Below, piece by piece: positions 1 to 64,000 of a DNA stretch of 64,000 bases; within the stretch, counting starts at the first letter, position 1; each line of letters starts with the position of its first letter. The stretch is from an uncultured Lentisphaerales bacterium (GTDB lineage: Bacteria; Verrucomicrobiota; Lentisphaeria; JABSQK01; UBA12247), in assembly GCA_943788985.1 (NCBI GenBank), contig CALSSJ010000010.1, positions 224,001 to 288,000 on the forward strand. The letters are read 5' to 3'. The notes beneath the pieces are model-generated. The model did no database searches. It had not been told where the DNA came from and was given only the letters and a program-made list of their open reading frames with translations. The position numbers and the translations under genes were made by a program.

Positions 1-1
1 G

Positions 2-1144
2 GCTGAGTCCCCGGCCGGATTTGAACGCGAGCATGGCGGCTGGAGTGAGTGTGGCTCGACCCTATACCCAGACCAAGCCAGCCTGGATTTTTTGGCGGGA
101 TTGTACGATGAATTCCTGCCGCATTTCGGAAGTGGGATGGTCAATGTGGGCTGCGATGAAACCTGGGAGTTGGGTAAAGGTCGCTCGCGTGAGGAAGCAG
201 AGCGGGACGGTACGACCGCTGTCTACCTGAGATTCCTCCAGCAGATTGATCAGCTGTGTGTAGCACGTAGCCGCCGCATGCAATTCTGGGGAGATATCAT
301 TCTTCATCGGCCGGAGTTGATCTCGGAGCTTCCGCCGGACTGCATCGCCCTGAATTGGGGCTATCAAGCGGATCATCCGTTCGAAACCGAATGTGCGGCG
401 TTCGCGGATGCTGGCGTAGACTTCTACGTCTGCCCTGGCACTAGCAGCTGGAACAGCATCACCGGAAACACCGATAACTGCCTAGTGAACCTTCAGCGCG
501 CAGCGGAGAACGGGCGCAAGTTCGGCGCTTGTGGCTATCTGATTACGGACTGGGGAGATGGTGGCCACCACCAGGTGCTACCGGTCAGCTACGTCGGTTT
601 TGCGGCAGGGGCTGCTTATGCCTGGGGCCTGGACCAAAATCGAGGCGCGGATATTGGGGCGGCTGTCAGCCTTCACTTTCTTGAGGATGAGGACCCGACT
701 GGCGGGCAGGTCTTGTTGGAATTGGGCAGAACGCGAAACTGTTTCGCGGCCGTGAACCCGCGAAACTGCACGATGATTCATCAGATGCTGCTAACGGGTG
801 CTGAGCAGGCGACAGACGTCGGTGACGAGGAACTTCTCGCAGCAGAGGCACATGTGCTTGGCCTGCAGCGTCTTCTTGATGATGCGCCCCTGAGCTCAGA
901 GGATGGCTGCGAGGTCCGGTTCGAAGTACAGCACGCGATCGCATGTACGCTCCACTCTATTCGCCGGGCGATGCATGCCAGAGGCGGCTCCTGGACGGAA
1001 GCGGACCTACGCGCGGATTTGCACCACATCATCCGGACGCACGCTGCACAGTGGCTAGCGCGGAATCGGTATGGCGGTCTACAGGAAAGCACTGAAAAGT
1101 TGCAACAAGCCTTGGCCCGCATCGATGGCCTTTCCAAAAAATAG
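2..1144 (+). CDS. GH20 beta-N-acetylhexosaminidase-like protein, 5' partial
   Basis: Frame is open from the window start. It has the catalytic 'VGCDE' (GxDE) motif plus 'MQFWGD', 'YVCPGTSSWN' and 'LITDWGDGGH', typical of GH20-like hexosaminidases. Confidence 0.85.
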   Translation, partial: AESPAGFEREHGGWSECGSTLYPDQASLDFLAGLYDEFLPHFGSGMVNVGCDETWELGKGRSREEAERDGTTAVYLRFLQQIDQLCVARSRRMQFWGDIILHRPELISELPPDCIALNWGYQADHPFETECAAFADAGVDFYVCPGTSSWNSITGNTDNCLVNLQRAAENGRKFGACGYLITDWGDGGHHQVLPVSYVGFAAGAAYAWGLDQNRGADIGAAVSLHFLEDEDPTGGQVLLELGRTRNCFAAVNPRNCTMIHQMLLTGAEQATDVGDEELLAAEAHVLGLQRLLDDAPLSSEDGCEVRFEVQHAIACTLHSIRRAMHARGGSWTEADLRADLHHIIRTHAAQWLARNRYGGLQESTEKLQQALARIDGLSKK

Positions 1145-1248
1145 ACAAAGAGCGTGAATAGGTCTTCTTTGGCGTTCGTCGGAGGTTGCAGAAGGCGGTA
1201 CTAAAAGCCGCTGCAACCACAAACGAAGTCAATCACGGAGAAATCATC

Positions 1249-2130
1249 ATGAAGGCCACGATCATCACTCTTCTCGTTACTCTGGCATTGGTCGGTACGA
1301 CCCAGGCTCGTCACAGCTGTCAGCTTGACCAATGCGAGATGCACAGATTGGAACGGGAGATTCGAAACGCAGACCAGGTGCTGTGCAATGCCCGGCGCCA
1401 GACACCCCGGTTACTCCAAGCTGAGCAGGTCGAGCACCACCGCCTGCGCCAAGCGCAACAGCAGGCCAACGGCATCCGGAATGATCACAGCTCAGTGCAG
1501 TCTCGGTTGGCTGCCAACGAACGGCAGTTGCGCAGTCTTCGCTCCGAGATCTGCAGGGTGGAAGACTTCATTCGCAACTTGAAAGCGCGTCTTTGCGAAG
1601 CCCGCACCCAGGCCCCATCCCGCTACAATCGTGGGTGCCGGCCCAGTAGCAATAGTCACGCAGTCATCGAACAGCGCCTGAGCCGGGCCTGCTCCTCACT
1701 GACTCGTTTGAAGGCCGACCAATGCCGGATCCAAGCGGAGCAGGCTCCGCTGCAGCATCGCTGCCGAGATTTGGCCAGCAGGCTTGCACCTGCAGAAGCC
1801 GTACTGAACCGGGTTGAGCGTACCCATCGTTGTGCGGCAGACGCCCTTGCTGGGAATCGCCGTGAAGTTCGGGATCAGGAGCGCCTGGTCAATAGCCTGC
1901 GTCACCAGCTGGCATCTGCTCGCTGCGGTGCTGGTGCCGTTCAACCCGAGCGTGGCCACGAGGGACATGACCATGCCCAACGCCCCGCCCGTCCTCACCA
2001 CGAATATGGCCACGGTGAGAGGCATGAGCAAACCCGTCAGCCGCAGCATCCGGCTCCTACTCGGACGCATCGTCAGCATCAGTCGGTGAGCACCTTTTTA
2101 CAGCTCTTGGAGCTGCTCGCTCAGCGCTAA
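1249..2130 (+). CDS. Hypothetical secreted coiled-coil protein, Cys/His/Arg-rich
   Basis: GGAG RBS before ATG 1249; signal peptide MKATIITLLVTLALVGTTQA; long heptad-like region; His-rich tail. Confidence 0.7.
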   Translation: MKATIITLLVTLALVGTTQARHSCQLDQCEMHRLEREIRNADQVLCNARRQTPRLLQAEQVEHHRLRQAQQQANGIRNDHSSVQSRLAANERQLRSLRSEICRVEDFIRNLKARLCEARTQAPSRYNRGCRPSSNSHAVIEQRLSRACSSLTRLKADQCRIQAEQAPLQHRCRDLASRLAPAEAVLNRVERTHRCAADALAGNRREVRDQERLVNSLRHQLASARCGAGAVQPERGHEGHDHAQRPARPHHEYGHGERHEQTRQPQHPAPTRTHRQHQSVSTFLQLLELLAQR

Positions 2131-2150
2131 TCCCGCAGATTTCGGAGCAA

Positions 2151-2198
2151 AAACTACCCGCTGGAGGTCAACTCGACTTTCAGCGGGTAGTCTTGTTT
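2151..2198. terminator. Bidirectional intrinsic terminator between convergent genes
   Basis: Stem ACTACCCGCTG...CAGCGGGTAGT, with an A-run on the left and a T-rich tail on the right. Confidence 0.75.
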
Positions 2199-2208
2199 CT
2201 GAGGGGCT

Positions 2209-4989
2209 TCACTGCTCGGCCAGCCGCTTGGCGAACTCGGCAAGCTTTGCATGCGCTCGGTCCACGCGCCGCAGACGGCTGATGATCTTGGCAGCTTCGG
2301 CATAATCCTTCTCCTCCAGGAGGATGTCTGCGAGAACGACCAGGCACTCAGCCGTGCGAGGAGCCAGCGCCAAGACGGCGGTAGCTTCCCGCCTCGTGCG
2401 CGCTCGGTCGCCCACTTCAAGGGCCACCTCCATAGCCGCAGCGTGAATCTCGACCTCATACGGGCTGACATCTATCGCGTTCTCGTAGGCCGTCAACGCT
2501 GCCTCATAGTGACCTTTTTCTGCCAGAAGCTCAGCCATCATCACGTAGGCCTTTGCATCACTGGTGTGAATGGCCGTGAGCCTCTCCAGTATACTCAGCG
2601 CATCGTCAGCTCGGTCCGACTTACGGAGCACAGTTGCTAGGGGCAGGTAGGCGCCGCCACAGCGCCCGACGCAGCGCGGGGAGGCGTCAAGGGCCAGTTG
2701 GAGGTAACGGATTTGGTCGGTCTTCTGCTCGGCCTTGGCTGCGAGACGGGCGGCAATCATAGCGGCTTGGTAGTCATCGGGATGTGCCTTTAGCGCAATG
2801 TCCAGGTATTCCACGGCGCGCTCCGGTTCATCATTCGCGAGCATAATTCCGCGCACACGTGCCGCTTGGGGCTGGGCCTTGTCGAGGGCGAGCGCGCGAT
2901 CGGCGGCGCGCCGGGCTTCATCGCCGTCGCCGCCATCGAGATATGCGGCGGCCAGAGTGCCCCAGTCGACCGCAGTGAAGCTGTCCTCTGGCAATTCCAG
3001 TAGTGCCTCGAAGCTGGCCGTTGCGGACTTGGCAGGCTCCTTGAGCCGCAGGATCTGCTTCATGTGCAAGCGAACGCCGTCATTGAATTCAGCGAGCGTT
3101 GCCCCGGTTGTATCGGGGACCAGGACGGAGGTTTGCGTGCGCTCTTTGTAGCCGCGCAGCATGTTTAGCAAGGCAGGAAATCCATAGGTATTTACGATGT
3201 AGCGGCAGACTTCCCGGGAGTAGGCATAAGAGGTGGAGAAGCTCTGGCGGCTCTTCGGCAAAGTCAGCCCGGCATTCAAAGTCTGAATGGGGCGAAGCTC
3301 GTCCGCCATCAAAGCATCTACGAGGACATCATCCATATCGGTTCCTGCGTTGGACTCCTCAAATTGGCTGATGCCTTCGGTGAACCAGCGCGGGACGAGG
3401 TAGTCGGTGGCCTGCAGGGTCAGGACGTGCAGGAATTCATGACGTAGGACTTCGCGCCAGTTGAACGTGGTGGTGCCAAACTTGCTGGATCTCGGTGACG
3501 GCAACAAAATAACCTGACCAAAGCAAACGCCGAGTGCGCCAAGGCCGGGTAGGCCGGTAATCCGTGCGGAGAAGTCTTGGTGCGTCGGATGAAAAATTAC
3601 GAGAACCTTGCCACCGAATTGCCGCGGCCCCACAGGCTCCAAGCCATATTTGACGGTATAGGTGTCCCAGATCTCCTCCAAGGCGGGGGCGAGATAGGGC
3701 CAGAGAACCTTGGCTTCCTGCTTATCAAGCCTTACGACAAAATGCTCCGTCTCCTTGGTCAGAAACTTGCGGGCATCATATTCCTTATCCAAGACGGTGA
3801 GCATATTATACGCCCATAGGTTGAACCGGTTCAGGGAGAAGGCCTCATCAAGAAGCTTGCGCCCCTCATCTTCCTCTCCCTGGCGTAGAAGGGCGACAGC
3901 GGCGAGGTACTTGCCAGCCCAGTTGGCGGGGTCTTCGAGCATCGCCTTGCGCCCCCATAGTTCCATTCGGTCAAACTGGTAGCGGCGTTCCGCGGCGCGA
4001 GCTAGAATCACGTACACGCCTGCTGCGTTTGTGCGAAGGCTTATTGCCTTGGCGATGGTGGCGTCACGCTTGGTAAGTTGTTGCCGGCCATCGTACCAAG
4101 CCGCCAGCCAGGCAACTGATTCAACATCCTTCGGATTTGTTTCGAGAGCTCGCTCGAGCGCTGCGCGGGAGGCCGTGTACTCTTCGCCCAGCCATAAGAG
4201 CCGCGATTGCAGACGGAGCGCTGCAACGTGTCTTGGATTCAGCGTCAGGACCGACTCCACCTGCTCTTGCGCCTGGGAATAGTCGCCTTGCTCTACGGCA
4301 ACCCGAGCCGCGCCTGCCAACACATCAGGATGCCTGGGGTTCAATGCCAGCGCTTTGTTGTAGCACTCGGTGGCGAATTCCCAAGAAAGGGACTGCGCGC
4401 ATGCCTCGCCGCCTAGAACGAACGCTGGCAGATACGACGGGTCGGCTTGCTGGGCATCCTGATAGGCATTCCAGGCCCCCTTGGGGTCGTCGTCCTGGAC
4501 GCCAAACGCGCAGGCAGTCGTGCCCACCGCATCATCCGCGCCCGTACGCCGAAATAGAGCGAAGAAGTAGCGCGACTGCTGTCGGAGTATGGTCTCATCC
4601 CCCACAATCCGTGCAACTCGTACCAGTTCAACACGCGTTTGCACCGATTGCGGCGCCAGTTGCAGGGCCTCCTTCAGTCGTACCAAAGCTTTTTGATGGT
4701 CTCCCATCGCTGTTGCTGCTCGTGAAATCTCTACGGCAGCATCGGGCGCCTGGGATTCTTGCCAAACGCGTTGCGCGAGCTCCAAGGCTTTCTGGTAGCG
4801 TCCCTTCGCGCGGGCTAGCTCGCAACGCGCTGCCCATTGCTCGAGACTGGCTTCGGAAACTTTCTGCAACAACTCAGCCACGCGCTCGTAATCACCGCGA
4901 GCCAGAGCGGCGCGCACAGGGCTTTCCCCGGAATTACCGAGTGCTATTTGGGTTATTGCAGCCAGCAGGAGGATAAGTATTTGTTTCAT
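2209..4989 (-). CDS. Secreted TPR-repeat protein with a peptidase MA-like (HEXXH) domain
   Basis: Signal peptide, many TPR-like repeats, HEFLH followed by 'PRWFTEGISQFEE'. Confidence 0.85.
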   Translation of the reverse strand: MKQILILLLAAITQIALGNSGESPVRAALARGDYERVAELLQKVSEASLEQWAARCELARAKGRYQKALELAQRVWQESQAPDAAVEISRAATAMGDHQKALVRLKEALQLAPQSVQTRVELVRVARIVGDETILRQQSRYFFALFRRTGADDAVGTTACAFGVQDDDPKGAWNAYQDAQQADPSYLPAFVLGGEACAQSLSWEFATECYNKALALNPRHPDVLAGAARVAVEQGDYSQAQEQVESVLTLNPRHVAALRLQSRLLWLGEEYTASRAALERALETNPKDVESVAWLAAWYDGRQQLTKRDATIAKAISLRTNAAGVYVILARAAERRYQFDRMELWGRKAMLEDPANWAGKYLAAVALLRQGEEDEGRKLLDEAFSLNRFNLWAYNMLTVLDKEYDARKFLTKETEHFVVRLDKQEAKVLWPYLAPALEEIWDTYTVKYGLEPVGPRQFGGKVLVIFHPTHQDFSARITGLPGLGALGVCFGQVILLPSPRSSKFGTTTFNWREVLRHEFLHVLTLQATDYLVPRWFTEGISQFEESNAGTDMDDVLVDALMADELRPIQTLNAGLTLPKSRQSFSTSYAYSREVCRYIVNTYGFPALLNMLRGYKERTQTSVLVPDTTGATLAEFNDGVRLHMKQILRLKEPAKSATASFEALLELPEDSFTAVDWGTLAAAYLDGGDGDEARRAADRALALDKAQPQAARVRGIMLANDEPERAVEYLDIALKAHPDDYQAAMIAARLAAKAEQKTDQIRYLQLALDASPRCVGRCGGAYLPLATVLRKSDRADDALSILERLTAIHTSDAKAYVMMAELLAEKGHYEAALTAYENAIDVSPYEVEIHAAAMEVALEVGDRARTRREATAVLALAPRTAECLVVLADILLEEKDYAEAAKIISRLRRVDRAHAKLAEFAKRLAEQ

Positions 4990-5288
4990 AATCGACGATC
5001 CGATCGTATTCCATACGGCGAAGATGTGCAGCGAGCCCGAACTGTACCAGACGAAACCGCTGGAGTAAATGTCTCCATCAAGTTTGTACTTCTTTCGTTG
5101 CCGGTGTAAAATTTAGGCCCTTACAAAGGCAGTTATTTGTCAGATCCATATGTCTAAATTTATGACGTTGCATGGCTAGAGTCCCACCATATTCCCCGCA
5201 AGGGCCTAGGAATAAGAGCGGTATTGAGGTTGAACACAAACTTCAAGATTACGGCGTAACGGCTACCGTTTTGCTGTCTCGGTCCGGT

Positions 5289-5765
5289 ATGGGCATGATG
5301 CAGCGGAAACAGGCAGACGATCCGCCGATCCCTGCCCCGGCAGATGCGGCCGCCAACATTATCTACTCCGTGGCCACTGACAGCGACATCGGCTGTCCCA
5401 AATGTCGAGCCCGGTTCGAGGTGTCCCAGGAGTTTTTTGGTGCTGTTGCGGAATGTCCGGAATGCGGCTGTGAGTTTCTGATCAAGCCACCCGGGACCGC
5501 CCCTTATCGGCCCCCCAAGCCCAGGGCTCGTCGGCCTGCGCCGCCACAGCGGCTGGCACCCCCTACCGCGCACTCGCCGTCTACGCCTTACCGCCGACCC
5601 CCGGCACAGTCAAGGGCACCAGAGCCGGAACGTGAGCCCGAAGAGATTGATGATGATGAGTACGAGGATGTAGCAGTGAGCTCTGGCCGTGATCCGCTCA
5701 TCGTGGGATTGCTAATTTTTTTATGCGTGCTGGTCGTCGTATTGATCGTCGTACTAGCAAAGTGA
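5289..5765 (+). CDS. Zinc-ribbon protein with Pro-rich linker and C-terminal TM anchor (start uncertain, 5172 possible)
   Basis: CPKC...CPEC, Pro/Arg-rich linker, acidic patch, terminal hydrophobic helix. Confidence 0.75.
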   Translation: MGMMQRKQADDPPIPAPADAAANIIYSVATDSDIGCPKCRARFEVSQEFFGAVAECPECGCEFLIKPPGTAPYRPPKPRARRPAPPQRLAPPTAHSPSTPYRRPPAQSRAPEPEREPEEIDDDEYEDVAVSSGRDPLIVGLLIFLCVLVVVLIVVLAK

Positions 5766-5828
5766 CGATATCCTGTGTTCCAGCCGGAATGCAGGTACCC
5801 GCTTACAAGCCATTACCGAAGGAATGAG

Positions 5829-8090
5829 ATGTACCGACTTGCTGCACTGCCCGCCCTATGCTTCGCCCTGCTCCTGACAGCACCTTGGCTTGCCGCCCAA
5901 GGCCTTGATATTCCCGAAGACGTCAGCGTCTTAGCCGACTTTACGGAGTTTGATCCTAAAACCAAGGAAGCCGTACTCAGCGGCAATGTGACGATCACCT
6001 ACCTGTCCAGCTCGCTGAAGGCAGACAAGGTCTGGATCAATACCGAAACTCAAGACGTATACGCTAGCGGCAACGTGGTCGTAGATCGGGAAGGCGACAC
6101 TTGGAAAGGGGATTACGTACAGGGAAATCTCAAGGAGCAGTCGCTCTCATTCAACGAGCATTATACCGTCGTGGACGACTGGCATATCAGCGGCTCCGGG
6201 GCGTCACGCATGGCAGATGGCCGACTGATCGTGAATGACGCCACGATCTCTCCGTGTAATCAGGTCATGCGCCTGCAGACGGGCAAGGTCCTCTATCATC
6301 CGGACGGCCGCTTTCGGGCGAACAACGTGGTCTATAAGATCGGCGGCGTACCCGTCTTCTACGTGCCAGTTATCTGGGGAGACTTGGACAATGACTACCG
6401 CGGACTAGAGTTCCGCGCAGGCTACGAATCCGACAATGGCGGGATGTTTCGTCTTGCCAAGCGCTGGCGCATGACACCGGACGTGACGAATAAACTGGGT
6501 GTAAACTACTACACCAACCGCGGGTTCGGGATCGACAACAAACTCGTCGTCAAGCACGACAAATCTACGACCGACCTGTACCTCTGGGGCCAGATGGATG
6601 ACGACCCACTGTACGATCGTCGCGTTGGCGGTGAGAAGTACAATGGCCGCTATGCAATTGAGGATGAGCATTACCGCATTCAACTGCACCATCGGACAGA
6701 CTTCACAGACCGATTGACGATGCAGGTGCACGGGGACTACCTGAGCGACAGCGATGTGCTTTACGACTTTTTTGAGCAAGAGTACCGCGACATGGCTCAA
6801 CCCCCGAATTTCGCCGATCTCAGTTATCTCGGAGACAACTTTACGGTCAGCCTGAATGCACGTGCCCAGCTCAACGACTTTTTTACGGTTGCCGAAAAGC
6901 TGCCCGAGTTGAAGCTTACGGTCCCAAGACAGCAACTGCTAAACACAGCGCTGCAGTATCAGGGAGAGTCCAGTGGGGCTCGCCTGCGCATGAAATGGCG
7001 CGAATATGACCTTCCGACCGTCGCCAATGCGCAGCGTGGCATCGACTACGAGACCACCCGCTTCGACACCATGCATTTCCTGTTCCTGCCGCTGAAGCTG
7101 GGCCATTTTGACTTCACGCCTCGTGTTGGCGGACGGGTGACTTGGTACGAAAACTCCTCAACCGAAGCTGTGAGCAACGACGAACTCAACAAGAACTTCG
7201 GGTTGGATATCCCCCGTGGTGCCCCGACCGTGGTCGGGGAATTCAAAGGCTACAACGAAGCTGGGGGCGAGCAGACCAACGCGGCTGCGGAAGTTGGCTT
7301 TGAGTTGCGTACGAAGTTGCACAGCACTTGGGATGGTATCAAGAACGAGCATCTCGGCATTGACGGCGTCCGCCATGTTGTCGAGCCCTACTTGAATCAC
7401 ACCTACATTTCCGACCCAGATGTCTCCTCGGACGAGCTTTACTTCTTTGACGAGATCGACCGCGTTGATGAGACTCACTTCACGCGTATTGGCATTGAGC
7501 AGCGATTCCAGACCCGCAGAGACAAGCGCATTTACACGTTTGCCCGCATCGAGACCTACTATGACTTCTACCATGAGACTGAGGCCGACGAGGATGAAGC
7601 CGGTGACTTCGGCTTAGTCATTGACGTCGCTCCGACCGAGGACATTCAGTTCTGGTGGCACTCGCTGGTCAACGCTGGCGACGGCCGATTCAACGTCTCC
7701 CATCTTGGTGCGCGGTACGGAGACAATGAGAAGTTCTTTTTCGACATTGCCTATCTTTACCAGGATAACTTCAAGAGCCGGTATAACTACTCAATGGTCT
7801 CTGAGTTGACGCAAGTCCTGACGATGGATTACTTCCCGATCGTTTATGACGAGAACGAGTCTGTTCGCCTCTCAGCTGGTATGCCGATCAACGACAAGAC
7901 CACAGTGCGTGCTCATCTTTTCTTTGACCTTGAGGCCGGAAGCTTAGTGCGCCAGCGCTATGAGCTTTTGCGCGACCTGAACTGCTGGATGGCTTCGCTT
8001 TCCTTTGAGAAGGAGGAAGACGAGCTCGAAGCCTATCTCCTTTTCTACCTGAAGTCGCTGCCGAATTTCGGCTTGGGCTTTGGAAACTGA
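5829..8090 (+). CDS. lptD: LPS-assembly outer-membrane protein LptD
   Basis: Signal peptide; OstA-like N-terminus (LSGNVTITY...LKADKV); 'GGVPVFYVP'; 'RHVVEPY'; C-terminal 'RDLNCW' barrel end. Confidence 0.8.
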   Translation: MYRLAALPALCFALLLTAPWLAAQGLDIPEDVSVLADFTEFDPKTKEAVLSGNVTITYLSSSLKADKVWINTETQDVYASGNVVVDREGDTWKGDYVQGNLKEQSLSFNEHYTVVDDWHISGSGASRMADGRLIVNDATISPCNQVMRLQTGKVLYHPDGRFRANNVVYKIGGVPVFYVPVIWGDLDNDYRGLEFRAGYESDNGGMFRLAKRWRMTPDVTNKLGVNYYTNRGFGIDNKLVVKHDKSTTDLYLWGQMDDDPLYDRRVGGEKYNGRYAIEDEHYRIQLHHRTDFTDRLTMQVHGDYLSDSDVLYDFFEQEYRDMAQPPNFADLSYLGDNFTVSLNARAQLNDFFTVAEKLPELKLTVPRQQLLNTALQYQGESSGARLRMKWREYDLPTVANAQRGIDYETTRFDTMHFLFLPLKLGHFDFTPRVGGRVTWYENSSTEAVSNDELNKNFGLDIPRGAPTVVGEFKGYNEAGGEQTNAAAEVGFELRTKLHSTWDGIKNEHLGIDGVRHVVEPYLNHTYISDPDVSSDELYFFDEIDRVDETHFTRIGIEQRFQTRRDKRIYTFARIETYYDFYHETEADEDEAGDFGLVIDVAPTEDIQFWWHSLVNAGDGRFNVSHLGARYGDNEKFFFDIAYLYQDNFKSRYNYSMVSELTQVLTMDYFPIVYDENESVRLSAGMPINDKTTVRAHLFFDLEAGSLVRQRYELLRDLNCWMASLSFEKEEDELEAYLLFYLKSLPNFGLGFGN

Positions 8091-8114
8091 TTCCCACCCC
8101 TTTCAAGACCTGCC

Positions 8115-9233
8115 ATGCCTGTCCCTCTTCTTGATCTCAAGGCGCAGTATCTCCCACTGAAGGATGAGATTGCCGCCGCATTTACCGACGTATGTGAGAC
8201 CCAGCGCTTCATCATGGGGCCCGTTGTAGAAGGCCTCGAGGCCGATGTCTGCGCCTATACTGGTGCTAGCCACGCAGTCGGCGTTTCCTCCGGAACAGAT
8301 GCGCTTATCGCTGCCCTGATGGTGGCAGGGGTGCGAGCAGGCGATGAAGTGATCGTCCCGACCTATACCTTCTTTGCTACTGCTGGTTCCGTCTATCGCC
8401 TTGGCGCTACCCCAGTTTTTGTCGATGTCGAAGCCGACACCCTCAATGTCTCCGCGGCGGCGATCGAAGCAGCGATCACGAGTAAGACCAGAGCGATCAT
8501 TCCTGTCCATCTTTTCGGCCAATGTGCAGACATGGACCCGATTATGGAATTGGCTTCCCGTCACGACCTTATCGTGATCGAAGATGCAGCGCAGGCCATT
8601 GGCGCAGAGTACAAGGGTCGCCAGGCGGGGACAATGGGCCACTATGGTTGCTTTTCCTTTTTTCCGAGTAAGAACCTCGGCTGCTTCGGGGATGGCGGCA
8701 TGGTTGTCACCAACGACACCGCCACCGCCACATTGCTTCAGCAGTACCGGATGCACGGCTCATACCCGAAGTACTATCACAAGCATGTCGGTGGAAATTT
8801 TCGCCTTGATGCCCTCCAGGCTGGGATACTTCGAGTTAAGCTTCCTCGCCTGGATGCGTGGCATCAAGGGCGGGTAGCGAACGCGGCCTGGTATGATGAG
8901 GCATTTGCCGAGCTCGATCTGCAAGGCCTTGCGTTGCCGACTGTTGCAGCCACGACCACGCGGCATATTTTCAATCAGTACAATCTGCGAACTCCGCACC
9001 GGGATCGGTTGCAGGCACATTTGAAGGCTGCCGGAGTGGGCTGTGAGATTTACTACCCACTTCCTCTTCATTTGCAGGAGTGCTTTGCGGAATTTGGCGG
9101 CAAGCCAGGCGACTGTCCAAACGCTGAGGCCGCAGCCGCAGAGTCACTGGCGATCCCAGTCTATCCCGAGCTTACCATCGAGCAGCGCTCTGAGGTCGTA
9201 GAGGCCATTCGCAGCTGTCTTGCCCAAGTATGA
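8115..9233 (+). CDS. DegT/DnrJ/EryC1/StrS PLP-dependent sugar aminotransferase
   Basis: 'IEDAAQAIG' and 'SFFPSKNLG' (catalytic Lys). Confidence 0.92.
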   Translation: MPVPLLDLKAQYLPLKDEIAAAFTDVCETQRFIMGPVVEGLEADVCAYTGASHAVGVSSGTDALIAALMVAGVRAGDEVIVPTYTFFATAGSVYRLGATPVFVDVEADTLNVSAAAIEAAITSKTRAIIPVHLFGQCADMDPIMELASRHDLIVIEDAAQAIGAEYKGRQAGTMGHYGCFSFFPSKNLGCFGDGGMVVTNDTATATLLQQYRMHGSYPKYYHKHVGGNFRLDALQAGILRVKLPRLDAWHQGRVANAAWYDEAFAELDLQGLALPTVAATTTRHIFNQYNLRTPHRDRLQAHLKAAGVGCEIYYPLPLHLQECFAEFGGKPGDCPNAEAAAAESLAIPVYPELTIEQRSEVVEAIRSCLAQV

Positions 9234-10189
9234 GTACTGATAGCGGCAGCCTGCCGGGCGTCTCGGCAGTGATTCCTGCCTATAACTACGCGCACTTCCT
9301 GTCGGCTGCGATCGATTCTATCCTCCAGCAGGACTATCCTAACGTCCACATCATTGTGGTCGATGATGGCAGCAAGGACAACACTGCTGAAGTCGTCGCG
9401 AAGTACGGTGACAAGGTCGAGTATGTGTATCAGGATAACGCTGGATTGCCCGCCTCGCGAAATACCGGGATTCGTGCCGCCAAGACGCCCTTCGTCGCGT
9501 TTCTGGACGCAGACGATCTCTGGCTGCCAAACCTGGTCTCGCAGTGCATCGGCGTTTTTGCTGACAATGACGATTCTCTCGGGATCGTGGCGGGGAAATT
9601 TGTCAGGGTCGACCCGGAGGGGAAGCCATACGGGAAAGTGACGCGCGATGATGACTTCTATGGCTTCTACAGGCCGGAAGACATTATCCTCAAGCAGCGC
9701 TTTGGTGCCTCAGCGGTGATGGTGCGCCGTGAGGTATTCGATGAGGTCGGGTTCTTTGATGTGAGCCTCACCAGCTCCGAAGATAGAGATATGTGGATTC
9801 GGATCGGGGCCAAGTACAAGGGCTATCTGACTGAAGACGTGCTCGGCTATGTTCGTAACCATCCCAATAGTATGAGCAAACATTCAGATCGGATGAAGCA
9901 GAATATGCGCGCGGTCATTCGCAAGGCTCGCGCGAGCGACGTGATCCCGAAGTACAACTATCCGTTCTGGCTTCGGGTGATCGCGTTTAACATGTTCCAG
10001 TGCGCCTGGATGTATTTTGACGAGCGGCGCTATGTGCGTGCGTCTGTGGAGTTAACGAAATCCCTGCTGACCTGGCCGTTTATTGTGGGTTGCGCTGATC
10101 TCGATGAGCCACCGCTGTTCCGCATCCGGGCGCTGCGCCGGTTTCTCTGGGCGATTGTGGCGGGCCCTCGGCGTCCCAAGAACGCGTAG
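9230..10189 (+). CDS. Glycosyltransferase family 2
   Basis: 'VIPAYN', 'VVDDGSKD', 'FLDADD', 'SEDRDMW'; ATGA overlap with the upstream gene. Confidence 0.92.
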   Translation: MSTDSGSLPGVSAVIPAYNYAHFLSAAIDSILQQDYPNVHIIVVDDGSKDNTAEVVAKYGDKVEYVYQDNAGLPASRNTGIRAAKTPFVAFLDADDLWLPNLVSQCIGVFADNDDSLGIVAGKFVRVDPEGKPYGKVTRDDDFYGFYRPEDIILKQRFGASAVMVRREVFDEVGFFDVSLTSSEDRDMWIRIGAKYKGYLTEDVLGYVRNHPNSMSKHSDRMKQNMRAVIRKARASDVIPKYNYPFWLRVIAFNMFQCAWMYFDERRYVRASVELTKSLLTWPFIVGCADLDEPPLFRIRALRRFLWAIVAGPRRPKNA

Positions 10190-10192
10190 CAG

Positions 10193-10756
10193 GTGACTCG
10201 CCTGTTTGCACTGCTCGCTACCTGTCTGGTGAGCTTCGGACAGGGGATGGGCCAGGGGCAATCGGTTAGACTCCAGCTCGACGACGCTATAGTCGTCTCA
10301 GGAGTTGTCGAAGCGATTGACGATGATCGCTATATGATTTCGCAAGCAGATGGCAAGACCGTCGTCGTTCGCGCAGAAGATATCGTGCAACTCGCCTTTG
10401 ATCCGGATGCTGCGAAAGTCTACCAAGACGAACTGGCGCGAGACGAAGCACCGCTGCCGAAGCTCACTCATCAGCAGTTTCAGCAGCTCGCAGGGCGGGA
10501 GACTATTCTGGACCTTGAATCTGCAGTCATGAAAATCTTAACGACGCCACAGTTACTTGCCTCAGTCGCGGAGCTAAGTCAGGAGCCGGGGCTGAAAACT
10601 CTGATTCAGGATGTCGGTGCAATGCAGCAATTCTACAAAGGACAGATCGCCGATTTCTCGAGGCATCCGGAAGTCGTGAAGCTGCGGGAAAATGCCAAGC
10701 TGCAGTCTCTGCTGGACGCGCTGGAGGCGCCGTCTAGTCCAGTCGCGGAAGAGTGA
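10193..10756 (+). CDS. Hypothetical exported protein
   Basis: GTG start directly after the GT2 stop; signal-peptide-like N-terminus. Confidence 0.6.
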   Translation: MTRLFALLATCLVSFGQGMGQGQSVRLQLDDAIVVSGVVEAIDDDRYMISQADGKTVVVRAEDIVQLAFDPDAAKVYQDELARDEAPLPKLTHQQFQQLAGRETILDLESAVMKILTTPQLLASVAELSQEPGLKTLIQDVGAMQQFYKGQIADFSRHPEVVKLRENAKLQSLLDALEAPSSPVAEE

Positions 10757-10768
10757 ACCGGGACCGCG

Positions 10769-12001
10769 CTATTGCTGCGGAGGGCGTAGATCCAGGCAAA
10801 CCACCTGGTGCTCGTCACGGAGATAGAGGAGGCCATTGGCAACGACCGGAGGTGCCCACGCGGGGTGGCCCAGGACGTTCTTGCGACGGGAAACTTCCGT
10901 GTAGGCATTCGGCGTCACTTCCAGAAGAGCCACGTGCCCGCGCTCACCGAGGACGATGATGTGCTCTTGGACCATTAGCAAGGTGGATCTTCCCAGCCCG
11001 CGCGGGCTCTTCCAGGCCACGCGACCGTCCTTCGCATCCAGGCAGCGAATGTCCGCCCCAGACTCGTGGCGGCCGTGACAGCCGTAGATGTAACCATCGT
11101 GAAAAATGGGTGTGGCCCAGTGCCCTTCCAATGCAGTTTGCGAGCGCCAGACTTCAGCTGCGGAGTTCGCACCGATGAGTGCGGAGCCGACCTTGTAGGC
11201 CGCTGTGATCAAGAGTGAATCGCCAACCCTGACAGGGGATGCCGCGTTGACGGATTCATTGACCTCCGCTCGAAACGGGTAGGCGCAGACCTCGGTTCCA
11301 TCGGCGATCCCAAGAACACGAAGGTGGCTGCGCGTGAGGCAGGCTAGCGCCGGGGTGCCGGACACGTCCAATGTAATTGGGGTGGCGTAGCTCGCAGCGT
11401 CGTCGGTCGCAGTCCAGAGCGTCTTACCGGTGTGCAACGAAAAAGCCATTACGCCGTGGCCGTCCTTGCCTCCGGCGTTGATCATGACACGGTCGTCGTA
11501 CACAACGGGGGCCGTCCCAGCGCCGAAGAAGTTTTGCGGTACGTTGAACTCCCGATTGACCTCTCGCTCCCAGCGGAGTGAGCCGTCACTGGCTTCGAGA
11601 CAACGCAGCCGACCCTCGGTGCCAAAAATCAACACGAGGTCGCCGTCAACCGTGGGTGAACCGCGCGGACCGTTGCTGTACCCGTAGCGATCCTTGTAGG
11701 TGGTGGCATAGCTGTGGCGCCAGAGGCGTATCCCCGTCTGCGCGTCGAGCGCATCCAGCACCTCCTCGTTGCGCCGCCGGTGAAACACGTACAGCTTGCC
11801 AGCGGCTACCACTGGCGGGCTGTACGAAGAACCGGTCTTGTAGCGCCAGAGGACCGCGGGAGGGTGCTTCTCCCAGTTTAGGTTTAGCTCTGTTTCAGCG
11901 GATACGCCGGTTTGAGCCGGACCTAGAAACCGGGGCCAGTCTGCAGCGGTTGCGAAGTTCGCAAAACACAGCAGGACCATACTGGGGAGGATAGCTTTCA
12001 T
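10769..12001 (-). CDS. PQQ-binding-like beta-propeller protein (PVC type)
   Basis: Signal peptide, 'ADWPRFLGP', repeated 'LDAxTG..LW' blades, 'APPVVANGLLYLRD'. Confidence 0.9.
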   Translation of the reverse strand: MKAILPSMVLLCFANFATAADWPRFLGPAQTGVSAETELNLNWEKHPPAVLWRYKTGSSYSPPVVAAGKLYVFHRRRNEEVLDALDAQTGIRLWRHSYATTYKDRYGYSNGPRGSPTVDGDLVLIFGTEGRLRCLEASDGSLRWEREVNREFNVPQNFFGAGTAPVVYDDRVMINAGGKDGHGVMAFSLHTGKTLWTATDDAASYATPITLDVSGTPALACLTRSHLRVLGIADGTEVCAYPFRAEVNESVNAASPVRVGDSLLITAAYKVGSALIGANSAAEVWRSQTALEGHWATPIFHDGYIYGCHGRHESGADIRCLDAKDGRVAWKSPRGLGRSTLLMVQEHIIVLGERGHVALLEVTPNAYTEVSRRKNVLGHPAWAPPVVANGLLYLRDEHQVVCLDLRPPQQ

Positions 12002-12258
12002 GGTAGCAAGGTGCCGGGATTATCGATAATGTCCAGTGCGGGCTACCAGCGCCTTTCTGAATTTGGCGGATTTCGCAGCTTTTGATCCCTGAGGCCGTTA
12101 TTATGGGTTGGCTAGATGCCGATCAAATTTGCATATAAAGCCCACAGCGACTAAAAAAGGCCGTTTCGTGGCGATTCGCACATCCTTTTTGACGCACGCG
12201 CGTTGTTTTAGATCGTTCATCTTGTAATGTACGCCAACGACTTAGACCATTAATGTGA

Positions 12259-14748
<2,490 letters not shown>

Positions 14749-14810
14749 TCCGACGTCGGCGCAGCTTTTCCCCTATTTTTTAGACTGAGACCCATTCAGC
14801 GAGGCCCCCC

Positions 14811-17471
<2,661 letters not shown>

Positions 17472-17684
17472 AGCGACCTTTATCACTGGCGGTGCTGGCT
17501 CAATGCTTTGCATGGTGGCCTGCTGCGGGCCAGCCAATCCCTGAGGCTGTGACTCAGGCTGTGAGCCGGGCGCTAGCACGTCTCAGTGGAAGGCCTTGGC
17601 TTGGCATGAGCGAGGGGCACGGTTGGGAGGCAGTATTTTCGTCGCGTCTGTGGGATTCTGTACAGGGCAGAGCTTGAGCGTGAA

Positions 17685-19562
17685 ATGTCAGATCTCACAG
17701 TAACTTGCAAAAAGTTCTATTTGCCGCTAAGTGCGATGGCACTGCTCGGGATTGTGATGGGGATTCTCTGCCCGAGTATTCAGGTGGCTGTCGAGCCAGC
17801 CCAAGTTTTGGCGGGAATCGTCGAGTACCCGCGAGATAACCCATTTTACATCTACCAGGCGAAGGTTTGGACGATTCTGCACCAAGTGACGGCGGTGTGG
17901 CTATGGCTAGGGATGTCAGATGATATGGCGTTTCGCATCCTCTCGTGCGTCGGGCCATTTGCCGGGATGCTGGGGATGGCGCTGGTCGTGCGTGCAGTTG
18001 CGCCAGCTCACATGATGATCTGCGTCATACCATTATTCGCCTTTCAGATCGCACGTGGCTGGGGAATGAACTATCCGGTGTTGTTCGCCGGTGCCCCACA
18101 CACCTATGGACTTGTTGGCTCTCAGACTGTGATGCTCTGTTTGGGATTGTTTGCCGCGGGACGACCAAAGCTCGGTGCGGCTCTGCTAGGGGTGCTGCCC
18201 GCTATCCATCCGTCGCTGGGAGTTTGGGCCGGCCTTGTGATTGCAACCGGATATGCGTGGCATGTGCGCGGTCGTTGGCGTCGCATGGTGCCTCTTTTGC
18301 TGCCCTTTGGCTGTGGATGTCTAGTGACGGTAATTAGCCTGACTATACATTTTGGCTTTTTCGCAGACGTTCCGTCGATTTCGGCAGAGGAAGCCAGCAT
18401 TTACCACAGGGCGTGGATCGAGCATTGGGACGGACACCGAAAACCGTTGTCGTGGCTCAAACCCCAGAACGCGGTGCTATTGAGCGGGTTTATTCTATCA
18501 CTGGCCTGGCTCTGCTGCTATCGCCGCAAGATGACGCGCAATGGGGCATTTATCCTGAGGGTTGTTTTCGTCGCGTTCGCAATCGGCATTCCTGCCGTTG
18601 CTATAACGCATATTTCGCCGGAGCGGGTGCCTGTGATTGCAGTCGCGTTGATGCCAACGCGCCCACTGAATATCAGCGTGGTTCTGTATCCGCTATTACT
18701 TATGGGATTTATCTGGCACTTTCGCCGCACGGTAGTGGTCCCCGCCTGGCTGTTTCTGATCGTAGGGTTGGCAGCAACGAAGATTTTTCCGACGCCGATC
18801 GAGTGGGCCTTAGGGACCCCGCTGGTTCTGGTTCTGCTCGCTGTGGTCGATAGAAACAAGTCGTTGCTTGCATTCGGAGTCGGCGCTCTGGCCTTGATTG
18901 GGGCGGTTTCTCTCGGCAGCATCGGCCTACTAATAATTGGCGTGGCTTTGCCGCCAGTTGGCGTTTGGCTGTCTAGGCGACCGTTTTGTACGCGTGCGCT
19001 TCATCATGGAGTTGTGAAGCGGTGGTGGGGGGGGGCACTGACCTTTTGCATGCTGATCATCGCGGTGCGCTTTGCAGTAATCGTTGGGCGCTATTCGATA
19101 TCCGATCATGCTAAGTATGCGGAGCAGATCCGGAGCCCTGCGATTCGTGTCGCAAGATCTCGGGAGGGAGGGCTAGCTCTTGCTCCATCGCTTTACATGG
19201 TGCAACTGGTTACGAGACGACCGGTACCCTTGGATCCCGTCGCGTTGGATGGGTACATCTACGCGATGGAGGGCTGGCCAACTGCCAATCGCTGCATGCG
19301 AGAGTTGTACGGGGTGGACCTGTTGGATCCGCCACCGGGCTTGATTGCGAATGCCTGCGTACCCGAGCAGCCGAGTAGACAGCTTTGGCGAGAGCGCACG
19401 CCGGAGGAATGGCAACGGCTCGGGAAGAAGTATCTCTTTACGGATGTGCTTACGCCTATTGGCTGGAAGCTGAATCTGCCGGTCATTGTTGTAGACGCCC
19501 GGCACGTGCTTTACGCAGTTCCGGATTCGGTTAGGCCAAGGTTACCTGCGGCGGCCGAGTAA
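17685..19562 (+). CDS. Polytopic membrane protein, possible GT-C-fold glycosyltransferase
   Basis: More than 10 hydrophobic segments and a soluble C-terminal domain; converges on and overlaps the sugar operon. The function is inferred from context only. Confidence 0.6.
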   Translation: MSDLTVTCKKFYLPLSAMALLGIVMGILCPSIQVAVEPAQVLAGIVEYPRDNPFYIYQAKVWTILHQVTAVWLWLGMSDDMAFRILSCVGPFAGMLGMALVVRAVAPAHMMICVIPLFAFQIARGWGMNYPVLFAGAPHTYGLVGSQTVMLCLGLFAAGRPKLGAALLGVLPAIHPSLGVWAGLVIATGYAWHVRGRWRRMVPLLLPFGCGCLVTVISLTIHFGFFADVPSISAEEASIYHRAWIEHWDGHRKPLSWLKPQNAVLLSGFILSLAWLCCYRRKMTRNGAFILRVVFVAFAIGIPAVAITHISPERVPVIAVALMPTRPLNISVVLYPLLLMGFIWHFRRTVVVPAWLFLIVGLAATKIFPTPIEWALGTPLVLVLLAVVDRNKSLLAFGVGALALIGAVSLGSIGLLIIGVALPPVGVWLSRRPFCTRALHHGVVKRWWGGALTFCMLIIAVRFAVIVGRYSISDHAKYAEQIRSPAIRVARSREGGLALAPSLYMVQLVTRRPVPLDPVALDGYIYAMEGWPTANRCMRELYGVDLLDPPPGLIANACVPEQPSRQLWRERTPEEWQRLGKKYLFTDVLTPIGWKLNLPVIVVDARHVLYAVPDSVRPRLPAAAE

Positions 19563-20532
19563 TAATGGTCGTCCCGGTGGAGCTTACAGCAATCGGAATC
19601 TCAATCAGCTCATTCAGGCCGCTCCGTACAGATTCCCGGTGCGAAGGCGCGACAAACAGCAACAGAAAACCGCCGCCGCCAGCACCACAGAGTTTGCCGC
19701 CGAGGGCGCCGGCTTCCCGAGCGCGTGAATAGAGCTTGTCGATCTCCGGCGTGGAAATGCGATCACTGATTTTTCTTTTCAACTGCCATGATTCGTGCAG
19801 GAGGCTTCCGAAGTCTGAGAGTGAGGAGTCTCTGTCGGTAAGAATTCTGGTCGCAGTGTCCACCATGCCGCGCATGGTATGGAGAGTCTGGGCTTTCGCC
19901 TCGAGATCTCCCACATAAGCTTGGGCAATCGTGGAAGCGGTTCGCGAGAGACCGGTGAAGAACATCATAAGATGCCCCTGAAACGCCTCGAGTCGATTCA
20001 TAGACAACTGGAGCGGGTGTACGTCAAAGCCACCGTCTGGTGCGAACTCGATGCGATTCAGTCCGCCATAAGCGGCGGCGATTTGGTCCTGGATGCCGAC
20101 GGTCTCGCCCATCACCACGTGCTCAAGGTAGATACTTTCCTTTGCCAGCTCGCGCACACTCAGGTCCCGGCCGCGCATGGTATGGAGGCAGTTTAGCAGG
20201 CCGACTGTGAAGGACGAGCTGGAGCCAATTCCGCTGCGGGCCGGTAGGTCCCCGCTGTGCTGAATCTCCACGCCGTAGTCGACTTCCAGATGGCGCAGAC
20301 ACCCTTCAACGGCTGGATGCTCGATCTCTGAGTTATCGTTCACAAGCTCGATATGCGACCAGACAATCCGCGACCGATGTGCGAAAAACGGCGGAAGTTG
20401 GCGACAAGTGATGTAGCAGTATTTGTCGATAGCTGTCGACAGTACCGCACCACCATGCTTCCCAAACCAGGCGGGGTAGTCCGTCCCACCGCCAAAAAAT
20501 GAGACGCGATACGGCGTGCGGCTGATAATCAT
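19531..20532 (-). CDS. hddA: GHMP kinase, HddA-like heptose-7-phosphate kinase
   Basis: 'SRTPYRVSFFGGGTD', 'PARSGIGSSSS', 'GIQDQ', 'GGKLCGAGGGG'. Confidence 0.85.
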   Translation of the reverse strand: MIISRTPYRVSFFGGGTDYPAWFGKHGGAVLSTAIDKYCYITCRQLPPFFAHRSRIVWSHIELVNDNSEIEHPAVEGCLRHLEVDYGVEIQHSGDLPARSGIGSSSSFTVGLLNCLHTMRGRDLSVRELAKESIYLEHVVMGETVGIQDQIAAAYGGLNRIEFAPDGGFDVHPLQLSMNRLEAFQGHLMMFFTGLSRTASTIAQAYVGDLEAKAQTLHTMRGMVDTATRILTDRDSSLSDFGSLLHESWQLKRKISDRISTPEIDKLYSRAREAGALGGKLCGAGGGGFLLLFVAPSHRESVRSGLNELIEIPIAVSSTGTTIITRPPQVTLA

Positions 20533-21464
20533 CAGACGTTCTTGTAGTCAAATGGCATCACGCCAAATGCACACCGCAGCTCGACAATTCCATCATCGAG
20601 TGAGCGCTTGGCCTCGAAGCCGGCTTCACGGAGGCGTGCATTCGAGACGATGTAGTTACGCTTATCAGGGTCTTCGCCAATGGGCGCATGGTGGATCACA
20701 AAACCGGGAATGTGCGCGCGAATGGCCTCTGCTAGCTCGGTCTTGGAAAGATTGGCGTCATCGAGTCCTGCGTTGTAGCAATGGCCGACCATTTTGTCGC
20801 GGTTGGTGATGCAATGAAGGAAGGCATCTGCTACGTCGCGGATGTGGATGTAGTTTCGCTTGAAGTGGCCTTCGAAAATCACGACGTAGCGGTCTGTGCA
20901 GGCAGCGTAGGTGAAATGATTCACCAGCAAGTCGAGCCGCATTCGGCTCGAGCTGCCGAACACGGTGGCGAGGCGCAGCGTGATCGCGTTCTCAGCTTCG
21001 AGCAGCAGCAATTCGGCATTCACCTTTGTCTTGCCGTAAAGTGTGATGGGCTCGAGCGGACTGTCTTCCGTACACACCACTTCGCCGCTCTTAGTGCCGT
21101 AGCCGCTATTCGTATTGGGGTAGACCACCAGCTGGTTTGAGCTGCGTCGGTCGTTGAGGTCGCGAATGGCGTCGAAGTTAGTCGTCTCCGCCGCAACCGG
21201 CTGCCGCGCGCAGGCACCAGCGCCAACAATGGCTGCCAGCGGGATTAGCACATCGGCCTTGGCGATGAGAGGCCCGACCACACCCATGTCGCGGGCATCA
21301 GCGCGGATGAAATCGAAATTGGGGTCATGACAGAGATGCAATAGGCTGGGCACGCGGTGTAGCAGCAGGTCCACAGCGGTGACTTTGTATCCTTCGGCCA
21401 GCAGTTGTTCGCATAGAACGGATCCTAAAAATCCGCCAGCGCCAGTTACCAAAACGTGTGTCAT
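20532..21464 (-). CDS. NAD-dependent epimerase/dehydratase (extended SDR)
   Basis: 'VTGAGGFLG', 'YGKTK' (YxxxK), 'LRLATVFG'. Confidence 0.9.
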   Translation of the reverse strand: MTHVLVTGAGGFLGSVLCEQLLAEGYKVTAVDLLLHRVPSLLHLCHDPNFDFIRADARDMGVVGPLIAKADVLIPLAAIVGAGACARQPVAAETTNFDAIRDLNDRRSSNQLVVYPNTNSGYGTKSGEVVCTEDSPLEPITLYGKTKVNAELLLLEAENAITLRLATVFGSSSRMRLDLLVNHFTYAACTDRYVVIFEGHFKRNYIHIRDVADAFLHCITNRDKMVGHCYNAGLDDANLSKTELAEAIRAHIPGFVIHHAPIGEDPDKRNYIVSNARLREAGFEAKRSLDDGIVELRCAFGVMPFDYKNV

Positions 21465-21480
21465 AATGAACTCCTCTGCG

Positions 21481-22206
21481 TTATGATTCGAATTGTTCTA
21501 AAAACCTACCCGCCGAAGCATAACTCTCCGGCGTGCCAATGTCCAGAAACTCCCCCTCCGTTTCACACCCTGCAAGCCGGCCGTCGAGCCATTCCGGGAA
21601 GATGGCTCGCTCCAGACTGAATGGCGCAGCGAGCGTGACGTCGTCTAATGCATCGCGCTCAAACAGGTAGACGCCAGCGTTGACCAAGGCGGGCCCGGCA
21701 GGCGACTCACTCTTCTCGATAAACGCCCGTACGTTAGAGCCGTCGAGTTCTACCACACCATAGCGATCTGGCTGCGGATGGCGGATCAGGGTCAGAGTTG
21801 CGCGCTGTTTTCCCGTGCTATGCTGGGCGATCGCCGCAGCGCTGGACGCCGTGCAAATCGAGTCTCCATTGCAGACCAGGCAGGTTTGTGATCTGACCTG
21901 CTGCAAGGCTGCCTGAACGGCTCCGCCCGTGCCCAGCGGGGTTTGCTCCTGGATGTAGGTGATCTCGACATTCCAATCGGCGCCGGTCTTGAAATGGTCA
22001 CTCACCCAATCGCCGCGGTAGCCGAGACTGAAGACGAAGCGTCGAATTCCCTCGTGGCGCAGCTTGATCAGCAGCCATTCGACAAACGGCCGACCGCGAA
22101 CGTCGGCCATTGGCTTGGGGCGATCGGCCACCACGGCACGTAAGCGCGTACCGAGCCCGCCCACCAGGATTACTGCCTCGGAGACAGTCGAACAAGAGTC
22201 AGTCAT
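21481..22206 (-). CDS. Sugar-1-phosphate nucleotidyltransferase, HddC-like
   Basis: 'LVGGLGTRL', 'PKPMA', 'PLGTGG', 'FLDIGTPE'; ATG 22206 overlaps the upstream stop. Confidence 0.88.
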   Translation of the reverse strand: MTDSCSTVSEAVILVGGLGTRLRAVVADRPKPMADVRGRPFVEWLLIKLRHEGIRRFVFSLGYRGDWVSDHFKTGADWNVEITYIQEQTPLGTGGAVQAALQQVRSQTCLVCNGDSICTASSAAAIAQHSTGKQRATLTLIRHPQPDRYGVVELDGSNVRAFIEKSESPAGPALVNAGVYLFERDALDDVTLAAPFSLERAIFPEWLDGRLAGCETEGEFLDIGTPESYASAGRFLEQFES

Positions 22207-23155
22207 CGAAGCCAATAGTGTCCGCAATGATAAAGTTTGGGCGCCGACGCACATCATCGAAGACGCGTGCGATGTAGAGGGAGGCAATACCAATAAAGAA
22301 AAGCTGCACGGCCATGGATGCGCTCAGCCCCCAAGCGAGCCACCACGTGCCGGAAACGCTGTGCCCAGACAGAGATAAGCCGATCAGAACCAACAATCCG
22401 AGTAGCGACCCCAGGCACAGAAACAAGGAAAGGATCGACGACACGAATAGCGGAAACATGGAGTAGGACGTGAGCCCGAGGATCAATGTCTTGAGCGGAT
22501 TGATCGTTGCTAAAATTGGGAAATGAGTAATTCCCCCTGCACGCGCTTCGCGAACATACTTGACCTCGTCTTGGCGGTAGCCTACCCAGGCGACCATGCC
22601 GCGAAGATATGGATTTCGCTCTCGCAGATCAAGGATGTGACCGACGACGCGGCGCGACAGCAGCTTGAAATCTCCTGCATCGACCGGAATCTGGACGGAT
22701 GATATCTTCCGGATCATGCGATAGGCAAAGTAGGTGATGGCCAGCTTAACTGGATTCTCGCCTTCTCGTCGCGACCGCACCGTATGCACTACATCAGCGC
22801 CGTCCTGCCACCGTTCGATTAGTTTAGGGATCAACTCCGGTGGGTCCTGTAGGTCGGAATCCATATACACTACAGCGTCACCGGTCGCGTACGAAAACCC
22901 GGCAAGAACACACTCAGCCACGCCTGTGCGGCGCGCTGTGCTGATCACCTTTACGCCAGCATCTTTGGCGTTTGCTTCTTGCAGTAGCCTCAGGGAGTCA
23001 TCGGTAGAGTCATCGTTCACGAAAACCATTTCGTAGCGCGCAGTACAGTCTTTAAACGCACGCTGAACGCGCTCGATAAGCAGCGGGATGACGTCCGCTT
23101 CGTTGCGAAACGAAAATACGATGCTGATCAGGGGATCCGGATGACGCTCAGGCAT
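22199..23155 (-). CDS. GT2, GtrB/ArnC-like polyprenol-phosphate glycosyltransferase
   Basis: 'FVNDDSTD', 'MDSDLQDPP', 'DAGDFKL', two C-terminal TM helices. Confidence 0.9.
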   Translation of the reverse strand: MPERHPDPLISIVFSFRNEADVIPLLIERVQRAFKDCTARYEMVFVNDDSTDDSLRLLQEANAKDAGVKVISTARRTGVAECVLAGFSYATGDAVVYMDSDLQDPPELIPKLIERWQDGADVVHTVRSRREGENPVKLAITYFAYRMIRKISSVQIPVDAGDFKLLSRRVVGHILDLRERNPYLRGMVAWVGYRQDEVKYVREARAGGITHFPILATINPLKTLILGLTSYSMFPLFVSSILSLFLCLGSLLGLLVLIGLSLSGHSVSGTWWLAWGLSASMAVQLFFIGIASLYIARVFDDVRRRPNFIIADTIGFDD

Positions 23156-24647
23156 TATCTCGCTTCAGGCGCTGTACAGCCATGTTGTTAATTGACGCAA
23201 CCGTGTCCGCCCCAAACGTTTCGTGAATCATGTTCAGATAGGTTGGGTTGCTGTAGTACTCGTGAAACGCGTCGTCACGAAAACGTAGCACGTCACCGGC
23301 ACTCACGTGCTTGGTGGCAAGCGGGAGCGAATCGACAGAATGCTGCGAGTAACCGGACCAACTCTTGGGGAGGGGGAGCCCTTCCTTTATCGCGTGGTCA
23401 TACAATGGCGATCCAGGATAGGCCATCGCGCAATAGAAGTTGCCAAACTCGCAGTTAAGCTCCATCGCGAGGTCCAGTGTCTCCTGCATGGAAGCCAAGT
23501 CGTCTTCTGGCAGCCCGAAGATGTAGTTACCGATGATGTATATTCCGTGGCTTCTGGTCAGCGCGAGCGTCTCGCGAATCGCATCTTGGTCGATGCCCTT
23601 ATCGACGTCCTTACGGACTTTGCTGTTTCCGGACTCAATGCCGAAGGCCAGCCAGTTAAACCCTGCAGCCTTAAGTTTGTCGAGCATCTCGGGTTTGACC
23701 GTGTCGACACGGGAGTATGCCCAAATATTGAGATCGTAGCCGCGCTCGATGATCAGGTCGCAGAGCCCGATGACGTGGTGCTTGTTGAGCACGAACATCT
23801 CGTCGGCCATCTTGATGTTGCGTACGCCGTACTGATTCACCAAGATATCAAGCTGGCTGCCGATCTGCTCGACGCTCCAGCGGCGGTAGGTGTTCACTTT
23901 CTCTTTGTACCCAGCCAGCTTTTCGCCTTCCTTGAACGGCGCCTGAATGCAGCAAAAGCTGCATTTATAGGGGCAGCCCAGCGTCGTATACATGGCTACG
24001 TACGGCGCACGATCCAGTTCTCCGAGGCAATGCCAATTGTGGGCGCGATAGAGGTCCATCGGCAGCAGGTCCCAAGCGATTCCGGGCATCTCGACGTCCA
24101 AGTTCTGTAGGAGCGGCGCTCCGAGATTCTGCTGAATCTCGTCGCCGTCGTGGTAAATCAAACCGCGAACCTTGTCGAGTCGCGGCGCAGCGCTGTCTAG
24201 CGCCGCCAGGAGATCGACCAGCGTAACGACACCTTCACCAGTGCCGACAAAGTCTGCCACTGTTTCGTCGAAACTACGGCGCGGTAAGGCCGCGGCGTGG
24301 CCACCTAGCACGATGATTTTCTGGTCAGGAGTGTTGTCTTTGATTGTTTCACAGACCTGGATAGCACCAGGCATGACTTGGGTCGCTGCGGATGGCTGTT
24401 GCCCATAGACGACAACGGCAACCAGCTTGGGATTTAGGGCTTCGACCCGTTCGGCTGTGGCCTGCGGCGTGAGTGCCTCGGCACAGGAATCGATGATCGC
24501 AACACTGTGCCCATGGCCGCGCGCGTAGGTGGCCATCAAGCCAGCCCAGACAGGCGGCTCAATTGCGCTCAGCGTTTTACCAAGTGATTGGTAGATCTGC
24601 TCGCGGTTTGCCGGGTTAATCAATACCAGGTCGATCTGCGCTGCCAT
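23148..24647 (-). CDS. Cobalamin-dependent (class B) radical SAM enzyme
   Basis: N-terminal B12-binding-like domain, CxxxCxxC 'GCPYKCSFC', 'FGIESG', 'YIFGLPED'. Confidence 0.9.
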   Translation of the reverse strand: MAAQIDLVLINPANREQIYQSLGKTLSAIEPPVWAGLMATYARGHGHSVAIIDSCAEALTPQATAERVEALNPKLVAVVVYGQQPSAATQVMPGAIQVCETIKDNTPDQKIIVLGGHAAALPRRSFDETVADFVGTGEGVVTLVDLLAALDSAAPRLDKVRGLIYHDGDEIQQNLGAPLLQNLDVEMPGIAWDLLPMDLYRAHNWHCLGELDRAPYVAMYTTLGCPYKCSFCCIQAPFKEGEKLAGYKEKVNTYRRWSVEQIGSQLDILVNQYGVRNIKMADEMFVLNKHHVIGLCDLIIERGYDLNIWAYSRVDTVKPEMLDKLKAAGFNWLAFGIESGNSKVRKDVDKGIDQDAIRETLALTRSHGIYIIGNYIFGLPEDDLASMQETLDLAMELNCEFGNFYCAMAYPGSPLYDHAIKEGLPLPKSWSGYSQHSVDSLPLATKHVSAGDVLRFRDDAFHEYYSNPTYLNMIHETFGADTVASINNMAVQRLKRDNA

Positions 24648-24650
24648 TCT

Positions 24651-25836
24651 CTACACCTCTTCTCTGCCCAATTCGTTCAAATGCTCGCACAATCGGTCAA
24701 TCCTGGCCGGGTCCAGGCCAGGATAGTTCCCGATATAAAAACCAAAACTGTGGACATGCTCGACGTTCGGGAAATCCTCTGGTCTTGTGTCCGGGCACGC
24801 GCGCCGCACGAATGGCTGACGCACTTGATTGCCACCCCCGGACATCCCGCGCCGAAATTCGACGCCAAGATCGTTCAGGCAAGTGATCACTCGTTGCAGT
24901 AGGGCCTCGTCTGGTTGTTTCAGCAGCAGAGTAAGGGCGTAGTTGCAGCTGCCCTCCGCGGCAAAGTCCGTCACATAAAAATCGCTGGACAGGCTGGCCA
25001 GAAAGCGCGCTAGATTGTCCCGACGGGTCTGGTTATTCTCGTCCAGCCTCTTTAACTGCGAGCGGCCTAGCACGCCACAGAGCTCGTTGCTCCGCACGTT
25101 TACGCCAGCGTATGAAAAAATAAACTCGGGATGAAGGTCTGGGTACTCCGCGGCCCCAGCGCGAGCGAATCTCGGGGTCCGTCGCCTCACGCACCATTCC
25201 ATGGGAGCGTAGCATGCGCAACATCTGGTAGAGGTCCACATCATCCGTGCCGACGAAGCCGCCCTCAATCGTGCTCATGTGATGCGCAAAATAGAAGGAA
25301 AAGTTACTGGCCCAACCATGCGCTCCCACCTTACGGCCAGCGAATTCCGCGCCATGAGATTCACAACAATCCTCGATCAGCACCACATCGTTGTCTGCAC
25401 ACAGCTCCAGCAGCTCGTGTGACAGCGCGTTGTAGCCGAGAACGTGGGTCAGGAATACCGCTCGAGTCTCTGGCGTGATCGCTGCCGCGACTGCATCTAC
25501 TGCCATTCCCAGCGTGTGCAGATCGATGTCCACAAATACCGGACGCATGCCCACGTGTAGCACAGATGCGATATCGCTGCTCCAAGTCAGGGTAGGCACG
25601 ATCACCTCTCCGTCGCCGAACTGCTCACGCACGGCCAGCATCGTCAACAGGTTGGCGGATGAGCCAGAATTGACCATCAGCCCGTATTTGCAGCCCACCC
25701 AGGCCGCGAACTCCTGCTCGAACAGGCTGACTTCTTCGCCTTGTGTCAGGCGGGAGTCTGGGTCGGATAAGTGGGCAATCAACGCCAGACGGTCGTCGGC
25801 GGAGATGCAGTTATTCATCAGCGGCCAGTCTGGCAT
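24651..25836 (-). CDS. ColD/RfbH-like PLP-dependent 3-dehydratase (DegT family), split by a +1 frameshift near 25154-25157
   Basis: 'VNSGSSANL', 'IEDCCESHG', 'SFYFAHHMSTIEGG' (His in place of Lys). Removing one base from the C4 run joins the two ORFs as ...RWAAEYPDL... Confidence 0.85.
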
Positions 25837-26882
25837 TAGAACGGTCCCTTAAAGGTTATTTCGCGCAAGTTCGCTCGCTCTTCAGGCGTCCAGCCCACGT
25901 TGCCGCCGTGTACGAGGTCGCAGACATCTCGGGCAATGGTGCGCCCGTTCGGGTAAAATAGCTCTTCCAGGCCCGGTGTCGGCGGGCAAGTAACCGGGGC
26001 ATAGCCCAGGCGCTTTACCCGTACCGGAACGTCTCCCTGGATCCGCTCCAAAACACCCGCTATGATCTCGCTTCCGGCACCGCAGGTCGTCCAAGTGTTG
26101 TCGACCACGCAGAGTGCACCGGTCTTGCGCACGGATGTCTCGATGGTATCAAGATCGAGCGGGGTGAGCCAGATGGGGTCGATGACTTCTGCTGAGATTC
26201 CCTTTTCCTCTAGGTAGGCGGCTGCCCGCAGGCACTCCTCTTGCTGGTGTGAAATCCCGACCAGGGTGACATCATTACCAGGTCGTGTCACCCGAGCCGA
26301 AGGTGCGGGGAGGTTGTCTGTGTCTTCGGGCAGCGGTCCTGTTTGGTAGTATAGTAGCCGATGCTCGACGATAATTACCGGGTCATCGTCACGAATCGCG
26401 GTCAGCAGGCAGGCCATTGCGTCGTACGGTGTCGATGGTGCGCAGACCTTCAAGCCTGGGATGTGCATGAACAGCGGGTAGAGGCCTTGGGAATGTTGTG
26501 CGCCTTGGCCCCAGCTCTTACCAATCATAGCCCGAACCACCATCGGTACATGCAGCTTGCCGCCGTGCATATAACGGGTCTTGGCGGCCACGTTGATCAG
26601 TTGGTTCATCGCCAGCAGCACAAAGTCGATCCGGATGTGCACGTGAATCGGTCGTAGCCCGGAGAGGGCCATCCCGACTGCCGCGCCCGTCATTGCCTCT
26701 TCTGCCAGTGGCGTGCCAAACACGCGCTCGGAACCGAAGCGATCCAGTAATCCGGCCGTTGTGCCCTGAATACACTTTGGGTCATCCACATCCAGGCCGA
26801 AGAGGACTACGCGCGGATCTTGCGCCATTTCCAGCTCTGTCGCAGAGCGGATTGCTTCCACATATGTTGCTTCTTCAGGCAT
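25836..26882 (-). CDS. TPP-dependent dehydrogenase E1 beta-like subunit
   Basis: 'GTPLAEE', 'GAQHSQ', 'DDPVIIVEHR'; ATG 26882 overlaps the alpha-subunit stop. Confidence 0.9.
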   Translation of the reverse strand: MPEEATYVEAIRSATELEMAQDPRVVLFGLDVDDPKCIQGTTAGLLDRFGSERVFGTPLAEEAMTGAAVGMALSGLRPIHVHIRIDFVLLAMNQLINVAAKTRYMHGGKLHVPMVVRAMIGKSWGQGAQHSQGLYPLFMHIPGLKVCAPSTPYDAMACLLTAIRDDDPVIIVEHRLLYYQTGPLPEDTDNLPAPSARVTRPGNDVTLVGISHQQEECLRAAAYLEEKGISAEVIDPIWLTPLDLDTIETSVRKTGALCVVDNTWTTCGAGSEIIAGVLERIQGDVPVRVKRLGYAPVTCPPTPGLEELFYPNGRTIARDVCDLVHGGNVGWTPEERANLREITFKGPF

Positions 26883-27825
26883 GAGATTGCTCCCCAAAAA
26901 CGTGGGTGTACAACTCGGCCGGTGCGGGGAATTCTGCGGACGCCGCAAATGCGAAGGCAGCCTGAATCTCCGCTTCCACCTCTTGCTCTATCGCCTCGCG
27001 AGTGGCGACCGCGAGTTTCTCACCTACGACGCGCACTTGGTCATTGTCGAGCCATGGCTGAGCATCCTCAAGATGGCGATAGCCAAGCTGATAGTCCTCG
27101 CTTGGGCCGACGTGTTCCTTCCAGCGGTAGATCGAGCACTCGAAAAAGAACGGGCCCGCGTCGGGATTCTTCTCCAATGCTTCTCTCGCTTCGCGAACGG
27201 CGTCGTAAATCTCGGTCACGTTGTCTGAGAGACGGCGCGTGGTGATTCCGTGTGCCTCGGCATGTCCAGCGATATCCGGGACTGCCTGGCGAAATTTCTG
27301 GTGGGTGTGAATGGCAAAGCCATTGTTCTCGCAGATGAAGAGAACAGGCGCCCGCTTTAGTGCGGCAAAATTGAGCGATTCATGGAAGACGCCTTCATCC
27401 GTCGCGCCGTCGCCGAAGAAGCAGGCGACGGCCACGTCCTTCTTTTGAATCTTTGCCCCGAGGGCATAGCCGACGGCATTGGGCAGTGGGGTCCCGACGA
27501 CAGCCGATGCTCCCATGACGCCCTTGGCCACGTCGACCAAATGCATGGAACCGCCTTTCCCACCGGCGGCACCGGCTGCTTTGCCATACAATTCGGCGAT
27601 CATGCCGGGCAGGTCTCCGCCTTTGGCGAGATATGGCGCGTGGCAACGGTAAGAGGTAAACAGGACGTCTTGCTCGCAAATTGCCTCGCAGACACCAACA
27701 GCGGTTGACTCCTGTCCAATAGATAGATGGACTGGGCTCTTGATGACATCGCTGGGGTAGACCCGGGCGACCTCTTCTTCGACACGTCGAATACGGTAGA
27801 GCGACCGATAAAATCGTTCAAGCAT
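26875..27825 (-). CDS. TPP-dependent dehydrogenase E1 alpha-like subunit
   Basis: 'HLSIGQE', 'GGSMH', TPP motif 'FGDGA...CENN'. Confidence 0.92.
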   Translation of the reverse strand: MLERFYRSLYRIRRVEEEVARVYPSDVIKSPVHLSIGQESTAVGVCEAICEQDVLFTSYRCHAPYLAKGGDLPGMIAELYGKAAGAAGGKGGSMHLVDVAKGVMGASAVVGTPLPNAVGYALGAKIQKKDVAVACFFGDGATDEGVFHESLNFAALKRAPVLFICENNGFAIHTHQKFRQAVPDIAGHAEAHGITTRRLSDNVTEIYDAVREAREALEKNPDAGPFFFECSIYRWKEHVGPSEDYQLGYRHLEDAQPWLDNDQVRVVGEKLAVATREAIEQEVEAEIQAAFAFAASAEFPAPAELYTHVFGEQSHA

Positions 27826-27949
27826 GCAGCAACTTCCAGGGTAAGATCGAAGCGTGCAATATACGCCCGCCCCTACGCTTCTGCGAATGTAACCGCCGAT
27901 CGGCCATGGTGCCGCTAGCAGCTGTCATGGCCAGAGAGAAGGACCGGCC

Positions 27950-28378
27950 TCAGTTCCCCTGCTTCTTGGTCGTCTGGTCTACGTCTCCCTTGTGCTCATT
28001 CCCACCCGGCGATTTGTCTGAGCCATGGCTGATCACGCTTACACTTGATCCGTTATTGCGCAGCTGGTAGTTGTTGTTCCACGGATCCTTCAGGTCCGTG
28101 CCTTCAGCCAGATAGGGGCCGCGCCAGCCCTGACCGGTGCTACGCATCAGATCTTCCAGTGAGCCTGGGTATTTGCCGGTGTCCAAATAGAAGCTTTCCA
28201 CCGCCTGGTAGATGATCTTGCACTCATTGCGCGCTACATCCCATTTGGCCCATTCCATCTTGGCGGCAATATTCGGCGCGATAATGCCGATCACCAAGCC
28301 CATGATAACAATCACAACCATCAGCTCAATCAATGAGAACTGGCGGCGCTGGATTTTCTTTACAGTGACGGAATTCAT
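27950..28378 (-). CDS. gspG: Type II secretion major pseudopilin GspG-like protein
   Basis: GGAG RBS; 'FSLIELMVVIVI'; 'GWRGPYL'; 'KDPWNNNY'; 'SHGSDKSPGG'. Confidence 0.82.
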   Translation of the reverse strand: MNSVTVKKIQRRQFSLIELMVVIVIMGLVIGIIAPNIAAKMEWAKWDVARNECKIIYQAVESFYLDTGKYPGSLEDLMRSTGQGWRGPYLAEGTDLKDPWNNNYQLRNNGSSVSVISHGSDKSPGGNEHKGDVDQTTKKQGN

Positions 28379-28427
28379 GCTATTGCTCCATACGAGGTTC
28401 TTCGTTCTGATTACGGTACGCAGCAAA

Positions 28428-29234
28428 ATGAAAAATTTAACTGCTTTTTTGTGCAGGAATCGATTTCGAGTCGCTGGGTGGACCCGTGGGCAGGTTCACC
28501 TCTATCAATCCCTAGTCCTTCTCCTCGTCATTGGACAGTGTATCTGGACTCGCGGCGAATGGCTATCGGTGTCGGCTGGAATCGCGCAACTCGTGGTCGC
28601 GGCCGCCCTGCCTTGGATCGGTTTTCGGGGGATCTGGCTGCCCGCCAGCGGCTGGTATATCTGGATGTGGTTTGGGCCGTCCGGGTTATTGCTGGCTGCG
28701 TTGGTCGCACTGCGCATGGGGCCGGCCCTGTGGGGTGCGCTTGCGGTCTGCGCACTCTACGCCGTTGCGAACCTCGCAATGCCAGCTGCTGCATTGTTGC
28801 CTGTGCTGCTGGCATTTGAACCACGCTGGCTTCGCGGCGACAGCGATGCACTCGTGGTCTACTATGACGGAGAGTGCGGGATCTGTAATCGACTGGTGCG
28901 CTTCCTGATCTGCGAAGATCGCAATTTACGCCTCCGCTATGCGCCGCTCGGCGGGGAAACGTTTCGGCAGCGCTTTCCGGACGATACGCCGGACATGGAT
29001 GCCCTTGTCGTCGCCGCAGCCGTCGGGGATCCGCGCACCGCGAGCGACGCGGCGTTGCGTGTCGGGAGCGCCCTAGGCGGGATATGGTGCTTGCTCTCAT
29101 TGTGCGGGGCGTTGATTCCGCGACCGGTCCGGAACCGTGCGTACTTCGCCATCGCCCGTCGCCGCCTGCACCTATCTCGGGCGCTGGGTTGCCCACTGCC
29201 CACCGCGGCCCAGGCAGAGCGTCTGTTGCCCTGA
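28428..29234 (+). CDS. Membrane protein with a DCC1-like (DUF393) thiol-disulfide oxidoreductase domain
   Basis: N-terminal TM helices, 'YYDGECGIC' (DxxCxxC), 'PRPVRNRAYFAIARRR'. Confidence 0.8.
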   Translation: MKNLTAFLCRNRFRVAGWTRGQVHLYQSLVLLLVIGQCIWTRGEWLSVSAGIAQLVVAAALPWIGFRGIWLPASGWYIWMWFGPSGLLLAALVALRMGPALWGALAVCALYAVANLAMPAAALLPVLLAFEPRWLRGDSDALVVYYDGECGICNRLVRFLICEDRNLRLRYAPLGGETFRQRFPDDTPDMDALVVAAAVGDPRTASDAALRVGSALGGIWCLLSLCGALIPRPVRNRAYFAIARRRLHLSRALGCPLPTAAQAERLLP

Positions 29235-29273
29235 GCGGCTTGCCAGAGATACGCTGGACGATATTCTGCCGCG

Positions 29274-30226
29274 ATGCCTGCAAAGAAAGTTACCAGCTAC
29301 GTGTGCGAATTGACCGCCGGCCAGGTCCGCGAGTTTCAAGCAAGCCCTTGCCTTGGTCAGCTGGGAATTCGACGAACTGCAACATGCCCGCTGGCGTGCG
29401 CGGAAGGGCAAAACAACCATCGTGGCCTACGAGTCTGGTAAGCTGGTCGTCCAGGGCAGAGGTACTGTGGAAGTGGTCGAGTTTATTCTCGAGCCGCAGA
29501 TCCTGGGGGAGGCACGAATGGGCAATGAGGTGCTCTACGCGCAGCAAGAAAAGCCCGATATGTTTCAGGCTCACGCGGGCATAGATGAAAGCGGGAAGGG
29601 CGACTATTTCGGCCCGCTTGTGGTCTCTGCGGTCTATGTCACCGAGGAATCTGCCGCCAAACTATTCGCGGCTGGCGTGCAGGACTCCAAAGCGATCAAG
29701 AGCGACCGCAAGATTCGTGAGCTCTCGGCCACGATTCGAGAGGTCGTCGGGCGCGATTTTACCGTCGTCACGCTGGGCCCTTGTGCCTACAACAAAGCCT
29801 ACGACAAGATCGGCAATCTCAATCGCTTGCTTGCCTGGGGGCATGCCCGGACCTTGGAAAATCTGCTTGAGCGCCAACCCCGCCTGCCGTCGCGTGTTGG
29901 CCGACAAGTTTGCCGATGAGCGGGTCATGCGAGGAGCGCTGATGGAGCGCGGGCGCGCTATTGCTTTTGAGGCCCGCACCAAGGCCGAGGACGACATCGC
30001 CGTAGCCGCGGCCAGTATCCTGGCCCGAGAGGGCTTTATTCGGCGACTGGCCGAGTTGGAGGACCAGGCCGGGCTTCGCCTGCCACGAGGTGCCTCGGCC
30101 GTGATTAGGCCCGCCGCTGCTGTGATCGGAAAGGTCGGCCTCGAAGGGCTTGCGGAGTTCGCAAAGCTCCATTTTAAGACGACAGATCGCGCGATTGCGA
30201 TGGCAAAGTCAAATGCAACAGAGTAG
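29274..30226 (+). CDS. rnhC: Ribonuclease HIII, split by two +1 frameshifts (~29342, ~29880)
   Basis: TBP-like N-domain 'YESGKLVVQG'; 'GIDESGKGDYFGP'; 'VQDSK'; 'VAAASILAR'; 'KLHFKT'. Deleting one A and one C restores a single frame from ATG 29274. Confidence 0.85.
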
Positions 30227-30266
30227 CTTGCTTTCTGCTAGCTGAGCATACCGAGGGAAGCCATTC

Positions 30267-31711
30267 GTGTCTAAAACATCACTGAGCAAATGTCTGAGCG
30301 GCACCGAGTCGCTGGTGATCGATAGCCAGACCATGTCCGTGCACGAGTCGCTGCTTTCGGAGGTGCTGCGGGAAAGCAACGACCAGGTACCACAAGACTT
30401 GAAGCGTGAAGAACTCTCTGCTGTGGACGAGGAAGAGTATTACTGGAAGGTCATGGACCGCGGCGAGGGCGAAGAGCGCTACCGCGAGGAGCGCGAGATT
30501 GGCGCTGGCGGCATGGGTACTGTGAATCTTGTATTCGACGCCGACTTTTTGCGGTATTCCGCGATGAAGGTCATTCTCCCGGAGATCAAGTGCAAGCCAG
30601 AGGCACTCGCCGGCTTCATCCGCGAAGCTCGCATTACGGCGGAACTAGAACATCCCAACATTATCCCCGTGCATGACATGGGCTATGCGCCGGACCGGGG
30701 CATGTACTTCACCATGAAGCATGCTACTGGCGAGCCGCTCGTGCAGATTCTACGGCAAATCGAGCTGGGGAATCCACGCTATCGCGAGAAGTATAATTTT
30801 CTTTGCCTTGCTCGCGATCTTTTCGTAAAGTTTGTGACGCTGTCGCCTATGCCCATTCGCGCAACGTGATTCATCGCGACATCAAACCGCACAACATCAT
30901 GGTGGGTGACTACGGCGAAGTCCTGCTGATGGACTGGGGCCTGGCGAAATACATTGATGCCGACGCGCACGTTCCCGCTCCAATTTCCTACGCCAGGCGG
31001 AATGTGCTGGACGCGACAGCGACTGGCTTTGGCATGATTAAGGGCTCTCCCGCCTACATGTCCCCGGAGCAAGCCAGCGGAGAGCCGGATATTCTCGATC
31101 GGCGCAGTGATATTTTTCTCCTTGGCGCAACCCTATATCACATTTTTACGCTCTACCCGCCCTATTTGGCGGACGACATTATGGAGATCGTCAGCAAAGC
31201 GCGTCGGGCGGAGTTCACCCCACCGGCTTCTACGCGAACTGGCTGGATGGAGTTGCCTGAAGAGCTGTCGCAGATCATTGAAGAGGCGATGGCTGCTGAC
31301 CCCAACGAACGCTATGAGGACGTCGAGTCCTTGAGCGGAGATCTGGACTCGCTGATTCGGGGGGACATGCATTTTGGCAGTCGGACCTTCGAGCCGGGAG
31401 ACGTGATGATTCAGGAAGGCGACATCGGCTACGATTGTTACGTGATCATTGCGGGTAAGGTTGCGGTCTTGCGCGGAGGCAGCGAGATCGCAATGCTGGG
31501 GCCGGGAGACATCGTCGGCGAAATGGCGCTCATTACCCACGAGTTTCGATCGGCCACAGTCAAAGCGGTAGAGCGCACCCAGGCTTATGTGCTTACTCAG
31601 GATTTGTTCACCCGTAACCTGAAGAAGTTGCCCTCTTGGATGGCCCAAATGATTGTCACCCTCGCGGAGCGTTTACGCGAGTGCAATTCGCGCATCGCTG
31701 AGCACGAATAG
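30267..31711 (+). CDS. Hanks-type Ser/Thr kinase with a C-terminal cyclic-nucleotide-binding domain, frameshifted near 30797-30823
   Basis: 'IGAGGMG', 'HRDIKPHN', 'DWGLA', 'YMSPEQ'; CNB 'GDIVGEMAL...RSATV'. Removing one T from each of two T4 runs restores the frame. Confidence 0.85.
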
Positions 31712-31712
31712 C

Positions 31713-32615
31713 GTGGGCTCGTCCTCGGGCGAAGTGGTCTTGGGTATCGATATCGGTGGCACGAAATGCGCGGTCGTGCTCGGCACGCCAACCGGTAAGA
31801 TTCAGCAGCGCATTGAATGGCCGTCCGCGGCGCATCGCGGCCCGGCTGCGATGATCGCAGAAGCAGTGACGCACGCCCGTTCTATGCTCCCGGCGGTAGC
31901 CTGCGGCGTAGCAGTCGGCGGTCCCCTAAACGTGCGGGATGGCGTTGTGCTGTCCCCGCCGCATCTGCCTCGCTGGGATCAAGTGGCGTTGCGCGCGCAG
32001 CTGGAAGCCGCCTTGGAAATCCCGGTCTTCGTGGAGCATGATGCAGCTGCCTGCGCCTTGGCCGAACACCGCTGGGGGGCACACGTTGGCTGCCATTCGC
32101 TCGTGTATCTCACCTGCGGAACCGGAATTGGCGCTGGCTTGGTCATCGACGGGTCTGCCTACCATGGCGCGGGTGGACACTCCATGGAGATTGGCCACAT
32201 GCGAGTCGCGGACGATGGCCCGATAGCATTCGGCAAGGCGGGGTCGCTTGAGTCCTATTGCTCCGGGACGGCGCTGCGCCTGCTCGCGCGCTGGAAGTAC
32301 GACCGCGACTGGCAGCCGCATGAGGTTGCGGAGTTCGCAAACCAGGGCGATGTCGAGGCGCTCGATGTCTTGCAGATGCACGCTGCGGCGACCGGTCGTT
32401 GTTGTGCGAATCTCGCAGACATGTTGTTTCCAGATGTGATCTTACTGGGCAGTCTGGCCCACTATCTTGGCGCGAGCTGGCTCGACCAGGTGGTCCACGA
32501 GTTCCGTAAGGAGGCGCATCCGCATGCGGTCGCCCGTTGCCAGATAGAACCGGCCACGCTTGGGCCTCGAGTCCAAGACCTATCCGCGCTGGTCTGCGGG
32601 TTGGCAGGTTTATGA
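31713..32615 (+). CDS. ROK family sugar kinase
   Basis: 'GIDIGGTK', 'GTGIGAG', 'EIGHM', 'GSLESY'. Confidence 0.88.
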   Translation: MGSSSGEVVLGIDIGGTKCAVVLGTPTGKIQQRIEWPSAAHRGPAAMIAEAVTHARSMLPAVACGVAVGGPLNVRDGVVLSPPHLPRWDQVALRAQLEAALEIPVFVEHDAAACALAEHRWGAHVGCHSLVYLTCGTGIGAGLVIDGSAYHGAGGHSMEIGHMRVADDGPIAFGKAGSLESYCSGTALRLLARWKYDRDWQPHEVAEFANQGDVEALDVLQMHAAATGRCCANLADMLFPDVILLGSLAHYLGASWLDQVVHEFRKEAHPHAVARCQIEPATLGPRVQDLSALVCGLAGL

Positions 32616-32739
32616 CTGGCCTGCGCTTTCAGATCATGGTCGCCCGCCCCGGGTTCTGGGCCCCGGGGTTTCTGCGGTGGAATGCGTCCGCGATTGGCAG
32701 TTTCTACGTGGTCTGGTCACGCGCGACTTTGGGGGGGGC

Positions 32740-34050
32740 ATGAAAACCATTGGCATCATTGTGCCGCCGGTTCCTGGGCATGTTATGCCGAGCCTGGCGC
32801 AGGCAGATGCACTGCGTAGCGAGGGCTGCCGCGTGCGTTACTACCAACTCGGGGACCTGCGAGACCAGATCGAGGAGCAAGGCCATGAATTCTGCGCCTT
32901 GGGCGCTTCGCGTTTTCAACCGGGGATGCTGGCTGAGATGCGGAGTAAGATTGCGAGCATGTCAGGGCTGCGCTGCGTCCGGGCGTCAGTGGAGCTATTC
33001 CGGGCAACTGCGGAGATGTTTGGCGATGAGCTGCCAGCGGCATTGGCTCGGGAGCCGGTCGATGCCTTGCTGATAGATCAGATTGAGCCCGCGCCAGCAC
33101 TGATTGCGCGGGCCCTCGGGATTCCGTATGTGAGCGTTGCCAATGCTCTGCCGATGGACCCAGATCCGTGGCACCCCCCAGCGACGACACCGTGGCTACC
33201 GGGTGGCGGGATTGGCGAACTCCGCAACTGCCTGGCACATCAGATGCTGCGGGTGGTGTTTCGCCCGACCTATCGGTTGTTGCGGAAGCTGGAGAGGCGG
33301 CATGGGTTACCCCGCGAGCCGATGATTTTTCCCTACCTGTCTGAACAAGCGCAGATTAATCAACTGGTGGAAGCGTTCGACTTTCCGCGTAAGCATCGGC
33401 CGGCGCACCTGCATTACTTGGGCGCGATGCGTTTGCGCTCGTACCGGGAGATCCCGTTCGACTTTGACAGGCTGGACGGTCGGCCGCTGGTCTATGCGTC
33501 GCTGGGGACCACGGTCTGTCGGCATTTGCCGCTGCTGCGCAAGATTGCGGAGATCGCGAGAGGGCGGGATGTGCAGTTGGTGCTATCTCTGGGAGGGCAG
33601 GCGACCGCGGCGGAACTGGGGGCGGTCCCTGAGAATGCGCTGGTCGTGGAATTCGCACCGCAGCCGGAGCTGATCGGGCGCGCAGACGCGGTGATCACGC
33701 ATGCGGGCCAGAACACGACGATGGAGGCGATCGCGAAAGGGAAACCTATGGTGGCGGTGCCCATCAGCTATGAGCAGCCGGGAATTGCCGCGCGCATTGA
33801 ACGGGCCGGGATTGGGCTCCGTTGTAGCCGCAAGGCGTCGACCGCGAGCATCGGCCAGGCACTCGACCGAGTGCTGTCAGAACCGGGGTTTGCGAACTCC
33901 GCAACCCAACTGGCAAAGGCCGGAGCGGCGGCAGGCGGGGCAGAGCGCGCCGCAGAGATCGTAATTAGCATGCTCCAGACGGGTTGTCAGCCCCCGCGTG
34001 GTCGCTACAGTAGCGCCCAAACACGGCCCCATACTACAGGTGAAACATGA
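32740..34050 (+). CDS. GT1 (UDP-glycosyltransferase), CrtX/MGT-like
   Basis: 'PPVPGH', 'YASLGT', 'FAPQPEL...ITHAGQNTTMEAI...YEQ'. Confidence 0.85.
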   Translation: MKTIGIIVPPVPGHVMPSLAQADALRSEGCRVRYYQLGDLRDQIEEQGHEFCALGASRFQPGMLAEMRSKIASMSGLRCVRASVELFRATAEMFGDELPAALAREPVDALLIDQIEPAPALIARALGIPYVSVANALPMDPDPWHPPATTPWLPGGGIGELRNCLAHQMLRVVFRPTYRLLRKLERRHGLPREPMIFPYLSEQAQINQLVEAFDFPRKHRPAHLHYLGAMRLRSYREIPFDFDRLDGRPLVYASLGTTVCRHLPLLRKIAEIARGRDVQLVLSLGGQATAAELGAVPENALVVEFAPQPELIGRADAVITHAGQNTTMEAIAKGKPMVAVPISYEQPGIAARIERAGIGLRCSRKASTASIGQALDRVLSEPGFANSATQLAKAGAAAGGAERAAEIVISMLQTGCQPPRGRYSSAQTRPHTTGET

Positions 34051-34769
34051 GCGAAGCCACCCAGCAGTTAGTTGACCTTCAGGATACCGATCGACGGATA
34101 CGGAAGCTGCAGCAGATCATTGATTCTGTGCCGCAGGAAAAGGCCAAAATCGAGGAAGAGCTAAGCGGCACGGAGGCCGTCGTCGAGGAGGCGAAGCATG
34201 GCTCGCAGGAAATGGAGATGCGGGTCAAAAGCCTTGAGATAGATATTGGCGTTATTCAGCAGAAAATGAATCATTTTTTGGGTCAGACTGCGGCCGTGAA
34301 GAAGAATGATGAGTACAAGGCGCTGCTGAGCGAGATCGAGAACTGCAAGGTGCAGATTTCGGACTTGGAAGATCAGGAGCTGGAGCTTTGGGAGGAGCGG
34401 GAAGGCACGTCGGCGGTGATGACTGATGCCTCGGAGCAGCTAAAAGCGGCGCGCAAGCGAATCGCGTCGGCGCTGGAAGATCTTGATGTGCGCGAGCGGA
34501 ACGCCTCTAGCCAGTTAGAGAAGCTGCGCGAGAAACGGGGCGCGCAAGTTAGCAGTATTGACGCTGTTGTCCTGGAGCCCTACGAGCGCCTGACGGAGAT
34601 CGCGAGGCGTCGTGGCCAGAACAAGGACTGCCTGGTTCCGCTGAATGGGAACTCGTGCGGCGGTTGCCACATGTCTTCGACTACCCAGACACAGGCTCAC
34701 GTGCGCGGCGGCAAGATTGTGCCCTGTGAGAATTGCGGATCCCTGATTTACTTCGCCCGCGGGGAATGA
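34047..34769 (+). CDS. Coiled-coil C4-type zinc-ribbon protein (DUF164/CT398-like)
   Basis: 'LVDLQDTD', 'EYKALLSEI', CGGC...CENC. Confidence 0.88.
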   Translation: MSEATQQLVDLQDTDRRIRKLQQIIDSVPQEKAKIEEELSGTEAVVEEAKHGSQEMEMRVKSLEIDIGVIQQKMNHFLGQTAAVKKNDEYKALLSEIENCKVQISDLEDQELELWEEREGTSAVMTDASEQLKAARKRIASALEDLDVRERNASSQLEKLREKRGAQVSSIDAVVLEPYERLTEIARRRGQNKDCLVPLNGNSCGGCHMSSTTQTQAHVRGGKIVPCENCGSLIYFARGE

Positions 34770-35575
34770 GCAGTAACTGGTTGCTGCAGGTCGCCTACGA
34801 CGGCACAGTCTATCGCGGCTGGCAACGACAGCGAGACGCGGGGACTGTGCAAGGCGAACTCGAGCAGGCCCTTACTGACTTGTTCGGTTGCGACCTCAGG
34901 GTGTCCGGCTGTAGCCGGACGGATGCCGGCGTGCATGCCCTCGCTCAACAGGTTTCGCTGTGCGTTCCAGAGTATCCGCCGATTCCGCCCAACAACGCAC
35001 GCAAGGCACTGAATGACCGGTTGCCTGATGATATTTGTGTGCGTTCGATCGAGGTCGTATCGGCGGATTTTCACGCGCGCTTTTCCAATGTCGGGAAGGC
35101 CTATGTGTACTTGCTTGCACCTCATGCGCACAAGCATCCTTTTCTAGGCCGTTTTTCTTGGACGATGCCACGAAATCTGGCGCTTGCAGAAATGCAGAGG
35201 GCCGCCGCAGCACTCATTGGAACGCATGACTTTACGACTTTTTCGTGTGTGGCTGATCGAGACGATGCGGGGAACACGCGCACCCTATATCAGTGCCGGG
35301 TGGAGGAGCTGGACGGCCTGCTTGTAGTAAAGGTGGTGGGAGACGGATTTTTGTACCGGATGGTGCGGAGAATCGTGGGGTTTCTAGTCGGAGTGGGAAG
35401 TGGCCGTATTTCTCCAGAGGATACAGGACGGCTGTTGGCGGCTCGTGATCGCAATGGTGGGTTTTGCACTGCCCCACCGCAGGGCCTCTTTTTGTACGAT
35501 GTATTTTTCGATGAAGACCAGCGAGATTCCTGGGAACTCGAGGTGATGCCGCTGCTGTTTCCGCCGCGGCCCTGA
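34766..35575 (+). CDS. truA: tRNA pseudouridine(38-40) synthase
   Basis: 'YDGT.Y.GWQ', 'SRTDAGVHA', 'FHARF', 'FLYRMVR', 'APPQGL'. Confidence 0.95.
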   Translation: MSSNWLLQVAYDGTVYRGWQRQRDAGTVQGELEQALTDLFGCDLRVSGCSRTDAGVHALAQQVSLCVPEYPPIPPNNARKALNDRLPDDICVRSIEVVSADFHARFSNVGKAYVYLLAPHAHKHPFLGRFSWTMPRNLALAEMQRAAAALIGTHDFTTFSCVADRDDAGNTRTLYQCRVEELDGLLVVKVVGDGFLYRMVRRIVGFLVGVGSGRISPEDTGRLLAARDRNGGFCTAPPQGLFLYDVFFDEDQRDSWELEVMPLLFPPRP

Positions 35576-35647
35576 GCTGTGTATAGCCCGTGAGGGAAGA
35601 CGTAGTTGATAGGAAATTGCTTTTCCCGATACGGCCAAGATACGCTG

Positions 35648-35839
35648 ACGGGGTGAGCGAGTCAAAAACGGGGCGGAAACGGTGCAAAACCGAAGGGAGA
35701 GCGCCGTACCGATATTAGCGACAGAAAACTGAAATCCTGGCTAACGGGGTGAGCGAGTCAAAAACGGGGCGGAAACGGTGCAAAACCGAAGGGAGAGCGC
35801 CGTACCGATATTAGCGACAGAAAACTGAAATCCTGGCTA
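35648..35839. repeat. Perfect 96-bp tandem duplication
   Basis: ACGGGGTGAGCGAGTC...GAAATCCTGGCTA at 35648-35743 and 35744-35839. Confidence 0.95.
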
Positions 35840-35887
35840 AACAGGCCAGATCAAGCAACGAGAAGCCGTCTTCCTGGCGGGCGTTTT

Positions 35888-36470
35888 TCAGAAACCCATG
35901 AGAAACTCGTCGAAGTCTACATACTCGATTTCCAGCTCAATTTCTTCCGGTGTGGCAGGCTTGGGCGGCGCTCTGGTCGGGTAATCATCCCATAACTGAC
36001 AATGCTTGATTAAACGGTCGATGACATCGGCCGGGTCCTTCTGCGCAATGAACGCGACGATAGTCATCGCGCCGCCACATTGGGGACAGCACAATTGGGC
36101 TACCTCGTGTACTCGCTTAGTCAGCGCTGACCAAAGCATACGTTACAATTTACGATACAGCGTATCGCTGTCATCGGTGTTGAGGGGTTCAGGGCCCCCG
36201 TACTGGTGTACCTTTGCCTCTTCAGCCGCCTTAGCGTGCATACCACGCGCCTTATTCGACTACCACCCAGAGTATCGCAGGGGCTGCGCGCCGTACTCCG
36301 GAATATGCTTTGTCACCTTGGCTGTAAGATCATCGGGTATGGGTAGGAATTTGCCGTGTTTGGCGAAAGCTCCATCGGTAGATAGAGTGTGCATATGCAG
36401 ATGTCGATTTTTTAGGTAGGCAAAACTCTGGGGCGGGCCGACCATTCCCAGAACAACGTCGCTATACCAG
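35888..36470 (-). pseudogene. IS91-family HUH/Y2 transposase fragment with internal deletion and two in-frame stops
   Basis: 'HLHMHTLSTDGAF' (HUH); 'HIPEYGAQPLRYSGW*SNKARG'; 'WSALTKRVHEV...CPQCGG...IVAFI...RAPP'. Confidence 0.78.
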
Positions 36471-36485
36471 CAATATTGGGCCTAG

Positions 36486-37449
36486 GCGGTCGGCGATGAG
36501 GTCACTGTATCGCTCGATGTGACGACCTACGGCGTATCGATTAATGGCAATTCGGCAATCCACAGCTACACACCACCCAGTGGGACTGACTATCCGCTCC
36601 GCGTTCGTGGCAGTATTCTCCTCGTGACACTGCAGAATGCCATTGCTTACATTCCTGCTCCCAGCAACACACCCAGAATCACGAACTTCTCCTCTAGTGG
36701 AAATCGCGAGAATGTGTTCAGCATTGGCTAAGGCCTCATCATCACATTCGATTCAGCTACGAACACGCCTCCGCATGGCGTGAACTTCTGGCAGACCGAA
36801 AGCGTGAATGATCTCTTCATTTGAGCGAAGAATCGGATGCTACCTTGGTTCAAGTGCCAGTATCTTCAGCATCAGCGCCAGCGAGTTCCGCTCACCCAGT
36901 ATTCAGGTTTGTGGGCACGACCGTCACGCCGAACGCACGTGGTCTGCTCGCCCCATTCGGTCTGCGGATGGCACCATCTTCGCCGCATTCGAAACGAGTA
37001 CCATGCTCGCCGGTACCATTCGTCAGGCTGCTGGCGGTGCAGCCGTAGTGGAGTCTGCCACCATCCTGCTCAACCCAGGCTGGAACTTGGTCAGCGCGCC
37101 GCTTACGCTCTTGCAACCCGCGGCATCACTGGTCTTCCCAACCTCGGATCAAGTCATGGCTCTCGTCGACGTTGACCGGGCTCAGACTGATACGATTGAA
37201 GTGGGCAGTCGATGCTGGGTCTTTCACTCCAGAGACGCAACCAGCGTCACTGTATTCGGCGAGTGGCCTTCGGGATCAGTCTCAGTGGACCCCGGCTGGA
37301 ATATCGTCGGGTTCGGGGTGACGCAAGCTGTTCCCCCAGGCGCAATCGCCCGTGCGCAGAATGGCGATCGCCACGAAACGGTGGACGTACTGGAGGAAGC
37401 CGGAGGCTATTGGATTTACAGCGAACAACCCCTGACCATCTCCCTGTAG
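36486..37449 (+). pseudogene. Degraded 3' remnant of a large surface or secreted protein
   Basis: Beta-rich fragments interrupted by stops; the final ORF has twin 'LNPGWNLVS'/'VDPGWNIVG' motifs and ends 'GYWIYS'; no start or signal peptide. Confidence 0.5.
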
Positions 37450-37566
37450 CATGCCAGGCTGTGGGGGCTGATTCGACAACCCTCTATTTTTCTGACGAAG
37501 CGGGACTATTGTAATGCTCGGTGAGGGACGCGCTTCAGTCGCGCATCTGAACCATCCCTACGGTAT

Positions 37567-37920
37567 GGGGGCGAAATGGTATCGACTGGCTGAGTTACGC
37601 TTATATTGCATGTGGAGGATGGTCGTTGGCCTCCTAAATCATCGACCGAACGTATAATTGCCAATACTGAAATGGCTCTTGCGGCTTAACTGACTGCATC
37701 GCGTTCACCCTGACGTCCGATACGGGATGAAGGCGTCCTTAATCGGACTTACCTCAAGCCGAGCTTTCGCGGTGCGAGGAACAACAACAGGAAGATAGTC
37801 TCGAAGCTGGCCCCGTTCGCTGGCATGTGGAGGGACGATAAACAACGAAGGCGAACTAAACATGTAGACGTGTAAGTAGTGCTTAACTAGGACCCGGGTT
37901 CGACTCCCGGCGCCTCCACC
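37567..37920 (+). ncRNA. ssrA: tmRNA, tag peptide ANTEMALAA* (37660-37689)
   Basis: 5' GGGGGCG pairs with 3' CGCCTCC-ACC; T-arm CCGGGTTCGACTCCCGG; ATAATT before the GCC resume codon; tag ends in LAA. Confidence 0.95.
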
Positions 37921-37985
37921 GTTCCTCAAGCCCGCCCGTGCTCAATAGCCGGGCGTCAGGCTGGACACGGAGCCAGATTCTGCGA

Positions 37986-40900
37986 TCAGTCTGATTCAAG
38001 AATCAGATAAGCAGCTGGCACCAGCAGCAGCGTCACGAAGGTCGTGAGCAGGATTCCAAAGCCCAGAGAAACAGCCATTGGCTTCAAAAACTGAGCCTGT
38101 GTGCTCTGTTCTAGCAACAACGGTGCCAGCCCGATAAAGGTGGTGATACTGGTCAGCAGGATCGGCCGCAATCGCCGCACACCGGCCGTTCGTACTGCCT
38201 CGTACACTTCCATGCCTGCGCGACGTTGTTGATTAATAAAGTCCACGAGCACAAGGCTGTCGTTGATCACCACCCCGACTAAGGCCAGGATTCCGAACAG
38301 ACTGAGCATGCTGAGCGGCATCCCCAAACAGAAATGTGCGAAGATCGCAGATGCTGCCCCAAAGGGGATAACCAGCATCACCAGCAGCGGTTGCAGGTAG
38401 TCCTTGAACGGAATCGCCAACAAGGCGTAGATCACCAGCAACAGCCCCAACAACCCGACACGCATGTTTGCGGCAGTTTCCGCATTATCCTTGGCCTCCC
38501 CGCCCAACGCATGCTCAACGCCTGGAAACTGGCCTTCCAGTTCCAAAAGTTTCTCATCCACTGCCGCCTGAATCTCATCCATATTGACCTGACTCTTGAT
38601 GACGTCTGCGGTCACACTGACAACTCGTCGCCGATCAATTCGCTGGATGTTGGCCGCCCCTCGGCTGACAGACAGTTCAGCCACGTGCTCAAGTGGCACC
38701 AACTTTCCATCTGGCGTCCGAATATGCATGCTCTCGAGGTCTGCAAGAGAGCGTCGCTGGGCTTCTGGATAGCGCACCATCACCCGCACATCGTCTCGGC
38801 CGTCTTGGATACGCTGGGCCTCGACCCCAAAGAATGCACCACGGACTTGCGCAGCCAGAGCACGTGTGGTGATTCCAAGACGCTGCGCATCATCACGCAG
38901 CGTCAGCTCCAACTGCTGCTTCCCGTCCTGGAAGCTGTCCGTGATATCAAAGACCCCGTCAATCGTGGCGAGAGCCTTGCGCATCTCAGCTGCCGCGGCC
39001 GTCAGCTGCTCCAAGTCTTGGCCTGTGAGCTGGACGTCTACTGGCGAGCCACCACGCATTAGCTCCGCCCGAAACGACAGATCGCGCGCCCCCGGAATCT
39101 GGCCGATTAACTCACGCCATTCGTTAGCCAAATCAGTGCTTTTGACCTCTACAGTCCTGTGTTCGGGCGACACAATCTCAAACCTGACCCGTCCAAAATG
39201 TGGCCCGTCCTCGCCCGTTTCAGCGAGAACATGTGTAATCGCAGACTCTCCCGTGCTTGGGTCCACGTACTTGGCTTTGAGCTCCCAGGCCATTGCTTCA
39301 ATGCGTTGCACATGGGCATGGGTTGTTTCGAAAGGCGTACCCAGTGGCATCGCCAGTGTTGCCGAAGCAGATTCAGCCGCCACGCGAGGGAAGGGCATAA
39401 ACTGAATGCGCCCCGCAGGCCGCAGTGACATCAGAATCGCCGCCATTGCGATAAACAGCGCGAGCGTTGTGTAGCGCCACTGCAGCGCGACCTTCAACAG
39501 CGGATGATAGACTGCCAGAATCGCCCCTTCGAGAAAGCCGGCGACCGCTTGCTGGGCACGGCTAAACGCGTTGGTCCGGCCAAACTTGGTATGGCGCAGA
39601 TGCGCAGGAAGAATCAGCTTAGATTCCACCAGAGAAAACAGCAAAACGGGAATCACAACCAGCGGAATCTGGGCAAAAATCTTGCCGCGAAACCCGCCGA
39701 TCATCAGCAACGGTACAAAGGCTGCGGCAGTGGTCAACACGCCGAAGGTGACGGGCACTGCCACTTCCTTGGTCCCGATAATTGCGGCAGACTCGCCCTG
39801 TTCGCCGCGCTGCAGGTGGGTGTAGATATTCTCTCCAGTGACAATCGCGTCATCGACCACAATTCCTAGGACCAAGATAAAGGCAAAGGCCGAAATAATG
39901 TTGATCGTTCCTCCTAGCAGTGGAAGTACCAGCAAGGCGCCGGCAAAGCTGATCGGAATGCCTACACAGACCCAGATGGCCACCGAAGGCCGCAGGAACA
40001 GGCACAGCAGGACGGTCACGCAGATGAAACCGATCCAAGCGCTTCGCCATAGCGTGCCAAGACGTGCTCGGATAATCTTCGACCGATCTCGCCAGTAGTC
40101 GATCGCGATTCCAGCCGGAGCGTGCTCCTGAGCGGTTTCTATGTAGTTTTTGACTTTGTCGGTCACGTCAATCGCATTCTGGTCCCCTACCGAATAGATG
40201 TCCACAAACACGCACGGCTTGCCATCAAACACTGCCGCAATCTCGCCATCCTCGAAGCCATCAATGACCTTTGCAACGTCCGCAACCCGCACCTGTCGGC
40301 CATCCGCTGTCCGCCGTATCACTATGCTGGCAAAGTCACTCGGGCCATACGCCTGGCCCTTCGTGCGCAGCAAGATTTCACCACCTTCTGCCCGAATCCG
40401 CCCGGCGGACAGATCCAACGACGAGTTCCGCACCGCGTTGACCACGTCGCCAAAGGTCAGGTCGTATGCAATAAGTGCTTGCTCGGCGACCTCAATCGCT
40501 GTTTCGCGCCGTCGCACCCCAGAGAGATCAGCCTGGGAGAGTCCCGGCAAGGCGACGAGGTCATCGCGGATTGTTTCTCCCAGCTTGCGCAGCTCTCGTT
40601 CCGGTAGATCCCCAGATACTACCACGCTGATCACCTGCCGCCGGCGATTCGAGGTCGTGTAGATCGGTCGTTCCGTGTTATCGGGAAACGTGCTGATCGC
40701 ATCCACCCGATTCTTGAGATCATCCAGCATCTCACGCGAGTCATAGCCAGACTCTAGCTCGACGTGAACGGTACCAACATTCTCTGCGGCCGTAGAGCGT
40801 AGTTCGCGGATGCCCTCCAAGTCGTATATGGCTTCCTCCAGGCGCAGCAGAACACCTTCCTCGACTTCGGCCGGTGTTGCCCCGCGAAAGGGAATTTGCA

Positions 40901-41036
40901 CAGTGACAGTGTCCATCTCGAACGATGGAAACACCTCAAGCGGCAGCACGCGAAAGGCGACGTAGGAGCCAGAAAAAAGCAGTCCAATCATCAGCAGATT
41001 GGCCGCGATGCCGTTGCGGCAGAACCAGGCGATCAT
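37986..41036 (-). CDS. RND efflux permease (AcrB/AcrD/AcrF family)
   Basis: 'GIVVDDAIV', 'GVVINDSLV', 'RLRPILLTS'. Confidence 0.95.
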   Translation of the reverse strand: MIAWFCRNGIAANLLMIGLLFSGSYVAFRVLPLEVFPSFEMDTVTVQIPFRGATPAEVEEGVLLRLEEAIYDLEGIRELRSTAAENVGTVHVELESGYDSREMLDDLKNRVDAISTFPDNTERPIYTTSNRRRQVISVVVSGDLPERELRKLGETIRDDLVALPGLSQADLSGVRRRETAIEVAEQALIAYDLTFGDVVNAVRNSSLDLSAGRIRAEGGEILLRTKGQAYGPSDFASIVIRRTADGRQVRVADVAKVIDGFEDGEIAAVFDGKPCVFVDIYSVGDQNAIDVTDKVKNYIETAQEHAPAGIAIDYWRDRSKIIRARLGTLWRSAWIGFICVTVLLCLFLRPSVAIWVCVGIPISFAGALLVLPLLGGTINIISAFAFILVLGIVVDDAIVTGENIYTHLQRGEQGESAAIIGTKEVAVPVTFGVLTTAAAFVPLLMIGGFRGKIFAQIPLVVIPVLLFSLVESKLILPAHLRHTKFGRTNAFSRAQQAVAGFLEGAILAVYHPLLKVALQWRYTTLALFIAMAAILMSLRPAGRIQFMPFPRVAAESASATLAMPLGTPFETTHAHVQRIEAMAWELKAKYVDPSTGESAITHVLAETGEDGPHFGRVRFEIVSPEHRTVEVKSTDLANEWRELIGQIPGARDLSFRAELMRGGSPVDVQLTGQDLEQLTAAAAEMRKALATIDGVFDITDSFQDGKQQLELTLRDDAQRLGITTRALAAQVRGAFFGVEAQRIQDGRDDVRVMVRYPEAQRRSLADLESMHIRTPDGKLVPLEHVAELSVSRGAANIQRIDRRRVVSVTADVIKSQVNMDEIQAAVDEKLLELEGQFPGVEHALGGEAKDNAETAANMRVGLLGLLLVIYALLAIPFKDYLQPLLVMLVIPFGAASAIFAHFCLGMPLSMLSLFGILALVGVVINDSLVLVDFINQQRRAGMEVYEAVRTAGVRRLRPILLTSITTFIGLAPLLLEQSTQAQFLKPMAVSLGFGILLTTFVTLLLVPAAYLILESD

Positions 41037-42406
41037 GGCCGGCCGTGGCCGCCACCATGCGGCGAAGAGGCCCTGCTCCCGGGTTTTCGCTTGCCCCGCC
41101 TCTTCGCCTTGTTCCTTAGCGGTTCCTCGCCCTTCACTTGGACTGTCGTCCCGTCCGATGCGATCGAGAGAGCAGTAAGTACCAGGCGATGCCCGGCCGG
41201 CAGCGCTGAATCTGTAATCACCGCCTCAGCGTCGGACCAGCAGAGATTTATCGTTTCCCGGCGCAGCCGATTCTCGGAGTCGATCAATAGAATCTCGTTT
41301 CCGGGGCGCACGGCCTCACGCGGGATCACATACACATCGTGGATCGTCCGGCCGCGGATTGTTGCCTCTACGTACTCGCCGATCTGCAAGGGACGTTCTT
41401 CGCGCACAGAACGGACGCGGGCGATCAGCACGAGCTGGCGCGTGTGTGTGTCCATGCGCCCCTCGCTGCGCTCTATGCGAGCCTGCCACCTGAGACCGTC
41501 TCCGGGGCTGGTAAGTGTTACGGCCGGCTTGGCAGGCAGATCCATCGCTGCCAGATCTCGAGCGCTGCAGGATAAGCGCACCTCGATCGCGTCGGTCGGG
41601 TAAACCTGCGCTAGTGCCGAGCCTGGGCCCAAATACCGCCCATGATCGACAAGCTGCTCAAGTACGCGACCGTTGTATGGGGCCACGACGGTCGTTCGTG
41701 TCAGGTCCAGCCGTCGTTTGGCAAATTCTGCCTCTGCCGCTGCCAGAGCTGCTCTCGCCGTGGCGATTCGCGCGTCAGCGAGTTCCAGGTCCAGCGTCTT
41801 CTGTTCCTGGCGTGCTTGCGCGGCATCGACGGCTGCGCGCGCCGCTGCAAGTTGCGGTTTCCGTAAAACCAAATCACCCGGCTGCCCCTCGCGGCCCATT
41901 CGGTCCCAATCTCGCAGCGCCTGCCCTGCGCGTGCCTGCTCCTGCGTCAGCGCGAGTTGAGCCTGTGTGACATCTGCGGCAATGATCCGGATGTCGATCT
42001 TCGCGCGCTTGGCCAGTAACTGTTGCTCTTCCAACTGGCGAGCCCGCTGGGAGGCGGTTGCCTCAGCTGCCTGGACGGCAATCTCATAATCGGTGGCTTC
42101 GATCCGAATCAGCACATCCCCCTCTGCGAAGTGCGCACCGTCTACGAGCTTGTCGCTGAGCTCTACAATTCGGCCCCCAATCTGGGTCACCAGCGTGGTT
42201 TCGATGCGCGGCCGTACATTACCCTCGCTCCGCACCGAAAGCGTATGCGAGACCGCTTCGAGTTCCGCAACCTCTACCACTGGCGAGACAGTCCACGATG
42301 GGCGTGTCTTCGGTTGAGGCTTGTTGCTGATCATCCAGCGAATGAAAAAGAAGCTGCCAATTAACAACGCGATCGGAAACAGAATCTTCAGTGTCGTCTT
42401 GATCAT
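41033..42406 (-). CDS. RND periplasmic adaptor (membrane fusion protein)
   Basis: N-terminal TM, lipoyl-like halves, long hairpin, 'APYNG'. Confidence 0.92.
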   Translation of the reverse strand: MIKTTLKILFPIALLIGSFFFIRWMISNKPQPKTRPSWTVSPVVEVAELEAVSHTLSVRSEGNVRPRIETTLVTQIGGRIVELSDKLVDGAHFAEGDVLIRIEATDYEIAVQAAEATASQRARQLEEQQLLAKRAKIDIRIIAADVTQAQLALTQEQARAGQALRDWDRMGREGQPGDLVLRKPQLAAARAAVDAAQARQEQKTLDLELADARIATARAALAAAEAEFAKRRLDLTRTTVVAPYNGRVLEQLVDHGRYLGPGSALAQVYPTDAIEVRLSCSARDLAAMDLPAKPAVTLTSPGDGLRWQARIERSEGRMDTHTRQLVLIARVRSVREERPLQIGEYVEATIRGRTIHDVYVIPREAVRPGNEILLIDSENRLRRETINLCWSDAEAVITDSALPAGHRLVLTALSIASDGTTVQVKGEEPLRNKAKRRGKRKPGSRASSPHGGGHGRP

Positions 42407-43794
42407 CGCTCAAATCCTCCGCCAAGTGCGAGATACAGCCCCAGCCGGTTCTGAAGGCGACGGTTCGTGACTGTGATGCGGCTGCGTCGGGCATCCACCG
42501 AACGTCGTTGGGCAACCAGCAGCGCCGTTAGTTCCACCAGTCCGTTGTCATAGTTCTCGCGCGTCTCGGCTTCGGCTGCCTGTGACTCATGCGCTGCTAC
42601 CTGTAAAGCTGCCAGCTCAGACGTCAGAAACGCGTCCGCAGCCAACGCTGTCTCGACCTCCTGATAGGCAGTGAGTGCTGTTTGTGCATAGTTCGCAAGT
42701 GCCTGCTGCTGTCGGGCGTCCGCAGCCATGATTCCTGCAGAGATCGCACCGCCGTCGAACAGCGGCTGCGTGACGCCCGCGGCCAGACTCCATAGCATGT
42801 GGCTGGGATGCAGGATCTTGCGCAGCGTATCCGAGCTTGTCCCAGTGTTGGCCGTCAAGCGCACGGCCGGAAACGCTTGAGCGCGGGCCACCCTAGTGCG
42901 TAAGCCAGCGGCGGCCAAGCGGGCCTCGGCTGCGCATACATCTGGCCGTCGGGCCAGCAGATCCGCGGGTATGCCGGCTGGCACCGCCGTGATGTATGGA
43001 AGTTGATCCGCCACGCTCAAGGCTGCTTGCGGATAACGCCCGACCAGTGCCTCCAAGGCCCGGACCGCGGCGTCGTACTCGCGTTCGGCGCTGTGCAATG
43101 CACGCTCACTGTTGGCGACATTGGCACGCGATAAATGAACTTCTGCCGCGCCGTTCAAAAGCCCGCTGCGGTAGCGTTGCTCGGCTGTCTGCAGCGTTCC
43201 GCCAAAGCTCCCAATATTCTCTCGCGCCAGCGTCAGGTTGTACTTAGCAGTGATGGCGTCGCAGTATTGGCGTGCGATCGCCACAGCGATTGCCAGCCGC
43301 GCACCGCGATCAGTCCAGCCCGCCGCCTCGAGATCCCGCGCCGTTGCATACGCCTCGTGGCGAAGTCGTCCCCACAGGTCCAATTCCCAGCTCACCGCCA
43401 CTCCCAGTGCCAGGCTTGCCGAAATCGCATCTGGCTGGCGGCCGCGCTCATCATTCACGCTGCGCGAACGCCGACCATCGCCGTTCAAGGCAAGTGATGG
43501 TTCCCGTGCGGCGAGGCCGCGCAGGACGGTTGCGGAGATTGCATGGAGAGCGGCGCGCGAGGCCTGAAGGCTGAAATTATGCGCCAGACCATCATGGATG
43601 AGGTCAACCAGCAGTGGATCTTGAAGGTCCTCAGCCCAAGCAGTGAGCCCCGGGACTCCAGCCACACTGTGCGAGGAGGTCCAAGCAGGCGGTATTGGCA
43701 CGTCAAAGGCCGCCTCAGGATCCGCGTCTGCGGGGGCTGTGGTCTGGCATCCAATCAGAAAACTTGCCAGTATCAGCAGGACGAGCACACGCAT
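42403..43794 (-). CDS. Outer-membrane efflux lipoprotein (NodT/OprM family)
   Basis: Lipobox-like 'FLIGC', 'SWELDLWG', 'RRPDV', 'LYLALGGG'. Confidence 0.92.
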   Translation of the reverse strand: MRVLVLLILASFLIGCQTTAPADADPEAAFDVPIPPAWTSSHSVAGVPGLTAWAEDLQDPLLVDLIHDGLAHNFSLQASRAALHAISATVLRGLAAREPSLALNGDGRRSRSVNDERGRQPDAISASLALGVAVSWELDLWGRLRHEAYATARDLEAAGWTDRGARLAIAVAIARQYCDAITAKYNLTLARENIGSFGGTLQTAEQRYRSGLLNGAAEVHLSRANVANSERALHSAEREYDAAVRALEALVGRYPQAALSVADQLPYITAVPAGIPADLLARRPDVCAAEARLAAAGLRTRVARAQAFPAVRLTANTGTSSDTLRKILHPSHMLWSLAAGVTQPLFDGGAISAGIMAADARQQQALANYAQTALTAYQEVETALAADAFLTSELAALQVAAHESQAAEAETRENYDNGLVELTALLVAQRRSVDARRSRITVTNRRLQNRLGLYLALGGGFER

Positions 43795-43986
43795 AGTCGC
43801 TACCTTGTGGGGACGAGGGGGATGAAAGATTGCACTGTACAGGCGGGCGGCAAGCATGCGCACCAGATCCGCTGCATAGTCGATCAGTCGTGGCACATCT
43901 TGTAGATTTCCTGAGAGGCCGCTTGACAGCTACCCGTTTCTTGGCAACTTACCTGTTTGATAAGAATATTTTTATACCATTGGGGA

Positions 43987-44256
43987 ATGTCTATGGACGT
44001 CGAAACCAAAGCGGAAGTGATTAAAGAATACGCTCTGAGGGGTGGAGACACTGGCTCTTCGGACGTTCAGGTAGCCGTACTGACGCATCGGATCAAGGAA
44101 TTGACCGAGCACATGAAGGCGAATAAGAAGGACAACCACACACGCCGAGGCCTCCAGCTGCTCGTCCAGCGCCGTAAGAAGCATCTGAAGTACCTCAGCC
44201 GTACTCAACATGACCGCTATCGCGAGTTGATTCAGAAGCTCGGCTTGCGTCGCTAG
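43987..44256 (+). CDS. rpsO: 30S ribosomal protein S15
   Basis: 'DTGSSDVQVA', 'KDNHTRRGL', 'KLGLRR'. Confidence 0.97.
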   Translation: MSMDVETKAEVIKEYALRGGDTGSSDVQVAVLTHRIKELTEHMKANKKDNHTRRGLQLLVQRRKKHLKYLSRTQHDRYRELIQKLGLRR

Positions 44257-44284
44257 GCACAGCCTCTGCTAGACACTTTTGTGT

Positions 44285-44361
44285 GGTGGCTTAGCTCAGT
44301 TGGTTAGAGCAACGGAATCATAATCCGTGGGTCCGGGGTTCGAGTCCCTGAGCCACTACCA
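44285..44361 (+). tRNA. tRNA with CAT anticodon, probably elongator Met
   Basis: Cloverleaf: acceptor GGTGGCT/AGCCACT; anticodon arm ACGGA-ATCATAA-TCCGT; GTTCGA; encoded CCA. It lacks initiator features; Ile2 is not fully excluded. Confidence 0.92.
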
Positions 44362-44375
44362 AACTATTTTACAAG

Positions 44376-44411
44376 AAAAGCCCGGTTCGTGTAAACGAAC
44401 CGGGCTTTTTT
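44376..44411. terminator. Bidirectional intrinsic terminator after the tRNA
   Basis: AAAAGCCCGGTTCGT-gtaa-ACGAACCGGGCTTTTTT. Confidence 0.9.
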
Positions 44412-44439
44412 GTGTAGTTGATAGTTTGTCAGGCGCGAC

Positions 44440-44715
44440 TCAGTCTTTGAACACGGCCTCTTTGTGGATCAGCTTAGCGATTTTGTACAACAGCCCGAAT
44501 TTGTACGCATGCTCGTCGACACTGTCTCCGTTGTCCGGGGCGGTGGTCACGCCAAGCGCGTCAATGATGACGAAGATGGTGATGATCAAGGCCGGAAGTC
44601 GGCATGAAATCACGCCCACTAACCAAAGAATTAGGCCTGCGATGACCTTCTTGGTCTGGCCTAGGATAAAATATCCGATAGACGCCACGAAAGTGTTGAG
44701 AATCGGAGTGACCAC
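44440..44715 (-). CDS. Small membrane protein, possibly 5'-decayed
   Basis: Hydrophobic 'GYFILGQTKK...' with 2-3 TM segments; GTG start, and an in-frame TAA just upstream. Confidence 0.5.
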   Translation of the reverse strand: MVTPILNTFVASIGYFILGQTKKVIAGLILWLVGVISCRLPALIITIFVIIDALGVTTAPDNGDSVDEHAYKFGLLYKIAKLIHKEAVFKD

Positions 44716-44842
44716 TCTAGGGATTCCTTTCTTTTAACGATTGGCCAGTCGGTCCCTCTGTCCTATGTTTTTAGTTCCGTGCCTTAGCCCAAACTACCGT
44801 AACAGCGAAGTGTTGTGAATGATTTGTATTTTTGGAGCCCCT

Positions 44843-44882
44843 AAAAAAGACGCCCGGCCTGGAATTAACCAAACCGGGCGTC
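44843..44882 (-). terminator. Intrinsic terminator
   Basis: Minus strand GACGCCCGG...CCGGGCGTC-TTTTTT. Confidence 0.85.
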
Positions 44883-44896
44883 ATGGGACGAGGCAC
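44843..44896 (-). ncRNA. Candidate ~54-nt sigma54-dependent small RNA
   Basis: Lies between the -24/-12 promoter and the terminator; no RBS-led ORF. Confidence 0.5.
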
Positions 44897-44906
44897 CTAC
44901 CGACCT

Positions 44907-44923
44907 AGCAGGGGCCGTGCCAA
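44907..44923 (-). promoter_or_regulatory. Sigma54 (-24/-12) promoter
   Basis: TTGGCACGGCCCCTGCT: TGGCAC-N5-CTGCT with exact GG-N10-GC spacing. Confidence 0.65.
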
Positions 44924-45167
44924 GTTTGGATTGCGCGGGATTTGTTTGCAGGCCAGGGGCGTGTGGATTTCACTCGATCAGGGCCGGGGACATAATCGTA
45001 GACTCAGGGAGTCTGGAAGCACAAAAATGCAACGGTCCCGGCTGCGACGCAGCTATGTATGGTGAAGGTTCCGCGCCCGCGCTACTTGGCCTGATCGATC
45101 GTGATTGAACGGACGGTTCTGAGCAGAACACGAATGCTTGAGCACTCAGCGTGCCTTCACGAGGCTA

Positions 45168-47246
45168 CTAGAAGTAATAAATGGCGCAGCCGACTTGGAT
45201 GCCGCTTCCCACGTTAATGATCAGGCCGATATCACCGTTCTGGACCTGATTGGTCTCCTGCGCCCGTCGCAGCGTGTGCGGCAGGGACGAAGTAAACAGG
45301 TCTTTGCCACCGTCAACTACGTCGACAAACTTCTCGCGGACGATCCCAAGGGACTCACTCATGCGGGTGATGAATTCTGAGGAAATCTGCGGCGGAAAAA
45401 TGGCCTTGATCTGTGAGGCCTTCAGGTTCTCCCGCAGCATGACTTCGCAGACGGCATCCTTGATGCACTGCAGGTAGTACGTCTCAATCTCAGGATTGCG
45501 GATGAAACTAAGAAAGGCAAGCCCTTTCTCCTGGCCGATGTGAGAGCGAAAGGCGTCGATGTAATCGGTGAAATAGCGAAAAACAAAGCTGCCAAAGCCA
45601 GTCCGGTTGTCCTCGGATCGGTCAAGAATGAGTGCGGATCCGGTCTCGCGGACGCCGAGCAGTTCCTTGTCGGTCCCAGTGTTGTTCTCCACTTCAGAGG
45701 CGACGACCATGATGTTGTCGCACTTCTTAGCGGCGATCATTGCGATCGCATTGTAGCAGGCGTTCAGAAAGCCAATGGCACCGTTGAACACGTCGTAGGC
45801 GAACGTCTTCGGGCCATCAGGCTCGGCCTCGCCATTTACGCCCACACGGCCCGCGATCAGCGCAGCTAGGGCGGGCTCGCAGACGAATTCATTGCGGTGC
45901 ACGCCGGAGTGAATCAACATGTCGATCTGCTGCCGTTGATAAACGGAGCGATTGAAGCAGTCCTCCGCAGCGGCACCCGCGAGAGCGACTGCGTCGTGCT
46001 CCATGGTTGAGTCAAGCGGCACGATACCAATGCTTTCAATGCGGATGCGGGGCAGTGAAATCGGCGAAATTGAGACTGAAATCGATGGCTCGGCAGTCTT
46101 TGGCAAGATTTCCGCGACTGGGGCGGCGGTCCCGCCAAGTGCTGCTGGCATGCGTGCTTCTGCAGGGCGTTGTGCTTCAATTTCCCGCATCCGAACAGGC
46201 AAGTCATCGAATGTATACGGCGCGGTCCCGATCGTGATGCCAGATGCCTGAATCGCGAAAATCACGGTATCGCCCGGGTTGAACTTGTTCTTGGCGATGT
46301 TATCCCAGAGCGCCACAAAATGCGTGGTTGTGGAGGTGTTTCCTCGCTCTGCGAGGTTATTGATCATGCTCTCTTTGTCGCAGATCTCCTCGCCCATCAG
46401 GCGGTTGATCATATTCGCTGTCTGGCTGATCGCAGTGCGCGCCGTTTGATGCATGATGACGTAATTGATGGCGTCTCGCGGCCACTTCAGTTGCAGCAGG
46501 ACGGAGCCGAAATGGCGCACGGACTCGCGAATGGCCACGGCGTGCAACTTCATGGACTCCGTGAGCATGATCGCCCCACCGTGCTCTTCCTTGGTCGGCT
46601 TGGCGATGCAATACTCGCTGAATTTTCCGAGCGTGTACATATCGATGGCGTGAAAGCCCACTTTTGGGTTGTCGGTTCGCTCCAGCATGACGGCAGCGCC
46701 GGAGTCTCCGAGTGTCAGGCAGGCAATACGCTCATCATCACGATTCAGAATCTCCTTCTGGGCAGTCACTGTCAAGTGGGTGATGTACTCACCGCTGACC
46801 ACCAGTGCCCGCTTGATGAAGCCAGCGCGGATGTAGCTGTCTGCAATGTTGATCCCGGTGAACATACCAGCACAGGCATTGGAGATATCAAACACCAACG
46901 CATTGTCGAGCCCAAAGTCGCGCTTTAGTTGAACGGAGGTGCTGGGCTCGAATGAAAAGTGAAAATTGGGGCCATCATAGCGCGAGATATTGCAGCAAAT
47001 CAGCAACTCGACATCTCCGGGACCGTACTTGGAGCGGTCGAGACATTCCTGAATTGCGCGCCGCGCTAGGTCAATCGAAAATTCGCTCTCACCAGCCATA
47101 CGGCGGGTTTTGATGCCAGTCAAACGCTGCAGTGGCAGCATCATTTTGACACGGCAAGCGCGTAGAATCTCCTTGCTGGAGACTTTCTTCGGCGGCAAAT
47201 ACACACCGAGGCTTTCGATGACTGAGTGGCAGCCAGAATCGGCCAT
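45168..47246 (-). CDS. Tandem FabH/KAS III-like (thiolase-fold) fusion protein
   Basis: Domain 1 has 'ISNACAG', 'MHQT' and 'RGNT' (C-H-N). Domain 2 has 'VFNGAIG', 'PPQI' and 'KDLF' at the same positions. Confidence 0.85.
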   Translation of the reverse strand: MADSGCHSVIESLGVYLPPKKVSSKEILRACRVKMMLPLQRLTGIKTRRMAGESEFSIDLARRAIQECLDRSKYGPGDVELLICCNISRYDGPNFHFSFEPSTSVQLKRDFGLDNALVFDISNACAGMFTGINIADSYIRAGFIKRALVVSGEYITHLTVTAQKEILNRDDERIACLTLGDSGAAVMLERTDNPKVGFHAIDMYTLGKFSEYCIAKPTKEEHGGAIMLTESMKLHAVAIRESVRHFGSVLLQLKWPRDAINYVIMHQTARTAISQTANMINRLMGEEICDKESMINNLAERGNTSTTTHFVALWDNIAKNKFNPGDTVIFAIQASGITIGTAPYTFDDLPVRMREIEAQRPAEARMPAALGGTAAPVAEILPKTAEPSISVSISPISLPRIRIESIGIVPLDSTMEHDAVALAGAAAEDCFNRSVYQRQQIDMLIHSGVHRNEFVCEPALAALIAGRVGVNGEAEPDGPKTFAYDVFNGAIGFLNACYNAIAMIAAKKCDNIMVVASEVENNTGTDKELLGVRETGSALILDRSEDNRTGFGSFVFRYFTDYIDAFRSHIGQEKGLAFLSFIRNPEIETYYLQCIKDAVCEVMLRENLKASQIKAIFPPQISSEFITRMSESLGIVREKFVDVVDGGKDLFTSSLPHTLRRAQETNQVQNGDIGLIINVGSGIQVGCAIYYF

Positions 47247-47329
47247 GCTGGGAGTACCTTAGTATCTAATAGGACAAGCCGGGTAACATACGATGCGCCA
47301 CGGCATATGCAATAGCCGTGGTCAGGCGC

Positions 47330-48088
47330 CTAAGCCATCGCTTCCCGCATGCTGGCCACGCACCTGGTCAGGGACGGAATCGGATTCTCGACATCTGCTT
47401 CGTATTCAATGACGGCAAATCCGTTAAATCCGTTCGCATTTACCGTTTCAACTAACGCTGGCAAATTCAGGGTTCCAGTGCCCACGACTACGTCATTCCA
47501 GCCGCCGTCCGGGTTGAACGTGAAGTCCTTGTAATGAATCCCATAAAGACGGCTCTTGAAGCGCTCCGCCCATTCGACAGGATTGCCGCGCTGTGGCCCG
47601 ATCTGCATACACCAGGCAGTATCGAGACACAAGCCGATGCCTGGGCCGCCAAGCTCGAGCAGGTGTGCAACCACGTCGGGTTGCCCCCCGAACATGTAGC
47701 CCCCATGGCAGTGTATGCCGATGCGAATGCCGTATTCCTCGCACAACTTGGCCGCTGCCGGTACGGCTTGTTGAAAGCTGCCGATATGAAAGTGGGCAGA
47801 AATGAACTTCGCGCCCGCCGCTGCCGCACACTCAAACCGCTTGCGGTCCGCGTCTTGGTCGCCGGAAAACCCTTCTACCCCGATGGAGACGATCTCGACT
47901 CCGGAGTCCCGATAAACCTTGACTGTTTTCTTCCAGCCTTCGACGTCGTTGAAATCCGCGTGAACTGCGCAAACCTCGATCTTGCTTAGGCCAAGTTCCC
48001 GTACCATGCCGGCTACGGCCGCGTTGTCCTTGAAATGACGAAAGCAGTAGCTCTGAATACCAAAATTAGCCGCGTTGGACTGTCCCAT
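47330..48088 (-). CDS. Sugar-phosphate isomerase/epimerase (xylose-isomerase-like TIM barrel)
   Basis: 'GIQSYCFR', 'CLDTAW', 'IHYKD', 'IEYE'; GAGGG RBS. Confidence 0.85.
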   Translation of the reverse strand: MGQSNAANFGIQSYCFRHFKDNAAVAGMVRELGLSKIEVCAVHADFNDVEGWKKTVKVYRDSGVEIVSIGVEGFSGDQDADRKRFECAAAAGAKFISAHFHIGSFQQAVPAAAKLCEEYGIRIGIHCHGGYMFGGQPDVVAHLLELGGPGIGLCLDTAWCMQIGPQRGNPVEWAERFKSRLYGIHYKDFTFNPDGGWNDVVVGTGTLNLPALVETVNANGFNGFAVIEYEADVENPIPSLTRCVASMREAMA

Positions 48089-48200
48089 TCTTTTCCCTCT
48101 TCTGGAACGTGGCGTTGAACTCAACGGGGGAGGGGGAGCGCTTGCGCCCTCATGCTCACGCCACAGTAACGCGAGCAGGAGAGCATAGAAGCCAAGCCCC

Positions 48201-50623
<2,423 letters not shown>

Positions 50624-50631
50624 GTTTCCTG

Positions 50632-51727
50632 AGGTCGGTACTGCCGCTTCGTCGTCGGGAAGAGTGCCAGTGTGATCAGATTTCGCTTGGCGAGACCATG
50701 CTGCGCTTGGATCCGGGCGATGGTCGCTTACGCACATCCCGTTCGTTCGACGTCTGGGAGGCGGCGGCGAGTACAACGTAGCGCGCGGTCTTCGTAAGTG
50801 CTTTTGCCTGAAGACCGCAGTCGTCACTGCCTTTGTGGACAATGAAATCGGGCACCTGCTGGAAGACTGCGTCATGCAGGGTGGCATAACGACTGATTTG
50901 ATCCGCTGGATGGACCATGACGGGATTGGTCGCGAGGTCCGCAACGGACTGAACTTCACCGAGCGCGGATTCGGAATCCGTGGCGCTGTGGGTTGCTCAG
51001 ACCGGGCGAATACCGAAGCTAGCCAACTCAAGCCCGGTCATTTTGACTGGGACCACATCTTTGGTGAGGTCGGCGTGCGCTGGCTTCATACTGGCGGCAT
51101 TTTCGCAGCCTTGCCCGACACCACCCCAGACGTTGTTCTAGAGCCTGTTTCAGCCGCGCATCGTCACGAGACGATCGTAAGCTATGATTTAAACTACAGG
51201 CCAAGCCTGTGGAGGAGCATTGGTGGCCCCGAGCGCGCGCAGGAATCGAATCGCGAGATTGCCCGGCATGTCGATGTGATGATTGGCAACGAGGAAGTAC
51301 CGCTTGCCAGCGGTTTGAAGTCCAGGGTGTTGGCGAGAGCATGAATGCCTTGGATGTGACCAACTTCAAAGCCATGATCGAACAAGCGATCAAGGCCTAC
51401 CCGAACTTTCGCGTGACTGCAACCACACTGCGAAATGTGCATACCGCCAGTGTTAATGGTTGGGGCGCAATTTCTCGGTGCAACGGCCTGTTTTATGAGG
51501 CCAGCCATCGCTCAGAGCTCGCAATCTTTGATCGTGTCGGCGGTGGCGATAGTTTTGCCAGCGGCCTAATTTACGGCCTGATGACCTATGATGATCCTCA
51601 GCTCGCAGTCGAGTTTGGCGCTGGCCATGGCGCCCTAGCCATGACTACGCCGGGCGATACGACCATAGCGACACTCGCCGAAGTGCGCAAATTAGTGGCC
51701 GGTGGAGGCGCTCGCGTAGACCGCTGA
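50632..51727 (+). pseudogene. PfkB-family 2-keto-3-deoxygluconate kinase-like pseudogene
   Basis: 'SLGETMLRLDP', 'GGEYNVA', 'SYDLNYR', 'DRVGGGDSF'; frameshifts at ~50760 and ~51298; AGG at the expected start position. Confidence 0.8.
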
Positions 51728-52293
51728 GAGCTGCGTGCTTATTGGAATATTGTGGCAGGCCCCCTTCCTAGTTGGCCGAAGACAAGAGGTGGCGTGCGCC
51801 AGCTTCTGCCTGTGAGGCATGTGTTCATTCAGTTCAAAACTACGAGATGCAGTGGTCTTACGCTGTTTATTTTCCACAGGGAGAACAGCGATGCCGTAGA
51901 GGGAGGTTTGCTTGTCGAAATCTAGGTGTGTGGCGTTGAGCGCGTTTTTAGAGTTGCCGAATATGTGAAGCACGAAGTATAAGGATAGGACCTAAGCCCT
52001 TCTTTGCTTGTACCCTCCATTCTTGATATCTGATCGCTTTTCCAATTTGGGTGATGATTTGCGGGTTCCTATTTGCTGCGACTCCGTAGCTGCTAAAGGT
52101 GCTGTATACTACAAAGATCAAGCGTACTATTGTATTTTTGGGAATGCCTGTTTAGTAAAGGGCGTTGCCCTCTAAACGATTTGTAAACTCTAGGGTCTGC
52201 ATCTTGCGCAGGGGGGCGGTAGTCTGCATTTTTCTCGCGGACGCATGTGCTCTTGCTGGGGCTTTCGTTTCTATCAAATTCGATGGAATCATT

Positions 52294-53256
52294 GTGAAAT
52301 TTTGGAAGTTGGCTGCGGTTATTGTGCAGGGTGTTTTGCTGTGGCAGGCGCGCTCTCCGGTTGCAGTAGTTGTTCCGAGGGCCCCGGCCCAGGATTTGGA
52401 TCTTGTGGCGACCGTTGACGGGTTGGAGATTCGCCGTGTCGCGCTGACTTCCGAGATGGACCGGCGTTCGGCCCGGGGGAGAGGTCTTGGCCAAGGTGGT
52501 TGTCTTGGAAGAAATGCTGGACCGACTAAGTCTGGTCGCTGAGGCGCGAGGCCAGGGATTACATGAGTCGCCTGCTGTGCGGCGTGGATGTGAGAACGTG
52601 TTGATCGGGGTTCTGCGTGAGCGAACTCTGGACAAGGAGCTCGAGGCGGTCGTTGTCAGTGAGGGCGATTTGGCGGCCGAGTATGCGAAGAGCAAGGAAA
52701 AGTAGTTCGTTCCACCCCAGGTTCGCTTTGCTATCATGTTTCTTGGGATCTCTGACACTGCGACCGATGAGCCCCGTGCGGAAGTGTTTGTGCGTCTGAC
52801 CGAGCGGAGACTGCTGGCTTTTGCGGCTGCTGATGATGAGGTGCAGGGCTTTGGTAAACTGGCTCTTTGTTGCTCGGAAGATAAATTCAAGAGTTGTAAG
52901 ATGGAGACGCCGGATGGATGGACGCGTGCTACGGGTCGCGCTGGGGAGCGTCGGTGCTTGAGGAAGCATTTTTGCTTCGGGAAATCGGTGACGTGAGCCC
53001 GGTGCTGCAGCTTGAGACGGGGGTCTGTGTGATCAAGCTCTTACAGCGTCGTGGTGGAAACACCCGCCCGCTGTCGGAGGTCTCCGCGCAGCTGGCGCAC
53101 CAGCTGCGAATCTCAAAGCGCAGTGAAGTTGAGGCGACGTTTCGGCTGCGCGCTCGCCGAGAATCGACCATTTTAGTCCATGAAAAAGCTTTTGACGGTA
53201 GTGGAGGCGTACTTGAGGGCGGTGGGGCTTTCTCTAGGCCGCCAGGCTTACCCTGA
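52294..53256 (+). pseudogene. PpiC/SurA-type peptidyl-prolyl isomerase pseudogene
   Basis: 'VATVDG', 'FGKLA...SED', 'AF.L..IGDVSPV'; frameshifts at ~52480 and ~52900; in-frame TAG at 52703-52705. Confidence 0.7.
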
Positions 53257-53511
53257 CCTCTTCTCGCGCTTGCGCCTGGTGTCGCGGGTTACGGGGCGCG
53301 GGGTGACTCGCCTCCGATCCGGCCACGGCGTCCGGGCGAGAAAGGTAACTTTCTTTCGTCGCTCGCGATAGAAATCGCGAAGCAACCCCGTACTGAGTAC
53401 GTGTCAACCCGTATACATGCACCCGTCGCACCCGCGCGTGTACGTACACAGGGGCTTGGCCGGAACCTACCCACAACCAAACGCTTCCATAGTCGCACCC
53501 AAGGAGACCCC

Positions 53512-56500
53512 ATGAATCAACGCCCGATTCACAATCCCCGAATTACACCACTGCATCGCATCTTGAGTGCGTTCGTGGCCAGCCTGATGATGACCTTTCC
53601 GTTCTCGGTTTTCGCGAACGAGCTTCCGCAGGGCGGAAGCGTGACTGCCGGTGAGGCAACGATTGGGTCCGCTGGAAGTGCGATGAACATCAACCAGGCG
53701 TCTCAGCGTGCCATTATCGACTGGCAGTCATTCAGCGTCGGCCAGGCCAACGCAGTGTTTATCAATCAGCCATCTGCGACATCAGCATTGCTGTCCAGGG
53801 TGAACGGGGTCGACCCGTCCGTGATTCTGGGTACACTGCAAGCGAATGGCTCGCTGTACCTGTTGAATCCCAACGGTGTGATTTTCGGCGAGAATGCGAC
53901 CATTGATGTGGGCTCGATTCTAGCGTCGACGATGGACATGACCAACGATAACTTTCTTGCGGGGCGCGACGCGTTCGAGGGCAACAGTGATGCGACGATT
54001 GAGAACAGGGCCGATATTGCGGCACAGGACTTCGTGGCCTTTCTGGCCAAGAACATTGTGAACTCTGGCCGCATTCAGGCACCGCGAATCGCGATGTCTG
54101 CCGGGGTTGGCAGCTTGGAATTGGATCATGCATACGGCGGAGCAATCACGATCGACCTGCAGGGCGTGCAGGGCGACTTTGATAACTCTGGCGTGATTGA
54201 TGCCAGCAGCTTGGTCGATAGCTATGACGGTGGAGCGATTGTGATTCAGGGCGAGAATCTCAGCAATACCGGCTCGATTCTAGCGGATGCCAGTGGCAAC
54301 GGATCAAATGGTGGTGCGATCGAGTACAGTGCTGGCGGGAATGCAATTCATGAGGGCGTCATGAGTGCATCTTCAGCCCAGGGCAAGGGTGGTGCTATCT
54401 CCGTGACTGGCGAGAATGTGGGTGTCGCAGGGACTGTCGCAGCTGATGGGCTGGCAGATCCCCAGGGCGGCAACAACGGTGGCTACATTGAGTTTGCTTC
54501 AACCAACAATGCGGTATTCGCACCAACGGCCCGCGTGAGTGCAAAAGGCAACGGAGAGATTCGGATCAATCAGCCTGGCAGTGATGTCGCTGCTTTCGAG
54601 AAAACTGCGACCATTCTGTATGACGGCGCTAGCCTTGATGCTGGGACTGATGGTTTCCTTGAAGTCTCCGGCGGCGGTCTTTCGATCGGGCAAGTTTCCC
54701 TTACCGCCGGTCACATCTTGTTTGATCCGACGAAGATTACTTTTTCGGACCTGGGTGGCGCTATCGGCGATACCAATAACGGCGTGCCCGGAGGGAACGC
54801 ATTCAGCGGACCTGATTTTATCGAAGCATTCAACGAGGATGTCGGCGATGACGTGGTTTTTAACATCAACCCGGCTGGTAGCGGTGTGCTAAGCGCAGGC
54901 ACAATTGTTTCTGGTGCAACCATTACTTTTGAAGCTACAGATACAATCACGGTGGCCTCAGATTTTGACGTGCGCGCAACGACTGGCGCAGAGGATGTTA
55001 GTGTGATTCTGCGAACGGGATCCGACGCTGGAGACGGGATTTTTGTAAATGCACTATTGACGCTGGACGACACTGCCGTACTTGAGTTGAGCGGCTATGA
55101 AGTGGACATCAATGACACAGTTACTGCTGGCGTCGTCAATATCGTAGCTGATACCGATGTCGATTCCACTGGCGGATCGATCGCTGCAAATACTTTGAGT
55201 GTTCTTTCGGGCGAAGATATTGCGCTTAATACCGATATTCGCGACTCTGTTACGCTGATCAGCAATGGCGTTGCTGGAAACAATGATATTGCAATCACGA
55301 ATACTAGCACTTCCCAAGACGCAACAACCTTCGTTGCGCGGGCTTTCGGTGCCAATTCCGATATCGCTATCATCCAGGCGGGTGGCGGCGACGGCGCGAT
55401 TATTGAAAGCGCAGTTACCACGGATGGTACGATTTCGTTGACTGGTACCGCGAATGACCTTGTTGCTCAGCAAGTCACTGCCGGTGGCAGCAATAATATT
55501 TCATTGACTACGACTGGCGGCGGAGACTTGTCCGTTGGTGAAATTGCTGCGCTCGGCGCGACCGTGACAGTTCAAGCTGACGGCGCTGTGTTTACTCCGA
55601 ACAGCGACTTAATTAATGTAGCCGCCGATGCCCTTGTAATTATTGACGCTGATAGCGTTGGCTCGATCGATCAAGCGCTCAACACCAGTGTGATCACACT
55701 CGCGGGGACTGCGATTGACGGCGATCTACACATTGCGGATGCGGGTGTCCTGTTGACGGTTGGGACGGTCACTGACTTTGGTGGGACTGCCCGGGCTGGC
55801 CTGGTCACAACTATTGGCGATATCTATATCAGTGGCGAAAATGTGACGGTGAGTCAGCGGTTGGCCTCGTCATTTGGTGATATTAATTTGGACATCGCCA
55901 ACGACCTGACAGTTGAGGCTGCGATTCAGACGGCTGGTGGCAACCTCTCCGTAGATATCGGGCGCCATGTGACCTTTGAACCTGGCGGTTCGGCTTCTGC
56001 CCGCGAGCTGGTCGTTGACGTGGGCGGCTCAATTTCCGCCGACGGCATCACTGGCACCAATGAACTCATCGGCGCTACATCTGTTGACATTGTCCGGGCC
56101 GACATTCTCGAGGATGTGACGATTAGTTCGCCTGACCTCTGGATTCGGCAGGCCAATACGGTCTCGATTCAGGTGCCGAGCCCAAATATCCGCCAGATTT
56201 TTGCCACCGGCGACATTACGATCGCCGTGAGTAGTGATGAGTTGAGAATTGGAGAAATTCGTACTGGGGCTGAGGTGATTATCAACGCCCAGGGAAATAC
56301 GGATATTGCCGGAATTGGCGACGCCAATACCACCATTCAGGCCCAAAGCTTGCAAATTACTACCGCGGGCCAGATCGACATTCACGCTAACGTGAATGAG
56401 GCAGTCTTCAACGATATTCGGGAGAGTCCAACTAATCTGGGCACCCCGATCCCGGGCGTAATTTTCCGCAATGAAGGAAATCTCGACCTAACTTTCACAG

Positions 56501-59500
56501 ATGTTCAAAGTGAAGCCGGAATTCTCGTAGATAACGTCGGCACACTGACAGTGAATGCGAGCACTGGCACAATCGACGCGCGCGACATTGATCTTCGGGC
56601 GACAGATACGATTACGCTGGCTGGCAACCATACCCTGGCTGCAGGCGAGCAGTTTCTGGTTAGGTCATCAAGCGGAGACGTGATCCTCAACGATGGCGTG
56701 ACGATTACCACAAGTGCTGCCGCTTCGACAACCGATGAGTTGGTTCGCTTGGCTGCTGCTGGCGACGCCGTCCTCGAAGGCACTTTTGCGACGACGAACC
56801 ACAACAGTCGGATTACAGCTGACGGCGGCATTCATCTAGGTGGAAACATTACTGCCACAGCAGCTGAGACCGTCATTCTCGAAGCTGGTGCAGCGATCAC
56901 TGATGATGCGGATATCGCAACCCAAATCACAGCTGGCACGCTGAGTATTCTGGACGCGAACGGGGTTGGCAGCATCGCGAATCCGATTAATACCACGGTC
57001 GACACGCTGTCCATCATTGGGGCAGCGAACGAGGCGGTCGTCAGTGGTGAAACGCACGTGCGCCAGACGCAGGACATCACCGTCGATAACGTCGAGACGG
57101 TGAATGGCTCCTTCTTCCTTACTACCGAGGACAGCGTTGCTGGAACGACTGCCAGCGTACTGGTCGAATCGATTGATGTAGGCAACGCAGCGGTCGGCAT
57201 TACCGCAGACGGTAGCATCGCGACATCTACGGCTCTCGTTAGCGGCCTGATTCGCGGCGCGGACTTGACCCTGACGACCAATGTCCCAGATGCGCTGGAA
57301 GGCAGCATCACTGTGGCGACGGAGATCACGGGATCGACCATCGTGGCCACCACAGGCGCAGTGGGTGGCACTACCGGTGACGTCGATAACATCACCATTT
57401 CCAATTCTAGCACGTCCGATACGACGATCATCGCCGAAGCGTTTGGCGAACGTGCGAACATCACACTTTCGCAGACTAACGGTGGCTTGATTGTCGAACG
57501 TGCGACGACCGCCAACGGTACCATTGGGATCACCGGCATTGATGCGAACATCCTGGCTGATGAAGTAACCGCGGGCGGAGCTACCAGCATTTCGCTGACC
57601 ACACAAAACAGCGGTGACATCGCGCTCGGCGCAGTGAGCGTAGCCGGCGGTGAGGTGGAGCTGACCGCTGTCGGCAGTGTGACGGATGCTGGAGCAGCTA
57701 CGAATGTGACCGCGGAGACTCTGACCATCGCTGGTGCTGTCAATGTGGGTGCCGAGGACGACGTGATCAGCACGGCTGTCGATTCGGTCCGAACTACAAC
57801 AACAATCACGGGCGATCTGCACATTGCTGATGCAGATGCGCTCACAATTTCCGCAGTCAGCGCTGCTGGGAACATTGGTATTAGTGCACAAGGAACCGTT
57901 GGCGTAACCGCGGCCGTAACGAGTACGGCTGGGAACATCGCGATCGCTGGTACCAGCCCGGGCGCGGACGTATTAGTCGAAGGTGTCGTGACATCCAACT
58001 TGGGTAACATCACAGTTATGAGCGCGAACAACCTGACGGTTGATGATGGCGGCCGTCTCGCAACCAACATCGGTAGAATCGAAATCAGCAGTGGTGCGGA
58101 CATGACGCTCACTGGCGCTGGCACCAATGTAGTTGCCACGAACGGGGACATCGACTTTACAGTTGGTGGTGAGTTCCTCACTGAAATTGGTACAGTTGGC
58201 CTGAGCACGACAAGCAGCCGCAGCACCATCACAGGTACGGTCAATGGTTCCATGGATCTGGCTGCTGGCGCAATCGGCGCTGGCGCCGGGACGGTCCGTC
58301 TGGACGTCTTGGGAAACATTACTGGCGACGACATTGCAGGTACGAACGAAATCGACGGTGGTGTGCTGATCATTGACCACGTTGAGCATCTGGACGGGAT
58401 TAAGACCGGCGTTGCGGAACTAACCGTGAAAAACTCTGATCTGATAAACATCCAAGTCGCGTCAATAGCGATCCCGCTTTTGAACGCTACCGACGATATC
58501 ACGATCGTCACCACCGGTAATGAAGTCGAATTGGGCAACGTGACCACCAATGCCACGCTTTCGATCAGCGACAGCGGTGTGCCGGATGCGGATATCGTCA
58601 GCATCGGCGGCGCACAGAACAGCACCGTGCAGGCGCGCACGCTGGAGATCTTTAACGTCGGCCAAGTGGACGTCGAAGCAAACGTCAATGTTGCCACGTT
58701 CTCGAACATTACCGAGAGCCCGACAACACTTGGTGGCGCTGCTATCCCAGGTGTACTTTTCCGCAACGAGGGCAATCTGACTCTGACACTGCGTGACATC
58801 GCCAGCGACAACGGGGTCCTGGTTGAAAACGTCGGTCAGCTGACTCTTAATTCGCTCGGAGGCACCATTGACCTGCCGGATGTGGACTTGCGTGCTACCG
58901 GAGATGTTACAGTGAATGGCGACCACACCCTGCAGGTAGGCGAGACTCTATCGCTGACATCCCATACAGGTGACGTGACGCTGACAGGCGGTACGATTAC
59001 GGTCAGCTCCGCCGCCGTGACAACGAGCAATTTGCTCGACATTAGCGCTGGTGCTAATGCGACTCTTGGCAGTGTCTTGAACTCAACCAACGCAAATGTC
59101 AGCATCACCGCGGGCGATGGGATCGCCTTGAATTCCGACATTACCACGACGGCGGGGACCGAGACTGTGACCCTCTCCGCGGGCGATCGGATCAGCGATG
59201 ATGGCAACAGTGCTACCGATGTCTCTGCGGGTACCCTTAGCATCCTTGCCGCGGATGGTATTGGCACGGCTGCTGCAGCTGTAAACACTGACGTCACCAC
59301 ACTGTCCATCATCGATGGTGCCAGCAATGCCGTTGTTACTGGCGATACTTACGTCCGGCAGGTTCGCGACATCGTGGTGGAGAACGTCGAGACCGTCAAT
59401 GGTAATTTCAACTTGACTACCGAAGACAGCGTTGCGGGTACGACCGCTAGTATCACGGTTAAGTCCTTAGACGTTGGTACTGCAGCCGTGAGCCTTACTG

Positions 59501-62500
59501 CCGATGGCACAATCGCGACCGCTACTGGCGGCACAACAGGCCTGATCCGCGGTGCAGATCTCACCCTGACCACGAATGTCCCGGACGCGCTGGATGGCAG
59601 CATCGAAGTAGCAACTGAGATCACTGGTTCGACGATTATTGCCACTACTGGCGCAACCGGAGGGACCACCGGTGACGTGGACCACATCACAATCGCCAAC
59701 TCCAGCACCAATGACACAACTATCGTTGCCGATGCCTTTGGCGAACGCGCAAACATCACGCTCTCGCAGACTAACGGTGGGCTGGTTGTGGAACGTGCCA
59801 CGACCGCCAACGGTGCCATCGGGATCACTGGCATTGATGCGAACATCTTGGCTGATGAAATTACTGCCGGTGGCGCTACTAGTATTTCATTGGTCACTCA
59901 AAACAGCGGTGACATTGCACTTGGGGCAGTGGGCGTTGCAGGCGGTACCGTAATACTAAATGCAGTAGGTAGCGTATCGGACGCAGGCGCGGGCACGAAT
60001 ATCACGGCAGAGACATTGACCATCGCTGGTGCAGTGAATGTTGGTTCTGAGGACGACGTGATCAGCACAGCAGTGGACTCCGTGCAAACCACTACTGCTG
60101 TTACTGGCGACCTGCACATTACTGATGCAGACGCGCTCATCATTGCCGATGTAGAAGCAGCCGGAAACATTGGAATTAGTGCTCAGGGTACCGTTGGCGT
60201 AACTGCAGCAGTCACCAGTACTGGCGGAAATGTGGCGATTGCCGGAACTGCCCCTGCCTCTGACCTTCTGGTCGAGGGCGCAGTGACCGCAAGCCTTGGC
60301 AACATCACCGTTTCTGCTGTTGATGAGTTGACCATTGATGATGGTGGTAGCCTCAGCACTAATCTCGGTACAGTCGACCTCAATAGCGGTTCTGACATGA
60401 CGCTGACCGCCGCCGGCAGTAACGTTGTTGCCACGAATGGTGACATCAACTTCACGGTCGGCGGAGACTTCCTTACCGAACTCGGTTCCAATGGCTTGGT
60501 TACCCAGAACGGCAGGAGCACAATCAATGGTACCGTTGCCGGCAATATGGACCTAGCACCGAGCGCCATCGCCGCTGGCGCTGGCACCGTTCGCTTGGAC
60601 GTCCTGGGCAATATCAGCGGTGACAACCTCCCAGGCACCAACGAGATTGATGGCGGCGTGCTGATCGTTGAGCAAGTCGAGCACTTGGACGGCATCAAGA
60701 CTGGTGTCAGTGAACTGACAGTTAAGCAAGCCGACCTGATTAACATCCAAGTTGCCTCGATTGCTATTCCATTGCTGAACGCAACTGATGATATTACGAT
60801 CGTCACTACTGGAAACGAAGTCTCGCTTGGAACAGTGACAACAAATGCCACTCTTTCTATTCGCGACAACGGCGTATTCGATGCAGACATTGGCAGTATC
60901 GACGGTGCCCAGAATACGACCATCCAGGCGCGTACTCTCCAGATTTCCGATGTCGGTCAGGTCGACCTCGAAGCAAATGTCGATATCGCAATTTTTGATA
61001 ACGTGACCGAAAGCCCGACTACTGTCGGTGGCGGCGGAATTCCTGGCGTAATTTTCCGCAACGAAGGCGACCTGACCTTGACGCTACGAGACATCGCCAG
61101 CGACAATGGCGCGCTGGTCGAGAATGTTGGGCAACTCACCCTGCTGTCGGCATCAGGTACAATCGACCTGCCAGACGTCGAGCTACGTTCGACCGACAGC
61201 ATTGCCATTAACGGCGATCAGACCTTTCAAGCCGGCGAGGTGTTTACGGTCGTATCCGATACGGGTGACATCACTGCATCCGGTGGGACCATCACGGTTG
61301 GCGCTGCTGCTGCAACTGCCACCAATCTGATCGACTTCACGGCTGGTGCTGATGCAGACCTGAGCAGCGTGCTAAGTTCCACCAACGGCGGGATCAGCGC
61401 AGCCGCCGGTAACAGCATCAGGCTGAATTCTGACATCACGACCTCCGCTGGCACCGAGACAGTTACGCTCGCAGCCGGGGGCCAGATCGTAGACGATGCG
61501 AACAACGCGACCGACATTTCCACAGGCACCCTGAGCATCCTTGACGCGAATGGCATTGGTACGCTGGCAGCCCCAGTCAACACCGACATTACCACGCTTT
61601 CAATCACGGACGCCGCGGGCAATGCTGCGGTTACCGGTGATACGCACATTCGCCAGATTCGTGACATCACGCTGGCTCCAGTCGAGACTGTCAACGGCAA
61701 CTTTAACTTGACCACCGAAGACGGCGATGCCGGAACTACTGCCAGTATCAGCGTTGAATCTTTGGACGTAGGCACTGCTGCGGTTAATCTGAATGCTGAT
61801 GGTAGCATCGCGACGATAATTGGCGGCACGACTGGCCTGATTCGCGGCTCCGATTTGACCTTGACCACTCAGGTCGAGAATGCATTGGACGGGAGCATTA
61901 CCGTGGCAACGGAAGTTACTGGCTCTACGATCATCGCCACGACAGGTGACGCTGCTGACAACAACTTTGGCCAGAACGACGACATCACGATCGCCAACTC
62001 CTCCGCAATCGATACGACGCTCGTAGCAAACGCCTACGGAGAAGGTGCGGACGTCACTGTCACTCAGACGAACGGTGGTCTGACTGTACAATCCATCAGC
62101 ACTGAGAATGGCGCGATCAGCGTGACTGGCGTCGACGCCGACTTGACCATCGATGAAGTTACCGCAGGCGGTACCAACGATGTGACTCTCGCGACGCAGA
62201 ATAGCGGAAACATTGGCCTCGGCGCAGTGACTGCTGGTGACGATAGCGTAATCATCAACACTGTGGGCGACGTGTTCGACCACGGTGCTGGGGTCAACGT
62301 CACAGCCGCCACTCTGAACATTCAAGCGGCTCGCAATGTCGGAACGTCTGTAGATGACATCACAACGGCAATTGACACGTTGACTGCCGCAGGAGTGACT
62401 GGCGCTTTGAACGTGACTGACGAAGACGCCCTGGCGATTGGGGCTCTCAGCGTGGCGGACGACATCAATATCGCTGCTGCCGGTGTGCTGACTGTGAACG

Positions 62501-64000
62501 GAAATGGCGCGATTGGTAATAGCGTAACGAGTAGCGGTGGTAGCATCTCCCTTGCGGCCACCGCACTTGGTGCAGAGGTCTCCATTCTTGATGGCGTATC
62601 TGCCATGGGTAACATTAGTATCGCTACCTTGAACGATCTGACCATTGACAACTTTGGCCAGGTCACGTCAACTGCTGGTGATATCGATCTCACCGCTGGC
62701 GCCAACATGGTTCTGACCGCAGACGGCCTCGTTAATGTCCGGACAACAATTGGCACTATCACCTTTACTTCAGGTAACGACGTCACCGTGGAACCGGGCG
62801 TGAATACTGGTTTCAGCACCACAAGCGCTGCGAGCGTAATTCGCGGTAACGTTGGCGGAAACTTGGACTTGGCCTCGGATTCAATTGCGGCTGGTGCGGG
62901 CCTCGTCCGACTTGACGTGAATGGCAACATCTTTGGCGATACCATCTACGGCACAAACGAAATCGCTGGTGGCGAGTTGATCATCGACCACGTCGATGAG
63001 GTCTCCGGGGTTAAGCTTTCAGGCGTTAGTCACGTAACGATCCTAGATGCTGACATCGTAGAGATCCAAGTTGCCAGCACGAATCTAGACTACATCAACG
63101 CGGTCGATGACATTTCGATCGACGTACGTGGAAACGAGCTTGGCATCGGCCAGTTTTATAGCAATGCTGAGGTCATCATCGTTGGTGCCGGGCAGGTCAA
63201 CGTAGGCAGTCTCGGCGGCGCGCAGAATACCACCATTCAGGCGCAATCGCTGCAGATTACCAATGTCGGCCAGATTGACCTTGAGGCCAACGTGGACGAA
63301 GCCATCTTCACCACCGTTACCGAGAGCCCCTTGGGCCCCGGTGGGACACCAATCCCCGGCGTTATTTTCCGTAACGAGGGTAACCTCACCCTGACTCTTA
63401 CAGATATCTCCAGTGACAATGGTGTCCTTGTTGAGAATGTCGGTACGCTTGAGATTCGGGAGGGAACTGGCACGCTGGGTCTCCCAGACGTCACGTTGCG
63501 TGCGACTGACTCCATCACTGTGGCCACTGATCTGACCTTTGACACTGGTGAGGCACTCGACTTTTCCTCCGTCAGCGGCGGCATCGCCGTGAATGACGGT
63601 CTTACCGTTACTACGACCGGCACCGGTACACAGACATTGAATGCGGGCGACGACATTACGTTGGAAGGCGATCTTGTCAGTGATACCGGCACGATCGGTG
63701 TGACCGCCGGATCCGGAATCTCACTGGGTGGCAATGTCACCTCCAACCAGACTGTTCAACTCAGCGCTGGAACTGGCATCAATGATGACGGCGATAGCAA
63801 CACTGACATCAGCGCTAACCTGCTGGTCATCAACGATGCCGCGCACGTAGGTACCAGCGGCATTCCTGTTGACACAGACGTCGCAACCCTCGAAATCGTC
63901 AGCGCCACGGGGACCAACAACCCAGGTGTTGCAGGCGACACTTGGGTCCTTGAAGCCGACGACATCACTCTCAGCAATATCGTTGCTGACGGTTCAGTTT
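53512..64000 (+). CDS. Giant filamentous-haemagglutinin-like (TpsA-type) exoprotein, 3' partial, more than 3,490 aa
   Basis: AAGGAG RBS; signal peptide ending ...FSVFA; TPS domain 'LPQGGSVTAG...IIDWQSFSVG...YLLNPNGVIFG'; frame stays open to the window end. Confidence 0.92.
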   Translation, partial: MNQRPIHNPRITPLHRILSAFVASLMMTFPFSVFANELPQGGSVTAGEATIGSAGSAMNINQASQRAIIDWQSFSVGQANAVFINQPSATSALLSRVNGVDPSVILGTLQANGSLYLLNPNGVIFGENATIDVGSILASTMDMTNDNFLAGRDAFEGNSDATIENRADIAAQDFVAFLAKNIVNSGRIQAPRIAMSAGVGSLELDHAYGGAITIDLQGVQGDFDNSGVIDASSLVDSYDGGAIVIQGENLSNTGSILADASGNGSNGGAIEYSAGGNAIHEGVMSASSAQGKGGAISVTGENVGVAGTVAADGLADPQGGNNGGYIEFASTNNAVFAPTARVSAKGNGEIRINQPGSDVAAFEKTATILYDGASLDAGTDGFLEVSGGGLSIGQVSLTAGHILFDPTKITFSDLGGAIGDTNNGVPGGNAFSGPDFIEAFNEDVGDDVVFNINPAGSGVLSAGTIVSGATITFEATDTITVASDFDVRATTGAEDVSVILRTGSDAGDGIFVNALLTLDDTAVLELSGYEVDINDTVTAGVVNIVADTDVDSTGGSIAANTLSVLSGEDIALNTDIRDSVTLISNGVAGNNDIAITNTSTSQDATTFVARAFGANSDIAIIQAGGGDGAIIESAVTTDGTISLTGTANDLVAQQVTAGGSNNISLTTTGGGDLSVGEIAALGATVTVQADGAVFTPNSDLINVAADALVIIDADSVGSIDQALNTSVITLAGTAIDGDLHIADAGVLLTVGTVTDFGGTARAGLVTTIGDIYISGENVTVSQRLASSFGDINLDIANDLTVEAAIQTAGGNLSVDIGRHVTFEPGGSASARELVVDVGGSISADGITGTNELIGATSVDIVRADILEDVTISSPDLWIRQANTVSIQVPSPNIRQIFATGDITIAVSSDELRIGEIRTGAEVIINAQGNTDIAGIGDANTTIQAQSLQITTAGQIDIHANVNEAVFNDIRESPTNLGTPIPGVIFRNEGNLDLTFTDVQSEAGILVDNVGTLTVNASTGTIDARDIDLRATDTITLAGNHTLAAGEQFLVRSSSGDVILNDGVTITTSAAASTTDELVRLAAAGDAVLEGTFATTNHNSRITADGGIHLGGNITATAAETVILEAGAAITDDADIATQITAGTLSILDANGVGSIANPINTTVDTLSIIGAANEAVVSGETHVRQTQDITVDNVETVNGSFFLTTEDSVAGTTASVLVESIDVGNAAVGITADGSIATSTALVSGLIRGADLTLTTNVPDALEGSITVATEITGSTIVATTGAVGGTTGDVDNITISNSSTSDTTIIAEAFGERANITLSQTNGGLIVERATTANGTIGITGIDANILADEVTAGGATSISLTTQNSGDIALGAVSVAGGEVELTAVGSVTDAGAATNVTAETLTIAGAVNVGAEDDVISTAVDSVRTTTTITGDLHIADADALTISAVSAAGNIGISAQGTVGVTAAVTSTAGNIAIAGTSPGADVLVEGVVTSNLGNITVMSANNLTVDDGGRLATNIGRIEISSGADMTLTGAGTNVVATNGDIDFTVGGEFLTEIGTVGLSTTSSRSTITGTVNGSMDLAAGAIGAGAGTVRLDVLGNITGDDIAGTNEIDGGVLIIDHVEHLDGIKTGVAELTVKNSDLINIQVASIAIPLLNATDDITIVTTGNEVELGNVTTNATLSISDSGVPDADIVSIGGAQNSTVQARTLEIFNVGQVDVEANVNVATFSNITESPTTLGGAAIPGVLFRNEGNLTLTLRDIASDNGVLVENVGQLTLNSLGGTIDLPDVDLRATGDVTVNGDHTLQVGETLSLTSHTGDVTLTGGTITVSSAAVTTSNLLDISAGANATLGSVLNSTNANVSITAGDGIALNSDITTTAGTETVTLSAGDRISDDGNSATDVSAGTLSILAADGIGTAAAAVNTDVTTLSIIDGASNAVVTGDTYVRQVRDIVVENVETVNGNFNLTTEDSVAGTTASITVKSLDVGTAAVSLTADGTIATATGGTTGLIRGADLTLTTNVPDALDGSIEVATEITGSTIIATTGATGGTTGDVDHITIANSSTNDTTIVADAFGERANITLSQTNGGLVVERATTANGAIGITGIDANILADEITAGGATSISLVTQNSGDIALGAVGVAGGTVILNAVGSVSDAGAGTNITAETLTIAGAVNVGSEDDVISTAVDSVQTTTAVTGDLHITDADALIIADVEAAGNIGISAQGTVGVTAAVTSTGGNVAIAGTAPASDLLVEGAVTASLGNITVSAVDELTIDDGGSLSTNLGTVDLNSGSDMTLTAAGSNVVATNGDINFTVGGDFLTELGSNGLVTQNGRSTINGTVAGNMDLAPSAIAAGAGTVRLDVLGNISGDNLPGTNEIDGGVLIVEQVEHLDGIKTGVSELTVKQADLINIQVASIAIPLLNATDDITIVTTGNEVSLGTVTTNATLSIRDNGVFDADIGSIDGAQNTTIQARTLQISDVGQVDLEANVDIAIFDNVTESPTTVGGGGIPGVIFRNEGDLTLTLRDIASDNGALVENVGQLTLLSASGTIDLPDVELRSTDSIAINGDQTFQAGEVFTVVSDTGDITASGGTITVGAAAATATNLIDFTAGADADLSSVLSSTNGGISAAAGNSIRLNSDITTSAGTETVTLAAGGQIVDDANNATDISTGTLSILDANGIGTLAAPVNTDITTLSITDAAGNAAVTGDTHIRQIRDITLAPVETVNGNFNLTTEDGDAGTTASISVESLDVGTAAVNLNADGSIATIIGGTTGLIRGSDLTLTTQVENALDGSITVATEVTGSTIIATTGDAADNNFGQNDDITIANSSAIDTTLVANAYGEGADVTVTQTNGGLTVQSISTENGAISVTGVDADLTIDEVTAGGTNDVTLATQNSGNIGLGAVTAGDDSVIINTVGDVFDHGAGVNVTAATLNIQAARNVGTSVDDITTAIDTLTAAGVTGALNVTDEDALAIGALSVADDINIAAAGVLTVNGNGAIGNSVTSSGGSISLAATALGAEVSILDGVSAMGNISIATLNDLTIDNFGQVTSTAGDIDLTAGANMVLTADGLVNVRTTIGTITFTSGNDVTVEPGVNTGFSTTSAASVIRGNVGGNLDLASDSIAAGAGLVRLDVNGNIFGDTIYGTNEIAGGELIIDHVDEVSGVKLSGVSHVTILDADIVEIQVASTNLDYINAVDDISIDVRGNELGIGQFYSNAEVIIVGAGQVNVGSLGGAQNTTIQAQSLQITNVGQIDLEANVDEAIFTTVTESPLGPGGTPIPGVIFRNEGNLTLTLTDISSDNGVLVENVGTLEIREGTGTLGLPDVTLRATDSITVATDLTFDTGEALDFSSVSGGIAVNDGLTVTTTGTGTQTLNAGDDITLEGDLVSDTGTIGVTAGSGISLGGNVTSNQTVQLSAGTGINDDGDSNTDISANLLVINDAAHVGTSGIPVDTDVATLEIVSATGTNNPGVAGDTWVLEADDITLSNIVADGSV
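55100..64000 (+). repeat. Array of ~2.3-kb (~765-aa) diverged repeats in the adhesin gene (left edge approximate)
   Basis: The (I/L) codon of 'PGV(I/L)FRNEG' recurs at 56461, 58756, 61051 and 63364 (spacings 2295, 2295, 2313 bp). Confidence 0.9.

Follow-up and report, generated by a model that had tools for sequence, protein, structure and literature searches.

The Qrr RNAs of Vibrio come from sRNA genes with sigma-54 promoters that act together with an enhancer-binding protein, as described in PMC10162802. In the account given in PMC3730234, they end at a rho-independent terminator, act by base pairing and fold into four stem-loops. Pairing is attributed there mainly to stem-loop 2, while the 5' stem-loop is described as protecting the RNA against RNase E. 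GlmY and GlmZ of Enterobacteriaceae are also presented as products of sigma-54-dependent sRNA genes (PMC3162934, citing Reichenbach 2009 and Gopel 2011). Several sRNAs are of interest for their architecture. RybB is described as pairing via its first 16 nt (PMC3730234), and unstructured C-rich seeds are described for many Gram-positive sRNAs (PMC12205990). The latter source gives, as features of Hfq-type sRNAs, a 3' U tail and a U-rich stretch beside the seed that aids binding to the Hfq rim. NsiR1 is described as HetR-dependent in PMC9045159, and PMC3162934 describes cyanobacteria as organisms without sigma-54.

The locus studied here lies on the minus strand of a 64-kb stretch of DNA, which was analysed as a whole and is called the window below. 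It combines a sigma-54-type promoter-like element, a short C/U-rich segment and an intrinsic terminator in one intergenic gap. The coordinates of these elements and of the features around them are given in Table 1.

Table 1 Features of the candidate locus and its surroundings in the window.
Feature	Position	Strand	Remarks
Upstream gene: 692-aa double FabH-like (KAS III) protein	45168-47246	minus	Pfam ACP_syn_III, ACP_syn_III_C
Non-coding stretch upstream of the promoter-like element, 244 nt	44924-45167	minus	palindromes, weak terminator-like site
Sigma-54-type -24/-12 promoter-like element TTGGCACGGCCCCTGCT	44923-44907	minus	sequence read; GG 44921-44920, GC 44909-44908
Predicted +1 and unpaired C/U-rich 14-nt segment GUGCCUCGUCCCAU, proposed seed	44896-44883	minus	+1 inferred from the 12-nt rule
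G+C-rich 14-bp hairpin GACGCCCGGUUUGG/UUAAUU/CCAGGCCGGGCGUC, 6-nt loop	44882-44849	minus	terminator scan, folding
T6 tract, the U6 tail of the predicted RNA	44848-44843	minus	completes intrinsic terminator
Downstream gene: 91-aa two-helix membrane protein	44440-44715	minus	35 relatives at E <= 1e-3, no Pfam family
Two-way terminator hairpin	44376-44414	both	A and T runs on each side
tRNA-Met	44285-44361	plus	
rpsO	43993-44256	plus	
tmRNA gene	37567-37921	plus	158.5 bits, tag peptide ANTEMALAA

The sigma-54 promoter consensus is approximately TGGCACG-N4-TTGCW. The sequence TGGCACGGCCCCTGCT (44922-44907) deviates from it only in the first base of the -12 box, where C replaces T, and the spacing in TTGGCACGGCCCCTGCT, read on the minus strand, is exactly GG-N10-GC. 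Sigma-54-dependent transcription usually starts 12 nt past the GC box. With C44908 taken as -12, the predicted +1 is G44896, which leaves 11 bases between the GC box and G44896. An earlier sequence-only reading of this DNA had claimed the same spacing and a +1 near 44896, and its coordinates are borne out on the minus strand. The promoter scan found no sigma-70-like site overlapping the sigma-54 element.

The window has two exact copies of the 16-nt pattern TGGCACGNNNNYTGCW, where 0.12 are expected; 1 of 100 shuffles reaches this number. Of the shorter pattern TGGCACNNNNNYTGC there are three copies, with an expectation of 0.53. Apart from the candidate, the exact copies (38114, 59262) belong to long ORFs, namely an AcrB-type pump gene and an ORF of >3533 aa, so that the candidate is the only intergenic one. 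As the second exact pattern sits in coding DNA, an exact match need not have an obvious role as a promoter. When one mismatch is tolerated, the number of matches in the window comes close to chance (18 found, 12.25 expected), and it is therefore the exact match that carries the weight. The second exact 16-mer, at 59262-59277 on the plus strand, is part of the ORF 53401-63999 (>3533 aa), which has no Pfam domain; a one-mismatch copy, TGGCGC...CTGC, is found at 53093-53107 (plus), in the gap of 510 nt that precedes this ORF. A further one-mismatch sigma-54-like site, AGGCACAGCCTCTGC at 44255-44269 (plus), lies over the stop codon of rpsO, 16 nt before tRNA-Met, and is most likely due to chance.

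A transcript from the predicted start would be 54 nt long, with the hairpin beginning at its nucleotide 15. The terminator scan gives the hairpin 14 pairs, 10 of them G-C, and together with the T6 tract it has the features of an intrinsic (rho-independent) terminator. Only the minus strand has this arrangement; read on the plus strand, the hairpin has no T run behind it. The segment 44900-44840 folds at -29.8 kcal/mol (z = -4.8), which none of 200 shuffles equalled, and the 14-nt 5' segment is unpaired in the centroid structure of this fold. The sequence, the terminator scan and the fold thus confirm what the sequence-only reading had described as about 14 unpaired nucleotides followed by a GC-rich hairpin and U6, and the predicted length agrees with the terminator-capped RNA of ~54 nt that it had proposed. 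At 14 nt, the leader is not long enough to be a riboswitch or an attenuator, and in the fold it does not compete with the hairpin. The predicted RNA has no internal U-rich stretch; only CCCAU stands before the hairpin. Coding readings of the site were considered and rejected, since neither the 41-aa ORF that opens at +1 nor a 53-aa ORF upstream belongs to a Pfam family.

The window was also scanned for terminators (hairpin followed by T5, dG of -12 or lower). Eleven such sites were found in the 64 kb, 5 of them intergenic, and only three are clean single hairpins: 2153 (minus), 44406 (plus) and the candidate. With -27.9, the candidate is the strongest of the three. The terminator at 2153 stands 56 nt past its stop codon and that at 44406 follows tRNA-Met. 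From the candidate it is 320 nt back to the closest preceding stop codon on the same strand, that of the FabH-like gene. For the exact 16-nt motif to fall within 60 nt upstream of one of the 3 clean terminators, our own arithmetic gives a chance of ~2e-4 per window, from 0.12 x (3 terminators x 60 nt)/128,000. The promoter-seed-terminator anatomy is real and statistically unusual.

Rfam models were compared with the site at several scopes. At the gathering score, the whole window yields the tmRNA and tRNA only, and a 1.1-kb scan at E <= 10 yields nothing at the candidate site. In a 121-nt scan the best match is NsiR1 (RF02399), with 19.0 bits where 39 are needed and E = 0.066, and a betaproteobacterial toxic sRNA scores 14.3 bits where 50 are needed. 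Both identities were rejected, as the alignments are carried by the hairpin and the U tail only. Qrr gives no row at E <= 10 in the site scans and none at the gathering score, and GlmY/GlmZ give no row in any Rfam scan. As no Rfam model matches at threshold, the candidate belongs to no curated family. The sequence-only reading had likewise not recognised a known family.

The candidate unit occupies a gap of 452 nt, the fourth largest of 41 gaps, where the median gap is 16 nt. The stretch between the FabH-like gene and the promoter-like element contains three perfect palindromes with 6-nt arms (45129-45116, 45053-45041 and 45014-45000), centred near -226, -150 and -110. Shuffled sequences contain 0.70 on average, and three were reached in 6.8% of 500 shuffles, which is not significant; as possible activator binding sites, which are expected some 80-150 nt ahead of the start, the palindromes are suggestive. 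The small ORF at 44970-45131 in this stretch has no Pfam family. An 11-nt complementarity (82%) was noted between 44919-44929, in the -24 region, and 44869-44879, in the 5' arm of the hairpin. We considered it as an anti-terminator for read-through RNA and rejected it, as the minimum-energy fold computed for the 331 nt that lead from the FabH-like stop codon to the terminator does not contain it. It could rival the hairpin only in RNA that comes from upstream.

Downstream, the relatives of the 91-aa protein are ~100 aa long, align end to end and have two hydrophobic helices. By this comparison of sequences, the 91-aa ORF is a real, conserved gene. Its relatives start ~12 codons earlier, with the consensus MAxLxxK...P.V. 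In the window, the ancestral codons are recognisable at 44716-44748 (minus), where CTG replaces the start and a TAA follows five codons in. Either the start of the gene has shifted to the GTG at 44715, or the gene is decaying. The terminator at 44376-44414 is common to this ORF on the minus strand and to rpsO-tRNA-Met on the plus strand, and rpsO and tRNA-Met look co-transcribed.

The host was placed by its GyrB and FabH-like proteins. GyrB has one relative at 90% identity (P0122) and the remaining relatives are at 69% or lower, those with names (60-66%) coming from Lentisphaeria, Lentisphaerae, Victivallales, Kiritimatiellaeota and Verrucomicrobiota. The best genome matches of the FabH-like protein are Lentisphaeria MAGs at 54-59% identity. 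Together these matches indicate a PVC lineage that branches deeply and is poorly sampled. In the 64-kb window, a Sigma54 or Sigma54_activat domain is present in none of the 48 translated ORFs, no gene for rpoN, an activator or hfq lies within it, and the activator motif GAF[TS]GA is found neither in the window nor in 80 related loci. PMC3162934 reports sigma-54 in Chlamydia, another member of the PVC group. Our literature search found no statement that Lentisphaeria carry rpoN and no sRNA or sigma-54 work on a Lentisphaeria-like PVC lineage. A CT398/HP0958-like protein with a coiled coil and a zinc ribbon is encoded at 34047-34769 (plus). Relatives of this protein are described as binding RpoN in Chlamydia and Helicobacter, and the same source places the family also in mycobacteria, which lack sigma-54 (PMC5947703); for this reason the protein is not diagnostic of sigma-54.

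The neighbourhood was compared with that of the 80 related loci, which were fetched by a second scan of genome contigs with an alignment built on the FabH-like protein; the first scan, with the FabH-like protein itself, had given no match. None of the 80 loci shares the neighbourhood, and a tblastn search of them with 7 neighbouring proteins of the window had as its sole match an AcrB-like gene in one locus (L078). A blastn search with the 452-nt gap gave chance matches only among the related loci (best E = 0.43), and a distant blastn search gave no match in a plasmid collection. The sigma-54 pattern matches 17 times in the 1.19 Mb of these loci, with no match in the 10 loci from Lentisphaeria/Victivallales. 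One match (10296-10330), in a Ktedonobacteraceae MAG (L011), lies ~300 nt past a FabH-like domain. It is inside the coding sequence of a thioesterase-like protein, whose ORF follows an 1832-aa FabH-containing megasynthase, and we rejected it as chance.

As a workaround, proteins were searched with the translation of the open plus-strand frame that spans the candidate. One strain, ~99% identical, is represented by an ORF call across the region (P0241), in which 76 of 77 residues are identical. At the resolution of amino acids, no difference shows in the two boxes, the seed or the hairpin. The one substitution, P to R, falls in the codon 44904-44906 (-8 to -10), between the -12 box and the start, and two further changes lie upstream at ~45063 and ~45102. 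As the divergence is only ~1%, this comparison has almost no power on conservation. The FabH-like protein has a relative at 84% (P0002).

The sequence-only reading had also held that the CCUC and UCCC of the seed pair with Shine-Dalgarno regions. Within the window this part gained no support, and pairing does not rise above background. Only 11 of 38 predicted starts (uncurated) have an SD-like 4-mer ahead of them, and the best seed duplexes with start regions reach -17.0 kcal/mol at 2 of the 38, where the 5% level of 2000 random 60-mers is -16.6. The search for paralogues of the seed, carried out on the window, had no better outcome. No second copy with up to 2 mismatches is present there, and up to 3 mismatches give 6 matches against 7.2 expected, all of which have 3 mismatches except the candidate itself. 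Near-copies of the seed or its complement do not exceed the chance number in the window.

Some other features of the window were noted in passing. Three genes appear to be split into overlapping ORFs in different frames (24651-25836, 29353-30226 and 30267-31711). Their predicted products are a DegT-type aminotransferase, RNase HII and a Ser/Thr kinase that carries a cNMP-binding domain. The two ORFs of the aminotransferase gene, like those of the kinase gene, match successive portions of a single Pfam profile, and for RNase HII only the first ORF matches. These are frameshifts that are either real or errors of assembly. The largest stretches without a convincing gene are 35576-36807 (1232 nt) and 50624-52092 (1469 nt), and the ORFs of the latter have no Pfam family.

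Given the unusual anatomy, the lack of an Rfam family and the 452-nt gap, a short stand-alone transcript is the simplest reading of this DNA. We regard a stand-alone, sigma-54-dependent RNA gene of ~54 nt, the product of which pairs with mRNAs through its 5' end, as a plausible candidate and hold it tentatively, at rather less than an even chance. The analysis shows the sequence elements themselves, how they are spaced, how rare they are and how they fold. What we infer is that the RNA depends on sigma-54, starts at the predicted site, is terminated in vivo and acts in trans on target mRNAs, and the proposed sequence of events is the following. RNA polymerase with sigma-54 would bind the element at 44923-44907, and an enhancer-binding activator, possibly seated at the palindromes 110-150 nt upstream, would switch the promoter on. 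Transcription would then run from near G44896 to the hairpin and U6 at ~44843 and yield an RNA of ~54 nt. Its sole free part, the C/U-rich 5' end of 14 nt, would most likely pair with G/A-rich stretches of mRNAs elsewhere in the genome, and this pairing would alter translation or stability of the target mRNA. The hairpin and the U tail would confer stability and perhaps allow a chaperone to bind. Some transcripts, a minority, may continue into the gene of the 91-aa membrane protein.

The hairpin and U6 might instead serve the FabH-like gene or operon as its distal terminator, at the end of a 3' UTR of ~320 nt, and the motif would be silent or non-functional, either as the organism has no sigma-54 or as no activator acts here. 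We consider this possible, though somewhat unlikely. The only terminator-like site that precedes the hairpin on the way from the FabH-like stop codon (45168) is a weak one of 5 bp (45045-45029, minus), so that FabH-like read-through would end at 44843. The 331-nt stretch from stop codon to terminator also folds somewhat better than shuffles (z = -2.6; 1 of 100 as good), another exact copy of the motif lies inside a coding region, and none of the 48 ORFs translated from the window shows a sigma-54 domain. The chance of ~2e-4 per window that an exact motif precedes a clean terminator by no more than 60 nt speaks against this explanation, and so do the strand and spacing of the motif, which are right for a start just ahead of the hairpin. 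The other clean terminator at a gene end is also far closer to its stop codon (56 nt against 320 nt).

It is less probable still that the sigma-54 promoter is real and serves the 91-aa gene, with the hairpin as a leaky or regulated stop in the leader and the 54-nt RNA as a by-product of attenuation. By the scan's rule, the minus strand carries no sigma-70-like site from the terminator to the start of the 91-aa ORF (44843 to 44716), and this ORF is conserved and has its own terminator (44414-44376). Sigma-54 is also described as a frequent regulator of envelope-related genes (PMC3162934). However, a hairpin of 14 bp with 10 G-C pairs and U6 is a strong stop, and the 14-nt leader offers no alternative pairing able to open it. 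The ancestral first codons of the 91-aa ORF are moreover damaged, and its expression signals may therefore be in flux. A very improbable further alternative is that the short RNA binds a protein, or that the site is bound by polymerase that rarely fires. The sigma-54 holoenzyme forms closed complexes that await an activator, and such a complex, together with the hairpin, could insulate the FabH-like unit from the downstream gene. All that speaks for this explanation is the promoter-like match and the terminator, together with the lack of a target in the window; nothing specific points to it, and the 54-nt RNA has no repeated protein-binding motifs such as GGA loops. The stand-alone RNA gene is compatible with both the FabH-like terminator and the leader of the 91-aa gene, since the hairpin would stop transcripts of either origin.

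That the locus encodes a minimal riboregulator of 54 nt, consisting of a bare 14-nt seed and one hairpin and switched by sigma-54 and an enhancer-binding protein in an uncultured, Lentisphaeria-like PVC lineage, is a more doubtful proposal. To our knowledge, no sigma-54-dependent sRNA has been described outside the Proteobacteria and Myxococcus groups; such an RNA would be the first and would rank among the shortest natural base-pairing sRNAs. We know of no sRNA studied so far in this Lentisphaeria-like phylum. If the proposal is true, the RNA would be a tiny, cleanly bounded regulator with an on/off promoter that needs a dedicated signal-sensing activator. The wiring of sigma-54 to sRNAs known from Qrr and GlmY would extend to another phylum, with a minimal model of seed plus terminator and a handle on signal-dependent post-transcriptional control there. 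Should it not be real, what remains is a terminator of the ordinary sort and a motif that arose by chance. No long-standing open question is touched in either case.

The sequence-only reading had likened the layout to that of Qrr. The likeness is a loose one. A sigma-54-dependent sRNA ending in a terminator is indeed known from that system, but Qrr has four stem-loops whereas the candidate consists of a single hairpin behind a bare 5' end of 14 nt, and the phylum differs. GlmY acts by protein mimicry and is about three times as long as the candidate. The candidate resembles GlmY/GlmZ in its predicted link to sigma-54 but has no Rfam match to them and no overlapping sigma-70 site. The model of NsiR1, a cyanobacterial sRNA, has 60 positions and aligns to 44899-44844, nearly the whole predicted transcript. 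The two are alike in overall shape, in that a brief 5' portion leads into a terminator hairpin followed by a U tail, but the small 5' hairpin of the NsiR1 model is deleted in the alignment. Among the features of Hfq-type sRNAs, the U6 tail is present, whereas the U-rich stretch beside the seed is absent. Although RybB-type sRNAs and the Gram-positive sRNAs with C-rich seeds show no sequence or model match to the candidate and differ from it in promoter type and lineage, its unstructured C/U-rich 5' end of 14 nt is more like their seeds than like Qrr.
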